A stretch of DNA of 64,000 bases, from positions 804 to 64,803 of IMG/VR virus record IMGVR_UViG_3300027856_000008, one strand, 5' to 3'. The DNA is from a virus (Duplodnaviria; Caudoviricetes). The notes below the pieces were generated by a model. The model was not told the origin of the DNA. It saw only the letters and a list, made by a program, of their open reading frames with translations, and ran no database searches. Of this stretch, positions 1-64,000 are shown piece by piece; the first letter of the stretch is position 1, and each line of letters starts with the position of its first letter. Made by a program: the position numbers and the translations under genes.

Positions 1-234
1 AAATTAAAATCTAAAATCATTATGAATAGTAATATTCAAGGCGCAAAACTAACTGAAAAAGTCGAATATGCATTGATTGAGATTGGCGCAGAACGATTTG
101 AAACTATCATTGATGTTAGGGTTTCATATAGAGATACATTCGGAGAGGGGCGAACTGTAATACATAGCGAAGATAAAAAGGCAATGTCAGAGATAGAACG
201 ATTAACCACAGAAATTTTATTGGAGCTTAAATAA
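1..234 (+). CDS. parA: ParA-family partition ATPase, C-terminal fragment (5' end outside the window)
   Basis: The frame is open from base 1. The C-terminus FETIIDVRVSYRDTFGEGRTV...KAMSEIERLTTEI is typical of short ParA/ParF proteins, and the gene is coupled to an RHH gene. Confidence 0.75.
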   Translation, partial: KLKSKIIMNSNIQGAKLTEKVEYALIEIGAERFETIIDVRVSYRDTFGEGRTVIHSEDKKAMSEIERLTTEILLELK

Positions 235-449
235 TGGCTGTTAAATTACCATCAAATAGAGATCACAAAAGTAAAGCTACAGATCTTCAAACTCAAGATC
301 TTGTAAGGCTTAATATCGAAATCCCATCGAAGTTAAGAAAAGAGTTAAAGCAATTTTGTACTAATAACGATACATCCATGCGTGAGCTTGTAACGGGGAT
401 CTTAACCCTATCTATGAAAGACAAGCACAAGCTAAGTTTAATTCAATGA
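234..449 (+). CDS. Ribbon-helix-helix protein, ParG/omega-like partition partner
   Basis: VRLNIEIPSKLRKELKQFC...SMRELV RHH pattern after a flexible N-terminal tail; start overlaps the parA stop (TAATG). Confidence 0.75.
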   Translation: MAVKLPSNRDHKSKATDLQTQDLVRLNIEIPSKLRKELKQFCTNNDTSMRELVTGILTLSMKDKHKLSLIQ

Positions 450-754
450 GACCATACCAGCATTATAGGCTTAGACATAGAAAACCTAAGCCTTGTTCAT
501 TAATAGAGTGGACTGAATCATTTAATTGTTACAACAGGTATATAAGGCAAACACATTTACCAAATTACCATGTAAGCACTGTTTTTTTAGGCTTAGAGCA
601 TATAGGTGGTATGTTTGAAACGATTATCTTTAGTAAGCTAGATAATGATCTTGATGGTTATATAATACGGTCAGAAACGCATAGGGGAGCTTTAAAAAAC
701 CATTTAGATTTTAAAAAAATGATTAAATTAAAAACGAAGATAAATCAACATTAA
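446..754 (+). CDS. Phage hypothetical protein
   Basis: ORF coupled to the upstream gene; VSTVFLGLEH..MFETIIF motif. Confidence 0.55.
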   Translation: MRPYQHYRLRHRKPKPCSLIEWTESFNCYNRYIRQTHLPNYHVSTVFLGLEHIGGMFETIIFSKLDNDLDGYIIRSETHRGALKNHLDFKKMIKLKTKINQH

Positions 755-771
755 ACAAAAAGGGTTAGAAA

Positions 772-1077
772 ATGAAAAAAGTAATATTAAGCACAATCGC
801 AGTATTGGCATTATCTGGTTGTGCGGTTCAAAAAAATTGGGCTGGTTCTGGCGGCTCAAAATCTGATGGTATCGTTAAAATGTCTTATACATATGGCTAT
901 ATGGAGGCACCCAAAACAGACGCAGCACAGGGGCTTAAAAAAGCCGTGGCACGTTGTAAAAATTGGGGTTACCAATCAGCCGTGGCTTTTGAGTTTGTTA
1001 ATAAAAAATGCAATGTCTTTAGCGTACAATACGGGTGTACCGAGCATGTTGTAACTCAAGAATACCAATGCGAATAA
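772..1077 (+). CDS. YecR-family lipoprotein
   Basis: Lipobox LSGC; GGSKSDGIVKMSY, ARCKNWGY and terminal YQC match the YecR pattern. Confidence 0.8.
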   Translation: MKKVILSTIAVLALSGCAVQKNWAGSGGSKSDGIVKMSYTYGYMEAPKTDAAQGLKKAVARCKNWGYQSAVAFEFVNKKCNVFSVQYGCTEHVVTQEYQCE

Positions 1078-1176
1078 TTAAAAATATTGTAATTTTTAAG
1101 TTTTAATTCTATACCTAAACACTCAATATAATTAATTTAACCAATTGATAATTTGAAAAAATGAAGGGGTTTAAAG

Positions 1177-1515
1177 GTGAAACTTTTAATATTAGTTTTA
1201 GCAACAGGTGTATTAATATTAGGTTGTGCGGCTAATATAGAAAAGAAAGATCCTATTAAACCAAATAAAAGCTTGGTAAGTGTTAATTATGATATTCGAT
1301 CAAGTGAATCAATAGAGAAATACCATGCACTTTCACAGATGAAAGCAAACGAAGTCTGTAAAACATGGGGCAATTTCTCCGGTGTTCGATTAGGTATACC
1401 AAAAATTAAATGTTTAAAGTTTGGTTTTGATAGATGCCAAATTATGAATGTAACACAGCGTTATGAATGTAAATCATTAAAGGACACTTATGAAGATTTT
1501 ATGCGAGACTTGTAA
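1177..1515 (+). CDS. Second, diverged YecR-like lipoprotein
   Basis: Lipobox ILGC; ANEVCKTWG...C...C...TQRYEC has the same Cys layout as 772..1077. Confidence 0.6.
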   Translation: MKLLILVLATGVLILGCAANIEKKDPIKPNKSLVSVNYDIRSSESIEKYHALSQMKANEVCKTWGNFSGVRLGIPKIKCLKFGFDRCQIMNVTQRYECKSLKDTYEDFMRDL

Positions 1516-1678
1516 GGTGGAAACCGAGCATACTATTGAAACAAAGCAAGAGCCGTGGATGAATGAAGATATTCAAGACGAGGATCTAAGTGATAGCCAA
1601 ATGATCGCTCGTATGAATCGAGATAATATAACCATAACAACTTGCACAGAATGTTTTTCAGAAGTCGAAGAAATGTAA
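1490..1678 (+). CDS. Small zinc-ribbon hypothetical protein
   Basis: Two CxxC motifs (CETC, CTEC). Confidence 0.5.
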   Translation: MKILCETCKVETEHTIETKQEPWMNEDIQDEDLSDSQMIARMNRDNITITTCTECFSEVEEM

Positions 1679-1701
1679 TACAGATTTTCCTTGTCCTTAC
1701 T

Positions 1702-1723
1702 AAGCCCCTAACGGGGCTTTTTT
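1702..1723 (+). terminator. Rho-independent terminator
   Basis: AAGCCCC-taac-GGGGCTT followed by a T run. Confidence 0.85.
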
Positions 1724-1741
1724 ATGCCCAAAATTTTAATT

Positions 1742-1753
1742 GTCTATACTTAT
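1742..1753 (+). promoter_or_regulatory. Putative late promoter, sigmaS-like -10 (GTCTATACTT)
   Basis: CTATACT motif that recurs before structural genes. Confidence 0.55.
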
Positions 1754-1784
1754 CTTACTTTTCATTTTTTCAAATTATCATTTT

Positions 1785-2246
1785 ATGAGTATAACATTAT
1801 CGAAAAATCGCCTTGCTACTATGGAGCAGCGGGGCATAAAAGTGGGTAGACCTACAAAGTACACAAAGCATATCGCTAAGATCTTGCCGTATATGTTTAT
1901 TAATGGCGAAAGTGTTGCCGAGGTTTGCGTTCAGTTGGGTATTTGTAAAGATACTTTTTATAATTGGCGAAAGGAACATAAGGAATTTTCGGACTCCTAT
2001 AAAAGAGGTTTAACGTATTCCGAAGCATGGTGGACTGTACTTGGTAGGCTTGGCGCAGCAGGAAAAGAGGATATAAATGCGGCTACTTGGATCTTTAATA
2101 TGAAAAATAGATTCAATTGGCTTGATAAAGTCGAGTCGAAAATTGAGGTTTCACAGTTACCAGAAATACAGGTGATTATGCCAGTGGGATTTGTGCCAGA
2201 AACCGAAGAAGAATATCAAGAAAAGAAAACTGATATTGACGAGTAA
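1785..2246 (+). CDS. terS: Terminase small subunit
   Basis: GRPTKY start, HTH (SVAEVCVQLGICKDTFYNW) and WIFNMKNRFNW; immediately upstream of terL. ATG 1785 chosen over TTG 1740. Confidence 0.85.
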   Translation: MSITLSKNRLATMEQRGIKVGRPTKYTKHIAKILPYMFINGESVAEVCVQLGICKDTFYNWRKEHKEFSDSYKRGLTYSEAWWTVLGRLGAAGKEDINAATWIFNMKNRFNWLDKVESKIEVSQLPEIQVIMPVGFVPETEEEYQEKKTDIDE

Positions 2247-2251
2247 AAGCT

Positions 2252-3496
2252 ATGGCAATTCAAATACTGCCGTCTATGTCACAGGCAAGCTTTATCAATT
2301 CACTGGCTACGTTTCCTTTGTTTGTTGGTGGCTATGGTAGCGGTAAAACATGGGCGGGAACATTAAGGGCTTTAATACTTAAATTAAAATGTCCTAATCA
2401 GAATATTGGCTATTACTTGCCGACTTATGATCTGGTAAATCAGATCGGCTATCCGAGATTTGTTGAGCTATTAGAATTATATGGGTTGCCTTATGACTTG
2501 AATAAACAAAATCACGTTATAAAAATAAGGGGCGCGGGATCAATAATATTTAGGAACATGGATAATCCCGATAGAATAATAGGCTATGAACACGCACACG
2601 CAATAACTGATGAAATAGATACCTTAAAACTTGAAAAAGCAAAAGCATGTTGGAATAAAATTGTAGCCCGTAATAGGCAAAAATGCCCTGTTAAAAATAC
2701 GATCGCCAGCGTTACCACACCAGAAGGGTTTAATTTTACTTATGAAAGATGGGGTAAAACCCAAAGTCTCAAATACCGCTATTATAGAGCGTCCACATAC
2801 GAAAATTTAGCAAACTTGCCCGATGATTATATTGAAAATATGCGTGAAACATACGAGCCACAGTTGCTCGATGCTTATCTCAGGGGGTTATGGGTTAACC
2901 TAAAATCAGGTCGCGTTTATTATAATTTTGATAGGATGTTAAATCACAGCAATAGAACCCTAAAGCCAAATGAACCAGTACACATAGGAATGGATTTTAA
3001 CGTTGAACGTATGGCGGCAGTAATACACGTTATAGAGCGTGGTTTCCCGATAGCCGTGGACGAGATACATCATGCTTTTGATACAAGGGCCATAATATTA
3101 ATTATCAAGCAAAGATTTCACGGGCATCCCATAACTATATATCCCGATGCTAGTAGCCAAAATAGGCACTCAGCAAACGCAAGCGAGACAGACTTACAAA
3201 TGCTTAGGTTGGCTGGATTCAACGTTAAACACAATTACAGAAACCCATTTATTCAAGATAGAGTTAATTCTATGAATTCTATGTTTTTGAATGACTTTGG
3301 CGATAGACGTTATTTAGTTAATACTAATACATGCTCCCATTATACCAGCCTATTAGAACAGCAAGCATATGATAAAAACGGTTTACCAGAAAAAGATGGT
3401 AGAGAAGATCCCCTCGATGCCGCAGGTTACTTTATAACTACTGAATACCCTATCTTAAAACCTGCTACTGGCACTCATGGCGTAAGGTTAATTTAA
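2252..3496 (+). CDS. terL: Terminase large subunit
   Basis: Walker A GGYGSGKT, Walker B AITDEID, TTPEG coupling motif and RNase H-like nuclease (GMDFN...DPLDAAGY). Confidence 0.95.
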   Translation: MAIQILPSMSQASFINSLATFPLFVGGYGSGKTWAGTLRALILKLKCPNQNIGYYLPTYDLVNQIGYPRFVELLELYGLPYDLNKQNHVIKIRGAGSIIFRNMDNPDRIIGYEHAHAITDEIDTLKLEKAKACWNKIVARNRQKCPVKNTIASVTTPEGFNFTYERWGKTQSLKYRYYRASTYENLANLPDDYIENMRETYEPQLLDAYLRGLWVNLKSGRVYYNFDRMLNHSNRTLKPNEPVHIGMDFNVERMAAVIHVIERGFPIAVDEIHHAFDTRAIILIIKQRFHGHPITIYPDASSQNRHSANASETDLQMLRLAGFNVKHNYRNPFIQDRVNSMNSMFLNDFGDRRYLVNTNTCSHYTSLLEQQAYDKNGLPEKDGREDPLDAAGYFITTEYPILKPATGTHGVRLI

Positions 3497-3515
3497 AATA
3501 AGTAATACTTTTATG

Positions 3516-3594
3516 TTGACTTCAAATGATAAAGTGATAATATGAACCCATCAGAAAGAGATACCCAAAATAAATTTAAATAAGCGAGAATAAA
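3516..3594 (+). promoter_or_regulatory. Early promoter cassette 1
   Basis: TTGACT-N16-TAATAT with extended -10 TG, overlapping TGATAA octads; leader carries TAAGCGAG just before the ATG. Confidence 0.75.
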
Positions 3595-3756
3595 ATGACT
3601 GAATCACAAATCACTCAAGCAATGGCAGAAAGCGGTAAAATGACACAGCGGGATCTAATGGGTTCGATGAAAGCAAGGCATTTAGGTAAGTATGATCTGA
3701 AACTTGCCAGATCAATTGCCAAACGTTTAGTTCAAGAAATGAAAGCTTATATTTAA
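3595..3756 (+). CDS. Small 53-aa early protein (not in the ORF track), loosely like the YqeY/GatB C-terminus
   Basis: MTESQITQAMAESGKMTQRDLMGSMKARHLGKYDLKLARSIAKRLVQEMKAYI directly behind the cassette motif. Confidence 0.55.
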   Translation: MTESQITQAMAESGKMTQRDLMGSMKARHLGKYDLKLARSIAKRLVQEMKAYI

Positions 3757-3766
3757 GGGGATCAAG

Positions 3767-4105
3767 ATGGACACCATGCAAGATTTTATTAAAGATTTAG
3801 AGAATACAATTATTATTGCTAAAAAGCGTATTGAATCAGCTAAAAAAGCTATAGTTGAATACTCAAATGACGGAATGTTTGAATTAGTCCACCAGCAATC
3901 ACAGGTAGTAATGGATCTAAATGAAGTTTTAGATCATTGTCAGGAGGCACTATTAAAAAAAGATGATGAACAGCATTTACTAGTTCATTGCCTCAGTAAA
4001 ATTGAACGTAGATTATTCATGGATAATTCAAATAGAACATCAGAATCAAAATTATTTCAAAGTTGGTATGTGGATTTAACCAACATCATAGTTAAGAAAT
4101 TTTAA
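3767..4105 (+). CDS. Hypothetical protein
   Basis: ORF with AAGGGG RBS. Confidence 0.6.
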   Translation: MDTMQDFIKDLENTIIIAKKRIESAKKAIVEYSNDGMFELVHQQSQVVMDLNEVLDHCQEALLKKDDEQHLLVHCLSKIERRLFMDNSNRTSESKLFQSWYVDLTNIIVKKF

Positions 4106-4116
4106 GCGAGGGTAAT

Positions 4117-4365
4117 ATGAGCATTTTAATAGAACGTCTAACTAATAAAATAATTCAAGATACATTAAATTGCTGGTGGGCTGGTAAACATGAAGTGATC
4201 AACTTTACTGGCATTAAGAATTTACAGCAAATGGAAAACACAGCGTATATAAGCGTTATATTTCTTCATAATGGTGAAGAATTCAAAGACGATTTTATGA
4301 TCTGTATCGAGCCAAATAACACTTTGTCTATATGGGGCAACGTATCGAGTGCTAGAGCAAAATAA
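4117..4365 (+). CDS. Hypothetical protein
   Basis: ORF preceded by TAAGCGAGG. Confidence 0.6.
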   Translation: MSILIERLTNKIIQDTLNCWWAGKHEVINFTGIKNLQQMENTAYISVIFLHNGEEFKDDFMICIEPNNTLSIWGNVSSARAK

Positions 4366-4445
4366 TTAATGTATGCGGTTGAATAAACCGCATTATCCAG
4401 CTAATGTAAATATTCAGTTGTATTTTAATCCAAAGCGAAGATTAA

Positions 4446-4799
4446 ATGAAAAAGTTTTTAATTAAAGATAATGCCACTATAATTTCACTTGTTTTAAGTT
4501 TGTTATGTTTGAACGCTGCTAATAATGCCTATCAGTCAGGTGATAATTTTATATTAGCTCTTAATTCATTCGGGCTTGGAATAAATTTAGCCGCTGGTTT
4601 TTATATGTGGTTATTGAATAGGGCCGAAAAAAGAAACGAGGATCTTTTTAATAGATCTAAACATCTTGCAGAAACAACCGAAAATATATTTTGTGATATG
4701 TTTGAAACTATAAATAAACAACAAATACACATTAGAGATCTACATATAATTTTAGAGCGTATGGAGAAAAACGAAAATGATAAAAGCAAAGTTGGGTAA
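4446..4799 (+). CDS. Hypothetical membrane protein
   Basis: Two hydrophobic segments followed by a coiled-coil-like tail. Confidence 0.55.
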   Translation: MKKFLIKDNATIISLVLSLLCLNAANNAYQSGDNFILALNSFGLGINLAAGFYMWLLNRAEKRNEDLFNRSKHLAETTENIFCDMFETINKQQIHIRDLHIILERMEKNENDKSKVG

Positions 4800-4974
4800 T
4801 GGCGGGATCTTGCTCGGGTTAAGTAATGAAAATATTAAACGGTTAAAGCGGGGTATGCCAATAAAAATAAACCTTTCAGAATTGGGTTTAGAACCAAGGG
4901 AGCTTTATATTGTCCACGGTAAAACTGAAAAAGATATTATGAAAGATTTAAGAAATGGGAAGTCAGTTCACTAA
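4777..4974 (+). CDS. Hypothetical protein
   Basis: ORF overlapping the upstream gene. Confidence 0.55.
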   Translation: MIKAKLGNGGILLGLSNENIKRLKRGMPIKINLSELGLEPRELYIVHGKTEKDIMKDLRNGKSVH

Positions 4975-4991
4975 TAAAAAGGTAATAAAAA

Positions 4992-5345
4992 ATGAGCGAA
5001 GAAAAAGGGTACAAAGTAACAGAATTGTTTGGGTTTTTTGCTATTGATAAAGACGGTGACGAGGGCATTATGGCAGCACAAATGGGCGATATGATGATGC
5101 CATTAGTCGGGGCTGATAGAACAAGGATAAAGCAGTTCGGTGCTTTAGCGTTATCTATAGCCAGTGATCACAATATGAAAGTTAAACTAAAACGCTTTAG
5201 CTATATCGAAGATTTAGACATAAAAGAATTTTTAAACGAAAAACCAAAATCAATAATTTGTCCTAAATGTAAAATTGAAAGTCATAATCAGGGTGATGTT
5301 GATCACAAATTCTGTGTCAAATGTGGGTGGCATGACGAACTATAA
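4992..5345 (+). CDS. Hypothetical protein with C-terminal zinc ribbon
   Basis: CPKC...CVKC motifs. Confidence 0.6.
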   Translation: MSEEKGYKVTELFGFFAIDKDGDEGIMAAQMGDMMMPLVGADRTRIKQFGALALSIASDHNMKVKLKRFSYIEDLDIKEFLNEKPKSIICPKCKIESHNQGDVDHKFCVKCGWHDEL

Positions 5346-5355
5346 AGGAATTAAT

Positions 5356-5610
5356 ATGGCAAATGCTAAACAAGAAGATCAGATCAGGGAACTTGGCGAA
5401 TTTTTAAATGGTGTCCTTACAGAACTATATGGCGTAAAAATGGGGTTCTTTCTTAATGTAACGCCATTTAATAGTGATGTTGGTGTATGCGATTATATTA
5501 GCAATATAAGCCGAGAGACAGCCGTAGAGTTAATGAAGGAGACAATCCAAAACTTTGAAAATGATCAAGTGATCCCCGCAGCAATAAAGGGGCAAAAAAG
5601 TGAGCATTGA
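5356..5610 (+). CDS. Hypothetical protein, paralog of 13712..13948
   Basis: Shares YG..MGFFL.V.PF...I.NI.R; ATG 5356 follows AAGGA. Confidence 0.6.
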   Translation: MANAKQEDQIRELGEFLNGVLTELYGVKMGFFLNVTPFNSDVGVCDYISNISRETAVELMKETIQNFENDQVIPAAIKGQKSEH

Positions 5611-5887
5611 ACACCAGAAAAGTTTTAAGTTACACAATATAGATGCCTCGATAATATTTAGTGTTTTTGACAATAAGCTATTATTTATTCATTCACAGTT
5701 TACCTCGACACAATTTGCTTTAGATGAATTTGGTATACGGGTCGAGAAATACGATGATTTTGCACAGGTTGCTTTAATGTTTAAAGGTGGTGAGAATTAT
5801 CTATCATTATTATTTAATGGTGATGAATTCGATTCACTTGTTAAATACTTTAGAGTGTTATGCTATCCAGTACCAGTAATGTTTTAG
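5600..5887 (+). CDS. Hypothetical protein
   Basis: ORF in the cassette. Confidence 0.5.
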   Translation: MSIEHQKSFKLHNIDASIIFSVFDNKLLFIHSQFTSTQFALDEFGIRVEKYDDFAQVALMFKGGENYLSLLFNGDEFDSLVKYFRVLCYPVPVMF

Positions 5888-5900
5888 TTAAGGAAATATA

Positions 5901-6227
5901 ATGGCACATGAAACTTGTTACGGCTCAGTAAATGATTTATTAGAAAGTTCTGGTATGACGGAATTAGATAAGGTTGGTGTTATGCTCTTATGCGACAGAA
6001 TAAGAGATCAGAGCCAGTTAGACCGAAATAAAATCCTTATGTTTATAATTGAATCATCTACGCTACAACATTCCGAAACATTAGATGTTACCGCATCAGT
6101 AGCGATAACAGCGTTGGCGCAAAATTTCCCGCACCAAAGAAAATTATTAGCTAAATATATCGAGGGGATTATGAAAGGCGTGGATCATCTGGAACAAAGA
6201 ATAGAAAAGGGTCCAGATAAAAAGTAA
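5901..6227 (+). CDS. Hypothetical protein
   Basis: ORF with AAGGA RBS. Confidence 0.55.
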   Translation: MAHETCYGSVNDLLESSGMTELDKVGVMLLCDRIRDQSQLDRNKILMFIIESSTLQHSETLDVTASVAITALAQNFPHQRKLLAKYIEGIMKGVDHLEQRIEKGPDKK

Positions 6228-6270
6228 CAGCTATAATTATTATATTGTTTTTGTTTATAAGAAAATCAAT

Positions 6271-6483
6271 ATGAAAAATGAAATGTTGTTAACCCTGCTT
6301 TGTTCGGATATAGATAATATGTGCAAAGCAGCCAAATCCTACCCAAAACATTCATGCGATTTTTTAAATAAGCTTCAAGAAATGAAGGACAAACTTTTAA
6401 ATGATGAAAAATTCCTTGAACTAAGATATAAATCAACGTGTTGGTTAGAAGATAATAAAATAACAAAGGACTTTAAACAATGA
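6271..6483 (+). CDS. Hypothetical protein
   Basis: ORF coupled to the next gene. Confidence 0.45.
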   Translation: MKNEMLLTLLCSDIDNMCKAAKSYPKHSCDFLNKLQEMKDKLLNDEKFLELRYKSTCWLEDNKITKDFKQ

Positions 6484-6764
6484 AAAATACAATAAGCGAA
6501 GATGGGAAAATATCAAACGAGCCTAAATGCTCTAATACTGAATGCGGTAGGGTGTTGGATGGTTTTACAGGTATAGGTGATAAAGGAAAACCAGCGTCAG
6601 GGGATCTAACAATTTGTCTATATTGTGCCGAGATAATGGTATTTAATGATGATTTAAATCTTGAATCGCTATCTATTGAAGAATATAAATCATTGCCTAA
6701 ACATATTAGGTTTAAGATAGACAGCGCACAGAGCGCGATTGCATACCGTATAAATTCAAAATAG
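6480..6764 (+). CDS. Hypothetical zinc-binding protein
   Basis: C-x4-C and CLYC motifs (P.SGDLTICLYC). Confidence 0.55.
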   Translation: MKNTISEDGKISNEPKCSNTECGRVLDGFTGIGDKGKPASGDLTICLYCAEIMVFNDDLNLESLSIEEYKSLPKHIRFKIDSAQSAIAYRINSK

Positions 6765-6985
6765 GTATATATTTAAAAGTAGCTTTAATCTTAAGGGCTT
6801 TACTTATGGTTTATAATATCGAAGAAGAATTGGAAGGTATATTGGAAGAAATAGAAGCGAAGTATAGAAGCTTGCCTGATGATAAACAGTTGTTGGCAAA
6901 CTCACATATTATTTATTTTTTAAACCAGTTGGACGATAAAATAAATGAGTTGCTAGAAGAATAAAAAGCAAACTTACACTGCCTT

Positions 6986-7012
6986 AAAAAAAGCCTTTAA
7001 TCGGGCTTTTTT
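6986..7012 (+). terminator. Rho-independent terminator
   Basis: A-run AGCC...GGCT T-run. Confidence 0.75.
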
Positions 7013-7083
7013 ATTGCCTGTAATTTATCATTTGAAATAGTGATAAATTATCATATGAAATAGTGATAATAATTAATTTAAAG

Positions 7084-7176
7084 AAAGTAATAAAAAAAGG
7101 TTTACAAGTAATAAGTGAAGGTATACTATGAGTACATCAAAAAGAGAAACGCTAAATAAAATTAAGCGAGATAAAA
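7084..7176 (+). promoter_or_regulatory. Early promoter cassette 2
   Basis: AAAGTAATAAAAAAAGG UP tract, TTTACA-N17-TACTAT and TAAGCGAGATAAAA-ATG. Confidence 0.75.
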
Positions 7177-7332
7177 ATGAAATTACAATATAACGAATTT
7201 TGGCAAACTAAAGCGAGAGGTTCAAATGATACAGAATATCAGCTTTATTTAGAACTTGCTGACGATGGGAAAGGAATTGACTTCACAACAGGTAAACCGT
7301 TAAAAACTTATGACGAATGGTTAAATTCATAA
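7177..7332 (+). CDS. Small 51-aa early protein (not in the ORF track)
   Basis: MKLQYNEFWQTKARGSNDTEYQLYLELADDGKGIDFTTGKPLKTYDEWLNS behind the cassette motif. Confidence 0.65.
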   Translation: MKLQYNEFWQTKARGSNDTEYQLYLELADDGKGIDFTTGKPLKTYDEWLNS

Positions 7333-7349
7333 TATTAAGCGAGATAAAA

Positions 7350-8060
7350 ATGAATAAAATTAAAGAAAAAATCCAAAAATTAATGGCACTTGCCGAGGGC
7401 GCAACAAATGAGCATGAAGCAGCCAGCGCAATGTCAAAAGCTATTGGCTTAATGCAGAAATACCAGATTGAACATACTGATTTAAATAAGCCTGTAATTG
7501 TCACAGTTGAAACAAAACATACAAAACAAAAATTCAGTTCTTCGGATGCGAATCTTTGGGGTTATATAACACGCGCAATAGGGGTTTATTATGTTTATCG
7601 ACAGGGTGGCAATGGTGATAAAGGTATTAATTATTTAACGGGCTTAGAATGTGATATAGAGCTTTGTATTTATATTTATGAGGTCATAATGCGCCAGATA
7701 AATAATAAAACAGCAGCTTATAAAAAACAAAAGTGTTTAACAACGAGACAGGCAAATTCATACAGATTGGGTTTAGTTTATGGTTTTGGTCAAAGATTTG
7801 TTGAGCAGAACAAAGAAGCGCAACAAAATGCCCCAATTCAAATAAGCAGCACAGGGCAAGCAACTGGCTTAGTGTCTATTTCGACAAAGATTAAACAAGC
7901 CGAAGATTTTTTCTTGTTAGATAATGAAGAACCAGAAACATCGAGCAGGCGTAGCAATGGGGCTGGTTATGGTTCAGCAGGGGTTAGGGATAGTTCAGAT
8001 ATTAGCTATAACAAAGGCGTAAAAGGCTCTGGACAGCAAAAGCAGGTAGGGGGTTACTAA
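7350..8060 (+). CDS. DUF2786-domain protein
   Basis: KIKEKIQKLMALAEGATNEHEAASAMSKAIGLMQKYQI is the DUF2786 pattern; ATG follows TAAGCGAG. Confidence 0.8.
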   Translation: MNKIKEKIQKLMALAEGATNEHEAASAMSKAIGLMQKYQIEHTDLNKPVIVTVETKHTKQKFSSSDANLWGYITRAIGVYYVYRQGGNGDKGINYLTGLECDIELCIYIYEVIMRQINNKTAAYKKQKCLTTRQANSYRLGLVYGFGQRFVEQNKEAQQNAPIQISSTGQATGLVSISTKIKQAEDFFLLDNEEPETSSRRSNGAGYGSAGVRDSSDISYNKGVKGSGQQKQVGGY

Positions 8061-8211
8061 TGATTGAATTTTCTTATCTATGCGAACATTGGGTCACATA
8101 CAATAAAAAAACACAGGTTTTGACATTGGATGGTGAAGAAAAAGACATAACCAAATGCTCAAGATTGTTATTGAGAGATATTATTTACTGGCTATCGGTC
8201 GAGGAATAGAA

Positions 8212-8985
8212 ATGTTATTAAGAATAACTGATCACTGTAAAATGGCGTGTAATCATTGTTTTATTAATGCTACGCCCAAGGGTAAACATATGGAGTTTTC
8301 AACCTTTATGAACTCCGTTAAATTGGCAAATAAACTAGGGGCTAAGGTGTTGCTTTTATCTGGTGGAGAGCCAACAGATAACCCAAATTTTATAAAGTTT
8401 TTAAATTTTGCTACTTTGAATTTTAGCGGGATCATAACTGTTATTTCTCATGGTGCTTATATTGAAGATAAGGAGCTATGCGATAAATATTTTGGTGATT
8501 TTCCAAAGGTTCAATATCAAATAACAAATGATAAAAGATACTACCCAAAAAGGTTGAATAGGATCAGGGCTGGTAATGTTGAACGGAAATATAAAAACGT
8601 TATGTTTTGTTGGGAAATAGGGGGGGAGATATTCCCACAGGGCAGAGCCAGAAAGCATATGAAGATAACCGAAATAAATGCCAAGGTTTTGGGGCCGAGG
8701 TGCTTTAATTTAAGAAGCTTTATTCACCACCCTATGATCCCCGACATAAGCCATGCTATACAGCAACTAGAAAAGGCAGGGAAATTTTGCACACCGTCTG
8801 TAAATATAAATGGCAGTATAGCAATGGGTGAAAGTAACCAATGCCAAGAGACAATGAATATAAAAGATTCTATCTTTGATTTGACTGAAAAGGTTAAAAA
8901 TTCAAACTGTAATGATTGCGGTATGTTATCTAAATTATCTGAAACACACCACAGGGCTATAAACTTTAAATGTGAAGGGGTTTAA
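8212..8985 (+). CDS. Radical SAM protein
   Basis: CxxxCxxC (CKMACNHC), LSGGEP, extra C-terminal Cys; ATG 8212 follows GAGGA. Confidence 0.85.
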   Translation: MLLRITDHCKMACNHCFINATPKGKHMEFSTFMNSVKLANKLGAKVLLLSGGEPTDNPNFIKFLNFATLNFSGIITVISHGAYIEDKELCDKYFGDFPKVQYQITNDKRYYPKRLNRIRAGNVERKYKNVMFCWEIGGEIFPQGRARKHMKITEINAKVLGPRCFNLRSFIHHPMIPDISHAIQQLEKAGKFCTPSVNINGSIAMGESNQCQETMNIKDSIFDLTEKVKNSNCNDCGMLSKLSETHHRAINFKCEGV

Positions 8986-8987
8986 AA

Positions 8988-9173
8988 ATGCAAACAGAAT
9001 TATTAATAGATTTTATTAAGCGTGAATATGGTACACAACAAGCCTTTGCTGACGCAGAGGGAACGACAAAGCAAGCCATTAATAAAATGGTTGTTGCTGG
9101 TTATATTGTCGTTGATGGTGCGTTATACAGTAAGCGGAGGGATCTAAACCACCAGCCAGCTAATGTAATTTAA
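8988..9173 (+). CDS. Cro-like helix-turn-helix protein
   Basis: YGTQQAFADAEGTTKQAINKM HTH pattern. Confidence 0.6.
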   Translation: MQTELLIDFIKREYGTQQAFADAEGTTKQAINKMVVAGYIVVDGALYSKRRDLNHQPANVI

Positions 9174-9179
9174 TTTAAG

Positions 9180-9267
9180 AAAGTAATAAAAAAAGGTTGA
9201 CTGTGTTTCATGGTTTGGTAATATGGGTACATCAAAACGCAGCAACCTAATCTTAAGCGAGATAAAA
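9180..9267 (+). promoter_or_regulatory. Early promoter cassette 3
   Basis: UP tract, TTGACT-N16-TAATAT and TAAGCGAGATAAAA-ATG. Confidence 0.75.
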
Positions 9268-9798
9268 ATGAAATTAGCTACTTTAGCAAAACAAGCCCTT
9301 AATTATTTAGCAAGCCTTAAACAGCCGTTGCCAGAAGAAAGCGAAATTAGATGGTACCAGCAAAATGAAAAAGATTATCAAGCTTTACTTACTTTGAATA
9401 AGCAAGGGTTAGGCGCGACAATAGAAGAATTAACAGAAGTTGCCAACCCTAAAAAAGTAAGAATCACGAAAGAAACTAGTTTAAATATCAGCTTTGAAGT
9501 TATGGAAAATGGCAAGGTTATTGAAAAAGATTTTATGGATGCCACCATATTTTGGGCTTATGTCTCGACAGAGCAACTTGTATATCTTGGAACTAAAGCA
9601 AATATTGCAGATGTTAAAAAAGAATTTAGAAATAACAGTTCATACCAAAGTGATCAGCCATTCTGGTATAAAATGCAAAAGATAAATTGCATGAAAGAAA
9701 CGCTATCATGGTATTTAAGTAATCAATTAATTACAGAAGAACAGGCAGAAAAGCTTGAAGATTTTATTTACTGTAAAGAAGAAAGGATCACATTATGA
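9268..9798 (+). CDS. Hypothetical early protein
   Basis: Start reassigned to the ATG after TAAGCGAG. Confidence 0.6.
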   Translation: MKLATLAKQALNYLASLKQPLPEESEIRWYQQNEKDYQALLTLNKQGLGATIEELTEVANPKKVRITKETSLNISFEVMENGKVIEKDFMDATIFWAYVSTEQLVYLGTKANIADVKKEFRNNSSYQSDQPFWYKMQKINCMKETLSWYLSNQLITEEQAEKLEDFIYCKEERITL

Positions 9799-10004
9799 AC
9801 CAAAACGAATTGATAGAGTTTTTTAACTGGTGTAATGATAACTTGTTGAACTTTGAAAACCAGCATTGCGATGAATCTCAACACTACTATTTAAACGATG
9901 TAATGATCGGGGGTTGGGCTGGTGATACTTGCCGATACTTTTACGAGCAAAATGATGAACTAGCGGGGGCAATAAGAATGATGGATGCCAGCAAGCAAGT
10001 TTGA
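9795..10004 (+). CDS. Hypothetical protein
   Basis: Coupled ORF (ATGA overlap). Confidence 0.55.
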   Translation: MNQNELIEFFNWCNDNLLNFENQHCDESQHYYLNDVMIGGWAGDTCRYFYEQNDELAGAIRMMDASKQV

Positions 10005-10062
10005 TAATTTGAAATAATGATAAGTTATCACTTTTTCAAGTGATAACTAATTAATAATAAAT

Positions 10063-10091
10063 AGGGTTGCTATCTAGCAGCCCTTTTTTTT
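10063..10091 (+). terminator. Rho-independent terminator
   Basis: AGGGTTGCTA-tc-TAGCAGCCCT followed by a T run. Confidence 0.85.
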
Positions 10092-10107
10092 CGTTAATTT
10101 TATTTGT

Positions 10108-10119
10108 GTCTATACTTTA
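10108..10119 (+). promoter_or_regulatory. Putative late promoter (GTCTATACTTTA) for the portal operon
   Basis: CTATACT motif directly after the terminator and before the portal gene. Confidence 0.55.
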
Positions 10120-10143
10120 ACCAGTTACTAAAAGGTAAAGATC

Positions 10144-11673
10144 ATGGCTAAAGTTAACACGTTACACCCGCTTTATAAACAGAACATAACAGCTTGGAAT
10201 AGAGTTCGTGACTGTGTTCAAGGCTCGATAGCCATTAAGGGTAAAGATACTTTGTATTTGCCTATGCCTAGTGGCATGGTTGATGCCCCACCAACAGCCT
10301 TAAATCAAACTTCTTTTGGTTCACGCGAAGAATACCCATTAAGAACAGGTGATCAGGATTTTCAACGACCAACTTGGTCTGGAACAAAAGCCTACGAGAA
10401 TTATAAAATAAGGGCTCATTTCCCTGACCTAACTAGTGATACATTGCGTGGCTTAATGGGTGTCGCTTCAAATAAAAACCCGACTTTTATCTTGCCTAGC
10501 AGAATGGAATATTTAAGAGAAAATTCAACTAATGATGGTTTAACCTTACTTCAATTATATTTTAAATTGATTGAGGACGTATTGCAGACAGGACGAATTG
10601 CTTTAGGTATCGACATTGATGTTGATACGGGGAATTTAGTCTTTCTAACTTATTCAGCCGAGAGTTTTATTAACTGGAAAAATTCTAGCAAAACTAATCT
10701 ATTCACACTCGGAGTATTTAAAGAAACAAACCCTACAAACCCTACAAACGAGGATATGTTTGATCAGTCTATGACTGAAAAGAAAAGGGTTTTATTTTTA
10801 GATGAAAACGGTATTTATACCACGGCAGTTTGGGTTGATGGTGAACAGATAGCGGATAGTTTAATTCAGCCAACCTTACAAGGCAGAGCATTTAATAAAG
10901 TGCCAATCGTGGCTATTGGCTCGACTAATCAAGATCCTGATCCAGATAAGATCCCATTACTTGGCATATCAGATGTTAGCGTACAGATTTACATGAAAAA
11001 TGCCGACCTAAATAATGCTGAATTCTTAACTTGTAACCCGACTCTTGTTTTAACTGGCGCAGACTCAAATGAGATCCCGAGTGCTATGGGTTCTACAGTT
11101 GCCCTAACGCTTGCCAATCCTCAAGCAAATGTTTTCTATACCCAAACAGATACAAGCGGTTTAAATCACTGTAAAGAGCATATAAAGGATTTAAAAGACG
11201 AGGCGCAAATGTATGGCTCTGCAATACTTGGCGATAGTGCTGGTGGTGTTGAAAGTGCCGAGGCATTGAGAGTTAAGCAGGCAAGCCGACAAGCAAGCTT
11301 AATGAGTATTGTTAGAAGTGTTTCAGAAGGGTTACAGACGGGTTTAAATTTAATTGGTGAATGGATGGGTATCGACTCCGATGAAATAACCGTAGAGACA
11401 CCAGATAGGTTCGCAGAAACACTATTAAGTGATAGCGAAAGGCAGCAACTTGTTAGCGAGTGGCAAAATGGAGCAATTTCAATGTCTATCTGGCGGCATA
11501 ACTTGCGTAAAGGTGGAATTATTCCAGACACAGTTGAAGATCAAGCGATAGAGGATGAATTTGATCAAGGCGTATCTGCAATTACAGGGGATCAGATAGA
11601 TGAATCAGAAGATAAACCAAACGTTGATCAGCAGGGAGCTAATGCCCCATCCGGATCGGAAGAAGAAACCTAG
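10144..11673 (+). CDS. Portal protein (DUF4055-type)
   Basis: HPLY..W.RVRD..G..AIK....YLP, AY..Y..RA.F and ESAEALRV; size and position fit a portal. Confidence 0.85.
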   Translation: MAKVNTLHPLYKQNITAWNRVRDCVQGSIAIKGKDTLYLPMPSGMVDAPPTALNQTSFGSREEYPLRTGDQDFQRPTWSGTKAYENYKIRAHFPDLTSDTLRGLMGVASNKNPTFILPSRMEYLRENSTNDGLTLLQLYFKLIEDVLQTGRIALGIDIDVDTGNLVFLTYSAESFINWKNSSKTNLFTLGVFKETNPTNPTNEDMFDQSMTEKKRVLFLDENGIYTTAVWVDGEQIADSLIQPTLQGRAFNKVPIVAIGSTNQDPDPDKIPLLGISDVSVQIYMKNADLNNAEFLTCNPTLVLTGADSNEIPSAMGSTVALTLANPQANVFYTQTDTSGLNHCKEHIKDLKDEAQMYGSAILGDSAGGVESAEALRVKQASRQASLMSIVRSVSEGLQTGLNLIGEWMGIDSDEITVETPDRFAETLLSDSERQQLVSEWQNGAISMSIWRHNLRKGGIIPDTVEDQAIEDEFDQGVSAITGDQIDESEDKPNVDQQGANAPSGSEEET

Positions 11674-11735
11674 TAAACCTAAATCTAGTAAGCAGAAAAA
11701 AGATAAGCCAAAGTCGAATAGGAAGAAAATGAAAA

Positions 11736-13703
11736 GTGGCTAATTATACCGAAGCTGTATTGCGTCATGCGAGTTTTGTTATCCAGACTCAGAACGGTGA
11801 AGCAGCAGCAATGCAACCTTTTATTAATAGGCATATTAAAACTATTCGTAAATGGTTTAGGCAGGGTGAGTTATCGAAATTCACCTTGCAGCGTTTGGAA
11901 CAACAATTAAAAATCCTTACCAAAGATATTTCTGCAACAAACCAAGATCTAATTAGCACTGTTAATAGTGATATGGCAGAGGTCGCTATTAACGAAATTG
12001 CTTTTGAACAGAAGTTATTAAATACAGCTTTTGTTACTGATTTTGTGAGTCCTGCAAAAAACCAAGTTTTAGCCGCAGTTATTGATCAGCCGTTTAATGG
12101 TCTTGTATTAAAAAAGCACATGGATAAATGGGATCGTCAAACAAAAAGCATTGTTAATACCACTATTAAAGATGGATATGTTGCAGGGCTTAGTAATCAG
12201 CAGATACAAAAGAAAGTGTTAGGTGATTTGGTTACAAGTAAAAACAAGCCTCCATTTTTTAAAGGTGGTGTGATTAATTCTAAAGTTAGGGCTGATATTC
12301 GGACGATTGTTAGGTCTGCCACTAATCATACAAGTAATACTGCCAGAGGTGAGGTTTGGAAAGAAAATAATGATGTAATAGCTAGGGTTCAATGGTTATC
12401 AACTTTTGATAATAGAACGACAACTATTTGTATTTCTTTACATGGTCAGTCATGGACTTTAGCAGAATTACACCCTGTACCACCAGCGCACATGAATTGT
12501 AGATCTTCTTTGATTGCTATTACGGCAGATGGAGTTGATCCGACTGAGGAAAGATCCGCAAAGGTCGGTATTGCTGGTGGAGAGGATAAAAAGGATCGTG
12601 CTAGAAAACCTAGATCGGCAAGTAGTAAAAAAGCCAGAACAACAGGGGCAGTTGTAAATGCCGATACACCATTCGATAAATTTATATTGTCTCAGCCTGT
12701 ATGGTACCAAGAGGATCTTTTAGGTAAACAAAGGGCTTTACTATTAAGACAGGGCAAACTTGATGTTAGAAGCTTGTTCGATTGGAAAAGGAATAACGTT
12801 AGGACTGTCCAAGGGCTTAAGCGTGTTAGTCAAAAGCCATTAAGTGATGTAAGACCAGATCCACTTAAAGAGATAACGGAAAATCACATTGAACCTATAA
12901 GAAAGAATAATAAAAACCTAAAGCTGTTGAATAAAAATAAATCTGATTTGAATAAACGATATAAATCAGAGGCGAAAAAAGCACAGGATTTGATCGGGTT
13001 GGTTAACTTAGGAAAAGCGACAGAAAAACAATTGCTTGAACAGGAGCAAAAAGTTAATAATATCGTTGATGAAATTCAGAGTTCATTCAAAGAAATTGAT
13101 GCTGCGTCAGCTATTGTAAAAGATGATTTTGCTAATTTGAAAAGGGCAATAATATCGCATCAAAATATTAGCGAGGAACAGCTTGATAAAGCCATTGATA
13201 AATTGAATTTTAGGCGTGTACCGAGAGATCGAGAAAAGATAGAAAAGGTTTTAAGGGATGTAATGCGTTTTACTGGCTTAAAAGGTTCTAGGGGTGAGAT
13301 ACCGTTATTAACAGTTCAGAGGTCGAGCGATAGAGCGTTTGCAGACGATATTAATAATATTCTTAATGTTGGTAAGGGTGTCGTACCTAAAACGATATGG
13401 CATGAGTATGGTCATTTTATCGAATTTAATAGTGGTGATATAAAAAAAGATGCCAATCAATTTATAAACGATACTCGCAAAACAACTAGGCTTGAATGGT
13501 TGGGCAAGCCCTATGCTATGAGTGAAAGAGCATTTAAGAATGAATGGATCAGCCCGTATGTCGGCAAAATATATCCTGATGGTTTCACAGAGGTTACGAG
13601 CATGGGGGTTGAAAGGTTTGTAACGGTACAATCAATGATGTCATTTTTTAATAATGATGAAAGGCATTTTTTAAAAATAATTGAGTGGTTATTAAAGGAA
13701 TAG
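11736..13703 (+). CDS. MuF/SPP1 gp7-like head morphogenesis protein fused to a C-terminal HExxH metallopeptidase-like domain
   Basis: WLSTFDNRTTTIC..LHG and PPAHMNCRS (MuF); then a coiled coil and WHEYGHFIE...TEVTSMGVE. Confidence 0.8.
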   Translation: MANYTEAVLRHASFVIQTQNGEAAAMQPFINRHIKTIRKWFRQGELSKFTLQRLEQQLKILTKDISATNQDLISTVNSDMAEVAINEIAFEQKLLNTAFVTDFVSPAKNQVLAAVIDQPFNGLVLKKHMDKWDRQTKSIVNTTIKDGYVAGLSNQQIQKKVLGDLVTSKNKPPFFKGGVINSKVRADIRTIVRSATNHTSNTARGEVWKENNDVIARVQWLSTFDNRTTTICISLHGQSWTLAELHPVPPAHMNCRSSLIAITADGVDPTEERSAKVGIAGGEDKKDRARKPRSASSKKARTTGAVVNADTPFDKFILSQPVWYQEDLLGKQRALLLRQGKLDVRSLFDWKRNNVRTVQGLKRVSQKPLSDVRPDPLKEITENHIEPIRKNNKNLKLLNKNKSDLNKRYKSEAKKAQDLIGLVNLGKATEKQLLEQEQKVNNIVDEIQSSFKEIDAASAIVKDDFANLKRAIISHQNISEEQLDKAIDKLNFRRVPRDREKIEKVLRDVMRFTGLKGSRGEIPLLTVQRSSDRAFADDINNILNVGKGVVPKTIWHEYGHFIEFNSGDIKKDANQFINDTRKTTRLEWLGKPYAMSERAFKNEWISPYVGKIYPDGFTEVTSMGVERFVTVQSMMSFFNNDERHFLKIIEWLLKE

Positions 13704-13711
13704 GTGAAATT

Positions 13712-13948
13712 ATGCAAAGTGAAAAATTAGATACCGAAGTTAACGTTTTAGCGAAAGATCTGGAAAGTAAAGTAAATGAAATTTATGGTACAGATATGGG
13801 TTTTTTTCTAATGGTGATCCCCTTTGAAGGCCAAAATAATGGCGAATGTATCACTAATATAGATAGGATTTCATTACCTGACTTATTAGAAAAAGCCGTA
13901 AATACCTATAAGGGTGATACGATTGGCGAAACGCTTGGAAATGCTTAA
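13712..13948 (+). CDS. Hypothetical protein, paralog of 5356..5610
   Basis: Shared motif; ATG follows AGGTG. Confidence 0.55.
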   Translation: MQSEKLDTEVNVLAKDLESKVNEIYGTDMGFFLMVIPFEGQNNGECITNIDRISLPDLLEKAVNTYKGDTIGETLGNA

Positions 13949-14006
13949 ATTGCTTATCACTTGATAATATGATAATGTGCGAATACAAGTATTAATAGAG
14001 TAAATT

Positions 14007-14279
14007 ATGATTAAATTTGAAATGATCGGTTTTGGTACGATCATAATGCACACGAATGATCCCAATAAGTTTGTTAAACCTGATCTATCTGGATTAACTG
14101 AAAACGCAAAGGATATATTCCGACCTGACTCTGGCGCTTTTGGGCATGAAATAGATCTAAATGATGAAACAACGGCATCAGATATTCAGGTTTATTTAAG
14201 TAACTTTGGCATTGATCCAATTATTACTAGCCAGAATAAAATAGAAACGAGAACAGTACCGAGGAACTTAAAAACGTAA
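14007..14279 (+). CDS. Small acidic protein, candidate MuF immunity protein
   Basis: Position downstream of the MuF toxin domain; function is inferred only. Confidence 0.4.
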   Translation: MIKFEMIGFGTIIMHTNDPNKFVKPDLSGLTENAKDIFRPDSGAFGHEIDLNDETTASDIQVYLSNFGIDPIITSQNKIETRTVPRNLKT

Positions 14280-14317
14280 GCGTTGACTATCATTTATTCA
14301 ATTGATAAAATGAAATT

Positions 14318-14551
14318 ATGAAAATTAAAATAGCGCAGGAGGTTATTATGTTTCATGTATTTCATAAATCAAAATACTCAGATGGTGCGGTTTTAAACCT
14401 TATCACCAATTCAAAAAACTTTGATACTTTCTTATTTTCTGATATTGAAGCAAAAGAATTTATCACTTTATCAAATGGCAATGCCATATCAAAAAACCTT
14501 TCTATTCGTTATAGCAAAGTAAAAGCTGTTCTTGCTCAAGACGCAGCTTAA
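14318..14551 (+). CDS. Hypothetical protein
   Basis: ORF ending at a terminator. Confidence 0.45.
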   Translation: MKIKIAQEVIMFHVFHKSKYSDGAVLNLITNSKNFDTFLFSDIEAKEFITLSNGNAISKNLSIRYSKVKAVLAQDAA

Positions 14552-14577
14552 AAAAGCCACTTTCATAGTGGCTTTTT
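14551..14577 (+). terminator. Rho-independent terminator
   Basis: AAAAAGCCAC...GTGGCTTTTT. Confidence 0.8.
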
Positions 14578-14595
14578 CACTACCGTCAATTTTTT

Positions 14596-14607
14596 GACTA
14601 TACTTAA
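14596..14607 (+). promoter_or_regulatory. Putative late promoter (GACTATACTTAA)
   Basis: Matches the sigmaS -10 consensus CTATACTTAA; lies before the scaffold gene. Confidence 0.6.
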
Positions 14608-14652
14608 TTCCAGTTTCATAATTTCAATTGATAAAATGAAAAGGGTTTTAAA

Positions 14653-15477
14653 ATGGGTAGAACATTTCTAAGGTGGCAGCAGCCGCATATTAAGTATTTA
14701 GACGAAAATAATGGTGACGGTGGCGATTCTGGTGGTGGCTCTGGTGGTGGCTCTGGTGGCGAAGGTGAAGGAGATCAAACAAAGACCTACACACAAGCAG
14801 AAGTTGACGCATTAAATAGCTCAATATCTAAATTAGAAACTAAAAATAAAACTATTCTTGATGAAAAAAAAGGTGTCCAAGATAAATTAAAAATTTGGGA
14901 TGGGATGGATCACGGCAAACTGAAAATCCTACAAGACAAATATGAAAATGATGAAGATTTAAAATTAATCGCAGACGGTAAACACGATGAATTAATTGAA
15001 AAGAAAACCGAGCGAATGAGGGCAACCCATAAAAGCGAATTAGAAACGCTTACTACAAGTAATGCTGAGTTACTTACAACGAATGAAAAGCTACAAGGTC
15101 AGATTGATAGGGGCTTAATACAAAGCAATGTTCGTGCTGCCTTTGATAAATCGGATTGTAAGGTAACAGCCTTTGATGATCTATTACTTAGAGCTGTTAA
15201 TTTCTTCAAGGTTGAAGAAGGTCAACTCGTTGCGCGTGATGGGTCGGGGGAGTTAATCCGAGGTAAAGATGGAGCTATTACACCCGAGGAATATATTGAA
15301 TCACTCAGGGAAAAAGCACCTCATTGGTGGGGAGATTCAGAAAGCGGTGGTTTAGGCGGCAGCAATAAAAAAACAGGCGGCAAAGATATTGATTCGCAAA
15401 TGGCAGAAGCAGCCGAAGCAAACGATATGGATCTATACCGAAAATTAAGAGCAGAAAAGAACAAACAATCAGCTTAA
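14653..15477 (+). CDS. Capsid scaffolding protein
   Basis: Gly-rich N-terminus, long charged coiled coil, LREKAPHWW..S.GG; just upstream of the capsid gene. Confidence 0.8.
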   Translation: MGRTFLRWQQPHIKYLDENNGDGGDSGGGSGGGSGGEGEGDQTKTYTQAEVDALNSSISKLETKNKTILDEKKGVQDKLKIWDGMDHGKLKILQDKYENDEDLKLIADGKHDELIEKKTERMRATHKSELETLTTSNAELLTTNEKLQGQIDRGLIQSNVRAAFDKSDCKVTAFDDLLLRAVNFFKVEEGQLVARDGSGELIRGKDGAITPEEYIESLREKAPHWWGDSESGGLGGSNKKTGGKDIDSQMAEAAEANDMDLYRKLRAEKNKQSA

Positions 15478-15495
15478 ACGTGACTGTACTACATC

Positions 15496-15520
15496 AGCCC
15501 CTTTTTTTAGGGGCTTTTTT
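15496..15520 (+). terminator. Rho-independent terminator between scaffold and capsid genes
   Basis: AGCCCCT...AGGGGCT followed by a T run. Confidence 0.75.
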
Positions 15521-15672
15521 ATGTCATTTGATAATTTGAAAATATAGACAATACTATTAAGTGAAAGATCGTTAGTTGCGCTAACGATGCCCCAAAGTTT
15601 GCGACAGAAGGGAATTTATTAATTTTTGCCAGCGGCAAGAATCCTTTTGTTATAAATTCTTTGGGGGCTAAC

Positions 15673-16815
15673 ATGGCTAACTCATATTTAACTGTATCGC
15701 AAATTGCGGCAGAATCATTAACCGTATTAGAAGATAGTCTTGTTGCTGGTAATCTTCTATATAGAGATAAAACATCAGATTTCGGTCTTGCCAAAAATGG
15801 CTATAAAGTCGGTGACACTGTTCGGGTTCGCCAAGGAACTGAATTTGCAGTAAACGATTTTACTAGCACAATCACAAAACAAGATATTCGCCAATCAGAA
15901 CGTAACATGACTATCGAGCGCCATATGGACGTTTCAGTAGGTATTGGTGCGCGTGAAATGTCTTTAGATCTTGATCACTTCTCAACCGAAGTTATTGTGC
16001 CAGCAATGGTATCAATAGCCGAAGAAATAGACACTTTCTTATTAACCAAAATTGTTCAAGCCACCAGCCTTTATGCAAGTGCTGATTTATTTGCAAGTGT
16101 GGGTGATATGGCAAACGCAAACAGAGTTGCCAATGAAGCGCAGATCCCAAAAGCGGGTCGCATTGGTTTAGTTAATTCCTCACTTGAAGCAAAACTATTA
16201 GGCTCTGATTTCTTCCATAGTGCCGATATTCGTGATGGTGAAAGTTTACAAGCTTTGCGTGATGCTCGTATGGGTCGTGTTATGGGTACAGATTGGGTAG
16301 CAAGTGTAAATATGCCAGTGGCAGGACACACTAACTCAAGCGGTACTACAACCACAGATAACACGGTTGCTACTGATAACTTGATCGGCAATTCAACTCT
16401 TGTTGTTGATTCAATCGTAGGTGGCTTTACAGCTGGTGATCGTATTCGCATTGCTGGTGTTCGCAGACCATTAATTGTTGAAACAACTGTTGCAGCAACT
16501 GGTTTAGCAATTGTATTAACTGATCCAATCACTGAGATTATTCCAGATGGGGCAGCGGTAACAGTAGAGGGCGGCAATGCCAGCGTTTTAGATTTCCAAG
16601 GCATTATCACTAACCCTAATGCTTTTGCTTTTGCGACACCCCCGCTTGAATTGCCAGCGAGTGTTGAAGCATCTGTGCAAAATGCTAACGGGTTTAGTAT
16701 TCGTGTTGTAAGAGATTATGACGTTGATACCAAATCAACAACGCTAAGTTTTGATCTATTACTTGGCGCATTAGCATATGATCCTCGTCTAGCGGTTCTA
16801 TTAGCTGATTTCTAA
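15673..16815 (+). CDS. Major capsid protein (P22 coat-like)
   Basis: MANSYLT..IA.E.L.VLE, KVGDTVRVR and SIRVVRDYD...FDLLLG; beta-rich insertion domain. Confidence 0.9.
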   Translation: MANSYLTVSQIAAESLTVLEDSLVAGNLLYRDKTSDFGLAKNGYKVGDTVRVRQGTEFAVNDFTSTITKQDIRQSERNMTIERHMDVSVGIGAREMSLDLDHFSTEVIVPAMVSIAEEIDTFLLTKIVQATSLYASADLFASVGDMANANRVANEAQIPKAGRIGLVNSSLEAKLLGSDFFHSADIRDGESLQALRDARMGRVMGTDWVASVNMPVAGHTNSSGTTTTDNTVATDNLIGNSTLVVDSIVGGFTAGDRIRIAGVRRPLIVETTVAATGLAIVLTDPITEIIPDGAAVTVEGGNASVLDFQGIITNPNAFAFATPPLELPASVEASVQNANGFSIRVVRDYDVDTKSTTLSFDLLLGALAYDPRLAVLLADF

Positions 16816-16823
16816 CCCATATC

Positions 16824-16848
16824 GGGGGGTTAACAGCCCCCCCTTTTT
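16824..16848 (+). terminator. Rho-independent terminator after the capsid gene
   Basis: G6 stem, C7 stem, T5. Confidence 0.85.
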
Positions 16849-16850
16849 AA

Positions 16851-17039
16851 GTGGAGATTAAGACAATGGAATTATACACACCGAAAGGGGATCTTTGCCT
16901 TTGTGACGAATCCCAAGTTATCCAACTATTAGAAGCTGGTTACACTAAAGAAAAACCAAAGCCAAAATCCAAAGCGAAACCAGCATCAAAAAAAGCTGAA
17001 ATTAAAAGCAAAGATCAAGCTGATAATGAAAGCGAATAG
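16851..17039 (+). CDS. Small Lys-rich protein after the capsid gene
   Basis: ORF; basic low-complexity tail. Confidence 0.5.
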   Translation: MEIKTMELYTPKGDLCLCDESQVIQLLEAGYTKEKPKPKSKAKPASKKAEIKSKDQADNESE

Positions 17040-17048
17040 GGGTTTATC

Positions 17049-17375
17049 ATGGCTAATAATGTAAATCGAACAGTTGAATATCCAGCGGGTGTTGGTGTTA
17101 AAGATTGGATGATCTTAGATGCTAATCCGTTTGGCAATACTGCCTATGTTTTAGAGATTACAGGAACAGTAACGGCAACATTACAAGTTACTTTAGTAAG
17201 AGTTAAAACCGAAACAGAAGTTGTACCAGCCTCGCAAGTTGTTGATGTTTTAAACGCAACAGATTTAACAATAAGCCAAGGTGGTGTGATTCAAAACACA
17301 CCGTTATCAGCAGTTAGAATAAATCAAACTGTGGGTACTGGATCAGTTAAGTTAACTACTGTATCAGGTGCTTAA
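17049..17375 (+). CDS. Putative virion (head decoration) protein
   Basis: Beta-rich sequence, AGGGG RBS, located in the head module. Confidence 0.5.
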   Translation: MANNVNRTVEYPAGVGVKDWMILDANPFGNTAYVLEITGTVTATLQVTLVRVKTETEVVPASQVVDVLNATDLTISQGGVIQNTPLSAVRINQTVGTGSVKLTTVSGA

Positions 17376-17588
17376 ATGGCTGACGAACGCGCAATAAAAT
17401 CATTACCAATTGAATCTTTGGCAATAGAATCATTACCAATTGAGTCTTTGCCAAGGGGCGAATTATCCAATTGGATTTTAGCCGATGGAACTTGGAACGA
17501 TATTAAGTTTTGGGATGATACCGATTTCTGGTTAGATGGTCCAGTAGCGCAAGGTTTCGCCACAGGTTTCGATGATGGATTTGAGTAA
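17376..17588 (+). CDS. Small acidic adaptor-like virion peptide
   Basis: ESLPI repeats, WND..FWDD..FWLD motif and GFATGFDDGF C-terminus. Confidence 0.55.
   Translation: MADERAIKSLPIESLAIESLPIESLPRGELSNWILADGTWNDIKFWDDTDFWLDGPVAQGFATGFDDGFE
17391..17450 (+). repeat. 30-bp tandem duplication encoding (K/E)SLPIESL repeats
   Basis: gcaata(a/g)aatcattaccaattga(a/g)tctttg occurs twice. Confidence 0.8.
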
Positions 17589-17598
17589 GGGGTAAATC

Positions 17599-19047
17599 AT
17601 GGCTACAAAAGATCCAGTTCTTGACGGTGATAGCGGTTTAGTTGCCAGAACTAAAATTAATGACGGCATGGCTGGTGAAGCTTTTAATATTTCAGAAGTT
17701 GGTAGTTTTCATAGAATTACATTTAACCCAACAGATAAATGGATGCTGATAATAAGTAATCTATCTATGTTTTTCCTTGAAATTCCATTCCCTGATAGTT
17801 TAACTGACTTTACAGGTGTAGATTTTACGTTTGTTGCAACTCTTGAGGTTAGACCAGCAAACGGTGTTGGAGGTGATCCGAAACATAGCTTTACAATGAA
17901 AATATCAGCAGATCTATCTGGTACTGGTGGGCAGAGAGAAACTAAGTTTTCGATAGAAGGATTTGTTGATTCAGATAAAACAAATATTGCCGCAACAGCA
18001 ACAACATTGCCAGCTTCACAACCAGCAACAGCGTATAAAATACAAATTGGCGCATCAGGTAGTGGTCTTGCGGAATGTGTTGTTCTTTTAACGTCAGTTG
18101 AATACTTTCAAAATTCCAACAGTAGCACTCCAATAAACCCAAATAGCGCTGAGATACAAGCAGCACTTATAGGGATAACCAATGCTGGATTTCAAGTTAA
18201 TTTACCTATTCAGTATTTGAATAATGGTTATATGGGTCATGGAACAACAGCGAATAGACCTGTAGATAGTATTGGCGAAGGTGCAAGATATTACGATACA
18301 GACTTAGGCAGTTATATAACACATGATGGTTCAGATTGGGTTGAGCCAGCAAGTGGGGCAGCGCCAGCGTTTATAAAATTAGAAAATGGAACTTTACGCT
18401 CAAGATTGATATTTAACCCAACAGAAATATGGGCGTTTGACGGTAATGGCATAAGCATGGTTTTTATTGAGATCCCATTCCCTGACAACCTTAGTGCCTT
18501 TACAGCTGTGGATATGACATTTATTTTAGTATTTGAAATTACAAGTTCTAAGGAAAATCTCATTGATACTAATTGTACCGTTACTGTCAGGGGTGATATG
18601 GACGGTACGGGAGGGCAGGGTGAAACTCAATTTTCAGTTGAGGGTTTTGTTCATTCAGACGAGGGTAAACTTGCTATTACAGCAGCGTCAATACCAGCTT
18701 CACAAGGCTCAACTTTAATGTATCAATTACAGGTTGGTGGAAGTTTTGAGGGTCTTGATGGATCAATGATCTCTATAACATCATTGGAATATTTTTCTAC
18801 TGATAATGTCGCTTTTGATGATGTAAAGGTAGCAGCACAAGCAGCAAAAATAAATGTTAAAAACGCAGGTTTCTTTTCTGATTTAGCAGTTCAATATTTA
18901 AATTTTGGTTATATGGGTCATGGTACAACAGCGAATAGACCAACTACATCAAGGGGTGTCGGTGCTAGATATTTTGACACTACATTAGACCAGTGGATCA
19001 CATGGAACGGCACAAACTGGATAGCACCTACAGAAAGCACAGTTTAA
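17599..19047 (+). CDS. Putative fibre/appendage protein with two tandem modules of about 220 aa
   Basis: N-terminal DGDSGLVARTKIN anchor; each module ends in GTTANRP...GARY.DT.L...I...G..W. Confidence 0.6.
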   Translation: MATKDPVLDGDSGLVARTKINDGMAGEAFNISEVGSFHRITFNPTDKWMLIISNLSMFFLEIPFPDSLTDFTGVDFTFVATLEVRPANGVGGDPKHSFTMKISADLSGTGGQRETKFSIEGFVDSDKTNIAATATTLPASQPATAYKIQIGASGSGLAECVVLLTSVEYFQNSNSSTPINPNSAEIQAALIGITNAGFQVNLPIQYLNNGYMGHGTTANRPVDSIGEGARYYDTDLGSYITHDGSDWVEPASGAAPAFIKLENGTLRSRLIFNPTEIWAFDGNGISMVFIEIPFPDNLSAFTAVDMTFILVFEITSSKENLIDTNCTVTVRGDMDGTGGQGETQFSVEGFVHSDEGKLAITAASIPASQGSTLMYQLQVGGSFEGLDGSMISITSLEYFSTDNVAFDDVKVAAQAAKINVKNAGFFSDLAVQYLNFGYMGHGTTANRPTTSRGVGARYFDTTLDQWITWNGTNWIAPTESTV

Positions 19048-19091
19048 TTTATGAACTAGAATTAAATTAAATATTTAATGAGGGTTTTAAC

Positions 19092-20579
19092 ATGGCAGCA
19101 AAAAGCAAGCCGGATCTAAGGACACAAATAACGTCCGATTTTCCTGACAATACAACAGGGTTAATTACCCCCGCTATTTTGCGAGCTTATTTAACAGATA
19201 ATGTTGATTCTAGTTTAGCGTTTCAAGTTGAAAGGCTCACATCTTCACCTGTTACATTAAATGTTTTAACTGATCTAGTCGTCTTTGAAGCTGGCACAAG
19301 TATTGTTAATTTAGTCGATGTAACAGCTTACATAGATAGAACACTTATATTTGTTAATAATAGCGGTGTTGATGTAACTGTAAATGCCGATACAGGTTTT
19401 CCAGATACAATAGATGGTTTAGCTAGTACGGTATTAGTTGACGAGGGTTATGCAATTCTAACATCAGATGCGGCAAATAATAACTGGATAATATCATTTG
19501 ATTCCAAAGGTATCTTTATTGACAGTTTAGTCGATGTTGATACCACCACAGTTGCCCCAATTGCTACAGATTTTTTATCTTTTGATGGTGTAGATTGGGT
19601 TCCAGTAGCAGCACCAGCGGCAGGGGTAGCGGTTCTTGATGATTTAACCGATGTTGATACCACAACATTAACACCAGCGGCAGGTCATTTTTTAAAATTC
19701 GATGGTGCTGGTTGGGTTAACTTTGTTCCAATAGCAGCGGCAATATCTGACTTTGAAAGTGCGGTTACCGCTAATACATCAGTTGCCGCCAATACAGCCA
19801 AGATAACAAATGCTACGCATACAGGCGAGGTTACAGGCTCAACAAGTTTAACAGTTGATAAAACATCTATTAGCAATAAAACACTGGTTACAGCGGTCGG
19901 AGCAGACCATATTTTAATTGGTGATGCGTCAGACACCGACAACTTAAAAAAAGCTTTGGTTAGTGATTTATTGACAGATAATGATGCTATACATGATAAC
20001 GTTAATAGTGAAATTTCAGCTATTACAGAAAAAGTAACACCTATTGCCGCAGACTTAATAATAATCGAAGATAGCGAAGCAACTAATGCGAAGAAAAGAG
20101 TCCAAATAGGTAATTTGCCAGCACCAAGTTTAGGCAGCATTGATGATCACACAGATGTTGATACAACCACCAGCGCACCAGTAACAGGGCAAGTCCTTGA
20201 ATGGGATAGTTCAAATTGGGTTCCAGCAGCACATAAAGTTAGATACGCTATTCCTTTTGCTAAAAATGGTAATTTAACCGAAGGAGGTCATTTAAAATTT
20301 GGTGATGTTACGACAACAAATCCACATGGCGCAGTAGTACCGCAAGACGGAATAATTGAAGTGGTTTCTGTTTCTCGTACAGATTCAGACGCAGCGGATA
20401 TTGAAATTCTAGTCGAGGGTGTTCTTCAAGTTACAGTGGCAACGGCAGCATTAAGCGTTGTTGATACAAGTATGTCATTTGCTGTAACAGCGGGTGATAT
20501 GATTTCTGTTAGGAACAAGAGTGGCGGTAATACAATTTCTAATACAATCGTAATGGTAATTATCGAGTCCGAGTGCTAA
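19092..20579 (+). CDS. Putative (head) fibre protein
   Basis: N-terminal FPDNTTGLITPAILR; repeated LDDLTDVDTTT..P..G..L.FDG..W shaft motif. Confidence 0.6.
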   Translation: MAAKSKPDLRTQITSDFPDNTTGLITPAILRAYLTDNVDSSLAFQVERLTSSPVTLNVLTDLVVFEAGTSIVNLVDVTAYIDRTLIFVNNSGVDVTVNADTGFPDTIDGLASTVLVDEGYAILTSDAANNNWIISFDSKGIFIDSLVDVDTTTVAPIATDFLSFDGVDWVPVAAPAAGVAVLDDLTDVDTTTLTPAAGHFLKFDGAGWVNFVPIAAAISDFESAVTANTSVAANTAKITNATHTGEVTGSTSLTVDKTSISNKTLVTAVGADHILIGDASDTDNLKKALVSDLLTDNDAIHDNVNSEISAITEKVTPIAADLIIIEDSEATNAKKRVQIGNLPAPSLGSIDDHTDVDTTTSAPVTGQVLEWDSSNWVPAAHKVRYAIPFAKNGNLTEGGHLKFGDVTTTNPHGAVVPQDGIIEVVSVSRTDSDAADIEILVEGVLQVTVATAALSVVDTSMSFAVTAGDMISVRNKSGGNTISNTIVMVIIESEC

Positions 20580-20926
20580 TGAATGAAATTAAGATCACAA
20601 ACAAGGGGTTAACCTATACAGCAGCCTTGTTTGTGGTCTTAGCTGGTATCTCAAGCTCGTTTATGATTGGTTATAACTGGCACTTTGAAAACTTCACGAA
20701 AAAAACTTCATTTGAAAATTTGAAAAAGGATCAAAGCCTCCTATATTTGGAATTGCGAATAGTAGATAGTGAAAATTGGCTAAGTTACTATGAAAAGCAG
20801 ATAGAGGTCGGGAACCCGTTAACGGCTTGGGAGCAAAGACGTTATGATCTGTTAAAGGCAAGCATTACTGAAATGCTTAAACAGAAACAGGAACTAATGA
20901 GCTATGCGAAACCAAGTAATAGTTAG
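20573..20926 (+). CDS. Membrane protein (N-terminal TM plus coiled coil)
   Basis: Hydrophobic segment TYTAALFVVLAGISSSFMIGY. Confidence 0.5.
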   Translation: MLMNEIKITNKGLTYTAALFVVLAGISSSFMIGYNWHFENFTKKTSFENLKKDQSLLYLELRIVDSENWLSYYEKQIEVGNPLTAWEQRRYDLLKASITEMLKQKQELMSYAKPSNS

Positions 20927-21194
20927 ATCACTTGTTTATATATTCCTTTCTATTATAGCTTTAGGTATTTATTCAAGTGCTGGTGGATTTATAGATTATC
21001 GTTTAAAAGTTGTCTCGATAAATACAGATAGATTAATAGTTCAGATTGAAAATCGTAGTAACACTGGCGTTGCTTGTATGATAAACACTTCAAATGATAA
21101 ATCATATTTCTTTGATTTAAGAAAGAAAAAAACATCTAGATCTTATTCAGTTCGACTCCCTGTTAAGTGGATCGATTTTGGCTGTAAAAATTAG
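20904..21194 (+). CDS. Membrane or secreted protein
   Basis: N-terminal hydrophobic helix and two Cys. Confidence 0.5.
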   Translation: MRNQVIVRSLVYIFLSIIALGIYSSAGGFIDYRLKVVSINTDRLIVQIENRSNTGVACMINTSNDKSYFFDLRKKKTSRSYSVRLPVKWIDFGCKN

Positions 21195-21240
21195 TAATTA
21201 GATCCTACCTGATAAAACCCTTATAAAATAAATCGCATTT

Positions 21241-21329
21241 AGTAATAAAAAAAGGTTGACGTAGTTTGATAATTTGATAATATGAACACACGCAAACAGA
21301 GCTACCAAATAAAACAAGCGAGATAAAAA
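21241..21329 (+). promoter_or_regulatory. Early promoter cassette 4 (inside the structural region)
   Basis: UP tract, TTGACG-N16-TAATAT and AAGCGAGATAAAAA-ATG. Confidence 0.75.
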
Positions 21330-21716
21330 ATGTCTGATTTAACAAGATTCAATTTTAAAAAAGAAGGTTTCACAGTTGATTTTTTTGAGGGTAATCATGT
21401 TCATAATGGTAAGGGTGAATGTGGCGAACCTTTTGAAGTGCCAGAAACGTTTATCACTTTATTTGATGGAGAGTTTTATTATATCTTGCCTTATATCTTT
21501 TTAGGCGAATATGTTTGGGGCGAACATTTTGAGGGTGTTGTAAAAGGCAGCGAAAAAGCACAAATCATAATTGATAAAATTAATGCGAAAGGTTTAGTAG
21601 ATTTAACTAAATGGTTGGTTCAATCACAATTTGATGAAAGATTCGGTTATGGTGAATACTTAGCAAGCCACCTAGACGAACCTGACGATGGTTATGATAT
21701 GGATAGATACTACTAA
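21330..21716 (+). CDS. Hypothetical early protein
   Basis: First ORF of the cassette. Confidence 0.6.
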   Translation: MSDLTRFNFKKEGFTVDFFEGNHVHNGKGECGEPFEVPETFITLFDGEFYYILPYIFLGEYVWGEHFEGVVKGSEKAQIIIDKINAKGLVDLTKWLVQSQFDERFGYGEYLASHLDEPDDGYDMDRYY

Positions 21717-21790
21717 GCAAAATATACTTAAAAAGCCCTTAGATTAGATTCTAGGGGTGTTCTAATCTAATTTAATAAGCGAGGTAAGAA

Positions 21791-21976
21791 ATGCAAGCAG
21801 CAATTGAAAAAATGGCAATAGTAACCGCAATAAGAGAGGCAGAAAAAAAGTTAGGCGATATTGATAATGAATTCATTTGTTCGACAGCAATAAATATTTT
21901 AGGTTTTGCCCAAGATAGTAAAGAATCGGTTAAGGTAATAAATGTTTATTCAAAATTAATTGGTGGCTGGAAATGA
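21791..21976 (+). CDS. Hypothetical protein
   Basis: TAAGCGAGG upstream. Confidence 0.55.
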   Translation: MQAAIEKMAIVTAIREAEKKLGDIDNEFICSTAINILGFAQDSKESVKVINVYSKLIGGWK

Positions 21977-22209
21977 GCAAATATAATAACAATAGTGTTG
22001 TTGTAACTTTGAATATGTTCCCTACAGAATCAGATTTAAAAGGGTTTGGTTTGACGTATTTAGATATGGAAATTATTTTTGAAAATGGTACCACTATAAC
22101 GGCAGATGAAATATCGAATAATTCAAATGGTGTTAATTGTGTTTGGTTTGGTGGTTTTGCCATACCTTTTGAGTGGTTCAAAATTATAGAAATTAAAGGA
22201 GAGTTTTAA
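21973..22209 (+). CDS. Hypothetical protein
   Basis: Coupled ORF. Confidence 0.55.
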   Translation: MSKYNNNSVVVTLNMFPTESDLKGFGLTYLDMEIIFENGTTITADEISNNSNGVNCVWFGGFAIPFEWFKIIEIKGEF

Positions 22210-22211
22210 CA

Positions 22212-22448
22212 ATGAAAAATAAAATATACGGTACGATTTGTTTCACGGAGGAAGAATTACAACTTTTAAGGGGTTCAGTATCACAAGCAAGAAACAGATG
22301 TTTTGAAAAGCGGGGGCGAGGGGGGATCAGTGGTCCAGAAAAGTCTTTTTATTGTAATCTAGTTACACAGTATGATTTACTGGCAGCGAAGCTTGAAAAG
22401 CCGTTTGAGGATGATACAAGCCAAGACGGTGAAAGCAAATTTGAATAA
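22212..22448 (+). CDS. Hypothetical protein
   Basis: GGAG RBS. Confidence 0.5.
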   Translation: MKNKIYGTICFTEEELQLLRGSVSQARNRCFEKRGRGGISGPEKSFYCNLVTQYDLLAAKLEKPFEDDTSQDGESKFE

Positions 22449-22472
22449 ATGAAGTAAGGATAACTTTATCAA

Positions 22473-22997
22473 ATGAAAAAAAAGCGAAGTAAAAAATATA
22501 ATCCCATTAAAACCCTTATCACAAACAACGAGCGTATCCTTAAGGGGTACGCAGTTGCTTATGTCTATTCACCTTTTAAAGAAAAACAGATGTTAAAGAT
22601 CCTCGTTAATATGCGGGGTGATGTGATCCCCGTTACTCAAATAATGTCGGATGCCTTAACAAAGGTTCGCTATAAATGGTCTGTTTATATTTCTACATTT
22701 GGGCATGATTCAAATGGGGAGGCATATCATAAGTCGGAAGAATTATTTTTCAAGGATAGATATTTACAGGAAGAATTAGTCCACCAGCTTAATGATCGTC
22801 ATGGTAAACAAACTAAAAATTTTAATGAAAATCATTATTGCGGGGCAGGGTGGATAGCAAGCCCAACTGGTAATGACTTCACCGAAGAACATGCCTTTAA
22901 AATCTTTGAAATACTAGGTGGTTTTGATATAACACAGGCACAACATTTTGAAAATATGCAAATCAAAGAACTTAAAAAACAAATGGAAAAGGTTTAA
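22473..22997 (+). CDS. Hypothetical protein
   Basis: ORF with basic N-terminus KKKRSKKYNP. Confidence 0.6.
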   Translation: MKKKRSKKYNPIKTLITNNERILKGYAVAYVYSPFKEKQMLKILVNMRGDVIPVTQIMSDALTKVRYKWSVYISTFGHDSNGEAYHKSEELFFKDRYLQEELVHQLNDRHGKQTKNFNENHYCGAGWIASPTGNDFTEEHAFKIFEILGGFDITQAQHFENMQIKELKKQMEKV

Positions 22998-22999
22998 TT

Positions 23000-23242
23000 A
23001 TGATTACAAATAATGTGAAAATAACGATTGCCCAAAGTATTGATGAAGCACCTACATATGGAGAGGAAACAATACCGCTTGTAATAGAGAAATGTATTAT
23101 TGTTAAGGACGGTATGGTGAGTGGGAAACCATCTGTTGATCTTCAAATGGTAGATCCAGAGGGTAAAAAATATTTAGTAATGGCAACAGGCAGCATATTG
23201 GAAATGGTTGCTCAAACCATAAGAAGTGTAAAACATAACTAA
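23000..23242 (+). CDS. Hypothetical protein
   Basis: ORF; GM.SGKPSVDL motif. Confidence 0.55.
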   Translation: MITNNVKITIAQSIDEAPTYGEETIPLVIEKCIIVKDGMVSGKPSVDLQMVDPEGKKYLVMATGSILEMVAQTIRSVKHN

Positions 23243-23272
23243 ATAAACCCTAAAAGCCCAATCTGAATATTT

Positions 23273-23284
23273 GACTATACTTTA
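23273..23284 (+). promoter_or_regulatory. Putative late promoter (GACTATACTTTA)
   Basis: CTATACT motif before the head-tail connector operon. Confidence 0.55.
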
Positions 23285-23309
23285 ACCAAGTATTCAGAGG
23301 GGCTTTGTC

Positions 23310-23858
23310 ATGGCACTTGTAACAGATTTCACCTTACCTACCTTCAATAGTTATGCCACAGAAGCAGAAAGCGATTTAATAGCGCAAAAATACGGTTCTA
23401 TGTTTTCCAGTGCCGATTGGGTTGGATTAACTACGCAAGAAAAAGAAGATCGTTTATTACAGACAGCCACAGAAGCAAATCTAAATAAGTGGCTAGGTCG
23501 ATTGATCCCCGAAGTAATAAGCTTTGAAAGTGGCTCGATGCAATTTCCTCGTTTAGCTTTAACAGCCCCAAATGGTTTAACTTTTGAGTCGAATATTATT
23601 CCTGAGTTTATAAAAGAATATCAGGTCGTAAGAGCGTTAGAATTAATTGCTTCACCGTCACAGGTTAAAACTGGTGCGACTGATAATAAGCAACTCAAAT
23701 CACAAAAGATTTCTACTTTGAGACAGGAATTTTTTGAACCAAATCCCACGGCAGGAACAACCACAAATAAAAATGAATTAGTGAGCTACAACATTATCGA
23801 GCCATATTTAACATTAAATTCTAGGGTAGGCGGCAGTAGCTTTATTGTGAGGGCTTAA
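23310..23858 (+). CDS. Head-tail adaptor
   Basis: MAL...NSYAT, W.G, QFPR and IP..IK..Q pattern of siphophage adaptors. Confidence 0.75.
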   Translation: MALVTDFTLPTFNSYATEAESDLIAQKYGSMFSSADWVGLTTQEKEDRLLQTATEANLNKWLGRLIPEVISFESGSMQFPRLALTAPNGLTFESNIIPEFIKEYQVVRALELIASPSQVKTGATDNKQLKSQKISTLRQEFFEPNPTAGTTTNKNELVSYNIIEPYLTLNSRVGGSSFIVRA

Positions 23859-23861
23859 AGA

Positions 23862-24224
23862 ATGAGTGTTCGATCTGATTTAGTAGCCGATTTCAAAGCA
23901 GCAGCGTTAAGCATGTTTGATGATATGGTCGAAAATACTGGTGAAAAGTTTGTTGAAAAAACTACGCTGGATGCTGTATCAGGAGCACCAACAGCGGGGG
24001 CAGAGCATATTGTAAGAATGCTGCGGGATAGTTTAGAAGAATTTGAAAATTTACCAGATGAAACAGAGATCGGTGATGTTGTCTTTACTCTATTACAAGA
24101 TGAATTGCCTATAACGCCTTTAAAGTCTGGATTAGTGGTATATGACGGCATTACATATAAAATCGTTGGTTTTATTGTTGATCCCGCAGATGTTCTTTGG
24201 CAGATAGTTGGTCGGAGGGCATAA
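23862..24224 (+). CDS. Head closure/completion protein
   Basis: Position; DG.TYKIV....DPADVLW. Confidence 0.65.
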   Translation: MSVRSDLVADFKAAALSMFDDMVENTGEKFVEKTTLDAVSGAPTAGAEHIVRMLRDSLEEFENLPDETEIGDVVFTLLQDELPITPLKSGLVVYDGITYKIVGFIVDPADVLWQIVGRRA

Positions 24225-24225
24225 C

Positions 24226-24627
24226 ATGGGCGTTAAAATATCTGGTATCGAACAAGCAATAGACACTGTTGAGAATGCCCCGTATCAGCAGGGGCTTAAA
24301 TTAATGATTGATATTGATAGAAGGTTAGTTCAAATCACACCCCGAGATACAGGGCGTTTAGCTAATAACTGGATAGCAAGTTTCAATAAGCCGTTAGATA
24401 CTTCATTCCCGTTTAGTGATGATAATAAAAGACCAGAAAACCTTTCACCTACTGGCGTATATCCTCCAAAAAAACCAAGAAATATATTCGATCATGTTTT
24501 GTATTTAACCAACAATATTATTTATGCGGAAGTAAGAAACGAAAAAGGCGGGAAAGGTGGACAGCCACCAGCAAGATGGGTTGAGAGAAGCGTTACTGCT
24601 GCGGTTAACTTTGCTTTGAGGAATTAA
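24226..24627 (+). CDS. HK97 gp10-like tail completion protein
   Basis: TPRDTGRLANNW and YLTNN..YA. Confidence 0.8.
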   Translation: MGVKISGIEQAIDTVENAPYQQGLKLMIDIDRRLVQITPRDTGRLANNWIASFNKPLDTSFPFSDDNKRPENLSPTGVYPPKKPRNIFDHVLYLTNNIIYAEVRNEKGGKGGQPPARWVERSVTAAVNFALRN

Positions 24628-24628
24628 C

Positions 24629-25033
24629 ATGGCTTTTGTTAGAAAAACGTTCACAGCGTCAATTAGACAAAGAATTTTAGATAATTTGCCAGCAGTTTTA
24701 AATGCTGCTACTCAAGTCAAGTGGGATAACCAGCCTTTCGATAGATTGAATGATGAACCTTATATACGAGTTCAAATAATTTTTAGCGAAAGAGATCGGG
24801 CAGATTTGGGATCTGATTTTTTTACTAACGATGGTCAGGTTTTGATAATGGTTCATAGTCCTAAAGATACTCATACCGTTGACCATGAAGATCTTGTCGA
24901 TGAAATAGCCGCGATATTTGACGAGTTTACACAGCCTGATCACCGCTTTGATCAAAGCGAAGTAAAAACAGCGGGTACAGTGGATGAATTTTTCAGAAGT
25001 GACGTTATGAACGATTTCACAGTTTATGAATAG
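24629..25033 (+). CDS. Tail terminator-like protein
   Basis: V.WDN.PF, YIRV.I and G.V.I.V.SPK; lies before the tail tube gene. Confidence 0.7.
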   Translation: MAFVRKTFTASIRQRILDNLPAVLNAATQVKWDNQPFDRLNDEPYIRVQIIFSERDRADLGSDFFTNDGQVLIMVHSPKDTHTVDHEDLVDEIAAIFDEFTQPDHRFDQSEVKTAGTVDEFFRSDVMNDFTVYE

Positions 25034-25074
25034 TTAGACTAAACTTTATACAATATTAATAGAGGATTAAGACC

Positions 25075-26274
25075 ATGACCGCATCAGTAATTCGCCCCCC
25101 TGTTGGTGGGGAACGTCAGACATTTGTAGCCGTTGAGCTAGTTAATGGAACTACACCAGTGGCAGCAACTTGGTATGAACTCCCAAATAATGGTGGTGCT
25201 GGTGTCGCAGAAGAAATAGACACTACAGAAAGCGAGGAATTAACCCCGTTTTTAGGTACTAATGACATTATCAAAGTACAGACTAACGGATCGTTTAATT
25301 ATGATTTTGAAATGTTCCGTGACGATGCCGTTGGTAGTCATACTCTATTTTTTGAATCCTTGTTATCGAATAAATTTGCTGGATCTGTTTTAACTAATGG
25401 CACAGATGATAGTGAAACACTCGTTATTGAAGATGGGATCGCTTCAACACAAAACTTTATTCATGTTAATTCAGCTTATGCTACTGCGTTTAGTTTATCC
25501 GTTAGTAATGGTGAAATAGCGACAGGTAGTTGGGAAGGTACAGGAACACCTAGTTTAAGTCCTGTTACGATTGTTGTTGGTGTGGCAGATGTAACCTTTA
25601 CAGCCCCGAACTCAATTGATTTAGGTGTCGGTAATTTACCCGCTACGGTTGTTGCTGGAAATTACATACTGGTTGAAGGTGCGGCAGATACTAGTAATAA
25701 CGGATATTATAAAATAGCTTCATTAGGTGGGGCCGATGAAGTCTTGGTCGATGGTGTTATTGCTTTATCAGCTACAGACAGTCCGACAATGACATTCTCA
25801 GGCCAAACCGTTATTGATGGTGGAGCAACTAAAACACCAAATGCTAAACACCCCAAAATGAAAGCTGGCGATTTTATCACAGCTACCATTGACGGATTCG
25901 ATGTTTTAGATTTTGGTTTACGCTTCACAAACGCGACAATAAATATTGCCAGAACCAGAGAAGATCTATTCGAGATCACAGTAGATAAAAGTTTTGCATC
26001 TGCGGCAACTGAATTTACTTCAACGGTTGAGTTTGAATGGCATCAAATTAATGATGATTTGATTAGACGTTTAGAAAATGAAACGGAACATGCGCTAATT
26101 ATTAAACTTAATTCTATTGATGGTCGGTCTATTCAATTTGAATTCCCAAGGGGCAAGTTTAGTGCTGGCGCTTTTGGCTCTGCAAGTAAAACTGCTGTTT
26201 TAGCTGGTACATCAACTTATACCGCCTTATTAAATACGAGCAATGAAATGGTAAAAATAACTTATGCACCATAA
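25075..26274 (+). CDS. Major tail tube protein
   Basis: Size, position before chaperone and TMP, ESEEL motif, internal Ig-like insertion. Confidence 0.75.
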   Translation: MTASVIRPPVGGERQTFVAVELVNGTTPVAATWYELPNNGGAGVAEEIDTTESEELTPFLGTNDIIKVQTNGSFNYDFEMFRDDAVGSHTLFFESLLSNKFAGSVLTNGTDDSETLVIEDGIASTQNFIHVNSAYATAFSLSVSNGEIATGSWEGTGTPSLSPVTIVVGVADVTFTAPNSIDLGVGNLPATVVAGNYILVEGAADTSNNGYYKIASLGGADEVLVDGVIALSATDSPTMTFSGQTVIDGGATKTPNAKHPKMKAGDFITATIDGFDVLDFGLRFTNATINIARTREDLFEITVDKSFASAATEFTSTVEFEWHQINDDLIRRLENETEHALIIKLNSIDGRSIQFEFPRGKFSAGAFGSASKTAVLAGTSTYTALLNTSNEMVKITYAP

Positions 26275-26336
26275 TTCATGTTGAAATGGATTATATACAC
26301 TATATTTTTAGTTAAAATAACAAATGGGTTAGAAAG

Positions 26337-26708
26337 ATGGGATTAGAAGCATATAAGCGTGATAAAAGCGCAGTTGAAAAAGGTGTTTGGATCACACTAA
26401 ACAATGGCGTTAAAGTATTGTTAAAAGAGTGGGGAACACCTGAGTTTTGGGCTTCATATCTTTTAAATGCTAATTTTGAGGGTGATAATATCACCACAGA
26501 AGAAGATGTGAAAGCAACCGGATTGGCTATTGCTAATTCTATCGTTATGAAGATTGATAATGACGGTACTATGATCGAGGGTGCTATTGCGGTAAGCGAG
26601 ATCATAAATGATCCTGCTTATTGGGAATTAAAATCAGAAATTATTTTAGAGTCGAAGAAAACAGAATTATTCCGCATTAAAAAATCTGAAAAAACAAAAA
26701 AGCCTTAG
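26337..26708 (+). CDS. Tail assembly chaperone (gpG-like)
   Basis: Between tail tube and TMP; ends in a slippery heptamer. Confidence 0.75.
   Translation: MGLEAYKRDKSAVEKGVWITLNNGVKVLLKEWGTPEFWASYLLNANFEGDNITTEEDVKATGLAIANSIVMKIDNDGTMIEGAIAVSEIINDPAYWELKSEIILESKKTELFRIKKSEKTKKP
26696..26702 (+). other. -1 programmed ribosomal frameshift site A AAA AAG
   Basis: In-frame X XXY YYZ heptamer just before the stop; the -1 frame is open through to 27031. Confidence 0.8.
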
Positions 26709-27031
26709 TCACTCACAGCAAAAATGTTACCGATTGGATCTCAGTCTATGGGATTAATGGAAAACAGCCAGATGTTGAGTGGCATAAAAGAACATCGAGA
26801 GATATAGGCAAGTTAACACCTTGCCTTGTTGATATGCCAAATGTTAAACCGTGGATGAATCCTTATTTACGGGCTTATTCCCTCCTTACCCACTCAAGAC
26901 GCGCTAACGGTCTAATTCCAATATCTGACATAGTAAGCTTACATAACGCTGCTTACAGTTCGTTAGAGCTAGAAACATTTATAGAGATTGTGATCTTGAT
27001 GAATGAACAGGCAATAACAGCAAATCAATAA
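26696..27031 (+). CDS. Tail chaperone frameshift extension (gpT-like)
   Basis: The -1 frame reads KALVTHSKNVTDW...DMPNVKPW... without a stop into the 26834..27031 ORF. Confidence 0.75.
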   Translation, partial: KKALVTHSKNVTDWISVYGINGKQPDVEWHKRTSRDIGKLTPCLVDMPNVKPWMNPYLRAYSLLTHSRRANGLIPISDIVSLHNAAYSSLELETFIEIVILMNEQAITANQ

Positions 27032-27072
27032 ACCGACTATAATTTAAACAAATAAATTTTTCGGTGATCGTT

Positions 27073-29637
27073 ATGGTTGATAAGGTTGGTATTGAGGTAA
27101 CAGCAAAAACCGCTGGCGCAGATGGGCCGATCAAAAAAACAAAAAAAGAGATTCAAGATCTTTGTAATACAGTAGCCACGACAGATAAAAAAGTTGATAA
27201 CTTAGAAAAAGACTTCAACAAAGATTTGCCAAATGCCCTTAAAAAATCAGAAAAACAAGCGAAGAAAACAACTAAACAAATAACCAGTTTAGGTACACAA
27301 TCAGCGTTAACGGGAAAGAGTGTTAATGGTTTATCTAGTAGCTTTAAAGGTTTAGGACTTGCGATAGTAGCGGCAGGGGCAGCGGCAGGGGTGCAGGTAT
27401 TTGTTACTGCGGCTGATAATTTCCAATCATTAGAAGCCAGAGTGAAAGATGCCACCAGATCAACAGGTGATTTCAAAGAGATTTTCCAAGATTTACAAGA
27501 TGTTTCTTTACAAACAGGAACGAGTTTAAAAGAAAATGTTAGTTTATTTCAGAGGTTATCATCAGCATCAAAAACATTAGGCGCAAGTAATAAAGAACTT
27601 ATTGGAGTAACAAAAACATTAGGTGATTTAGCTTTAATATCAGGGGCAAGCTCGGAAGAACAAGCAAACTCATTTAGGCAATTAGCGCAAGGTTTAGGTG
27701 CTGGCACTTTAAGAGCAGAAGAATTTAATTCAGTACAAGAACAAACTCCCACAGTAATACAAGCTATAGCAGATAATATAGATCGTTTTGGTGGCAGCAT
27801 TGGAAAATTCAGAGAGGAAATAAAGAAAACAGGTACACCTAGTATTGATATTTTAAGGGCATTACAAAAAGCGGCAGACGATGCCGCAGAAAGAGCCGCA
27901 GCAATACCGAAAACAGCAGCGCAAGGATTTATATCCTTATCAACTATATTGGGCAAAACAGCAAGTGAATTTGATAAGCAAATAGGTTTAACAGATAAAT
28001 TTGCCAAAAGTATGTCGGATGCCGCCAAAGCCTTAAATGATTTTTTAAAAGATAATGATAATGTAACCGATGTTATTAATGGACTTTCAAATGCTCTTCA
28101 AGTTGTTGGAGTATTATTATCAGTTACTTTAGCGGGTAAAGCTATAAAAGCAGCAAGAATAGGTTTTACGGCTTTATCAGCAGACGTAGTTAAAACCACT
28201 ATAACAGGGCAAGCTTATGGTCAGGTTATAACTAAAACAACAACACTTACAGGTGCGGCAGCGGTAGCAACTAGGGTATTTGGAACGGCATTAAGGTTTG
28301 CTGGTGGGCCATTAGGATTAATCGTTACTTTGCTTGGTTTAGCCGCAGTCGGTATGTCTGACTTTGGGGAAAAAACCAAAAGAACAGCAGCAGAAAATAT
28401 AGCGTTAGCTGACGCATTAAAAAGACGAGCAGAAGCGGCTAAAAACGCAGCGGTTCTAACGGATGCACAGAAACTTGAAATTTCAGCTAAAAGAGCGAAA
28501 GAAGCTAAGATCCAAATAGATGCTCTAAGTACAGCTTTAGAAACACTTATTCAAGCTGGTGGTGATCCTGCTGGCGAAAAGCAATTACAAGCACTTATCA
28601 AAGAACAAGAAAAATTATTAAAAGTAGAACAGGCAAGGGTTGATCAACCACAAGTACTCAAAGAAAGGGAGGAGGCGTTAGTAACAGAATTTAATAGAAT
28701 TGGTGAACTGGTAATAGCAAATGGAAATTTAAGAGAAGCACAAGCGAGATTTTCAGAGCAATTTTTAAGTGATAAAGAAAAAGAAGAACTAGCACTTAAA
28801 AGACAAGTTGATAGTTTAGCGGGTTTAGCGATTGCCGCAGGGGAAAACCCAGAAAAAGTTGCCAAAGTAAGAGCCGATGCGATAGCACAAAGCGAAGCAG
28901 CAGCAGCAGAAAAAAAGAAAACAGCAGACGCGAATCAAGTTATAGCTGATAAAAAGAAAAATGACGAAATAGCAGAAGATGAAAAAGACGCAGCAACGTC
29001 CCGTTTAGCAGCACAAGGGCAATTAGCTGGTGATCTATTAGGCATAGTTAAAACATTCGGTGCGGAAAATACAGCACTAGGAAAGGCTCTGGCATTGACG
29101 CAAATAGGTATTAATACAGCAGTTGCTTTAACAAAAGGGTTTGCAGATCTTGGGCCTATAGGTGGAGCTATAGCATCTGGTGTAACAATAGCGGCAGGGG
29201 CAGCGGCAGCGGCTCAAGTTCTGGCATCGAAAAAAGGGAATGTTTTTTCTGGTGGCAACGTTGTTCCATTTCAAAGGGGTGGTGTTGTCAGTAAACCCAC
29301 TACATTCCCCCTCAGTGGTGGCAGAACGGGTTTAATGGGTGAAGCAGGGGCAGAAGCAGTCCTCCCCCTTAAACGGGCCGCAAATGGCGATTTAGGGGTT
29401 CAGACTAATGTCGGTGGTTCTGGTGGTGGCGTAGGTGGAACAGTAATCAATATAAATAACCTATCAGGCGCAAGTGTTGACGTTAGATCCGAACAGATTG
29501 GCAATAGGGAGGTAATTAATATCGCTGTTAGTGAAGCAAGGGCGGCTGTTCAGAATGACTTTAAACGATCACTTCAAACAGGTTACGGTGATTTTGCCGA
29601 GGGTGTTCAATCTAACTTTAATGTCGAGCGCAGATAA
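27073..29637 (+). CDS. Tape measure protein
   Basis: QLAQGLGAGTLRAEEFNSVQEQ tape-measure motif; lambda-like C-terminus GLMGEAGAEAVLPLKR. Confidence 0.95.
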   Translation: MVDKVGIEVTAKTAGADGPIKKTKKEIQDLCNTVATTDKKVDNLEKDFNKDLPNALKKSEKQAKKTTKQITSLGTQSALTGKSVNGLSSSFKGLGLAIVAAGAAAGVQVFVTAADNFQSLEARVKDATRSTGDFKEIFQDLQDVSLQTGTSLKENVSLFQRLSSASKTLGASNKELIGVTKTLGDLALISGASSEEQANSFRQLAQGLGAGTLRAEEFNSVQEQTPTVIQAIADNIDRFGGSIGKFREEIKKTGTPSIDILRALQKAADDAAERAAAIPKTAAQGFISLSTILGKTASEFDKQIGLTDKFAKSMSDAAKALNDFLKDNDNVTDVINGLSNALQVVGVLLSVTLAGKAIKAARIGFTALSADVVKTTITGQAYGQVITKTTTLTGAAAVATRVFGTALRFAGGPLGLIVTLLGLAAVGMSDFGEKTKRTAAENIALADALKRRAEAAKNAAVLTDAQKLEISAKRAKEAKIQIDALSTALETLIQAGGDPAGEKQLQALIKEQEKLLKVEQARVDQPQVLKEREEALVTEFNRIGELVIANGNLREAQARFSEQFLSDKEKEELALKRQVDSLAGLAIAAGENPEKVAKVRADAIAQSEAAAAEKKKTADANQVIADKKKNDEIAEDEKDAATSRLAAQGQLAGDLLGIVKTFGAENTALGKALALTQIGINTAVALTKGFADLGPIGGAIASGVTIAAGAAAAAQVLASKKGNVFSGGNVVPFQRGGVVSKPTTFPLSGGRTGLMGEAGAEAVLPLKRAANGDLGVQTNVGGSGGGVGGTVININNLSGASVDVRSEQIGNREVINIAVSEARAAVQNDFKRSLQTGYGDFAEGVQSNFNVERR

Positions 29638-30071
29638 TGACCGTAGCAATAACTTTTAGGCATGACGAGTTAGATTTTCCACAAAGATCTGTTTATAAAG
29701 ATGAACGGACAGGCAGGGTTTTAACATCTGATATTGTGAAAGGTCAGCCCAATTCCCGTTTATTCAATCCTAATGCTGAAAATATTTTATCAATTGGTTT
29801 TATTTGGTCAGCATCTCAGTTGCAGATATTTGAATTCAAGTACATTCAAAATTATAAAAGTGGCGAAGAACGAATAATTTTAACCGTTATGAATGGTGGG
29901 GAACAGCAAGAGGTAATAGGTTTTTTTGGTGGTGGCTATAAAGCAACATACATCGGTACAAATTTATTTAATGTAACTATGCCTTTCTTTGTTGAAACGT
30001 CAGCCACATTGCCTGTGGGCGGCTTTAGTGCTGGTTTTTCTGGTGCGTTTAATTTGGATTTTGGGGGTTAA
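29637..30071 (+). CDS. Distal tail (lambda gpM-like) protein with a GF-rich C-terminal tag
   Basis: Directly follows the TMP; W...Q...FE pattern shared with the two paralogs; ends GGFSAGFSGAFNLDFGG. Confidence 0.55.
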   Translation: MTVAITFRHDELDFPQRSVYKDERTGRVLTSDIVKGQPNSRLFNPNAENILSIGFIWSASQLQIFEFKYIQNYKSGEERIILTVMNGGEQQEVIGFFGGGYKATYIGTNLFNVTMPFFVETSATLPVGGFSAGFSGAFNLDFGG

Positions 30072-30074
30072 GTC

Positions 30075-30458
30075 ATGCCAGCTTGGAATCACTCACAATT
30101 AGGGTTCCCGTTAAAGCAGGGTTATTCATTTGAATTTACCCAAAAGTTAAAGGCTTTTAATGTCTCCGGTGGTGGTACAAGGTTTCGCGAGTTCGATGTT
30201 TTTGCCCCGTATATTGTGACACTTCAATTTAATTTCAGTGAATCTCAATTTATAGCTTTTGAAACGTTTTATAAAACCACTTTGAACAAAGGTACATTGC
30301 CATTTGATATAACGATTTTAACAGGGGTGGGCTTTGTTCAACAGGTGGCAAATTTTTCTGATGGTTACTCGTATGTCAAAGTTGGTAACGATACCAGAGT
30401 CAGTACCAAGTTTTTAGTTAAACGTGATCTTAGTTTGGTTATTGATCCTTTGGCTTAA
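30075..30458 (+). CDS. Distal tail (gpM-like) protein, paralog A
   Basis: Strong similarity to 32492..32992. Confidence 0.65.
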   Translation: MPAWNHSQLGFPLKQGYSFEFTQKLKAFNVSGGGTRFREFDVFAPYIVTLQFNFSESQFIAFETFYKTTLNKGTLPFDITILTGVGFVQQVANFSDGYSYVKVGNDTRVSTKFLVKRDLSLVIDPLA

Positions 30459-30727
30459 TTAAAAAGGTCGCTCAACTACAGGTATTTTTTGCTACGCAAA
30501 ACCGCATTTATTTATTATTCATAAGTCCTGTAAAACCAAAAGACGTTTAACAAAACTTATAAACAAAAAATAAACACTATCACCCGTAGTCACTCCCTAA
30601 ATTATTAATAATATTTTTGATCTTAAAAAAGCTTAAAAGAATAATATTTAATGATAAGTAAGAACTAAGAAGGGATCACGCTACAGCCTTTTAAAAATAA
30701 GGGGTGTTTTTCCGAAATAGGTACTGG

Positions 30728-30882
30728 CAGTATCAGTATAGGTGATCCATAGTATTAATAAATTGATACGCTCAGTATTATAATTCGGACTGTAAAGCTC
30801 ATATAGTTAAGATTTTGAGTATTAATTAATTGACACTGTTAGTCTGGTTTGTAATACTGAGCGTATCAACTAACTGATACTG
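30728..30882. repeat. Nested inverted repeats upstream of the RepL-like gene (candidate origin/operator)
   Basis: TTGATACGCTCAGTATTA 30763-30780 / TAATACTGAGCGTATCAA 30852-30869 (perfect 18 bp) and CAGTATCAGT 30728-30737 / ACTGATACTG 30873-30882; TTGACA at 30830. Confidence 0.8.
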
Positions 30883-30892
30883 GCTTAATAAA

Positions 30893-31408
30893 ATGACTGA
30901 CTTAGCAACAAGACATAGTAAAAACCCTTTCGTAGAAAATCTAATGATCCCAATAGGCGGAAAAAACATATCAATCAATACGTTAGGTAAAGATAATAAT
31001 GTATTGGTTAATCAAAATACAGGAGAAATAACGGGTACTCATGTTGTAGCAAGAAAGCGAGTCGATAAAGAATCTTTTGTAAAAGTTTTTGCTAACCATA
31101 TGTCATATACCTTTGATTTAACGAAAGCTGGTAACAAGGCTTTGCGTGTTGTTATGTGGTTAATGCAGCGTTCAAGTATTGATAAAGACACTGTTCGCCT
31201 TGATAAATATGGTTTAGAAGAATTCTTGGAATATTATGAAACCGAAGATCTAGCTTTGAGTTTGCCAACATTTAAAAGAGGTATACAGGAATTAGAAAAG
31301 GCGAAGATAATAGCTAAAACTAAGCGTTTATCAGTATATTATATAAACCCAAGCTGTATTTTTAATGGCGATAGAATTGCGTTTACGACATTAATTGAGA
31401 GTGAATAA
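30893..31408 (+). CDS. Plasmid-type replication protein (RepL-like winged helix)
   Basis: VNQNTGEI, VDKESFVKVF, LSLPTFKRGIQELEKAKIIAK and YYINPSCIFNGDR are typical of RepL-like plasmid Rep proteins. Confidence 0.75.
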   Translation: MTDLATRHSKNPFVENLMIPIGGKNISINTLGKDNNVLVNQNTGEITGTHVVARKRVDKESFVKVFANHMSYTFDLTKAGNKALRVVMWLMQRSSIDKDTVRLDKYGLEEFLEYYETEDLALSLPTFKRGIQELEKAKIIAKTKRLSVYYINPSCIFNGDRIAFTTLIESE

Positions 31409-31446
31409 ATTAAATAGGTGATTCATGGGGCATTATTTATATAAAT

Positions 31447-31710
31447 ATGAAGATCAGCAAAATAACCTTTTATATGTTGGTGAGACAAAAGATCCAAAAG
31501 GGCGGTAGCAAGTCAGGTGGAACATCGGCTCACCTTTTAGCGGGATTAAGCCGTGAAATTAATAATAAAAGTTTTAGTATAACTTTTAGGGATGAAAATT
31601 TTACTTATCTAAATAGCGGTGATGTTGATAATTATAATTCAATTGAATATATGATATATAGATTCTATAAAGCTATAGGAATTAAGCTTAATACTATTTT
31701 AAACGTTTAA
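31447..31710 (+). CDS. Hypothetical protein
   Basis: ORF only; weak RBS. Confidence 0.35.
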   Translation: MKISKITFYMLVRQKIQKGGSKSGGTSAHLLAGLSREINNKSFSITFRDENFTYLNSGDVDNYNSIEYMIYRFYKAIGIKLNTILNV

Positions 31711-31772
31711 TAATGTGACAAATAACCCCGTTTTATCTATGATTGTCTATTAAATAATCTTAAGGTGATGAT

Positions 31773-32096
31773 ATGAAAGACGAGAAGTTAATTAAAAAAT
31801 TACTTTCAAGCAAATGTTTTTATCGTGCCGAAGATGGGCGTTTGATAATAAAGATCACAAGCTCAAGTCAATCTGGTGGACAGTGCCAATCTATAGGGGG
31901 TCATTTATTACGGGCTATCTCCGCTGGTGAAACTGATTTTATTATTGATTTACCAGCCAATGTATCTGTTACAGCTATGCAAATAATAAACGGGGCGATA
32001 AAAGCATTGAGGTGTAAAATTGAGTTAACAGGGTTCGGGCTTGCTGAATATAATAGGCGATATTGGAACTTGAATGATGCCGTTAAAATGGCATGA
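31773..32096 (+). CDS. Hypothetical protein
   Basis: AAGGTG RBS. Confidence 0.5.
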   Translation: MKDEKLIKKLLSSKCFYRAEDGRLIIKITSSSQSGGQCQSIGGHLLRAISAGETDFIIDLPANVSVTAMQIINGAIKALRCKIELTGFGLAEYNRRYWNLNDAVKMA

Positions 32097-32431
32097 GTTT
32101 ATCTTGTGAGCATGAGGCATTAGTTTTAGAGCGTGATCAGGAAATATTAAAACTAAAACAAAAAATAAGAGATCTTGAATATAGCGTTCATAATCTTAAA
32201 ACAAAAAGGGCTTATGCAGGGGATCATGATTTGCCCTATGGTATTTTTGAAACGTATAATACGGTTATCAGAAAGGGCAAAGAATACACCTATACAATGA
32301 TTAGGGCTTGTGCCAAAGATAAACACGGCAAACGCAGATTTTTTATTAGGAACTTTGGTAAATGTCGCACAAGGGAACAGGCCGTTAAACTGGCAACTGA
32401 TTGGCAAAAATCTATGATTAAAAATGGCTAA
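32093..32431 (+). CDS. Coiled coil plus AP2-like DNA-binding domain
   Basis: DLPYGI.E...RNFGKCRTREQAVKLATDW; paralog of 44845 and 45132. Confidence 0.55.
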   Translation: MSLSCEHEALVLERDQEILKLKQKIRDLEYSVHNLKTKRAYAGDHDLPYGIFETYNTVIRKGKEYTYTMIRACAKDKHGKRRFFIRNFGKCRTREQAVKLATDWQKSMIKNG

Positions 32432-32491
32432 AATCCACTAGCAAAACCATGAACTATAATTACCCGATATAAATACAAATTGTATCGAATT

Positions 32492-32992
32492 ATGCCAAGT
32501 TGGAATCATAGCGTTCTAGGAAACGCTCTAAGCAAGTCTTACAGTTTTGAATACTCTGACAGATTAAAAACATTTGCTGTCGCTGGTGGTGTTCGTAGGC
32601 TGCGAGAATTCGATATTCTTAACCCTTACCTGTTAAATCTGCAATGGAACTTTAAACCGAGCCAATTTATAGCATTTGAAACCTTTTTTATTAATGAATT
32701 GGGTCAGGGTGAATTATTGTTCGATATGGATCTGTTAACTGGTGTCGGGTTCCAATCTCAAGAGTGCTTATTTTTAGACGGCTATACTTATGTTAAGGTC
32801 GGAAATGATACTAGGGTCACAGCTAAGATGATTGTTAAGCGGGATTTTAATTTAATTCGGTTGCCTGATCTCGGTGAGTTTTACGACATAATAGATGCCC
32901 GTACAAGCTCAAATCCAGCAATAGATATTATTGATTCGATATTATCAGCCGTTGATATTGTAGACGGTGGCAAGTCTAAGGATTATTTATAA
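32492..32992 (+). CDS. Distal tail (gpM-like) protein, paralog B, with an acidic DII(D)/DGG tail
   Basis: MPSWNHS...YVKVGNDTRV as in 30075, plus C-terminal DIID..DIID..DIVDGG. Confidence 0.65.
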   Translation: MPSWNHSVLGNALSKSYSFEYSDRLKTFAVAGGVRRLREFDILNPYLLNLQWNFKPSQFIAFETFFINELGQGELLFDMDLLTGVGFQSQECLFLDGYTYVKVGNDTRVTAKMIVKRDFNLIRLPDLGEFYDIIDARTSSNPAIDIIDSILSAVDIVDGGKSKDYL

Positions 32993-33501
32993 TGGCATTA
33001 TCAGATCGCATTAAACGATGGTTTTCAAGTAATACAAGCGGTGGTGTTTTATTCTATGTATTGCACTTTTCACATAGTTCATTTGGTGATTTCTGGTTAA
33101 ATGATCTTGGTGATGATGTGACGGTGATCCTCGAGGACACATTCACTAATGAGCTAACAACTTTCATTCCTTTTAAATTGAGCTTTTCACCTATTAAAAA
33201 TTCAACATTGCAGGAAATAAAAGTAAATATTGATAATGTTGATAACACTATTTATAACGCGATTAGGGCTATTCCCTTAATTGATATGAATGAATTGATC
33301 CAAGTAGAGATCAGATTCTATTTAAATGATGATTTAGGCACACCGCAAACAGATGTACCCATTAGGTTAGAAGTTGAAAAGGTCGATGCGAAAGGCACTT
33401 CATTACAAATTGGTTTAGTTGCCCCGAATCTGCGTGATGTTAAAAAGTTTTTAAGATATAACCCGAACAGATTTCCAACCCTATACACGTTATTTAGGTA
33501 A
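32992..33501 (+). CDS. Minor tail protein (gpL/DUF1833-like)
   Basis: LHFSHSSF, FIPF, IDNVD and RYNPNRFPTL. Confidence 0.7.
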   Translation: MALSDRIKRWFSSNTSGGVLFYVLHFSHSSFGDFWLNDLGDDVTVILEDTFTNELTTFIPFKLSFSPIKNSTLQEIKVNIDNVDNTIYNAIRAIPLIDMNELIQVEIRFYLNDDLGTPQTDVPIRLEVEKVDAKGTSLQIGLVAPNLRDVKKFLRYNPNRFPTLYTLFR

Positions 33502-33506
33502 ATACT

Positions 33507-33938
33507 ATGGTATATACAGCCCCCTACATCAAATACATGGACATTAAATATAATTTATACGGAAATAGTGTTCGGGATGGTTTTAATTGTTGGACTTTTG
33601 CGCGTTATTATCTGAAACAAGAATACGATTTAAATATTAATGATTATATTGAATTCGAGCTAGATAATATTATCACTTCATCTGTTATTCATACGACCAG
33701 AGCTATTAAAACTCATTGCGAAAACCAAACTAAAATAGTTAGAACTTATGATCCCGCTGATGGTGACATTTGTTTTATGGGTTGTGGCTCAAGATTAACT
33801 CATATAGGCGTTATTACTTCAAATGGGGTGGTACATTGCCATAGAGGGCATTCGGGCATTGGGATGGTTATATTCACCCCATTTGAGCGTTTAAATAGTT
33901 TGTTTTCAAAAAGTGAGTTTTACACATGGCGACAATAA
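33507..33938 (+). CDS. NlpC/P60 tail assembly protein (gpK-like)
   Basis: GFNCWTF...THIGV...VVHC catalytic pattern. Confidence 0.8.
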   Translation: MVYTAPYIKYMDIKYNLYGNSVRDGFNCWTFARYYLKQEYDLNINDYIEFELDNIITSSVIHTTRAIKTHCENQTKIVRTYDPADGDICFMGCGSRLTHIGVITSNGVVHCHRGHSGIGMVIFTPFERLNSLFSKSEFYTWRQ

Positions 33939-36463
33939 TTTTTAGAAATAATTTACTTAAGCAAAACGAATACGATATTGTTGAAGTAGAGACAGGCGGA
34001 TATCTTATTGATCACTTAATGGATTATTGGATCGATAAAGCACCTAAAAATTTAGAAGTCTATGAAGGTCTGATAACCGAAGCATCTAAATTATCATTTG
34101 AACAATTATCACATTATCAAATGAAAAAGGACGATGTTATACATGCTATCTCATGCCCCGCTGATGCCGCAACGGTAGGTTTTGTGGTTCTAGGTTTGAT
34201 TATTGGGGTTCTTGGTGCTGCGTTAATACCAGAGCCAAAATTATCGCAAAGATCTTCGCCTAACCCATCGAGAACAATTAGCGGTCAGACTAATATTGCT
34301 AGGCCGAATCAACGAGTACCAGAAATATTTGGTAAAAATGTCATTTATCCTGACTTAGCGGCAAATTCCATTAGTGAATATAGAAATCAGATCCAGTATG
34401 TAACCGAATTATTAGTTGTTGGTGTTGGGTTTTACGAAGTGGATATATTAGATACATTCACGCCCACAAAAAATAACTTAAGATCTGGTACAACCTTGCT
34501 TGATGATATGGCAGAAGCAACATATGAAATTTTTGATCCTGCTGATGAAATAGTCGATTTGCTTGATGTGCGCGATATGAACGAGGTCGATGGTCAAGAG
34601 ATAGTTGGTCAAAATACGGCATCTGGAACAATAAGAAACTTGGCATCTATGCGTTGGTTAGGGAGTAGTTTTGAAGTAAGCACAGCAGATGGTAATTGGA
34701 TTGATGATCATTTTAGTGCCAGTGATCCGCTTGAAATATTAGAAGGGCCAAACATAGGTACTTTTACGTTTTTAAGTATTTCTTTTGAGCCAGAACTAGG
34801 TAAGGCAATTGTTGATGTGACGGAGTTACCAGCCGTATCTGGTACGCAGTTCAATATAGATATTTCAACAGATGCTGCGACACCTAATTTTATAGGGCCA
34901 TTAACGTTACCAACTATAGCCGAACAGATCTGGATAGATTTAAAATTGCCGAGGGGTTTATCTGCTAATGATGCGGATTCGACTGTTACTTTGACTTTTC
35001 AATTTAATCTAATTAACCAGACCACAGGGGCGGTATTGGAAACGATAAATTTCAGTCAGTTGATAACAGAAAATACTTATGACGAGTTAAACTTTACATT
35101 TAAATTTTTCGCAAGGCAGAAGTTTATAGACGAGGGAGCAACTACGATACCGAATTTAGAAGATTTTTATTCGGTGAAGATAACTAATAATACTGCGGAT
35201 AGTCCTAATTCAGCCAATCCAGACACTGTTCAATGGAGTAGGGCGGCATCGGTTACAAGAATTATTGATGAAGGTGAGCTATTCAGAACGTTCCCTGATA
35301 CGACATTGATTAGGTTGGAGACTAGGGCAACAGCTTTTGCTAGTTCGTTAAAAGAGCGACAGTTTAACGGGGTATTTACCCGCAAGTTACCTGTTTATAA
35401 TCCTATTACAAATACATTTGGTGTAACACCTGTTGCGACTCGGCAAATGATGGATGCTTTTTTGTATATGGCAACAAATGATTTTGGGGCAGGGTTCGCG
35501 TTAACCGATATTGATGGGGTCGGTATTGATGCGATACAGGATAAGTTAAATTTAATTGATATTATCGCACCTAAGACAAGAGGGAATCAGGGCGAATGTA
35601 ATCTAATTTTAAGTGAGCTTACAAGTCCAGATCAGGATTTGATCACGATTGCTAATACTTGCCGTTGCTTTGTATTTCGTGAAGGGCAGATCTTAAAATT
35701 AACTCTTGATGAAAAAGACAAAACACCTACCGCTTTATTCAATAGAAGAAATAAAACGGTTAATGAGACAAAAACTTTTGAGTTTAGCCAATCAACAACA
35801 CCCGATGGTATTAAATTAACGTTTGTAGACGAGACAGAGAACTACATTGAGCGCATTTATGAGATACCCATAAATAGAACAGCTAAACAGCCCTTAGAAT
35901 TGCAGATAGACGGTATCACGAATTGGGAACAGGCATATAGAAGGGGTCGTTTTGAATTTAATCGACTCCAACTTCAAAATATACAGGCTAGTATCGAAAC
36001 AACTTATGATGGGCGTGTAATTGGTCTTAATGATTTGATCTTGAATGTTGATGCTATTGGTATCAAGCTCGATGATGGTAACGTTGTTGACGCAATAGGA
36101 ACGACTTTAATTATTAGTAACGAATTTGTTTTTGCTGCCAGCACATATACGATTACTTTAAGAGATCCACTAGGTACTGAAATATTTCAAACATCAGTGA
36201 TAGATGGAGCAGGAGCGAACAGGGTTATTATTGGTAGTTTGCCACCGTTTGAAATTGTTCCCGCTGGAACGAATAATGAAGTTGGAACTTTATATTCAAT
36301 AATCGATGATACCGATTCTAATGTCGATAGATACCTTGTAACTGGAATTACACCAAGTGATGATTTGACAAAAATCACGTTAACAAATTTCGATGAAGGT
36401 ATTTATGCCAATGATTCACCGTTTGCGGTACCCGATAAAAATACAGAATTAAATATCAACTAA
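33926..36463 (+). CDS. Tail tip/central tail protein (gpI-gpJ-like)
   Basis: N.ARPNQRVPEIFG...YPDL and W.QAYRRG; size and position. Confidence 0.8.
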   Translation: MATIIFRNNLLKQNEYDIVEVETGGYLIDHLMDYWIDKAPKNLEVYEGLITEASKLSFEQLSHYQMKKDDVIHAISCPADAATVGFVVLGLIIGVLGAALIPEPKLSQRSSPNPSRTISGQTNIARPNQRVPEIFGKNVIYPDLAANSISEYRNQIQYVTELLVVGVGFYEVDILDTFTPTKNNLRSGTTLLDDMAEATYEIFDPADEIVDLLDVRDMNEVDGQEIVGQNTASGTIRNLASMRWLGSSFEVSTADGNWIDDHFSASDPLEILEGPNIGTFTFLSISFEPELGKAIVDVTELPAVSGTQFNIDISTDAATPNFIGPLTLPTIAEQIWIDLKLPRGLSANDADSTVTLTFQFNLINQTTGAVLETINFSQLITENTYDELNFTFKFFARQKFIDEGATTIPNLEDFYSVKITNNTADSPNSANPDTVQWSRAASVTRIIDEGELFRTFPDTTLIRLETRATAFASSLKERQFNGVFTRKLPVYNPITNTFGVTPVATRQMMDAFLYMATNDFGAGFALTDIDGVGIDAIQDKLNLIDIIAPKTRGNQGECNLILSELTSPDQDLITIANTCRCFVFREGQILKLTLDEKDKTPTALFNRRNKTVNETKTFEFSQSTTPDGIKLTFVDETENYIERIYEIPINRTAKQPLELQIDGITNWEQAYRRGRFEFNRLQLQNIQASIETTYDGRVIGLNDLILNVDAIGIKLDDGNVVDAIGTTLIISNEFVFAASTYTITLRDPLGTEIFQTSVIDGAGANRVIIGSLPPFEIVPAGTNNEVGTLYSIIDDTDSNVDRYLVTGITPSDDLTKITLTNFDEGIYANDSPFAVPDKNTELNIN

Positions 36464-36497
36464 ACTTATGTAAAGATTTTTTATTTAAGAGTTGACC

Positions 36498-39400
36498 ATG
36501 ACTACAGAAAATAAGCGTATGCAACAATTGCGTGATACAAGCGTAAATTGGGCAGCGAATAACCCTGTTTTATTAGATGGGGAAATAGCATGGTCAACCA
36601 ATACAGCGGTAATGAAAATCGGGGATGGAGTTTTAACCTATAACGCATTGCCAGAGTTTACACCTGTTGCGACAGTTGCCTTGATTGGCGATATTGGTAA
36701 TGTTGTGATCACCGCACCTACCACAACCCAATTTTTAAGATTTAATGGCGTTAATTGGATTAACTCAGATACAGATCTAGATGCCCTTTCAGATGTAGAT
36801 ACCACAGGCGCAATATCAGGCGATTCATTAGTCTTTGATGGTTTTAACTGGAAACCTGTTCTTGTTACAACTGGTGGTGCTGGTGCGGTTGAATTAGATG
36901 ATCTGATCGATGTTGATACAACAACAGTTGCCCCTATATCTGGCAATCATTTAATATTTAATGGTGCTGTTTGGACACCAGAACAAGGCAATCAATTTAC
37001 AACCATTGATTATACCCCGATAGCACAGCCAGCATTTTTAGAGGGTCGTACTTTTTACGATAGTTCGGAAGATGGTTTTTTCTATTTTAATAATGATTCA
37101 ACTGTCGCTTTTGAGTATAGCGATTTAATAATTGAAGTTAGAAATAATACTGGCTCAGTAATCAATAGAGGGGCAGCGGTTTATGTAACTGGTACTTTAG
37201 GACAAAGACCGACTATAGCACTGGCACAAGCAGATTCAGTAACCACAGCGAGAGTTGCGGGGATCGTTGCTTCAACTTCAATACCTAATAATTCTAATGG
37301 TTATATTATGCGAAGTGGCGTTTTAAGAAACGCTAATACAAGTGCTTTTGTTGATGGTGATTTATTGTATTTATCGCCAAGTGTTGCTGGTGGATTTACT
37401 ACAACAAAACCTGTTGCCAGTGATGAAATACCAATTATTTTAGGTAGTATTTTATTTAGTAATCCGTCACAGGGCAAAGCATATGTTCAGATTAGGCGTG
37501 AAATAAATGTACTCGATGATCTGTTAGATGTTGTTGTTTCAAGCCCTAGTGAAAAGCAAAGTTTAGCTTATAACGCAACAACTGGAATATGGGAGAATAG
37601 AGGGCCAATATTGTGGGGTCTTGATGATAGAGACATTAAGCCGAATGTAGCGCATATAGATCAAGAAATTGATGTTAGAACTTATTTCACATCTTTGGAG
37701 GGTTTAACAGGAACAGCGGGAGTAAATTTTCAAGATTTGTTAGTTATGGACACTTGGAAAGATGCCAGCGGTGGAGATTTAAACGCACTTGCTTTTGATA
37801 AATCAGAAAAATTATTAAGGCTTTACCAAGCAGCCCCAAGCGCCACAACATGGGGTACACCTTTCACGCTGGCTTTTCTTGAAAAGGCGCAATCATGGTC
37901 AGCATTTCAAACTTTTGATGGTAATATTGATGTTGGTCAAATAAATAATAGCGCTGTAATTGCTTTTTTAAATGGTGGCTTGGCACAAGGTATTAATACA
38001 GGTCAGGTATTAATATCAAACTCTTATGCCGATGTATCGTTAGTGCCTACTAATGGCATGTATTCAAAGGGTGTAATTAGGTCGGGTGTAGCTGGTGGAA
38101 CAGCCCCTTTTGTTGTTGCCAGTACAACGACAGTTATAAATTTAAGTGCGGATAGATTAGATGATAAAGAGGCGGCAGATTTTATTCTATTTGATCAATT
38201 AAGTGATCCATCATTATTCCCTAAAGATTGGGTAACAGCTGGGATGATTGCCCCAGCTTTAATCTCAACACAGCATATTGACGCAAGGGGGTGGACTCAG
38301 GAAACAGATTGGACATCAAGTTTGAGGGTTATTGATAGTGATGGTAATTCAACTTATGTTTTTGGAACAAGTACAAACGGGCAGTCGAACAGAGATCTAA
38401 CCGAAATGAATCTTACAGATGTTCCCGATTCAGCTATACAAGTTTCAACTCAAGTGGGCAGGCGTGGAGCATTTTTAGTAGCAACTAATACAACAGTTAA
38501 CAGGCAGCATAACCCACCCTTTACATGGGTGTGTACCGCACAAGATATTTTTATGTGTGAAATATCAATGGTTAGAGCGTCTGGAACAGGTCAGTTTTTC
38601 TTTGGTGGCACATCAGCAACAAGTGAAGATGATTTAACACCGATAACGCATGAGGTTTTAGAGTGGAATTTCACAACTAAACAATGGGATGCTAAAGCAG
38701 ATTTTGGTAATACTTATTTTTGGTCGGGTTTTACTGTTGGTGCGTGGATCGATGTTAAATCGTATATTGTTGGGCATGAAGTTTTAGCGTCAGATATACC
38801 GCCACCATCTTTAATAATAGGTGATGTTGCTCAAGATGCTGGCACTATTCAAGCTATAAGACTCAAAGCAGATAAGCGGTTTGCTTATACTAGATTTTTA
38901 AATTGGGACACCCCAACAGCAAATGGTTATTTTGCTAATCACAGGGTAACAGATATGGCTATGGGGCGCATTTTAGCAACCCATATTCATACCGAAAACC
39001 TATCGGCTGTATCGGCTAATTTAGGAACAATTAAAGCTGGTAATATATCTATTGAAGATCCAGACGATGCGAGAAATAGAGTTGTTTTAGATCCAGCATC
39101 AGAAGCGCCATTCGTTATAACTGGTTCGGATGGTACAGCAGGAGCGACCCCAAAAACTGTTTTAAATGTAAGCTATGGTAATGATACAACCGAAGCATCA
39201 TTAACCATAGAAGGCTTTGTTAATGGCACAGCGGGATCGGAGTTTATAAAATCTGGTGGCGCATTTACCGACCAAGCAATAAAAGATATTAACCCTTGGT
39301 TTGCTGGTGGAGGAACGGAGGGCAATACAGGTTCATCTAGTGTAACAACTAATATCCAAGTATCTGCAACAACTGGTGCTGGTGTCACAGATATAAATAT

Positions 39401-40040
39401 TACTTTTGATATATTTAATGGTGGTAGTTATAGAGATTTCGCCTCAAGTAGAGGGTGGACATCGCAAAGTGTAAGGGTTCAAATAAGGAAAGGATCAGTC
39501 GGTGGTTCAATATTATTTGATCAAACATTTAATGGAAGTGCTTCAAATGTTAAAGATACGGAATCTGGTAGTCCGTCATTTGGTTTATGGGATGGTGATT
39601 ACTCAACAGTAGCCAATGGCAGCGTGTCAGATGGAAACGCAACAGAAAGCGCGACCACAACATATTTTATGGTGATAACTGTCACAGGTGGTACGGCATC
39701 AGGGCAGGATTCGACTTATGCCGTTAACGAGTTTAAAGCATTGCCTATAGGCTGGTTGATGCCTGTTATTTCTTCTGTTCAAAACGGTTATTGGAAAGAT
39801 CCGTCAACTGGTATGATAATTCAATGGGGTCAAAGATCTGTCGGTGCCAATGCGACTAGTGGCTTGTTTAATTTGCCTGTTGCGTTTCCTGTTCTAAACG
39901 CAATAAGTATTGCTGATAGTATGGAGAATAGCGCATCGTCACAACCAGCAATGGTTATAACTAAAACAAAGTCACAAATTAATATTATAAATGGTGCTGG
40001 CAGTACGCAAACATGCCAATTTATAGCGATAGGATTTTAA
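36498..40040 (+). CDS. Tail fibre/receptor-binding protein
   Basis: Mtd_N-like start (RDTSVNWAANNPVLLDGEI...KIGDG...NALP), shaft repeats, LSAVSANLGTI and gp53-like C-terminus GMIIQWG..FP..AIG. Confidence 0.85.
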   Translation: MTTENKRMQQLRDTSVNWAANNPVLLDGEIAWSTNTAVMKIGDGVLTYNALPEFTPVATVALIGDIGNVVITAPTTTQFLRFNGVNWINSDTDLDALSDVDTTGAISGDSLVFDGFNWKPVLVTTGGAGAVELDDLIDVDTTTVAPISGNHLIFNGAVWTPEQGNQFTTIDYTPIAQPAFLEGRTFYDSSEDGFFYFNNDSTVAFEYSDLIIEVRNNTGSVINRGAAVYVTGTLGQRPTIALAQADSVTTARVAGIVASTSIPNNSNGYIMRSGVLRNANTSAFVDGDLLYLSPSVAGGFTTTKPVASDEIPIILGSILFSNPSQGKAYVQIRREINVLDDLLDVVVSSPSEKQSLAYNATTGIWENRGPILWGLDDRDIKPNVAHIDQEIDVRTYFTSLEGLTGTAGVNFQDLLVMDTWKDASGGDLNALAFDKSEKLLRLYQAAPSATTWGTPFTLAFLEKAQSWSAFQTFDGNIDVGQINNSAVIAFLNGGLAQGINTGQVLISNSYADVSLVPTNGMYSKGVIRSGVAGGTAPFVVASTTTVINLSADRLDDKEAADFILFDQLSDPSLFPKDWVTAGMIAPALISTQHIDARGWTQETDWTSSLRVIDSDGNSTYVFGTSTNGQSNRDLTEMNLTDVPDSAIQVSTQVGRRGAFLVATNTTVNRQHNPPFTWVCTAQDIFMCEISMVRASGTGQFFFGGTSATSEDDLTPITHEVLEWNFTTKQWDAKADFGNTYFWSGFTVGAWIDVKSYIVGHEVLASDIPPPSLIIGDVAQDAGTIQAIRLKADKRFAYTRFLNWDTPTANGYFANHRVTDMAMGRILATHIHTENLSAVSANLGTIKAGNISIEDPDDARNRVVLDPASEAPFVITGSDGTAGATPKTVLNVSYGNDTTEASLTIEGFVNGTAGSEFIKSGGAFTDQAIKDINPWFAGGGTEGNTGSSSVTTNIQVSATTGAGVTDINITFDIFNGGSYRDFASSRGWTSQSVRVQIRKGSVGGSILFDQTFNGSASNVKDTESGSPSFGLWDGDYSTVANGSVSDGNATESATTTYFMVITVTGGTASGQDSTYAVNEFKALPIGWLMPVISSVQNGYWKDPSTGMIIQWGQRSVGANATSGLFNLPVAFPVLNAISIADSMENSASSQPAMVITKTKSQINIINGAGSTQTCQFIAIGF

Positions 40041-40044
40041 TGTT

Positions 40045-40437
40045 ATGAGTAAAAAATTTGTTGAATTAGACACAGATAACGAAACGCTATTGGCATATTA
40101 TGATGATAATATAAATGAAACAATACCCGTTGGCGCGTTTGAAATAACACAGATAGAATATGACGATGCTTTGGCAATTAATGCTAATAAATTTATCGGT
40201 GGTTTCTTTGTTTTTGTTGAAAAAGTGTTAACCTGTAGTGAAGAAGCGACACTGGCAAGGGCAAATAGATTAGATGCTTTTCGTACTACAGATAGGATAT
40301 TTTTTGCATGGCAAATAAGTGGTCTATCTATTGATGAACAAGCTTGGCGTGATGCCGTGGCTCAAGTTAAATTAGATTTCCCGATAGAGATAGGGTTTAA
40401 TAATGAGGCTTTTTCAAGTGGTTTTGGTTGTGATTAA
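40045..40437 (+). CDS. Tail fibre-associated protein with a GF-rich C-terminal tag
   Basis: Follows the fibre; IPVGAFEIT...WRDAVAQVKLDFP; ends EAFSSGFGCD. Confidence 0.6.
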   Translation: MSKKFVELDTDNETLLAYYDDNINETIPVGAFEITQIEYDDALAINANKFIGGFFVFVEKVLTCSEEATLARANRLDAFRTTDRIFFAWQISGLSIDEQAWRDAVAQVKLDFPIEIGFNNEAFSSGFGCD

Positions 40438-40693
40438 AATTGCATATAACCAATTTAAAATGGTTATATGCTGTATATAAGCGAATATAAAATAAAAAGG
40501 TCGGCTTTATGGCTAGGGAAGAAATAAACAAAAAATTGTTTGGTACTTACAATTCATATTTAATAAAGGATGAACGGGAACCATTAAAAAAAGATGATAA
40601 GCAAGACAGAATAAAGAGGAAAAAAATACTAGATGATCTGGCAGAAAAGCGGGATATAGAATCCCAAACCAAACAAGCTTGGGATTAAATAAC

Positions 40694-41029
40694 TTATTTT
40701 TTCTTTGTCAAAAGGTGCGGTCTTATCTTCTTGATAACGCGCCTTGCGAGTATTTGTATCTCAGGAATAACAGGGATAAAATCCCCTTCAATACATGCCA
40801 CAAGATAACCCGAAGTAAAATCGTGATCTTCAAGTTCATTTAAAAAATGAGTCGCAAGTTTTAGATCCTCAGTTGCGATCAAAACCATTAATACTTTTTC
40901 GTAATAGCTAACGTTACCAGAAAAAACCTTTGCCCGATTATCGCGCAATGTCTTTGCTTGGATTGAATAAAGCGTTTGTGTTTTTGCTGCGGCTCGTAGA
41001 AATAGATTGTCGAGGGTTTTATCTAGCAT
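40694..41029 (-). CDS. Hypothetical protein (one of two credible minus-strand genes)
   Basis: Occupies an otherwise empty interval, divergent from the recombinase. Confidence 0.5.
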   Translation of the reverse strand: MLDKTLDNLFLRAAAKTQTLYSIQAKTLRDNRAKVFSGNVSYYEKVLMVLIATEDLKLATHFLNELEDHDFTSGYLVACIEGDFIPVIPEIQILARRVIKKIRPHLLTKKK

Positions 41030-41562
41030 AATATTTGTCCACTTTGATTATTACTTGATCACAAGCGTTCCTACGTTAAATCTAGCCTACAATCACCCAC
41101 AAAGTTAGTCAGATTTCACACAGGAGCGCGTGAGTAGTTCAGTATTTAACCAATTAATAGGCACGAAAGGGCTTTTGATCACTTATTGCCATAGATTAAA
41201 AATACAAAAAAGTATAAGGCTTTAATTGCTCTTTTTTTTGATGGTATTAAGGCTTTAAAGTAAATCTAGGACAAACACCCTTAAAATAAACAAAGTTTGT
41301 CATAAACATGATGGTGTTCACCTTGCTCAAACTCAATTTAGTGCCAATTTAACATAATATGTTAATGGTATTTTTTGCATGTCTCTTTTAAATTAATGGA
41401 AAACCGTAAAGCACTGATAAATAATGTTTGCCTACTTTAAAAAGAACTTGTAAAAGCTAAGTAGATGTTTTAAGATTAGTGTATAATTTAGACAAGTATT
41501 CAGACAGTGTATTTTCATTGCTCTGGCTAGTGTTGATTAAGAGTTAATGATAAGTAGGAAAA

Positions 41563-42129
41563 ATGACGAAAGTTAGGGCTTTAAAAACCAGAAAACAGAT
41601 AAATGATGTTGGTGATTTACTGAATAAACATTATGGCAGGCATTTTTTGCAGATGTGGAGATTTGCTGTCAATGTTGGTTTAAGAATGGGTGATGTTCTT
41701 TCAATTTCCATGGAACAGGCAAAGAAGGGGTTAAAAGATGGTCACATAGAAATAAAGGAACAGAAAAAGAAAAAGTACAATAGATTTGATCTAAACATTG
41801 TTGCCAAGCAAATAATAGAAGAAAGGGTGAAAGAGAATAAAACTGATCTCTGGCTTTTCCAATCTCATGGGAATAATGCCAAGGCTATGGAAAAGCCCAT
41901 AAGCAGAAATGCTGTTTATTTGGCATTGAGGGAAGTCGGGCAAATCTATGGTGTTAAGCTTGGAACACACTCAGCAAGAAAAAGCAGGGCGCGTCTAATG
42001 TATGAATCAGGTGAAACGCTAGAATCAATAGCAAGTGTTTTAAACCATGATGATATAAAAGATACTATCAAATATATTGATATTACTCAGGACGAAAAAG
42101 ACAGAACATATCACGAATATGTGATTTAA
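41563..42129 (+). CDS. Short tyrosine recombinase (catalytic domain only, resolvase-like)
   Basis: R (GLRMGD), K, HxxR (THSARK), LNH and Y (TIKYI); 188 aa with no arm-binding domain. Confidence 0.9.
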   Translation: MTKVRALKTRKQINDVGDLLNKHYGRHFLQMWRFAVNVGLRMGDVLSISMEQAKKGLKDGHIEIKEQKKKKYNRFDLNIVAKQIIEERVKENKTDLWLFQSHGNNAKAMEKPISRNAVYLALREVGQIYGVKLGTHSARKSRARLMYESGETLESIASVLNHDDIKDTIKYIDITQDEKDRTYHEYVI

Positions 42130-42138
42130 GGGCTATTA

Positions 42139-42588
42139 ATGAAATATTATGTTTATAAAATTACTTGTAATGCTGGTGGAAATTATAAAGGCATGGAATA
42201 TATAGGGGTTAAGAAACATATAAACCCACAGAAAGATCCTTACATGGGTGGTGGTGAGCTATTAAACTATTTTAAAGATAAATTAGGCATTGAATATTTT
42301 ACAAAAGAAATCTTGTATATATTGGATTCATCAGCAGAAGCTTATGAAATCGAAAAGTCATTAGTTGATGAATTTTATATAGGCAGAGAAGATACATTCA
42401 ACCTATGCTTGGGTGGCTTGCAAAACCGAAGATATGACTTTGCATGTGAGTGGAAACAAGAACTAAAACAATATTTAAGCGATATAACATTTGCAAAATC
42501 TATGGTGCTTAAGGAAACAAGGGCAAAAGAATTAAGAGCGATAATTCAACAAAGAGTAAATCAAACTTATATTGATATTGAATTATAG
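42139..42588 (+). CDS. GIY-YIG (Seg-like) homing endonuclease
   Basis: YVYKIT...YIG...DPYMGGG...FTKEIL...E...N pattern. Confidence 0.75.
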   Translation: MKYYVYKITCNAGGNYKGMEYIGVKKHINPQKDPYMGGGELLNYFKDKLGIEYFTKEILYILDSSAEAYEIEKSLVDEFYIGREDTFNLCLGGLQNRRYDFACEWKQELKQYLSDITFAKSMVLKETRAKELRAIIQQRVNQTYIDIEL

Positions 42589-42630
42589 AATAATGGCATA
42601 TAGGCTATTTAAACTTAAAAGCGAGGGTAT

Positions 42631-42891
42631 ATGAGAAGTCCAGTTAAAGAATACGAAACAGATCCTAAATTTATTGAAGCTTTAGAGCTTGCAAAAATTC
42701 TTGTCGAAGAAAAGCAATTTGATTTAGGGGCAGCGAAAAGGATTGCCAGTAAAAAGATAGGTTATAAGCCAATGTCGCATATTGGGGATCGGTTAGAACA
42801 AATATATAACAATAAAGAAGTGCAAAAACTTTATGTTGACGATTTAAATGATGAATCACAAAAGTATTTTGAAGAATGTTCAGACGAATAG
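42631..42891 (+). CDS. Hypothetical protein
   Basis: AAGCGAGG upstream. Confidence 0.55.
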   Translation: MRSPVKEYETDPKFIEALELAKILVEEKQFDLGAAKRIASKKIGYKPMSHIGDRLEQIYNNKEVQKLYVDDLNDESQKYFEECSDE

Positions 42892-42902
42892 GGATCTAAA
42901 TA

Positions 42903-43169
42903 ATGGACTTTAGCCAAAGAATTAATCAATTACAAATAGATAATCCAGATCGTTTATTAATGGTTACTATTTATGATAGGCCGAGAGATTTCCCCAAACA
43001 TTTTATTGCGAGGGCATCTTTAACTGGTAGAAAGGGAATTGAACAAACAGGCTATTTTATAAGGGCTAATACACTTGAAGCGTTACAGGCTAAAATGTCT
43101 AAATTTGGTTTGTATTGGGTTGGTAGGCATGAGCAGGACGAGCCGCATATTGTTGGAGGTTGGATCTAA
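42903..43169 (+). CDS. Phage hypothetical protein
   Basis: TIYDRPRDFPKHFIAR...DEPHIV..WI. Confidence 0.6.
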   Translation: MDFSQRINQLQIDNPDRLLMVTIYDRPRDFPKHFIARASLTGRKGIEQTGYFIRANTLEALQAKMSKFGLYWVGRHEQDEPHIVGGWI

Positions 43170-43510
43170 TGTTTAAGGTACCGGAACAATACAGGGTTAA
43201 AAATGGGCTCATGGGAAGTGATGAAAGTTACGGGAATAATGGCGCATTTAAAATTAATAAGGCAACAGTTATCGCGTCCGATGGTGAAGGTTGGCAGCAT
43301 GTTAGTGTTTCTTTGCCTAATAAAATTCCAAGTTGGGATCTAATGTGCAAAATTAAGATCCTATTTTGGGGCGAGGATGAATATGTGATCCAAATCCACC
43401 CTCCAAAATCTGAATATGTAAATAATATGAAATTTTGTTTACATCTTTGGAAGCCGATTAATGATGTTCTACCAGTGCCAGATTCAATATTAGTGGGGTT
43501 GAAAAAATGA
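43169..43510 (+). CDS. Conserved phage hypothetical protein
   Basis: WQHVSVS...PSW..MC.IK.LFW...QIHPPKSEYVN...CLHLW. Confidence 0.7.
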   Translation: MFKVPEQYRVKNGLMGSDESYGNNGAFKINKATVIASDGEGWQHVSVSLPNKIPSWDLMCKIKILFWGEDEYVIQIHPPKSEYVNNMKFCLHLWKPINDVLPVPDSILVGLKK

Positions 43511-43737
43511 ACCATAAAATAAGAATGGATCAATTAAAATATCTTGAAGATAACCAATTTTATATAGAAGGCACTCTCGATTTTAGCGACTGCGAGACTA
43601 CGGGCGATATTATAGATGCTACATGCCAGATCTTAGTAGAACGATTCGATATAGCGCATGAGAACACTTATATTTGGGAGTTAATACAACAGGCTTGTTT
43701 TGAAAGTGCGGATAGGGGCATAGAAAATGACGAGTAA
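43507..43737 (+). CDS. Hypothetical protein
   Basis: Coupled ORF. Confidence 0.5.
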   Translation: MNHKIRMDQLKYLEDNQFYIEGTLDFSDCETTGDIIDATCQILVERFDIAHENTYIWELIQQACFESADRGIENDE

Positions 43738-43927
43738 ATATACAGCTTTATACATGGCTATTAAACAAAAGCTATGGTTTATTTATTTTCCAAACGAGGA
43801 AGATTTTACAGAAGAAAAAGCAGAAGAATTAGAAAAAGAAGTTAAGGAATTATACGACTTATTTCTAAAAAGAGGGTTAAGCCCTATTGATGAAAATATA
43901 CAATATTTCCTTAATAATTGCGTATAA
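43727..43927 (+). CDS. Hypothetical protein
   Basis: Coupled ORF. Confidence 0.5.
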   Translation: MTSKYTALYMAIKQKLWFIYFPNEEDFTEEKAEELEKEVKELYDLFLKRGLSPIDENIQYFLNNCV

Positions 43928-43957
43928 GCAGTTTCAACTAAAAAGCGAGGGTAAATA

Positions 43958-44494
43958 GTGACTAAGCAAACATTTTTAGAAGCAGTAAACAACACAGGCG
44001 AAGATATAACGTACAGGTTTAAATCGGTTGGGCTACAAAAGCGTAATTGCGCGGCTATGGCATATATCGGATATAAACAGCTACAGCTAAGGGGATTTGA
44101 ACCAACAATCTGCTTTGGCAATGCCTTTTTTTCCGTAAATAAAAGTAAGTTCGGGATCATATCTTTTGGGGATCACGAACACAACGAACTGGTAACTAAT
44201 GGACAGGTTAAGGGCCATTACTGGTTAGAATATAACGGGAGAATAATTGATTTTACTCTGCTATTTTTACATGACACTGTTAACGAGGTTAATAGGTTAT
44301 GCCCTAACGAACCCACAGGACCAGTTAATATATCCACCAGCCCTATTGTATCAAGATTGAAAATAAAACCTTATAAAGAGCTATACAAGGGCAAGCTAGG
44401 CTATTGTTATGATAAGAAGAAAATCAATTGCGAAGAAATAAAAGAACCAAACGGTACATTTAAAGAATTTTTGAAAATGATGGGGGTTTTATAA
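43958..44494 (+). CDS. Hypothetical protein with a possible transglutaminase-like Cys-His-Asp triad
   Basis: RNCAAMA...GHYWLE...IIDFT. Confidence 0.5.
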   Translation: MTKQTFLEAVNNTGEDITYRFKSVGLQKRNCAAMAYIGYKQLQLRGFEPTICFGNAFFSVNKSKFGIISFGDHEHNELVTNGQVKGHYWLEYNGRIIDFTLLFLHDTVNEVNRLCPNEPTGPVNISTSPIVSRLKIKPYKELYKGKLGYCYDKKKINCEEIKEPNGTFKEFLKMMGVL

Positions 44495-44766
44495 TGGAAG
44501 AATTTAAACAGAAAGCAGCGATAAAAAAAAGGCAAGACCACTTTTTAGATCTTTTAAGCCAGTTTTGTGATCGCAAAAAAGCAGAGCCAGCGGCATATCT
44601 GCCAATGAGCGTTTTAGCTTTTGAAGATATGTTCGATATACCAATTATGACAGGTGAGATAGGCGGTATTTTAAATATTGGTAGTCATGTTTTTGCGTAC
44701 TGGATGAATGGCAGATGTTATTCAATGGATAAAGCAGACGTTGATAAAATAACATTCTGCAAATAA
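44494..44766 (+). CDS. Hypothetical protein
   Basis: Coupled ORF. Confidence 0.5.
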   Translation: MEEFKQKAAIKKRQDHFLDLLSQFCDRKKAEPAAYLPMSVLAFEDMFDIPIMTGEIGGILNIGSHVFAYWMNGRCYSMDKADVDKITFCK

Positions 44767-44773
44767 AAGGGGG

Positions 44774-44811
44774 TGTTAAAACTCGGTGTCCAAATTAGCC
44801 GAGTTTTAACA
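44774..44811. repeat. 13-bp perfect inverted repeat
   Basis: TGTTAAAACTCGG-N12-CCGAGTTTTAACA. Confidence 0.75.
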
Positions 44812-44844
44812 AATGATTAGCTCACACATTTAATCACAGGGCTA

Positions 44845-45120
44845 TTGTATATAACAAAAGGAATAAATCAAGTGAGGATAGGCAATAATAAAAAAAGGGC
44901 TTGTGCGAAACATCAGGATTTACCCGTTGGTTTATATGAAAGAACATATTTTAATATTAAAAATGGCATTAGATATGATTATGTTGCTATATCGGGGATC
45001 TGTACTGTTAAAAGTAAAGTAGTATTTTTTTCACGGAACTTTGGCAATAAAAGAACAAGGGAACAAGCCATAAAAGAAGTTGTTGAATGGCGAGAAAATA
45101 AGTTTATGGAAAATAAATAA
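44845..45120 (+). CDS. AP2-like DNA-binding protein
   Basis: DLPVGLYE...RNFGNKRTREQAIKEVVEWR; start uncertain. Confidence 0.5.
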   Translation: MYITKGINQVRIGNNKKRACAKHQDLPVGLYERTYFNIKNGIRYDYVAISGICTVKSKVVFFSRNFGNKRTREQAIKEVVEWRENKFMENK

Positions 45121-45131
45121 GAGGCGATTTT

Positions 45132-45572
45132 ATGACAGTTACTAAATATAAAAAAATGTGGCTTAGTCATATAGTCGGTATTGATGGTGTGATACATCAA
45201 AGATTTTTTGATACTGAATACGAGGGGAAAGAATACGAAAGCAGTTTAACACTTTCAGATTTGGACTTTTCTATTTACCAAGAAAACCAAAAGGAAAATA
45301 AAAATAACGAGCTTAGGCATAAATCAGGTGATTTGCCCGAGGGGTTATATGAAATTAAATTTACGCTTACTAGGCAGGGTAAGCGGTATCACTATGTAGC
45401 TATTAAGGCGGTCTGTATTGTTGATGGAAAGAGGGTCAGTTCAATGAAGAATTTCAACATTAAAGTAAGCAGGGATGAAGCTATAGAAATTGTGAATAAA
45501 TGGCGATTGGATAATATTTCAAAGCATGAGCAAAAAATAAAAAGGAAGAAAAATGCTAAAAAAAATAAATGA
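45132..45572 (+). CDS. AP2-like DNA-binding protein
   Basis: DLPEGLYE...KNFNIKVSRDEAIEIVNKWR. Confidence 0.5.
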   Translation: MTVTKYKKMWLSHIVGIDGVIHQRFFDTEYEGKEYESSLTLSDLDFSIYQENQKENKNNELRHKSGDLPEGLYEIKFTLTRQGKRYHYVAIKAVCIVDGKRVSSMKNFNIKVSRDEAIEIVNKWRLDNISKHEQKIKRKKNAKKNK

Positions 45573-45804
45573 ATTCGATAGGTGTTGCGGTACAACATGC
45601 GATAAAGATAAATTAGCGAAAGATTACTTAGAATTAGAATTAATAATCAATGCGAAGCAGGAAGAAATAGACGAAGTCGATTTAATTAATTTTGAATTAC
45701 AAGAAAAAATAAAAGTGCTTGAATTTACTGTGAAAATATTCAAAGATAGGATAGATCAATTATTAGAAAAATATGAAAACTATTCAACTGAAAGGAAACA
45801 TTAA
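45553..45804 (+). CDS. Coiled-coil hypothetical protein
   Basis: Heptad pattern. Confidence 0.5.
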   Translation: MLKKINEFDRCCGTTCDKDKLAKDYLELELIINAKQEEIDEVDLINFELQEKIKVLEFTVKIFKDRIDQLLEKYENYSTERKH

Positions 45805-45806
45805 AA

Positions 45807-46772
45807 ATGACTGTAGCGGAACTAACAAGACAAGAAATATCACAAGAGGTTTTTTTAACTGATCCAAATACTGGTGATCCAGTTTCTTTTGAAAGGGTCA
45901 AAGTTACTAAGCAAATGGCAAAGAAATTCCTATCTAAAAATCATAAAAATAATAGATCACTTAGGCCGAAAGTTGTTAGAAGTTATGCGGAAGTAATGAA
46001 TTCAGGGCTTTGGCAATGCTTTAGTGAGTCAGTGAAGTTTGATAAAAATGGCGTTTTGATAGACGGCGCTCACCGAATTTCTGCGATCATTGAAAGTAAC
46101 AAATCTTTTGTTTATATGTCTATTTTGAGAGGCTTACCGCCAGAATCCATCCTTGCTATTGATAATGGGGTTTCGAGATCATTACAGGATAGTTTTGTTA
46201 TCAGTGGGCGTAAAATGACCAATATTAGCAGCGTTACAAGCTCGGTTTCTTTACTTTCTAGGCTATCAGATACTTTTAGCAAAGATATAACCTATGCGAC
46301 AGTCGAGGGATATTGGGTTAAAAACAATATGGCGGTAATTGAATTTTTTGATACGTTAAAAGGCTTTAAAGAATCAACATTCCGCTTTTTCAAGAATTAT
46401 AAATATACCTATATGAGCCGTAATTTCAGTCTCGGTGTAATGGTTGCCATGCACTATTTATTTGATAATGAAGATCAACTCGATGATGGTGGGAGCGTTT
46501 GCCATTCGTTAATGATGTCATTCGAGTCTGGTATTCCTTTTGATGGACTTGGTACAGAATCCCCTTGTTTTCACGTTATAAACCGTATTAGAAAAATAAA
46601 AGAAGTTGGCGGCAGATTAAGATTTGAAGATCAGATCCGCTTATTTCTTTGGGCATATCAGCAAACTTTGCTAAATTTAAGACCAAAGCAGTTACCTCAA
46701 AAACAAGATTGGTTATTTGATGATATAACAATTAAATCTATGGGTAACGCAAAGAAAAAATTAATGCAGTAA
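45807..46772 (+). CDS. ParB/Srx-like domain protein
   Basis: VT..MAK.FL..N..NNR...V..YA..M..G.W...LIDGAHRI.AI. Confidence 0.65.
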   Translation: MTVAELTRQEISQEVFLTDPNTGDPVSFERVKVTKQMAKKFLSKNHKNNRSLRPKVVRSYAEVMNSGLWQCFSESVKFDKNGVLIDGAHRISAIIESNKSFVYMSILRGLPPESILAIDNGVSRSLQDSFVISGRKMTNISSVTSSVSLLSRLSDTFSKDITYATVEGYWVKNNMAVIEFFDTLKGFKESTFRFFKNYKYTYMSRNFSLGVMVAMHYLFDNEDQLDDGGSVCHSLMMSFESGIPFDGLGTESPCFHVINRIRKIKEVGGRLRFEDQIRLFLWAYQQTLLNLRPKQLPQKQDWLFDDITIKSMGNAKKKLMQ

Positions 46773-46823
46773 TGCGTATATAAATCATATGGCGGGGTTT
46801 TCCCGCTTTACTTAAGGAAGGTT

Positions 46824-47435
46824 ATGAAAACTAATTATAACGATTTACAGACTCTTACAAAGCGTTGTTTAGCTGAAATAATTATGCCGATATCATCGCT
46901 CGATGTTAGAAAATCACAAAGTATAATTGAAAACTTTTTTAATTTTGTTGCCAGTGAGTTAAAGCAGGGCAGACATTTAGCAATAAAAGGTGCTGGCACT
47001 ATGCGGTTGTCAGTTAAGGGCGAAAGACCAGTGCGAAACCCTAAAAATTTAGAAGATTTTACTTTGGCAAAAAGAGCAGCCGTAAAGCTTGGTGTTTCAC
47101 ATAATAGTAAACTTGATTTAATTAAAAGCACTCAAATAGGTTGTGAAGAATTAAGAACAGCTATTCGTGAAAATACTCATATGACGGCTATGCAATCTTT
47201 GTTGATTCATAAAAAAATATTAGAAGTTATAAAAGAAGTTGCAGAAAATAGAACAAGAATTGAAATAAGATGCTTCGGAACATTCTTCCCTGTAACAAAA
47301 AAAGCTGGCATAGTTAGAAACCCAAAAACAGGCGATAGAGTTAATATGCCAGAAAGAAGCTTTGTTAAATTTAAAATTAGCAAAGCACTTCGAGAAGATA
47401 TTGAAAGCGGTGAATTATTTCAAAGCGTTATTTAG
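46824..47435 (+). CDS. Tandem (single-chain) HU/IHF-like protein
   Basis: Two arm motifs: ERPVRNPKNLE and AGIVRNPKTGDRV, the latter preceded by IEIRCFGTF. Confidence 0.85.
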   Translation: MKTNYNDLQTLTKRCLAEIIMPISSLDVRKSQSIIENFFNFVASELKQGRHLAIKGAGTMRLSVKGERPVRNPKNLEDFTLAKRAAVKLGVSHNSKLDLIKSTQIGCEELRTAIRENTHMTAMQSLLIHKKILEVIKEVAENRTRIEIRCFGTFFPVTKKAGIVRNPKTGDRVNMPERSFVKFKISKALREDIESGELFQSVI

Positions 47436-47592
47436 GCTTGTAGTGCCAGAGTCCTTTTTCTAATATTTCGGATAGCATTGCGTTAAAAGATCTGTTTTCT
47501 TGTTTTGATAATTCAATCACACGAAAATAGATCTTAGGGCTTAGTTTAAAAGTGCCTTTTTTGATTTTTTCATTATTTCTATTTTTGCTCAT
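47428..47592 (-). CDS. Arc/Mnt-like ribbon-helix-helix repressor, 54 aa (not in the ORF track)
   Basis: MSKNRNNEKIKKGTFKLSPKIYFRVIELSKQENRSFNAMLSEILEKGLWHYKPK; AAGGG RBS. Confidence 0.75.
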   Translation of the reverse strand: MSKNRNNEKIKKGTFKLSPKIYFRVIELSKQENRSFNAMLSEILEKGLWHYKPK

Positions 47593-47880
47593 AACATATT
47601 CCCTTCCAGTTGATAATATAGAGTAAAGCAGAGTTTTTTAATTCTACTAAACTTTATTCATGCAAAAATTTTCAAAAACAAATCTTGTTTGGATCATAGC
47701 TTGCCAAATGTCTGGTGATGAAATGCCGAAGCAATGGCAAATTATCACAGGGTATAGAGCGTTAGTTCGTAGTATCTTAAGCCGTAAAAGGCTAGGTTTG
47801 CCCGTATATGAACATATGGTCGAATACCGAGAAGCCAAAAAAATCATATTTCCAAATAGCCATTAAATATTTAATTCGTA

Positions 47881-47973
47881 AAAGTAATAAAAAAAGCTTT
47901 ACTTCAAATGATAAAGTGATAATATGACACCATCAGAACGAAGCAACGAATTAAAATATTAAGTGAGATTAAA
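47881..47973 (+). promoter_or_regulatory. Early promoter cassette 5
   Basis: UP tract, TTTACT-N16-TAATAT, octads and TAAGTGAG; nearly identical to 58089-58134. Confidence 0.75.
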
Positions 47974-48186
47974 ATGAGTATTTCAGAAAAAGCAATTGAA
48001 AATGGTCAGAAAATAACTAACCAGAATATCATTGATGATTTAAAAAATGGTGATTGGGATTGTCTTTATTTTGCCAAAGAAGATCAAATTTACAACCTTA
48101 TTGATTGTGGCAAAATTGACGAGGATTTTGGATCTCGTTATGAAGATTATCAAGAAGAATTAAGATGTATGAAAGCTGAGTTTTAA
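47974..48186 (+). CDS. Hypothetical early protein
   Basis: First ORF of the cassette. Confidence 0.6.
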   Translation: MSISEKAIENGQKITNQNIIDDLKNGDWDCLYFAKEDQIYNLIDCGKIDEDFGSRYEDYQEELRCMKAEF

Positions 48187-48188
48187 TA

Positions 48189-48374
48189 ATGAAAATTGAA
48201 TTTACCGTTGACGAAATCAAGATACTGCTAGAAGGTTTAGCAGCAGAAAGACAGCGGTTAATTCAATGTATTAAAGCAACAAGAGACGAGAGACAGGTTA
48301 TTGATTTGCGGATCAACTTGGCAACGTCAAGAAAGATAACCTTAAAATTAGAAAATGCGAAGATAGGATTTTAA
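48189..48374 (+). CDS. Hypothetical protein
   Basis: Coupled ORF. Confidence 0.5.
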   Translation: MKIEFTVDEIKILLEGLAAERQRLIQCIKATRDERQVIDLRINLATSRKITLKLENAKIGF

Positions 48375-48377
48375 AAG

Positions 48378-48707
48378 ATGAATTTTATACATGGTCACGA
48401 TAGTTGTAATACAGATTTAAACCCCGATGCGATAATGCACCGTAACAAGCCCATAAAGGATTTAATTCTAAATCATGCTGTAGATATTAAGTTTGTATTA
48501 GATCAGCGTATAGTCGGAATGGGCGTAACAGATTTGGTTTGTTACTTGTTAGATTGCGCTTTGCCACATCACGAACACTTATTACCTAAAGGCTATCAAG
48601 AAAAAGCTTATGAATATTATTATCACGGTGCTTTTAAAAGTATCAGGCGATATTGTAAAGATAAAACACTTGAAGATTTATTAAGGGTTTACAACGCACG
48701 TTGGTAA
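48378..48707 (+). CDS. Hypothetical protein
   Basis: Coupled ORF. Confidence 0.5.
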   Translation: MNFIHGHDSCNTDLNPDAIMHRNKPIKDLILNHAVDIKFVLDQRIVGMGVTDLVCYLLDCALPHHEHLLPKGYQEKAYEYYYHGAFKSIRRYCKDKTLEDLLRVYNARW

Positions 48708-48775
48708 TTGTTCCCGATCACATAAATAGAAATAGATACTAAACTCAAATGACTTTTAATTATTTGGGTTTTTTT

Positions 48776-49174
48776 ATGCGTGGATTATCGAGAGTGACAA
48801 TTTTTGGCGAAATAACCGCTATGGAAATAAGCGAGTCGAGTTCTGGTGGTAAGTTTAATGTGGTGGTTAATGTTTTAGAAAACTATTCGATACAAACGCC
48901 CACAGGGATCATGGACAGGAAAGAATTTCACAGGGTTGTTATTTATGGAGGTGCTGCGAAGCTGGCTAGTAAGTTTTTGAAGGTCGGGTGCGTATTTTTT
49001 ACAGAGTCGGGAATGTTAAGAACAACCGAAAACAAATCTGGCAGATTTTCTAGGATCATAACTTATGACATTGAAATTTTAGATCAATATAAAACTAAGC
49101 AGGAAACCACCAGCAGGGCGAAAGATTCAATTTCAAATATTAAACAAAAATTAAATGCCAAGAATAATGAATAA
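48776..49174 (+). CDS. ssb: Diverged single-stranded DNA-binding protein
   Basis: MRGLSRVTIFG...EFHRVVIYG..A.LA.KFLKVG.....G.LRT; lacks the acidic DIPF tail. Confidence 0.65.
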   Translation: MRGLSRVTIFGEITAMEISESSSGGKFNVVVNVLENYSIQTPTGIMDRKEFHRVVIYGGAAKLASKFLKVGCVFFTESGMLRTTENKSGRFSRIITYDIEILDQYKTKQETTSRAKDSISNIKQKLNAKNNE

Positions 49175-49258
49175 ATGATATTTATCAACTACTATGAAAG
49201 TGTCTTGGTATTCCTAAAGTTGAGTACAATCCCACTTATTAATTTATCAGGTTAATAA

Positions 49259-49453
49259 GTGGGGTTTTTAATTGGAGCGAATAAAATGTTTTTATTAATG
49301 ACGCTATTGGTCTTTATATTGGTTAACGTTTTAGTTTTTGCTTTATTAAAATTGTATAACGCTTACACCTTTAATGAATTAGATCTAGAAACAACCGCTA
49401 GTATTTTAATTTTAGTTAATCTATTTACTTTAGGTGCGCTATTCACCATCTAA
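49259..49453 (+). CDS. Small two-TM membrane protein
   Basis: Two hydrophobic helices; start uncertain. Confidence 0.45.
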   Translation: MGFLIGANKMFLLMTLLVFILVNVLVFALLKLYNAYTFNELDLETTASILILVNLFTLGALFTI

Positions 49454-49544
49454 ACCACCCCACTGTATATAAGCCATTTCAACCTCAAAACCAGTGTATA
49501 TATCCTGTTTAAAAAATTAAATTCATTTATTTATCATTTAGTTC

Positions 49545-49626
49545 TTTACATTATCAAATGATAAAGTGATAATAAGCCCAAGTTAAGCGAACAACATAAA
49601 CCAAACAGATTATTAAGGGCTTTAAA
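49545..49626 (+). promoter_or_regulatory. Early-type promoter (cassette 6)
   Basis: TTTACA-N17-GATAAT overlapped by TTATCAaaTGATAAagTGATAA. Confidence 0.6.
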
Positions 49627-50124
49627 ATGGATATTCAAACAGCATTATCATTACTAAACTTAGAAACTGGTACTTACACAAAGAAAGAATTAAAAAAAGC
49701 GTATAAGGCAGTTAGCTTAAAGTTTCACCCTGACAAAAACCCTGCTGGTTCAGAAATGATGCAAGCCATTAATGAAGCATGGGAGGCTGTTAAGGACTTG
49801 GACGAAGCAACTAAGTCAGAAGATTTAAATAATGGTTATGCCGATATTTTGAATGATGCTTTAAATGCGATTATCGCTTGTGAGGGTTTAGATATTGAGG
49901 TTTGCGGTTCTTGGGTTTGGGTTGGTGGAAACTCTAAAGAACATAAAGAAGCTATTAAGGCAGCAGGGTTTAAGTGGGCTAAGAAGAAATCATTATGGTA
50001 TTACCGTCCAGATGCTTTGAAAGCAAGCCGCAAAGGTGGCAAGACTTGGAACATGGATAAGATACGCGAAACACATGGGAGCCAAGCAGTTAAAACTAAG
50101 ATGCGTAAGTCCTTAGCAGCCTAA
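49627..50124 (+). CDS. DnaJ (J-domain) protein
   Basis: LKKAYKAVSLKFHPDKNP...MQAINEAW; C-terminal GSWVWVGG..KEHKE.IK..GFKWA.KK..WY domain. Confidence 0.85.
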   Translation: MDIQTALSLLNLETGTYTKKELKKAYKAVSLKFHPDKNPAGSEMMQAINEAWEAVKDLDEATKSEDLNNGYADILNDALNAIIACEGLDIEVCGSWVWVGGNSKEHKEAIKAAGFKWAKKKSLWYYRPDALKASRKGGKTWNMDKIRETHGSQAVKTKMRKSLAA

Positions 50125-50161
50125 TTAATTAACGCCCCGCAAGGGGCTTTGGAGAAACCTA

Positions 50162-50419
50162 ATGTTAGATCTTAACCTTTCAAATTATCCTGACGATATT
50201 AGATCTTATGATAATGATTTTAGAAGTCCATTTTTTACAGAGCCGAAAATTGAGTGTGACGATTGTGGTTATTTTTTTGACGAAGAAGATATAGACAACA
50301 GCGGTTGTTGCTTGAATTGCTCGACCGAAGTTAAGTGTAAAAAATGCCTTGAATACTATGATAATGGTGATGTTAATTCAGATGGTATTTGTTGCGATTG
50401 CACATACGAGGACATATAG
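50162..50419 (+). CDS. Cys-rich zinc-finger protein
   Basis: Several CxxC motifs. Confidence 0.55.
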   Translation: MLDLNLSNYPDDIRSYDNDFRSPFFTEPKIECDDCGYFFDEEDIDNSGCCLNCSTEVKCKKCLEYYDNGDVNSDGICCDCTYEDI

Positions 50420-50470
50420 GGCATTTCACTTTAATTAGTTTGGTATATATTCGCTTTTAACTTAAAAAAC

Positions 50471-50488
50471 ACTGTATATACGGACAGT
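50471..50488. promoter_or_regulatory. LexA (SOS) box
   Basis: ACTGTATATACGGACAGT matches CTGT-N8-ACAG. Confidence 0.7.
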
Positions 50489-50531
50489 AAAACTATCTTA
50501 TCAATTGAATCTTTGATAAAATAAAGGCAAT

Positions 50532-50559
50532 AAAAAGCCCACTTTGCGGGTGGGCTTTT
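50532..50559. terminator. Bidirectional terminator-like hairpin
   Basis: AAAAAGCCCAC...GTGGGCTTTT. Confidence 0.7.
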
Positions 50560-50656
50560 CTTAAGCGAAGATAAAAAATCTAAAGGGCTAAACATTTTTT
50601 GAGGATGTTTGAAGATAAAGATTTTTATCTAAACCGAATAATACAAGGGGTTAGTT

Positions 50657-51883
50657 ATGAAAGCAACTACCATAGACAGAAAATTAAGAAGTTTAAAAAC
50701 TGGTGAGCGTTTCACTTTACCTGCAACACAGCTAAGTAACGAAGAATATCATAAGGTTAAGGCAGTATCGAGCAGCCGATTAAAAGATCTAATGAAAGTT
50801 CATCCAGCGTATGTTTATGCTAAGTATTTCAAACAACAGATCCCCCGCAAGGTTACCGAGGCTTTTTTAATTGGTGGCGCGACTCATAAGCTTATTTTAG
50901 AAACTAGATCTTTCGGTAAAGAATATATCGTTTTACCAGAAAATAAAAAGCGCCCCACAGAAAAAGGCTTTAATGATTTAAATGGCTATGTCGAAAAGGC
51001 TAATGAAGCAAAAGCAAACGAGCTTTATTGGTTTGAGTTAGATCACCATAACGATAATGTTGAATTGGCAGGGGAGTTAGCAGGGCATAAAAAAGTAACT
51101 CCCGCACAAGTAAAAATAGTTAGCGAAGCCGAGGATCTTAAAAAGCAATTAGAAGCAGAAGATCGGGAGCCAAAAAAGGCAGAGCAAAACCGTTTAAATA
51201 AAGCAGAAGAAATAAAAGACAATATTAGCTGGTGGAATAGATATACGGCAAGCATCCGTATACCAGAAGAAGGTAAAAAAAGACCAACAGCATCTTCAAC
51301 AAAGGCTATTGAAAAAGGATTAGAAGCAAAAGAAACAATTAATTTTTGGTCTGATTTTGATAAGCAGGCAAAGGGTAAAGAGTGTTTAACAAGGGAACAG
51401 TATAACGAGGTTGATGGATATAGAAACGCAGTACGAGCGCACCCACAAGCTAACAATCTTTTGAAGGGTGGAGATCCAGAAGTTTCTACTTTTTGGCGTG
51501 ACGAAGAAACAGGACTTTTGTGTAAAGCCAGAGCCGATTACAAACAGGGTGATATTTTACTCGATGTGAAAAGTACCGCAGATAACAGCCCCGATGCCTT
51601 TGCTAGACAATGTGCGAACTTGCTTTATAACTTACAACAGGCAATGTATATGGACGGTTTCAGAGCCACAAACTTTGCTTTTGTAGCTGTAGAAAAAAGC
51701 AAGGACTGTCCATTTGTTGAGGTCTATACGATGGACGATGATTTTTTTGATATTGGCAATATAATTTATAGGGATGCTTTAACCCTATATAAAAAGTGCT
51801 TAGATACAGGCGTTTGGAATTCATATAATGATGGAATCGGAACATTAAAAGCACCTAATTGGTTTTCATATAAATATAAATAA
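50657..51883 (+). CDS. RecE-like PD-(D/E)xK exonuclease (DUF3799-type)
   Basis: SNEEYH..AVSSS.LK, G.ATHKLILE, EVS.FW.D.ETG..CKARAD..LDVKS and Y.LQ.AMY; upstream of recT. Confidence 0.85.
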   Translation: MKATTIDRKLRSLKTGERFTLPATQLSNEEYHKVKAVSSSRLKDLMKVHPAYVYAKYFKQQIPRKVTEAFLIGGATHKLILETRSFGKEYIVLPENKKRPTEKGFNDLNGYVEKANEAKANELYWFELDHHNDNVELAGELAGHKKVTPAQVKIVSEAEDLKKQLEAEDREPKKAEQNRLNKAEEIKDNISWWNRYTASIRIPEEGKKRPTASSTKAIEKGLEAKETINFWSDFDKQAKGKECLTREQYNEVDGYRNAVRAHPQANNLLKGGDPEVSTFWRDEETGLLCKARADYKQGDILLDVKSTADNSPDAFARQCANLLYNLQQAMYMDGFRATNFAFVAVEKSKDCPFVEVYTMDDDFFDIGNIIYRDALTLYKKCLDTGVWNSYNDGIGTLKAPNWFSYKYK

Positions 51884-51960
51884 GTGTTTCATATTATCAA
51901 TTGATAATGATATAATCACCATGATTAAGCGAATAGATTAACTAAAAAAAGGGTTATAAG

Positions 51961-52839
51961 ATGAATACAGAATTAACTACAAAGACAACTTTTGATTTAA
52001 CACCAACGACTTTACAAGAAGCAATGGATCAGGCTCACATGCTTGCTGGTTCAGCCATAATTCCTAAGCAGTTTCAGAATAAACCTCAGGATATTTTAGT
52101 TGCTGTTCAAATGGGCTTAGAAGTTGGTTTAAAGCCTTTACAGGCACTAAAAAATATAGCCGTTATAAATGGAACTCCCACAATTTGGGGGGATGCTGCC
52201 ATTGCTATTGTTAGAAAATCCCCCTTATGCGAATCAATAGTTGAAACGATTGATTATAGAAAAATAGGGGATCGGGATATTTTAGTTGCGACCTGTACCG
52301 TGAAGCGTAGAGGTGAAGAACCACAAACAAGAATATTCGACCAGATAGACGCAGAGACAGCAAAACTATGGGGTCGTAATGTTTGGGCTAGTTATCCGAA
52401 ACGTATGCTTCAAATGCGAGCGAGGGGCTTTGCTTTGCGTGATGTATTTCCCGATGTATTAGGTGGCTTGGATATAGCCGAGGAACAACAGGACAAGGAA
52501 GAACGAGACATAACAAATCGTGGTACCGAACAAACTCAAGATCAAAGAAAATCTTCATTGAATGATTTGGCATCTGGAAAGAAACCTAAACCGAAGAAAC
52601 AGCCAAAACCTGATCCGGTGATCACAGTTGATCAAGATGGAACTACATTCACACAAAATGAAGCGAATGAATATTTAAACGAGTCGATTTGTGAAATGCG
52701 AAATTGTTATAGTTACCCTGATTTACAGAAAATCTTTGGTCCGAGTTGGTCTAAGTTAAAACAAACTGGATATAAAGATCTTGCTGAAAAATTAGAGTCA
52801 GAATATCAAGTTTTAAAAGCTGACTTATTGAACGAATAA
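51961..52839 (+). CDS. recT: RecT-family ssDNA annealing protein
   Basis: GLEVGLKPLQALKNIAVING.PTIWGD and W..YPKRMLQMRARGFALRDVFPDVLGGL. Confidence 0.9.
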   Translation: MNTELTTKTTFDLTPTTLQEAMDQAHMLAGSAIIPKQFQNKPQDILVAVQMGLEVGLKPLQALKNIAVINGTPTIWGDAAIAIVRKSPLCESIVETIDYRKIGDRDILVATCTVKRRGEEPQTRIFDQIDAETAKLWGRNVWASYPKRMLQMRARGFALRDVFPDVLGGLDIAEEQQDKEERDITNRGTEQTQDQRKSSLNDLASGKKPKPKKQPKPDPVITVDQDGTTFTQNEANEYLNESICEMRNCYSYPDLQKIFGPSWSKLKQTGYKDLAEKLESEYQVLKADLLNE

Positions 52840-52863
52840 TATAAATAATTCTTAATGTTATCC

Positions 52864-52890
52864 AAAGCCCATTTTAAAGTGGGCTTTTTT
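52864..52890 (+). terminator. Rho-independent terminator (left boundary of the hfa-like cassette)
   Basis: AAAGCCCA...TGGGCTTTTTT. Confidence 0.85.
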
Positions 52891-52962
52891 ATGTCAAAAA
52901 TTTGACAATAGGAGAAACTATACGAAAATTAGGTTTGTCTGCTTTGTGCTATGGGTTAGCAC

Positions 52963-53373
52963 ATGAAATATATTATTTACTTGCTATTACTTATTGTAAT
53001 GGCATATGTACCGCAAGCTATTTCTAATGGTTGGTTAGAAAATAGATCTTATCAATTCACATCTACCGATGCACGTTACCTGTTTATCCTTCAAGCACAG
53101 CAAAAAGAAATTTCCCAAGGTGGTGGATATAATTCTACAGTTAATTTTAATGGCGATATTGGTCAGTTTGGGGATCAATATAACGCTGATCATCAAATCT
53201 TTAATAATTCTACTTCAATCGGCAATTTAAGTTCTGTTGATGTTTCTGGCGATAATAATTCTGTTAATGGTAACCAAGACAATAATCAGGGTTCTAATAC
53301 TTCGATAGGTCAAACTTTAGATCCTTTCGTTGGCAAAATTGGTGATTCAATTTCATTTGGGAACGGGGGCTAA
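52963..53373 (+). CDS. HfaA/curlin-like secreted Asn/Gly/Ser-rich protein
   Basis: Signal peptide; NNSTSIGNLSSVDVSGDNNSVNGNQDNNQG resembles the HfaA C-terminal amyloid-like repeat. Confidence 0.65.
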   Translation: MKYIIYLLLLIVMAYVPQAISNGWLENRSYQFTSTDARYLFILQAQQKEISQGGGYNSTVNFNGDIGQFGDQYNADHQIFNNSTSIGNLSSVDVSGDNNSVNGNQDNNQGSNTSIGQTLDPFVGKIGDSISFGNGG

Positions 53374-53375
53374 CG

Positions 53376-54299
53376 ATGCAAAGCAGACACTTAATTCATG
53401 CCCTCGTTTCCACCCTTATTTTAGCAACGGGCTGTAATACTATAACGTCAGATATGCTTGATGGTGTTAATAGTGACGCAGCATACAAGAAAACCTATGT
53501 TAGTAAATATTCTCAGCCACCAGCATTAGTTGATACACCTTTCACGGAGGTTTTACAGTGCTTAGGATCGGACGCTGAAACTGGTGTTTCTGGTGCGAAT
53601 TATTTAAATAAATTTAGGTATTCGATTAGCGTTGGAAAGATCGCAGACTTAACAGGCAAGATGAATATTAATTCTAGTATTGGCTCACCTGTTAGTAATG
53701 GCGCTCAGAACATGCTTACAAGCGCGATAATGTTATCTAATGGCTTTAGGCTGATTAATAGAACTGATACAGCCATAAGTGATTTAGAACGGCATTTAAC
53801 AAGTAAGAAGCTTATAAAAGAATATGACCAGAACGATGCTCAAAGGTTGAGATCATTAAGTGCTGGCGAGGTAACGGGGAGTGATTATTATATTTACGGC
53901 TCGGTTACATCATTTGATTACAATATCGCTAGTGGTGGCTCAGAGGCTATTGTGGCTGGAATAGGTTTAAGAGGTCGTTATTTTGTGGCATCGGCAACGA
54001 TAGATTTGTTCTTGGTGAATACTAGAAGCACAGAAATTTTAAAGTCAGTCTCATTACATAAACAGCTTGTTGGTCGTGAAGTAAAAGCCAACCTGTTTAG
54101 TTTTGATTGGCTTGATAATGAATTCCTCGATTTAAGTTCGGGAATAAAAGAAAGTGAAGCCGCAGGGATCGCATTACGCGCCATGCTTGAAAAATCAGCT
54201 ATAGAATTTACTGGTTTTTTATATGATTGGTCGAATGTGCCTGATCGCTGTAAATTTTTATATGCGTCAGCAAATTTAAAAAGAGTGATTGAAGAATGA
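53376..54299 (+). CDS. hfaB: CsgG/HfaB-family outer-membrane secretion lipoprotein
   Basis: Lipobox ATGC; ISVGKIADLTGK, F.LINR, SDYYIYGSVTSFDYNIASGG, IDL.LVNTRS.EI and KQLVGREV.A. Confidence 0.85.
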   Translation: MQSRHLIHALVSTLILATGCNTITSDMLDGVNSDAAYKKTYVSKYSQPPALVDTPFTEVLQCLGSDAETGVSGANYLNKFRYSISVGKIADLTGKMNINSSIGSPVSNGAQNMLTSAIMLSNGFRLINRTDTAISDLERHLTSKKLIKEYDQNDAQRLRSLSAGEVTGSDYYIYGSVTSFDYNIASGGSEAIVAGIGLRGRYFVASATIDLFLVNTRSTEILKSVSLHKQLVGREVKANLFSFDWLDNEFLDLSSGIKESEAAGIALRAMLEKSAIEFTGFLYDWSNVPDRCKFLYASANLKRVIEE

Positions 54300-54793
54300 A
54301 AAAATTAATTTTATTGGGTTTATTTTTGGGTGCGTTTGGTGCTAGTGCGGCAAATGTTAATCTTGGTCAAGCAAACGCAAGTGGTGTTTTAGATTCCGTT
54401 GCGCTGGTTGGTGCGGTTGCTGTTGGTGATGATCTATTAAACACAGGCGCATCTATTGGCAATACTGGCGCTATTACTATTGATGCCACCGCAGCAGTTG
54501 GTTCACTTCAAGCAAACGCAGTTGGTTTTCAGTCTGCCGATGCTCATGTTCGTTGGGCTGGTGTTGATGGTGTTATTGAAAATACAGCGGCAAGTATTGG
54601 TAATAACTTAACGGTTGATATTGACGAGTGCGGTGCGTGTAGTGACTCTGCGAGTGTGGTTAACTCAGCGCAGTTAAATGCGACTTTGAGCAATACCGCA
54701 TTTGCTAGTGTTGGTCTAGCTGGTTTAACTGGCTCGTTGACTAATACAGCGGCAGCAATCGGAAACTCAGCTACAATAACAATTACAAATTAA
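54296..54793 (+). CDS. HfaD/curlin-like secreted beta-repeat protein
   Basis: Signal peptide ending ASA; three NT.A(S/A)IGN.....I repeats; ends AAAIGNSATITITN. Confidence 0.65.
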   Translation: MKKLILLGLFLGAFGASAANVNLGQANASGVLDSVALVGAVAVGDDLLNTGASIGNTGAITIDATAAVGSLQANAVGFQSADAHVRWAGVDGVIENTAASIGNNLTVDIDECGACSDSASVVNSAQLNATLSNTAFASVGLAGLTGSLTNTAAAIGNSATITITN

Positions 54794-54809
54794 TTTGTGT
54801 TTGAGTTCT

Positions 54810-54840
54810 AAAAAAGCCAGTTTAATAGCTGGCTTTTTTT
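54810..54840 (+). terminator. Rho-independent terminator (right boundary of the hfa-like cassette)
   Basis: AAAAAAGCCAG...CTGGCTTTTTTT. Confidence 0.85.
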
Positions 54841-54895
54841 ATGGTTTTAGATAATTGGTCTAATATTAATGAGCGATAAATAAAAGGGTTTGACT

Positions 54896-55348
54896 ATGAC
54901 AAGACCTACACTAAGTATCAATAAAGCGGCTTTGAAGAAAAGCCGAGCAGCGAAACAGCAATTAGAAATAAGCACTAGAACACCATCTAAAGCAAAGAAA
55001 ATGAGGCGTAAGCAGCAAGAATTAATGATAGAGTTTTTAGGTCGGCATTATCCCCTTGTTTTTAATCTTGATGAACCATTACCGCTTAAGATAGGCATAT
55101 TAAAAGATTTGATCCGCATCACTATTTGCTATGGGTTTAGCGCAATGGACACCCGAAGGGCAATATATTTCTGGACTAACCGATTCGAGTATCATGCCTG
55201 TGTAGCAAATGGCGAGTATAGATTTGATCTTGATGGAGCGCACCATAGCTTAATAACTGATGAACATAAAAGCCATTCTAAAGTGACAGTTGCTAATACT
55301 TTGAGAAATAAAAAGAAAAAGCAGCAAGGAAGTAAGAAACGGAAGTAA
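54896..55348 (+). CDS. ProQ/FinO-family RNA chaperone
   Basis: YPLVF..PLPLKIGI..DL, A...WT....Y and RFDLDG......I..EH. Confidence 0.9.
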   Translation: MTRPTLSINKAALKKSRAAKQQLEISTRTPSKAKKMRRKQQELMIEFLGRHYPLVFNLDEPLPLKIGILKDLIRITICYGFSAMDTRRAIYFWTNRFEYHACVANGEYRFDLDGAHHSLITDEHKSHSKVTVANTLRNKKKKQQGSKKRK

Positions 55349-55443
55349 TAGTTTATTATCGTTTGATAAAATGATAATATAAGACGGAGTTTTTTAAATT
55401 AGATATTGATCTTTAAACGTGATTGATATTTAATTCCAGACAC

Positions 55444-55537
55444 AAAAAAACCCGTTTGGAGACGGGTTTATTTGTAAAACTATTATTATTGCAAAAACGC
55501 TGGCACGAAAAACAATAATGGAACGAAGTATCAAAGC
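55444..55537 (-). ncRNA. Predicted antisense (countertranscript) RNA of about 95 nt in the replication-initiator leader
   Basis: Minus-strand TTGACA(55572-55567)-N17-AATAAT(55549-55544) and minus-strand terminator AAACCCGT-ctccaa-ACGGGTTTTTTT ending at 55444. Confidence 0.55.
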
Positions 55538-55627
55538 AGTTAAATTATTCCATTACTTGATGATCCTGTCAATCGTTTATTTATATCCGCAATAGTAATT
55601 CCATTATTTAATTAAGGGGTTATTAAA

Positions 55628-56614
55628 ATGTCCATAGAATCACATTCGCCTACGGAAATAACAAACGCTGGTTTTCATTACACATCATTACCAACAGAAC
55701 TTGGCAGATTAATAGCTGAAAAATACGGTCTTGAAGCAGTCGGGTTGTGGTGGCTTTTTACTGGTATGTCTAAAGATTATGTAATCAATAAACAACATGC
55801 CTGTGATAAATACCATTTAAGCCCCGCAAGGTTCACAAAAGCAATGAGGGCATTAGAAACGTTCGAGCTTGCTTGGATTGAAGCAAGACCAAGGCAAACC
55901 AGCGGAAAGCTAGGTGGCAAGAGTTGGACTATCAGCAATTTACCCAAATCAGTAACCGAAGCACTTAATAAAGCCATTGATTTTATGAGGAATATTACCG
56001 ACCCTATAGAAAATGAGGGGGTCGGTAAAACTGATATTAACCGACCCCCCATAAAACCGAGGGGTCAGAAAACCGAGGGGTCAGAAACATGGGGGGATAT
56101 AAGTAAGGATCAATCTTTAAGTAAGGATCAAGAAAGAAGTAGTGATCTGGCAAATCAGAAATTACCACCAGCACTAAGGCCAAAGAAAAAACAAAAAGCG
56201 ACTACTGCTGAATTCTTAAATTTTAAAGACGGTTTTGAACAGGCTCCCGTAAAAATTGGATGCCAAACGATAGGGGTTCAAACCGAATGGGATAGTTTTA
56301 TAAATCATTACACCTTGAACGGAAGAACTAAAACGCTCTCAAGTTGGATCTCAGCGTGGGAAAGGTGGCTAGTGAAGGGTTTAGAGCATGAGAGTAATAA
56401 AACGCGCCAGAATAGCGCACAAGAGCTAGAATCTAATAAAATCGATGATACTAAAGAAGCTTTGAACAAGATAATCGATGGTTTGGTTACTAAAAAATCT
56501 CAAATGACCAATAGCGTCTGGTGCGATATTCAAGAACGAATTCTACATAAGGGCTTTAAAAAACCTGATACCTATAAAAAATTAAGCAGCCTCGGATTTG
56601 TGGTTTTGCCATGA
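55628..56614 (+). CDS. Phage replication initiator (N-terminal HTH, internal origin repeats)
   Basis: LEAVGLWW...LSPARFTKAMRALE..LAW...G.L.G..W.I pattern; iteron-like repeats mid-gene; DnaT-like W..F..HY...W...W..W segment. Confidence 0.7.
   Translation: MSIESHSPTEITNAGFHYTSLPTELGRLIAEKYGLEAVGLWWLFTGMSKDYVINKQHACDKYHLSPARFTKAMRALETFELAWIEARPRQTSGKLGGKSWTISNLPKSVTEALNKAIDFMRNITDPIENEGVGKTDINRPPIKPRGQKTEGSETWGDISKDQSLSKDQERSSDLANQKLPPALRPKKKQKATTAEFLNFKDGFEQAPVKIGCQTIGVQTEWDSFINHYTLNGRTKTLSSWISAWERWLVKGLEHESNKTRQNSAQELESNKIDDTKEALNKIIDGLVTKKSQMTNSVWCDIQERILHKGFKKPDTYKKLSSLGFVVLP
56017..56132. repeat. Iteron-like repeats (candidate lytic origin)
   Basis: AAAACCGAGGGGTCAG twice (56053-56084), inverted GGGGGTCGGT/ACCGACCCCC, and TAAGTAAGGATCAA twice. 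Confidence 0.7.
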
Positions 56615-56770
56615 GTTTAAATAAACAATTGCTGGTGGATGATCTCAATAGGGATATATTGAAAAAATCTAATGCAAAAAATAAAGCTATTAATCCGTTT
56701 ACAAGGATCACATTAAAACGGGAGCTTGCCATACTTTTCAAATTGCGTAATAAAATATTTAGGGGGTTCT

Positions 56771-57184
56771 ATGACCAAGCATAAATTTATAGAATCTAAG
56801 CATCAAATAGCGTTAATAGGCTGGTGCAAGGTTGCTAAGATGCCAAAGCACCCAAGAGTGATCCCCAATGCTACTGTGTACGATTATATTCACTCGATAC
56901 CTAATGGCGGTAAGTTGGCAAAGAAAAGCGCAATGATAGCCGTAGCCGAAGGATTGCATAAAGGCGTTAGTGATTTAAAGTTCAGTTTTCCCGCTGGTGG
57001 CTATGGTGGCTTATATATCGAAATGAAGCGACCGCACGTTAAGGGCAAGACCAAAGCTAAAATGTCACCGGAGCAGGAGCGCTGGTTTAAATATCAGGAG
57101 TTAGCGGGTATCAAATGCGTATGCTGTTTTAGTTGGGAAGATGCAAAAAACGAAATTCTAAGCTACCTTAAATTATTAAAATAA
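56771..57184 (+). CDS. VRR-NUC domain endonuclease
   Basis: E...Q, HSIPNGG, EG..KGVSDL, GLYIEMK and S.EQ..W. Confidence 0.85.
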   Translation: MTKHKFIESKHQIALIGWCKVAKMPKHPRVIPNATVYDYIHSIPNGGKLAKKSAMIAVAEGLHKGVSDLKFSFPAGGYGGLYIEMKRPHVKGKTKAKMSPEQERWFKYQELAGIKCVCCFSWEDAKNEILSYLKLLK

Positions 57185-57394
57185 CCACAAATTATCTAGG
57201 TCTAAAATGGAATATGAATGTGATATATGCGAGTGCGAATTTGAACCAAGTGATCATACTTTTGTCGGGCAATTACATGGTCCAATTGATTGCTGTGAAA
57301 CAACCGTAATTAATCAGCTTTGTGAAACCTGTTACCAGAAGCATTTAGAAGAAAATTTTTCGGACGATTAAATAGTTTTATTAGTGGAAGTATC

Positions 57395-57419
57395 AGCCCT
57401 TCATTGCAGGGGCTTTTTT
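57395..57419 (+). terminator. Rho-independent terminator
   Basis: AGCCCT...GGGGCT followed by a T run. Confidence 0.75.
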
Positions 57420-57475
57420 CATATTGCCACTATCGACACAACATATTGTGGAAATGTAAATTTAAATTAAATAAC

Positions 57476-57554
57476 AAAAAAAGGTTGACTTCATATTATC
57501 AAATGATAAAGTAGCACCACTGAAACGAATTAACCAAACTTAAGCGAGATAAAG
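57476..57554 (+). promoter_or_regulatory. Early promoter cassette 7
   Basis: A-tract GG TTGACT-N16-TAAAGT, TTATCAaaTGATAA and TAAGCGAG. Confidence 0.7.
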
Positions 57555-58088
57555 ATGAAAAATTATTCACTGGTAGATGTATTAAATGGTTCAACACGTT
57601 GCCTACAACAAGTATCAGAAAGATTAACAACTTTAACTACGATAAGGCATAACGTTAGTTTATTGATTGGTGAGCTTAAAGAAGTAATGAAGCATGAAAG
57701 GTATATTTCTTTTGAACCAGAATTAACTATAGCTTTGGTTCACCTTGCTGCCGTAAGTCACTCATGGCGCTTTTCAGAGGCGAAGGATAATCTTGAAATA
57801 GCAACAGGGTTATTAAGGAAAGTTTTTGATGAAGCAAAAGCAATAAGAATTGAAGATAGAAGAATAGAAAAAATAGAATTATTTAAAAATGTCTTGGTTG
57901 TTGGTGCGGTATTTGTTGATGCTTGGGAAGAAGATCCAGAATATAAATCAACAATAGTAATAAAAGAAATTACCGAAAAATTTGGTTTGATTTGTGAAGA
58001 AACATATTTAGATGAAACAGAAACAGTAGAATTATTTTGGCAAGATTTCACAGCTAATAAAAACCGCTGGATATTACAGGTACAATAA
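57555..58088 (+). CDS. Hypothetical early protein
   Basis: First ORF of the cassette. Confidence 0.6.
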   Translation: MKNYSLVDVLNGSTRCLQQVSERLTTLTTIRHNVSLLIGELKEVMKHERYISFEPELTIALVHLAAVSHSWRFSEAKDNLEIATGLLRKVFDEAKAIRIEDRRIEKIELFKNVLVVGAVFVDAWEEDPEYKSTIVIKEITEKFGLICEETYLDETETVELFWQDFTANKNRWILQVQ

Positions 58089-58180
58089 AAAGTAATAAAA
58101 AAAGCTTTACTTCAAATGATAAAGTGATAATATAGCTACATCGAAACAAGTTACCCAAATAATCTTAAGCGAGATAAAAA
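58089..58180 (+). promoter_or_regulatory. Early promoter cassette 8
   Basis: UP tract, TTTACT-N16-TAATAT and TAAGCGAGATAAAA-ATG. Confidence 0.75.
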
Positions 58181-58930
58181 ATGACTGATTTAAACCAAGC
58201 AATCTTAAAAGTAAAATCTGTAATCTTAAGCGTATCTGATAAAACACTAAAAATTAAAGATATTCAAAGCCTAGCTTTAAAAGCTTTGTTCACATGGCAA
58301 GATGCTGGAAAGGTACTTGTTAAGCTTGATAGAATCGACCAGCCTTTAAATTCTAAAATACATAATGCCTTGGTAGATACTAAAGAATCTAGCCGCAGAG
58401 TAACAATGCTTAAAAATTTAAATCTTGCTTTAGAATTAATGGAGGGGATCACACCAGATGAAGATCCAGAACTTGAAATTCCAAATGATGGTGTCGATAG
58501 AGCAGATTTAATAATAAAAATTATTGCCCTTGAAATTGAAATTGAGAATTCACCATATACCATTGAAGAATCAGAACAGGCTAAAAAAGAATTTAATAGT
58601 TATGATATTTTAGAAGTGTTTAAGGGTGTAGATAAGGATTCCGAAGAAGCTGATAAAATCAGGGAAAAATTCAGCACCCTTGCAGAAGTAAGTAAATTAT
58701 CAAGCGATACTGAAACACTTGGCTGGTACATGAAAACAATGAAAAGCCGATTGATGAAAGTGGAAACAAGATATATAGCCACCAGCGAAAGGTTATTCAG
58801 TCCGTCAGGATTCCACCCCGATGATAGAGTATTTCTTCAAACGACAGTGGCTATACATTCAGATATACCGATCACTAAAAATAATACAAACTTTCCTAAA
58901 CTGTATGTTGCAGATATGCAAGATTTATAA
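58181..58930 (+). CDS. Hypothetical early protein
   Basis: First ORF of the cassette. Confidence 0.6.
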   Translation: MTDLNQAILKVKSVILSVSDKTLKIKDIQSLALKALFTWQDAGKVLVKLDRIDQPLNSKIHNALVDTKESSRRVTMLKNLNLALELMEGITPDEDPELEIPNDGVDRADLIIKIIALEIEIENSPYTIEESEQAKKEFNSYDILEVFKGVDKDSEEADKIREKFSTLAEVSKLSSDTETLGWYMKTMKSRLMKVETRYIATSERLFSPSGFHPDDRVFLQTTVAIHSDIPITKNNTNFPKLYVADMQDL

Positions 58931-58941
58931 GTAAAAGGTTC

Positions 58942-58995
58942 ATCATATATGATAAGGGTTCTGTCATATGACAAGCCCCCTGTCATATGACAAGT
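58942..58995. repeat. Tandem palindromes TGTCATATGACA
   Basis: Perfect 12-bp palindrome at 58962-58973 and 58981-58992, plus ATCATATATGAT at 58942-58953. Confidence 0.75.
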
Positions 58996-59020
58996 ATTAA
59001 AGATAAGCGAGGTAAAAATT

Positions 59021-59248
59021 ATGCTTAAAGTTGGCGATAAATTATTTGGAAGTTTTAATTATTATAGTGAAGAAGATCCATTCAACTCTTGTTGGGAATC
59101 GGTGGAGGTAACAGAAGTCAGTAAGAAGTTTTTTAAAATCGACAGGGTAAATGGAAACTTTAGAATTGAAGATCTAAAGCATGTTGAATACCCTATAACA
59201 CTTTATACAAAAGATCAGATGAAAAACTTAGGTTTTAGTTGTGAATAA
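59021..59248 (+). CDS. Hypothetical protein
   Basis: TAAGCGAGG upstream. Confidence 0.55.
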   Translation: MLKVGDKLFGSFNYYSEEDPFNSCWESVEVTEVSKKFFKIDRVNGNFRIEDLKHVEYPITLYTKDQMKNLGFSCE

Positions 59249-59624
59249 TTGGAGAGTTACAGTGCATATAATAGATATATTAAACGATAACATTGCATCT
59301 ATCAGCAAAGCGGTAGGAAGCCATTGCCAAAACTTAATGGATAGGGTTCAAGATGAAGATTTTCAAATCAATATAATTGAGCAGCAAGATAGTTTTAAAA
59401 GCTTAGGTTTATATCTTGAAAAAGAAAACGCTAAACTAGAATGGTTATCAGATCTTCATAACTATTTTTCTGATCGTAGAAATTCAAGCACAGGAGATAA
59501 GCAGGGTATAATGAAAATGTATTTAACGTTAAACCAAAAAGATACAGAGTCATTATTTGATTTTAAGAAATATATTATTAAGCAGCTTTTAAGTCAGTGT
59601 ATCAAAACCGATTGGGAGCATTAG
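59241..59624 (+). CDS. Hypothetical protein
   Basis: Coupled ORF. Confidence 0.5.
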   Translation: MNNWRVTVHIIDILNDNIASISKAVGSHCQNLMDRVQDEDFQINIIEQQDSFKSLGLYLEKENAKLEWLSDLHNYFSDRRNSSTGDKQGIMKMYLTLNQKDTESLFDFKKYIIKQLLSQCIKTDWEH

Positions 59625-59627
59625 GAA

Positions 59628-59882
59628 ATGAAAAATAACGAGCCATGTAATTGTGATCAAGCTTTAGAGCTTCAAAAGACATTAAACAAAATGCCTGATG
59701 AAATAAGGAATCATGTTCAGCAGATGTTTAATGCGCCCGAAACATTAGAGGAAATATACGAGGTATATTCTAAGGGGCCAGAAAGGGCATTGGCGGCAAT
59801 CGTAGCTGGTCGGGCTTATAACTTAGGCTTAAAACATGCCGCATTAATCGTTGCTGGAAAAATAGATGAAAACAAAAAATAA
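59628..59882 (+). CDS. Hypothetical protein
   Basis: ORF before a terminator. Confidence 0.5.
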   Translation: MKNNEPCNCDQALELQKTLNKMPDEIRNHVQQMFNAPETLEEIYEVYSKGPERALAAIVAGRAYNLGLKHAALIVAGKIDENKK

Positions 59883-59908
59883 CAGGTCAAATTTTTACTA
59901 ACTCCACC

Positions 59909-59931
59909 AGCCCTTTTTAAGGGCTTTTTTT
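59909..59931 (+). terminator. Rho-independent terminator
   Basis: AGCCCTT...AAGGGCT followed by a T run. Confidence 0.8.
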
Positions 59932-59986
59932 ATGCCTGTAATAAATTGAACTAAACTAATAATGGGTTATCAATTGAGTATTTAAT

Positions 59987-60346
59987 ATGGGTTTACTAAC
60001 ATCGTTAGGATCTTTTTTTGGATCGTCAGGTTTTGCCAATACAGCAAATGACGCAATTCGAAAGGTTGGGGGGTTAGACGATTTAAACGGCAAAGAGCGA
60101 ATAGATAAATTTATTGAAGTTTTGAAAGTTACACAACAGCAATCCCCCGCTAGAAGAATGATCGCTTTTGTTGTTGCTGGTATATGGGCGCTTTTAGTTG
60201 TTTGTTGGTTGCTTATGATTGGTTTGAACCAGTTTGCCGCAGCAATGGCAATAAAAGAGTTTATGAAAGAAACGGTAACAGAACCTTTCAACTATATCAT
60301 CGCGTTTTATTTTGTATCTGCAATATTATCGGGGATCAAAAAATGA
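59987..60346 (+). CDS. Putative holin
   Basis: Amphipathic N-terminus, ARRMIA plus a TM helix, second TM IIAFYF; adjacent to the candidate endolysin. Confidence 0.6.
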   Translation: MGLLTSLGSFFGSSGFANTANDAIRKVGGLDDLNGKERIDKFIEVLKVTQQQSPARRMIAFVVAGIWALLVVCWLLMIGLNQFAAAMAIKEFMKETVTEPFNYIIAFYFVSAILSGIKK

Positions 60347-60783
60347 ATGATTTCAGTTTAGTTTTACAATCAGTATGTTTGAAAACACACACAGTCGGTA
60401 AGTTATTTATTTGTCATGTGGGGAAAGATCCAGAATTCTTTTGTTTTACTCTTGAGCGTCCGTGGCTCGGCAATAAGGCGCATATCTCTTGCATCCCATA
60501 TGGTGAATATGTTTTGAAAAGCCACAAAAGCCCGAAGTTTGGCAGATGCTATTATTTACAATCTCGTATCTCTGGTGTTGTGGGTTTAAATTATGGAGCT
60601 AGAACGCACATTCTAATCCATCCAGCGAACAGGGCTAGTGAATTGCATGGGTGTATTGCTTTGGGTTCAATGGACGGCATTTTAAGTGGAGAATTCGCTA
60701 TTTTGAATAGTAGAAAAACCGTTAATAAGTTACATGAATTGCTTGGCGGTAGAGATACGCTGATAACAATAATGGAACGTTAA
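60343..60783 (+). CDS. DUF5675-family protein, candidate endolysin
   Basis: T.G.L, CFTLERPW..N...SCIP.G.Y, R.HILIHPAN...ELHGCI.LG and NSR. Confidence 0.7.
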   Translation: MNDFSLVLQSVCLKTHTVGKLFICHVGKDPEFFCFTLERPWLGNKAHISCIPYGEYVLKSHKSPKFGRCYYLQSRISGVVGLNYGARTHILIHPANRASELHGCIALGSMDGILSGEFAILNSRKTVNKLHELLGGRDTLITIMER

Positions 60784-61565
60784 TGAAAAATCCAGAATTC
60801 CATACCTATAAAATTGTAGATATTAATTCTTTGATCCCGTATGTGACTAATGCAAGAACGCATGAACAATGGCAGATAGCACAAATCAGGGGAAGTATAA
60901 AAGAGTTTGGATTTACGAACCCTGTTCTTATTGAGCCAGACGGTTCGATAATTGCGGGGCATGGTCGAGTTCTGGCAGCATTAGATCTAGGTTTTGAAGA
61001 ATTACCCGCTATAGAAATAAAAGGGCTCACTAAGGCTAAAAAGGCCAAATTAGTTATAGCGGATAATCAATTTGCTCTTAATGCTGGTTGGGATCTTGGT
61101 ATTTTAAAATCAGAGTTAGAATTTATACAAGAAGCTGGCGAGGACATTGGTGAACTGGGTTTCGATGATAAATTTTTAAATGATTTATTTGAACGTGGTG
61201 ACGATGATAGTTCGTATACCAAAAAAATAGATGCCCCGTTATATGAACCTACAGGCGAAAAGCCAGATATTATAAAAGTCTATAATACAGAAAAAACAGA
61301 TCAGCTACTTAGTGAAATAAAAGGTTCAGACTTGCCAGATGGTGTAAGGGATTTCTTGATCGCTGCCGCATACCGACATACTAAATTTAATTATGAACAG
61401 ATTGCAGAATTTTATGCTCAATCAAATGCGGATATTCAAGAACTAATGGAGAGTAGCGCACTTGTTATAATTGATTTCGATAGAGCTATTGCAGATGGTT
61501 ATGTTCGATTAAATGATGCGGTCACAGAGCTATACCAGCGTGAAAATGGCGAAGCTGATGAATGA
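60783..61565 (+). CDS. ParB N-terminal (ParBc) domain protein
   Basis: LIPY..NARTH...QI..SIKEFGFTNPVLI...IIAGHGR..AA and IADN.....AGWD. Confidence 0.85.
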   Translation: MKNPEFHTYKIVDINSLIPYVTNARTHEQWQIAQIRGSIKEFGFTNPVLIEPDGSIIAGHGRVLAALDLGFEELPAIEIKGLTKAKKAKLVIADNQFALNAGWDLGILKSELEFIQEAGEDIGELGFDDKFLNDLFERGDDDSSYTKKIDAPLYEPTGEKPDIIKVYNTEKTDQLLSEIKGSDLPDGVRDFLIAAAYRHTKFNYEQIAEFYAQSNADIQELMESSALVIIDFDRAIADGYVRLNDAVTELYQRENGEADE

Positions 61566-62433
61566 TGGTTTCGCTGTTTTTATATTAACCAATAGAAGGT
61601 CTGAAAAGGTTTATACATATAAGACTTTAAAGCGTGGAGGGTATACGGGGGCCGTATATTTACTTGTTGATGATGAAGATCCAGAAAAAGATAATTACTT
61701 GAAAAAATATAAAGACGAAGTGATCATTTTTAATAAACAAGATGCTGTAAAAATGACGGATTCAGGTAATAACTTTGGCAAAACAAATTCTGTTGTCTTT
61801 GCTAGAAATATAAACTTTATTATTGCCAAAGAAATGGGGCTTAAATACTTTTTACAGTTAGATGATGATTACAGCGATTTTGGATATGTGACCGATGGGA
61901 AAGGTAATTACGTCACAAAAAATACCCGCACTAAAAAGTTAGACGATATTTTTAAACACACCTTAAAATTTCTTGAAGATTCGGGCGCAAGCTCAGTTGC
62001 TTTTAGTCAGGGAGGCGATTTTATTGGTGGCAAAAAAGGTAATGGAGTCAGAAAAGCCGTAGAGGGTAAATTCTTAAGAAAAGCCATGAACAGTTTTTTT
62101 ATTTCTACAGCAAGACCTTTTAAATTTGTCGGCATGATGAACGATGATGTTAATACGTTTATATCACTTAGCAAAACAGGCAATCTCTTTTGTACTTTTT
62201 TACCTTTTAGGCTCTGGCAAAGACCAACACAATCAAACGAAGGTGGGTTAACGGAAATGTATCTGGAAATGGGAACATACGTTAAATCATTCTATACCGT
62301 AATGTATGAACCATCATGTACGACAGTCGTTGAAATGGGGTCTGTAAATAGACGCTTGCACCATAAAACATCTTGGAAATATGCCGCGCCAGTAATACTA
62401 GATGAAAAGTTTAAAAAGGTGTCTAAATGTTGA
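61558..62433 (+). CDS. GT-A fold glycosyltransferase (TET-associated/GREB1-like type)
   Basis: FILT.RR, ARN, FLQLDDDY (DxD), MNDDV and Q...Q.N.GG.TE.Y. Confidence 0.7.
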   Translation: MNDGFAVFILTNRRSEKVYTYKTLKRGGYTGAVYLLVDDEDPEKDNYLKKYKDEVIIFNKQDAVKMTDSGNNFGKTNSVVFARNINFIIAKEMGLKYFLQLDDDYSDFGYVTDGKGNYVTKNTRTKKLDDIFKHTLKFLEDSGASSVAFSQGGDFIGGKKGNGVRKAVEGKFLRKAMNSFFISTARPFKFVGMMNDDVNTFISLSKTGNLFCTFLPFRLWQRPTQSNEGGLTEMYLEMGTYVKSFYTVMYEPSCTTVVEMGSVNRRLHHKTSWKYAAPVILDEKFKKVSKC

Positions 62434-63287
62434 ATGTCTTGGTAACTGGTGGCGCAGGGTTTATTGGTAGCAACTTATGCAAAATACTTGTTGAGAATAA
62501 TTACAAGGTCACATCACTTGATAATTACTCGACAGGGTTGGTAGCAAATCATATAGATGGTGTTGAATATATTAATTATGATTGCTGCGATATAGGTCTG
62601 CTTTCACCAAAGTTTGATACGATATTTCATCTAGGAGAATACGCAAGGGTCGAGTCGAGTTTTACCGATATAGATTTAGTTTTTGAAAAGAATTTAAGTA
62701 ATCTATATCAAGTATTGAAATTCACTAAAAACTGTTCAGCTAAATTAATCTATGCGGGATCTAGCACTAAGTTTGCCAAATACTGTAATGGTGATATTGA
62801 ATCACCATATGCGTTTATTAAAACAAAATGCACTGAGATAGTAGGGCAGTATTCAAAGTGGGCAGGGATTAATTACGCAATCACATATTTTTATAATGTC
62901 TACGGCCCAAACGAGATAGGTCGGGGTAAATATGCGACAGTTGTTGAGAAGTTTTTAACACTTTTCGATGATGGGGCAACGTCTGTTCCGGTGACATTGC
63001 CAGGTTTACAAGAGCGAAATTTTACGCATGTGCTTGATATTGTTGAAGGATTAATTTTAGTTGCGGAAAAAGGGCAGGGCGATAATTTCTGTATTGGATC
63101 AGATGAAAGATTATCCATTATTAAGCTGGCGAATCTTATTGGCTTGAGTCCTGACCTTATGCCAGAAAAAATAGGTAATAGGGTCAGCGCAAGGCTTGAT
63201 ACTTATAATCTAAGCCGACTTGGTTGGGTATGTAAGTTATCAATAAGGGATTATATAAATAAAAGAATTACAATAAAAAAAGGTTGA
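62427..63287 (+). CDS. NAD-dependent nucleotide-sugar epimerase/dehydratase
   Basis: VTGGAGFIGSNL, YAGSS, PYAFIK (YxxxK), FYNVYGP and RNFTHV.DIV. Confidence 0.9.
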   Translation: MLNVLVTGGAGFIGSNLCKILVENNYKVTSLDNYSTGLVANHIDGVEYINYDCCDIGLLSPKFDTIFHLGEYARVESSFTDIDLVFEKNLSNLYQVLKFTKNCSAKLIYAGSSTKFAKYCNGDIESPYAFIKTKCTEIVGQYSKWAGINYAITYFYNVYGPNEIGRGKYATVVEKFLTLFDDGATSVPVTLPGLQERNFTHVLDIVEGLILVAEKGQGDNFCIGSDERLSIIKLANLIGLSPDLMPEKIGNRVSARLDTYNLSRLGWVCKLSIRDYINKRITIKKG

Positions 63288-63366
63288 CTTCATTTTATCA
63301 AATGATAATATAGGCACAAGTTAAGGGAATGGCTCTTAACTAAATATCTTAAGCGAGATAAAAATA
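63272..63366 (+). promoter_or_regulatory. Early promoter cassette 9
   Basis: A-tract GG TTGACT-N16-TAATAT, TTATCAaaTGATAA, leader hairpin and TAAGCGAG. Confidence 0.75.
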
Positions 63367-63465
63367 ATGGCTCAAAAAATTAAAGGCTCAAAATTCTTCC
63401 AAGACTTTCTTAAAGCAGAGAAAAGCTTCCGAACTTCATTTGAAAAATTAGTAGGGCTTCAATAA
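63367..63465 (+). CDS. 32-aa early peptide (not in the ORF track)
   Basis: MAQKIKGSKFFQDFLKAEKSFRTSFEKLVGLQ after the cassette motif. Confidence 0.5.
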   Translation: MAQKIKGSKFFQDFLKAEKSFRTSFEKLVGLQ

Positions 63466-63550
63466 ACCTTTTTTATTCTTTGCTACTTATCAAATGAAAA
63501 AATGATAAGTAGCTACTAGCTAAATAAACCTAATCTTAAGCGAGACAATT

Positions 63551-63721
63551 ATGAAAACTTTTAACTATGGCGAAACATTCACATTAAATGGTGTTAAATA
63601 TATTTTTGTTCAAGAGTCTCGCAGGGGTGGAGGTGATACCCATTTTTTCGCTCAGGAATTTGGCGCTAAAAATATAAAAATGAAGCAAATTGCTTATGTC
63701 GATTTAATTGGGAGAATATAA
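63551..63721 (+). CDS. 56-aa hypothetical protein (not in the ORF track)
   Basis: MKTFNYGETFTLNGVKY... after TAAGCGAG. Confidence 0.55.
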   Translation: MKTFNYGETFTLNGVKYIFVQESRRGGGDTHFFAQEFGAKNIKMKQIAYVDLIGRI

Positions 63722-63722
63722 A

Positions 63723-63920
63723 ATGCGGTTACATGAAAAAGTAAAGCAGCAAGCCGCAATGCTTGAAGATTATCAAGAAGGTTTAAAAGATCTTGTTCGC
63801 TATCTTAACAGCCCCAAGTTTAAAGAAGATCCCACAGTTCAAGTGAGGGATATTTTGTTAAGAATATCTGAAACCAGAACACAGGTTGCAGATACAGAAT
63901 TTAACCATAGAACAGCTTAA
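63723..63920 (+). CDS. Hypothetical protein
   Basis: ATG 63723 follows GGAG. Confidence 0.55.
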   Translation: MRLHEKVKQQAAMLEDYQEGLKDLVRYLNSPKFKEDPTVQVRDILLRISETRTQVADTEFNHRTA

Positions 63921-64000
63921 TTAATTCCAAGCTAGAACAAATAACTATTATTTACTAAACTCATTTGATAAAATGAAACTTTGAAAATCAGCGGAGATAA

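Follow-up and report, generated by a model that had tools for sequence, protein, structure and literature searches.

A candidate Hfa-type secretion-and-assembly cassette in a marine siphovirus-like phage

Three tightly coupled genes in the genome of a marine tailed phage appear to form a self-contained, autonomously transcribed unit for secretion and assembly, of the Hfa type (CsgG-family, "type VIII-like"); we place the probability of this reading at roughly 0.6. Sequence and modelled fold place the middle gene product (p2), a lipoprotein, in the HfaB branch of the CsgG family, and the third (p3) is, judged from its repeats and relatives, a secreted HfaD-type protein of only three repeats, or mini-HfaD. 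The first product (p1) is considered, with moderate confidence, to be a homologue of HfaA. Because the gene set resembles machinery for the export and anchoring of amyloid-like fibres, it is probable, by analogy, that infection by this phage alters the host cell surface.

The three open reading frames lie on the plus strand between two intrinsic terminators and occupy ~1.9 kb (Table 1). Only 2 nt separate the stop codon of p1 from the start of p2, and the p2 and p3 genes overlap by 4 nt (ATGA). The upstream hairpin has a predicted stability of -12.7 kcal/mol (z = -3.84), while that at the end of the cassette reaches -15.9 kcal/mol (z = -4.53), a stability equalled in 0 of 200 shuffles. This arrangement agrees with a first-pass annotation of the same DNA, which had described three coupled genes enclosed by two strong terminators. 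The region's best sigma-70-like promoter candidate, with 10 of 12 consensus matches, is found between the upstream terminator and p1. Its location is no more than suggestive, and the number of promoter-like sites across the region (10 found, with 9.2 expected from shuffles) showed no excess. The annotation had also read the motif AACTATAC as a hint of late or stationary-phase expression. This proposal did not hold up, as a single copy occurs in the window (that is, the whole 64,000-nucleotide stretch of DNA analysed) and 92 of 100 shuffles contain at least one; the motif is therefore at chance level and says nothing on expression timing.

Table 1. Features of the cassette and contigs that bridge its junctions (positions in the window)
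Feature	Position	Strand	Details
Intrinsic terminator, end of recE-recT unit, upstream boundary of cassette	52864..52887	+	10-bp stem, 4-nt loop, T run
Sigma-70-like promoter candidate between terminator and p1	52902..52929	+	TTGACA, 16 nt, GAAAAT
p1, HfaA-like secreted N/G/S/Q-rich protein, hfaA position	52963..53373	+	136 aa
p2, CsgG-family outer-membrane lipoprotein, HfaB branch, putative secretion pore	53376..54299	+	307 aa
p3, secreted three-repeat HfaD-type protein (mini-HfaD)	54296..54793	+	165 aa
Intrinsic terminator, cassette end	54810..54839	+	13-bp stem, 4-nt loop, T run
Bridging contig X2	52643-53706
Bridging contig X3	54034-55135
Bridging contig X4	52730-53132 and 54613-54949

The source virus record is a metagenome assembly from seawater of 64,803 b (64.8 kb) that is estimated to be 80% complete. 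Genes for a portal, major head protein, terminase, tape measure, J-like tail protein, RecE and RecT were identified in the window, and the phage is siphovirus-like. Its GC content is 36%, and the cassette genes agree in GC3 (0.23-0.31) with the flanking phage genes. In four other seawater runs, contigs span recT-p1-p2 and p2-p3-ProQ with at least 99% identity; because both junctions are bridged in this manner, the cassette is not an assembly chimera. The cassette thus recurs in seawater and is linked to the phage. In addition, a diverged relative retains all three proteins intact, at 65% (p1), 70% (p2) and 48% (p3) identity, and each was found on one contig 5,785 b in length. Searches of the virus collection with p2, with a p2 alignment or with the major head protein revealed no relative, and a search with RecT recovered two loci that have only RecE/RecT in common with the window. 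No GenBank phage was matched by blastn with the cassette, and none of 400 further Gammaproteobacteria that were sampled has a p2-like gene at 1e-20. Among cultured phages, no portal exceeds 30.5% identity to that of the window phage, and the hosts of these phages are mixed; no tRNA genes were found in the window.

The assignment of p2 draws on family models, sequence motifs and predicted structure. The protein passed the gathering threshold of the Pfam CsgG model (PF03783; E = 2.8e-22, 79.5 bits with a cut-off of 20.8, residues 81-277) and matched the NCBIfam HfaB model (NF037935) with an E-value of 5.2e-47 and 160.3 bits. The latter score falls below the equivalog cut-off of 300, and p2 is therefore HfaB-like and not an HfaB orthologue; still, at 160 bits for the HfaB model versus 46 bits for the CsgG model it is nearer to HfaB than to curli CsgG. 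Scores against the HfaB model were 405-438 bits for true Caulobacter HfaB proteins and 207-237 bits for gammaproteobacterial and jumbo-phage relatives. Identity between p2 and bacterial HfaB proteins is about 30-36%. The motifs ISVGKIADLTGK and SDYYIYGSVTSFDYN are both present, and the lipobox, LILATGC, ends in a cysteine (Cys20) that is followed by N and is invariant in four of four close relatives. On a phylogenetic tree that left out the window's duplicate locus (L001) and the canonical HfaB of one genome (G001), the branch leading to p2 was very long, at 2.27 changes per column, and p2 grouped, without strong support, with gamma- and betaproteobacterial and jumbo-phage sequences outside of the Caulobacterales clade.

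Structural comparisons pointed in the same direction. CsgG in the PDB was matched by p2 at E = 6.1e-11 and by the HfaB-family profile at 8e-14. The AlphaFold2 model of p2 (pLDDT 70.7, pTM 0.66) was compared with the PDB using Foldseek, and all ten of the top matches were CsgG, with E-values from 1.6e-13 to 1.2e-10 and target-normalised TM scores of 0.49-0.60. The model contains two long beta-hairpins (residues 186-215 and 221-256), which cover the stretches that align to the membrane hairpins of CsgG. The Tyr, Asn and Phe residues of the CsgG constriction loop are not conserved when p2 is aligned with it. A protein of this family and predicted fold would be expected to form an oligomeric (nonameric) beta-barrel pore in the outer membrane.

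The third protein carries a Sec-type N-terminus and three repeats of ~46-53 aa (40-42% pairwise identity), each containing one copy of a related motif (NTGASIGN, NTAASIGN or NTAAAIGN). A HMMER search with p3 gave 12 matches, the distant ones being TAAAIGN-repeat proteins of 267-589 aa, and the p3 repeats align with those of these longer HfaD-like proteins. Nine of the ten relatives of p3 that were scanned match the NCBIfam HfaD model (NF037936) at 1e-5 to 3e-26, all under its 100-bit cut-off; the 48%-identical relative (P0006) matches it at 5.6e-5. Moreover, when a non-circular HMM of short HfaD proteins was built from 19 bacterial ORFs adjoining hfaA/hfaB, p3 was its sole match among the 279 ORFs of the window (E = 1.9e-9), and the atlas lead for p3 was to PF27277 HfaD clusters. 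On the other hand, p3 itself did not match NCBIfam HfaD at E <= 1, canonical HfaD used as a phmmer query matched none of the window ORFs, and the architecture is short of a full HfaD, with 165 aa and three repeats compared with a model of 374 positions. The HfaD-like profile had a sole match in the PDB, the CsgA fibril (E = 0.047). Foldseek with the p3 model (pLDDT 52) returned the functional amyloid FapC at 3.6e-5, the sole match at E <= 0.001, followed by CsgA at 0.09, with TM scores of at most 0.31. Given the low confidence of this model, these leads are weak, and they hint only faintly that p3 and the HfaD-like family may be amyloid-like.

The evidence regarding p1 is more mixed. The protein is rich in N, G, S and Q (12.5%, 12.5%, 11% and 8.8%, respectively) and contains the motif STSIGN, and its N-terminus is of the Sec type, the export signals of all three proteins having been read by eye from the sequence. 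In the database the gene is called from Met13, which leaves out the signal; the longer start is supported because a 65%-identical homologue (P0018) possesses a clear signal peptide. Comparison of p1 with a profile of 11 true HfaA proteins gave an hhalign value of 81% (E = 1.2e-5), and an HMM of 11 verified HfaA proteins found p1 as its sole match among the 279 window ORFs (E = 3e-5). The profile match, however, dropped from 81% to 3% once gammaproteobacterial relatives were added. With p1 as the query, phmmer matched ORFs located directly upstream of hfaB-like genes (best E-value 3.7e-9), and the atlas leads were to curlin-repeat and HfaA clusters. NCBIfam, including its HfaA model (NF037934), was not matched by p1 at E <= 1. 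Neither p1 nor p3 matched Pfam at E <= 1, a result that is uninformative because true HfaA and HfaD likewise give no match in the Pfam copy used, which is without an HfaA model. Every member of the p1 family shares a conserved motif near the mature N-terminus, and in p1 this motif is a variant of the type found in non-Caulobacterales (gamma/beta/jumbo-phage) partner families. A p1-family profile searched against the PDB at E <= 10 gave chance-level matches only, with no CsgF chain among them. A complex prediction for p1 and p3 scored 0.27 with a mark of 0.32 and counts neither way on binding.

The individual features that the first-pass annotation had picked out in these proteins were all recovered: the secreted, N/G/S/Q-rich p1 with STSIGN, the lipoprotein p2 with its CsgG/HfaB motifs, and the secreted p3 with three NTxA(S/A)IGN repeats. 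The broader claim of an hfaA-hfaB-hfaD-like identity stood for the CsgG/HfaB-type p2, the HfaD-type p3 and the gene order; it was weakened by the moderate match between p1 and HfaA, and by a p2 score under the HfaB cut-off.

From these data we infer a scheme for export, pore formation and co-assembly, for the stage at which the unit might be expressed and for how the phage may benefit. All three proteins would cross the inner membrane by Sec, according to their N-termini. After lipidation at Cys20 and transfer to the outer membrane, p2 would oligomerise as a CsgG-like beta-barrel pore and pass the HfaA-like p1 and the three-repeat HfaD-like p3 to the cell surface. There, as HfaA and HfaD do in Caulobacter, p1 and p3 may stabilise each other and produce stable, amyloid-like multimers on the outer membrane. 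In the available text of two reports on Caulobacter, both HfaA and HfaD require HfaB to be stable and to reach the cell surface, and the two form SDS-resistant multimers and depend on one another (PMC6707917; bioRxiv 10.1101/2022.07.20.500906). An infected or lysogenic cell would in this way gain a new proteinaceous surface layer, whose likeliest effect would be adhesion, either to particles or between cells; alternatively, the layer may cover receptors. In its most far-reaching form, this would be a virus with its own complete amyloid-fibre export system, a pore plus two subunits, coating the infected or lysogenic marine cell so that it sticks to particles or neighbouring hosts ("sibling capture") or hides its receptors. 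We offer this extended version tentatively, as a possibility that is well short of likely.

One alternative is that the cassette is a true holdfast anchor, in which case the host would make a holdfast-like polar polysaccharide and the phage would supply or replace the anchor, such that infected cells stay attached or are released. The nearest named family of p1, p2 and p3 is indeed the Caulobacterales holdfast anchor, the hosts of the other phages bearing hfaB-like genes, Caulobacter and Brevundimonas, form holdfasts, and Hfa mutants shed their holdfast according to the available text of two reports (PMC6707917; PMC6372794). However, this phage, with 36% GC and a cassette GC3 of 0.23-0.31, is far from the Caulobacterales in composition, p2 groups (without strong support) with gamma- and betaproteobacterial and jumbo-phage sequences and not within the Caulobacterales, the N-terminal motif of p1 is a variant of that of a non-Caulobacterales partner family, and no holdfast polysaccharide (hfs-type) genes occur in the window. 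The Caulobacterales have a high G+C content. We therefore consider an anchor of this kind unlikely.

A second alternative places the pore at the centre, with p2 as an outer-membrane channel that affects lysis timing, leakage or uptake, a role already suggested for the CsgG/CsgF pores of Melnitz and pelagimyophages, and with p1 and/or p3 as plugs or adaptors rather than exported subunits. The conserved motif near the mature N-terminus of the p1 family could be a pore-docking element comparable to that of CsgF. No lysis cassette was located in the window by a search that was not systematic, and none of the 30 window ORFs outside the trio that were scanned for families was found to be a lysis gene. 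There is also precedent, as phage CsgGF pores without substrates have been published and, in the available text, are proposed to regulate lysis (PMC9004378). Nevertheless, p3 is clearly of the HfaD repeat type and p1 has an HfaA-like IGN core, both of which belong to exported cargo in Caulobacter; the p1-family profile matched no PDB CsgF chain at E <= 10; and the cassette is situated among early recombination and replication genes with its own terminators, outside of any late or lysis block. These points render a channel without cargo quite improbable. Finally, passenger DNA, whether bacterial sequence mis-assembled onto the phage or a decaying, functionless remnant, is a very remote prospect despite the incomplete metagenomic nature of the record and the lack of a close phage relative in the virus collection, given the junctions bridged in four other seawater runs, the GC3 shared with the flanks, and three intact, translationally coupled ORFs that are kept intact in a 48-70% identical relative.

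The reading of the cassette as an Hfa-type secretion-and-assembly unit bears on a wider question. Abundant marine phages carry CsgG/CsgF pores, for which published ideas extend, in the available text, from the aggregation of cells to the timing of lysis (PMC9004378). These pores are puzzling because no cargo genes accompany them. As the cassette combines a putative pore with two candidate cargo proteins in so short a stretch, the question of pore function becomes directly testable with three small genes. Systems of the Hfa type extend beyond the Caulobacterales that form holdfasts and are present in two unrelated phage groups, and a three-repeat HfaD could serve as a convenient minimal model of anchor assembly. 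If virus-encoded fibre export were true, this would be the first case of a CsgG-type phage pore accompanied by its cargo, and it would provide a functional answer to why marine phages bear curli-type pores, one that extends to the jumbo phages of Caulobacter.

Among known systems, E. coli curli resembles the cassette in the family and fold of p2 and in a cargo that is built of repeats and has a high content of Q, N, G, A and S; the weak match of the HfaD-like profile was also to a curli CsgA fibril. No equivalents of csgE or csgF were found, and neither p1 nor p3 gave a Curlin-repeat match in Pfam. The p3 repeats, at ~46-53 aa, are longer than curlin repeats. Another parallel comes from marine phages, namely the CsgG/CsgF pores of pelagimyophages (PMC7029224) and of the Methylophilales phage Melnitz, described in the available text as outer-membrane pores of the CsgG family for which the host curli genes hold no counterpart, or which are independent of those genes (PMC9004378). 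Those sets include csgF and, in the same text, no fibre subunit genes, whereas two of the three genes described here encode candidate cargo proteins and no CsgF was detected; in addition, their carriers are myophages and the window phage is siphovirus-like.

Jumbo phages that infect Caulobacter and Brevundimonas carry comparable sets (CcrColossus gp241-243, CcrPW gp250-252, vB_BpoS-Domovoi and relatives), in which a small secreted ORF is followed by an HfaB-like lipoprotein, an HfaD-like repeat protein and a terminator. The upstream ORF of these sets shares an N-terminal motif family with p1 (hhalign 88%), and their HfaB proteins are 32-35% identical to p2. Direct searches with p1 and p3 matched none of the jumbo-phage ORFs, and CcrColossus gp241 reached 8% against the HfaA profile. 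These phages differ in that their genomes are 280-357 kb, their hosts are holdfast-forming and high-GC, and their HfaD-like proteins are 309-331 aa in length. In GenBank only the middle gene of these sets is annotated as such, the flanking genes being labelled hypothetical or lipoprotein. The first-pass annotation had known of no published account of a complete hfaABD-like set in a phage of this kind; in the main text of papers we likewise found none, but the comparable sets that lie unremarked in GenBank indicate that an hfa-type set is not unique to the window phage.

Of the bacterial systems, the holdfast anchor operon of Caulobacter is among the closest. The two differ in several respects. 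The p2 protein, at 160 bits against a cut-off of 300, lies on a long branch, p3 is shorter, and the N-terminal domain of p1 is of the gamma/beta/jumbo-phage type rather than that of Caulobacter HfaA. The carrier, moreover, is a 36% GC marine phage with no holdfast polysaccharide genes in the window. Nonetheless, the order p1-p2-p3 is that of hfaA-hfaB-hfaD, as the first-pass annotation had proposed and as we verified in Caulobacter vibrioides OR37, and hfaA and hfaB are translationally coupled, as are the cassette genes. Both systems place a CsgG-like lipoprotein between two Sec-exported proteins with a (T/S)xAIGN core.

The cassette (window 52864-54840) contains three plus-strand genes, p1, p2 and p3, lying between two intrinsic terminators, as the first-pass annotation had described, and all of the peptide motifs quoted there were found in the ORFs. 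p1 and p2 are spaced by 2 bases, and p2 and p3 overlap at ATGA. A promoter-like site precedes p1, in a region without an excess of such sites (10 found versus 9.2 expected). The proposed hint of expression timing from the AACTATAC motif did not hold: there is one copy, and 92 of 100 shuffles also have it.

Features of the cassette, the phage genome, matching seawater contigs (X) and motif ORFs of loci with hfaB-like genes (L); window positions unless a locus is named
Feature	Position	Strand	Remark
Terminase large subunit	2252-3496		PHROG match
Portal	10144-11673		PHROG match
Head morphogenesis protein	11736-13703		PHROG match
Major head protein	15661-16815		PHROG match
Tape measure	27064-29637		PHROG match
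J-like tail protein	33926-36463		PHROG match
RecE-like exonuclease	50657-51883		PHROG match
RecT	51961-52839		PHROG match
Intrinsic terminator, upstream border	52864-52887		dG -12.7, z -3.84
Promoter-like site TTGACA-16-GAAAAT	52902-52929		between first terminator and p1
p1	52963-53373	+	136 aa
p2	53376-54299	+	307 aa
p3	54296-54793	+	165 aa
Intrinsic terminator, downstream border	54810-54839		dG -15.9, z -4.53
ProQ/FinO-domain RNA-chaperone-like protein	54890-55348	+	PF04352, 5.7e-21; directly after cassette terminator
X2	52643-53706		at least 99% identity
X4	52730-53132, 54613-54949		at least 99% identity
X3	54034-55135		at least 99% identity
Motif ORF, L013	3303-3929		
Motif ORF, L018	3278-3910		
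Motif ORF, L027	1217-1882		
Motif ORF, L009	3005-3916		
Motif ORF, L043	388-1050		
Motif ORF, L044	4087-4734		
Motif ORFs, L002-L004	about 2299-2998		

The identification of these genes as hfaA-hfaB-hfaD-like is supported. p2 passes the Pfam CsgG model (79.5 bits, cut-off 20.8) and scores 160 bits against NCBIfam HfaB (5.2e-47, under the equivalog cut-off of 300) versus only 46 bits against curli CsgG. Its N-terminal segment closes with a lipobox, and Asn is the residue after Cys20. CsgG was the only PDB match, both for p2 by phmmer (6.1e-11) and for a profile of 33 HfaB-like sequences (8e-14). The CsgG fold was recovered when the AlphaFold model of p2 (pLDDT 70.7) was compared with the PDB using Foldseek, with CsgG as all ten top matches (E 1.6e-13 to 1.2e-10, target-normalised TM 0.49-0.60). 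Only three proteins of a viral predicted-structure library matched the model at E <= 0.001, the best being CsgG of an uncultured phage. At what we take to be the constriction loop in the alignment with E. coli CsgG, p2 is 2 residues shorter and has Ser-Ile opposite the Asn-Phe pair of CsgG. In a quickly built HfaB tree (80 rows), p2 groups with P0002 and P0003 in a clade with long branches that joins a gamma/beta/jumbo-phage group with 92% SH-aLRT, a value that is unstarred and flagged with a long-branch warning.

The third gene was said to encode beta-type repeats, and p3 indeed consists of a signal peptide and three TAAAIGNS-type repeats with 40-42% mutual identity. A word-based search for relatives returned p3 alone; an exhaustive HMMER search returned 12 proteins, including P0006 (166 aa, 48% identity) and others of 267-2212 aa made of repeats ending in TAAAIGNS. 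Ten of the 11 non-self matches were scanned against NCBIfam, and nine matched HfaD (5.6e-5 to 3.3e-26, all below the 100-bit cut-off), while P0010 had no match. Neither p3 against NCBIfam nor canonical HfaD against the window ORFs by phmmer gave a match. As a non-circular test, we built an HMM from 19 bacterial ORFs of about 200 aa adjoining hfaA/hfaB genes; among the 279 window ORFs of at least 40 aa, p3 was its sole match at E <= 10 (1.9e-9). A language-model look-up led to HfaD clusters (0.89, a lead only). In its predicted model (pLDDT 52), p3 is built of beta strands throughout, four to each repeat. Foldseek gave a single match to this model at E <= 0.001, the functional amyloid FapC, and CsgA came next; because TM was at most 0.31, this resemblance is a lead and no fold assignment. 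An HfaD-like profile matched only the CsgA fibril in the PDB (E 0.047), and these two weak leads would fit an amyloid-like beta-solenoid. Repeat 2 of p3 is broken by a CxxC pair (CGAC, window 54620-54640; CGRC in P0006) that could be a disulfide or thiol cross-link site.

In the database, p1 is called from Met13; alignment supports an upstream start that yields a signal peptide, which is clear in P0018 (132 aa, 65% identity), the sole close relative of p1. Among ORFs of 24 bacterial hfaB loci, p1 matched by phmmer the ORF directly upstream of hfaB, best in two gammaproteobacterial MAGs (3.7e-9 and 2.3e-6) and then in Caulobacterales HfaA (2e-3 to 0.3). Eleven of these upstream ORFs, all passing the NCBIfam HfaA model, have a core consensus resembling STSIGNLSSVDVSGDNNSV of p1, and of the 279 window ORFs, p1 was the one match of their HMM (3e-5). 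The proposal that the first gene is hfaA-like has moderate support: this HMM and hhalign of p1 plus P0018 against the 11 proteins (81% probability, E 1.2e-5, 80 columns) favor it, but p1 has no NCBIfam match, and adding the gamma relatives lowers the profile match to 3%. Curlin-repeat and HfaA clusters were returned by the language-model look-up (0.91, 0.89, 0.87; leads only).

The motif W-x-F-x-[TS]...[KR]-x-GG[FY][FY] occurs in 9 of 2,121 ORFs of all loci, each directly upstream of an HfaB-like gene (gamma, beta, unclassified, metagenome and three jumbo-phage loci). All HfaB-like genes examined from jumbo phages or from outside the Caulobacterales are preceded by such a small secreted ORF. 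p1 aligns with this family and carries the variant YQFTS...SQGGGY; for the family versus the jumbo-phage ORFs, hhalign gave 88%, with the signal peptide making up part of the match. The family appears to be unnamed and tracks the HfaB clade. Just upstream of the p1-like ORF, two gammaproteobacterial loci encode repeat proteins of about 1,000 aa (L013 64-3207, L018 71-3097) with recurring ...A-x-(A/G)-N-... units; HfaD-like HMMs did not match these proteins, which may represent giant analogues of HfaD.

HfaA and HfaD need HfaB, a CsgG-like lipoprotein, to be stable and to localise to the surface; they form mutually dependent, SDS- and heat-resistant multimers (PMC6707917; bioRxiv 10.1101/2022.07.20.500906). 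In the proposed mechanism, p1, p2 and p3 would be exported by Sec, p2 would be lipidated and inserted in the outer membrane as a CsgG-like pore, and p1 and p3 would pass through it and co-assemble into stable surface multimers. The reading with the best support is a self-contained unit for Hfa-type export and assembly, and we infer that the phage would gain adhesion or aggregation of infected cells in the first place and receptor masking in the second. Rival readings see the cassette as a true holdfast anchor, in a host that forms holdfasts, or centre its role on the pore, for lysis or transport. That the cassette is passenger DNA is largely excluded by seawater metagenome contigs from 4 runs (4 study codes, possibly one campaign), which match the stretch at no less than 99% identity and bridge both junctions.

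GC3 of p1-p3 (0.23-0.31) is in line with the flanks (0.28-0.35), and the cassette is part of the phage and was not recently acquired from a genome of high GC. The window covers nearly the entire virus record (64,803 b, linear, estimated 80% complete), has 36% GC, carries every large ORF on one strand and yielded no tRNA genes. Its gene set fits a siphovirus-like phage by sequence matches, and no sheath was found among the subset of ORFs scanned. Since the ProQ/FinO-domain gene comes next, we place the cassette in the recombination/replication region, outside the structural genes. Elsewhere in the window, a radical-SAM/Fe-S oxidoreductase-like ORF (8155-8985, +) lies between the terminase region and portal, and a 188-aa ORF whose sole domain is the catalytic domain of a tyrosine recombinase (PF00589, 1.2e-16) is immediately followed by an HNH homing-endonuclease-like ORF (phrog_314; 41563-42588, +). 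A three-gene run (60783-63287, +), ParB-like nuclease or methyltransferase-like, glucosyltransferase-like (phrog_842) and nucleotide-sugar epimerase-like (phrog_540), could serve DNA or surface sugar modification.

A tblastn search of 50,697 phage records with p2 matched 10: five Brevundimonas jumbo phages, two Caulobacter jumbo phages (two accessions each) and one unannotated 1.5-kb Salmonella record. In CcrColossus, CcrPW and Domovoi, a secreted ORF of about 165 aa precedes the hfaB-like gene and an ORF of 309-331 aa follows it; GenBank names the middle gene alone. The downstream ORFs are HfaD-like: a p3-containing profile matched all three (3e-27, 5e-28 and 4e-12), a bacterial-only HMM matched two (8e-4 and 2e-3; none for Domovoi), and NCBIfam HfaD matched CcrColossus (1.5e-5) and not Domovoi. 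Neither CsgG nor curli nor hfa is named in the main text of the phiCbK genomics paper (PMC3556154), and the literature searches turned up no account of an hfaABD-type set in a phage. The claim of novelty thus survives for the literature, but not for genomes, in which comparable sets exist in jumbo Caulobacter and Brevundimonas phages; the cassette is not unique, yet undescribed as far as our searches reach.

Among bacteria, the canonical locus of Caulobacter vibrioides OR37 (hfaA, hfaB at 438 bits, hfaD at 441 bits; hfaA and hfaB overlap) has the same gene order as p1-p2-p3. A second hfa-like locus exists besides hfaABD in OR37 and other Caulobacterales (L019 1494-5041, L007 and further Caulobacter/Asticcacaulis loci), with a short HfaD-like gene (about 200 aa), hfaA and two hfaB genes in tandem, each scoring above the equivalog cut-off. 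The cassette appears to be a phage-borne variant, both compact and diverged, of the Hfa/CsgG-type system. The CsgG/CsgF pores of pelagimyophages and Melnitz, proposed to act in aggregation or lysis timing, come without subunit genes (PMC9004378), whereas this cassette has the unusual trait of pairing a phage CsgG-type pore with its candidate cargo.
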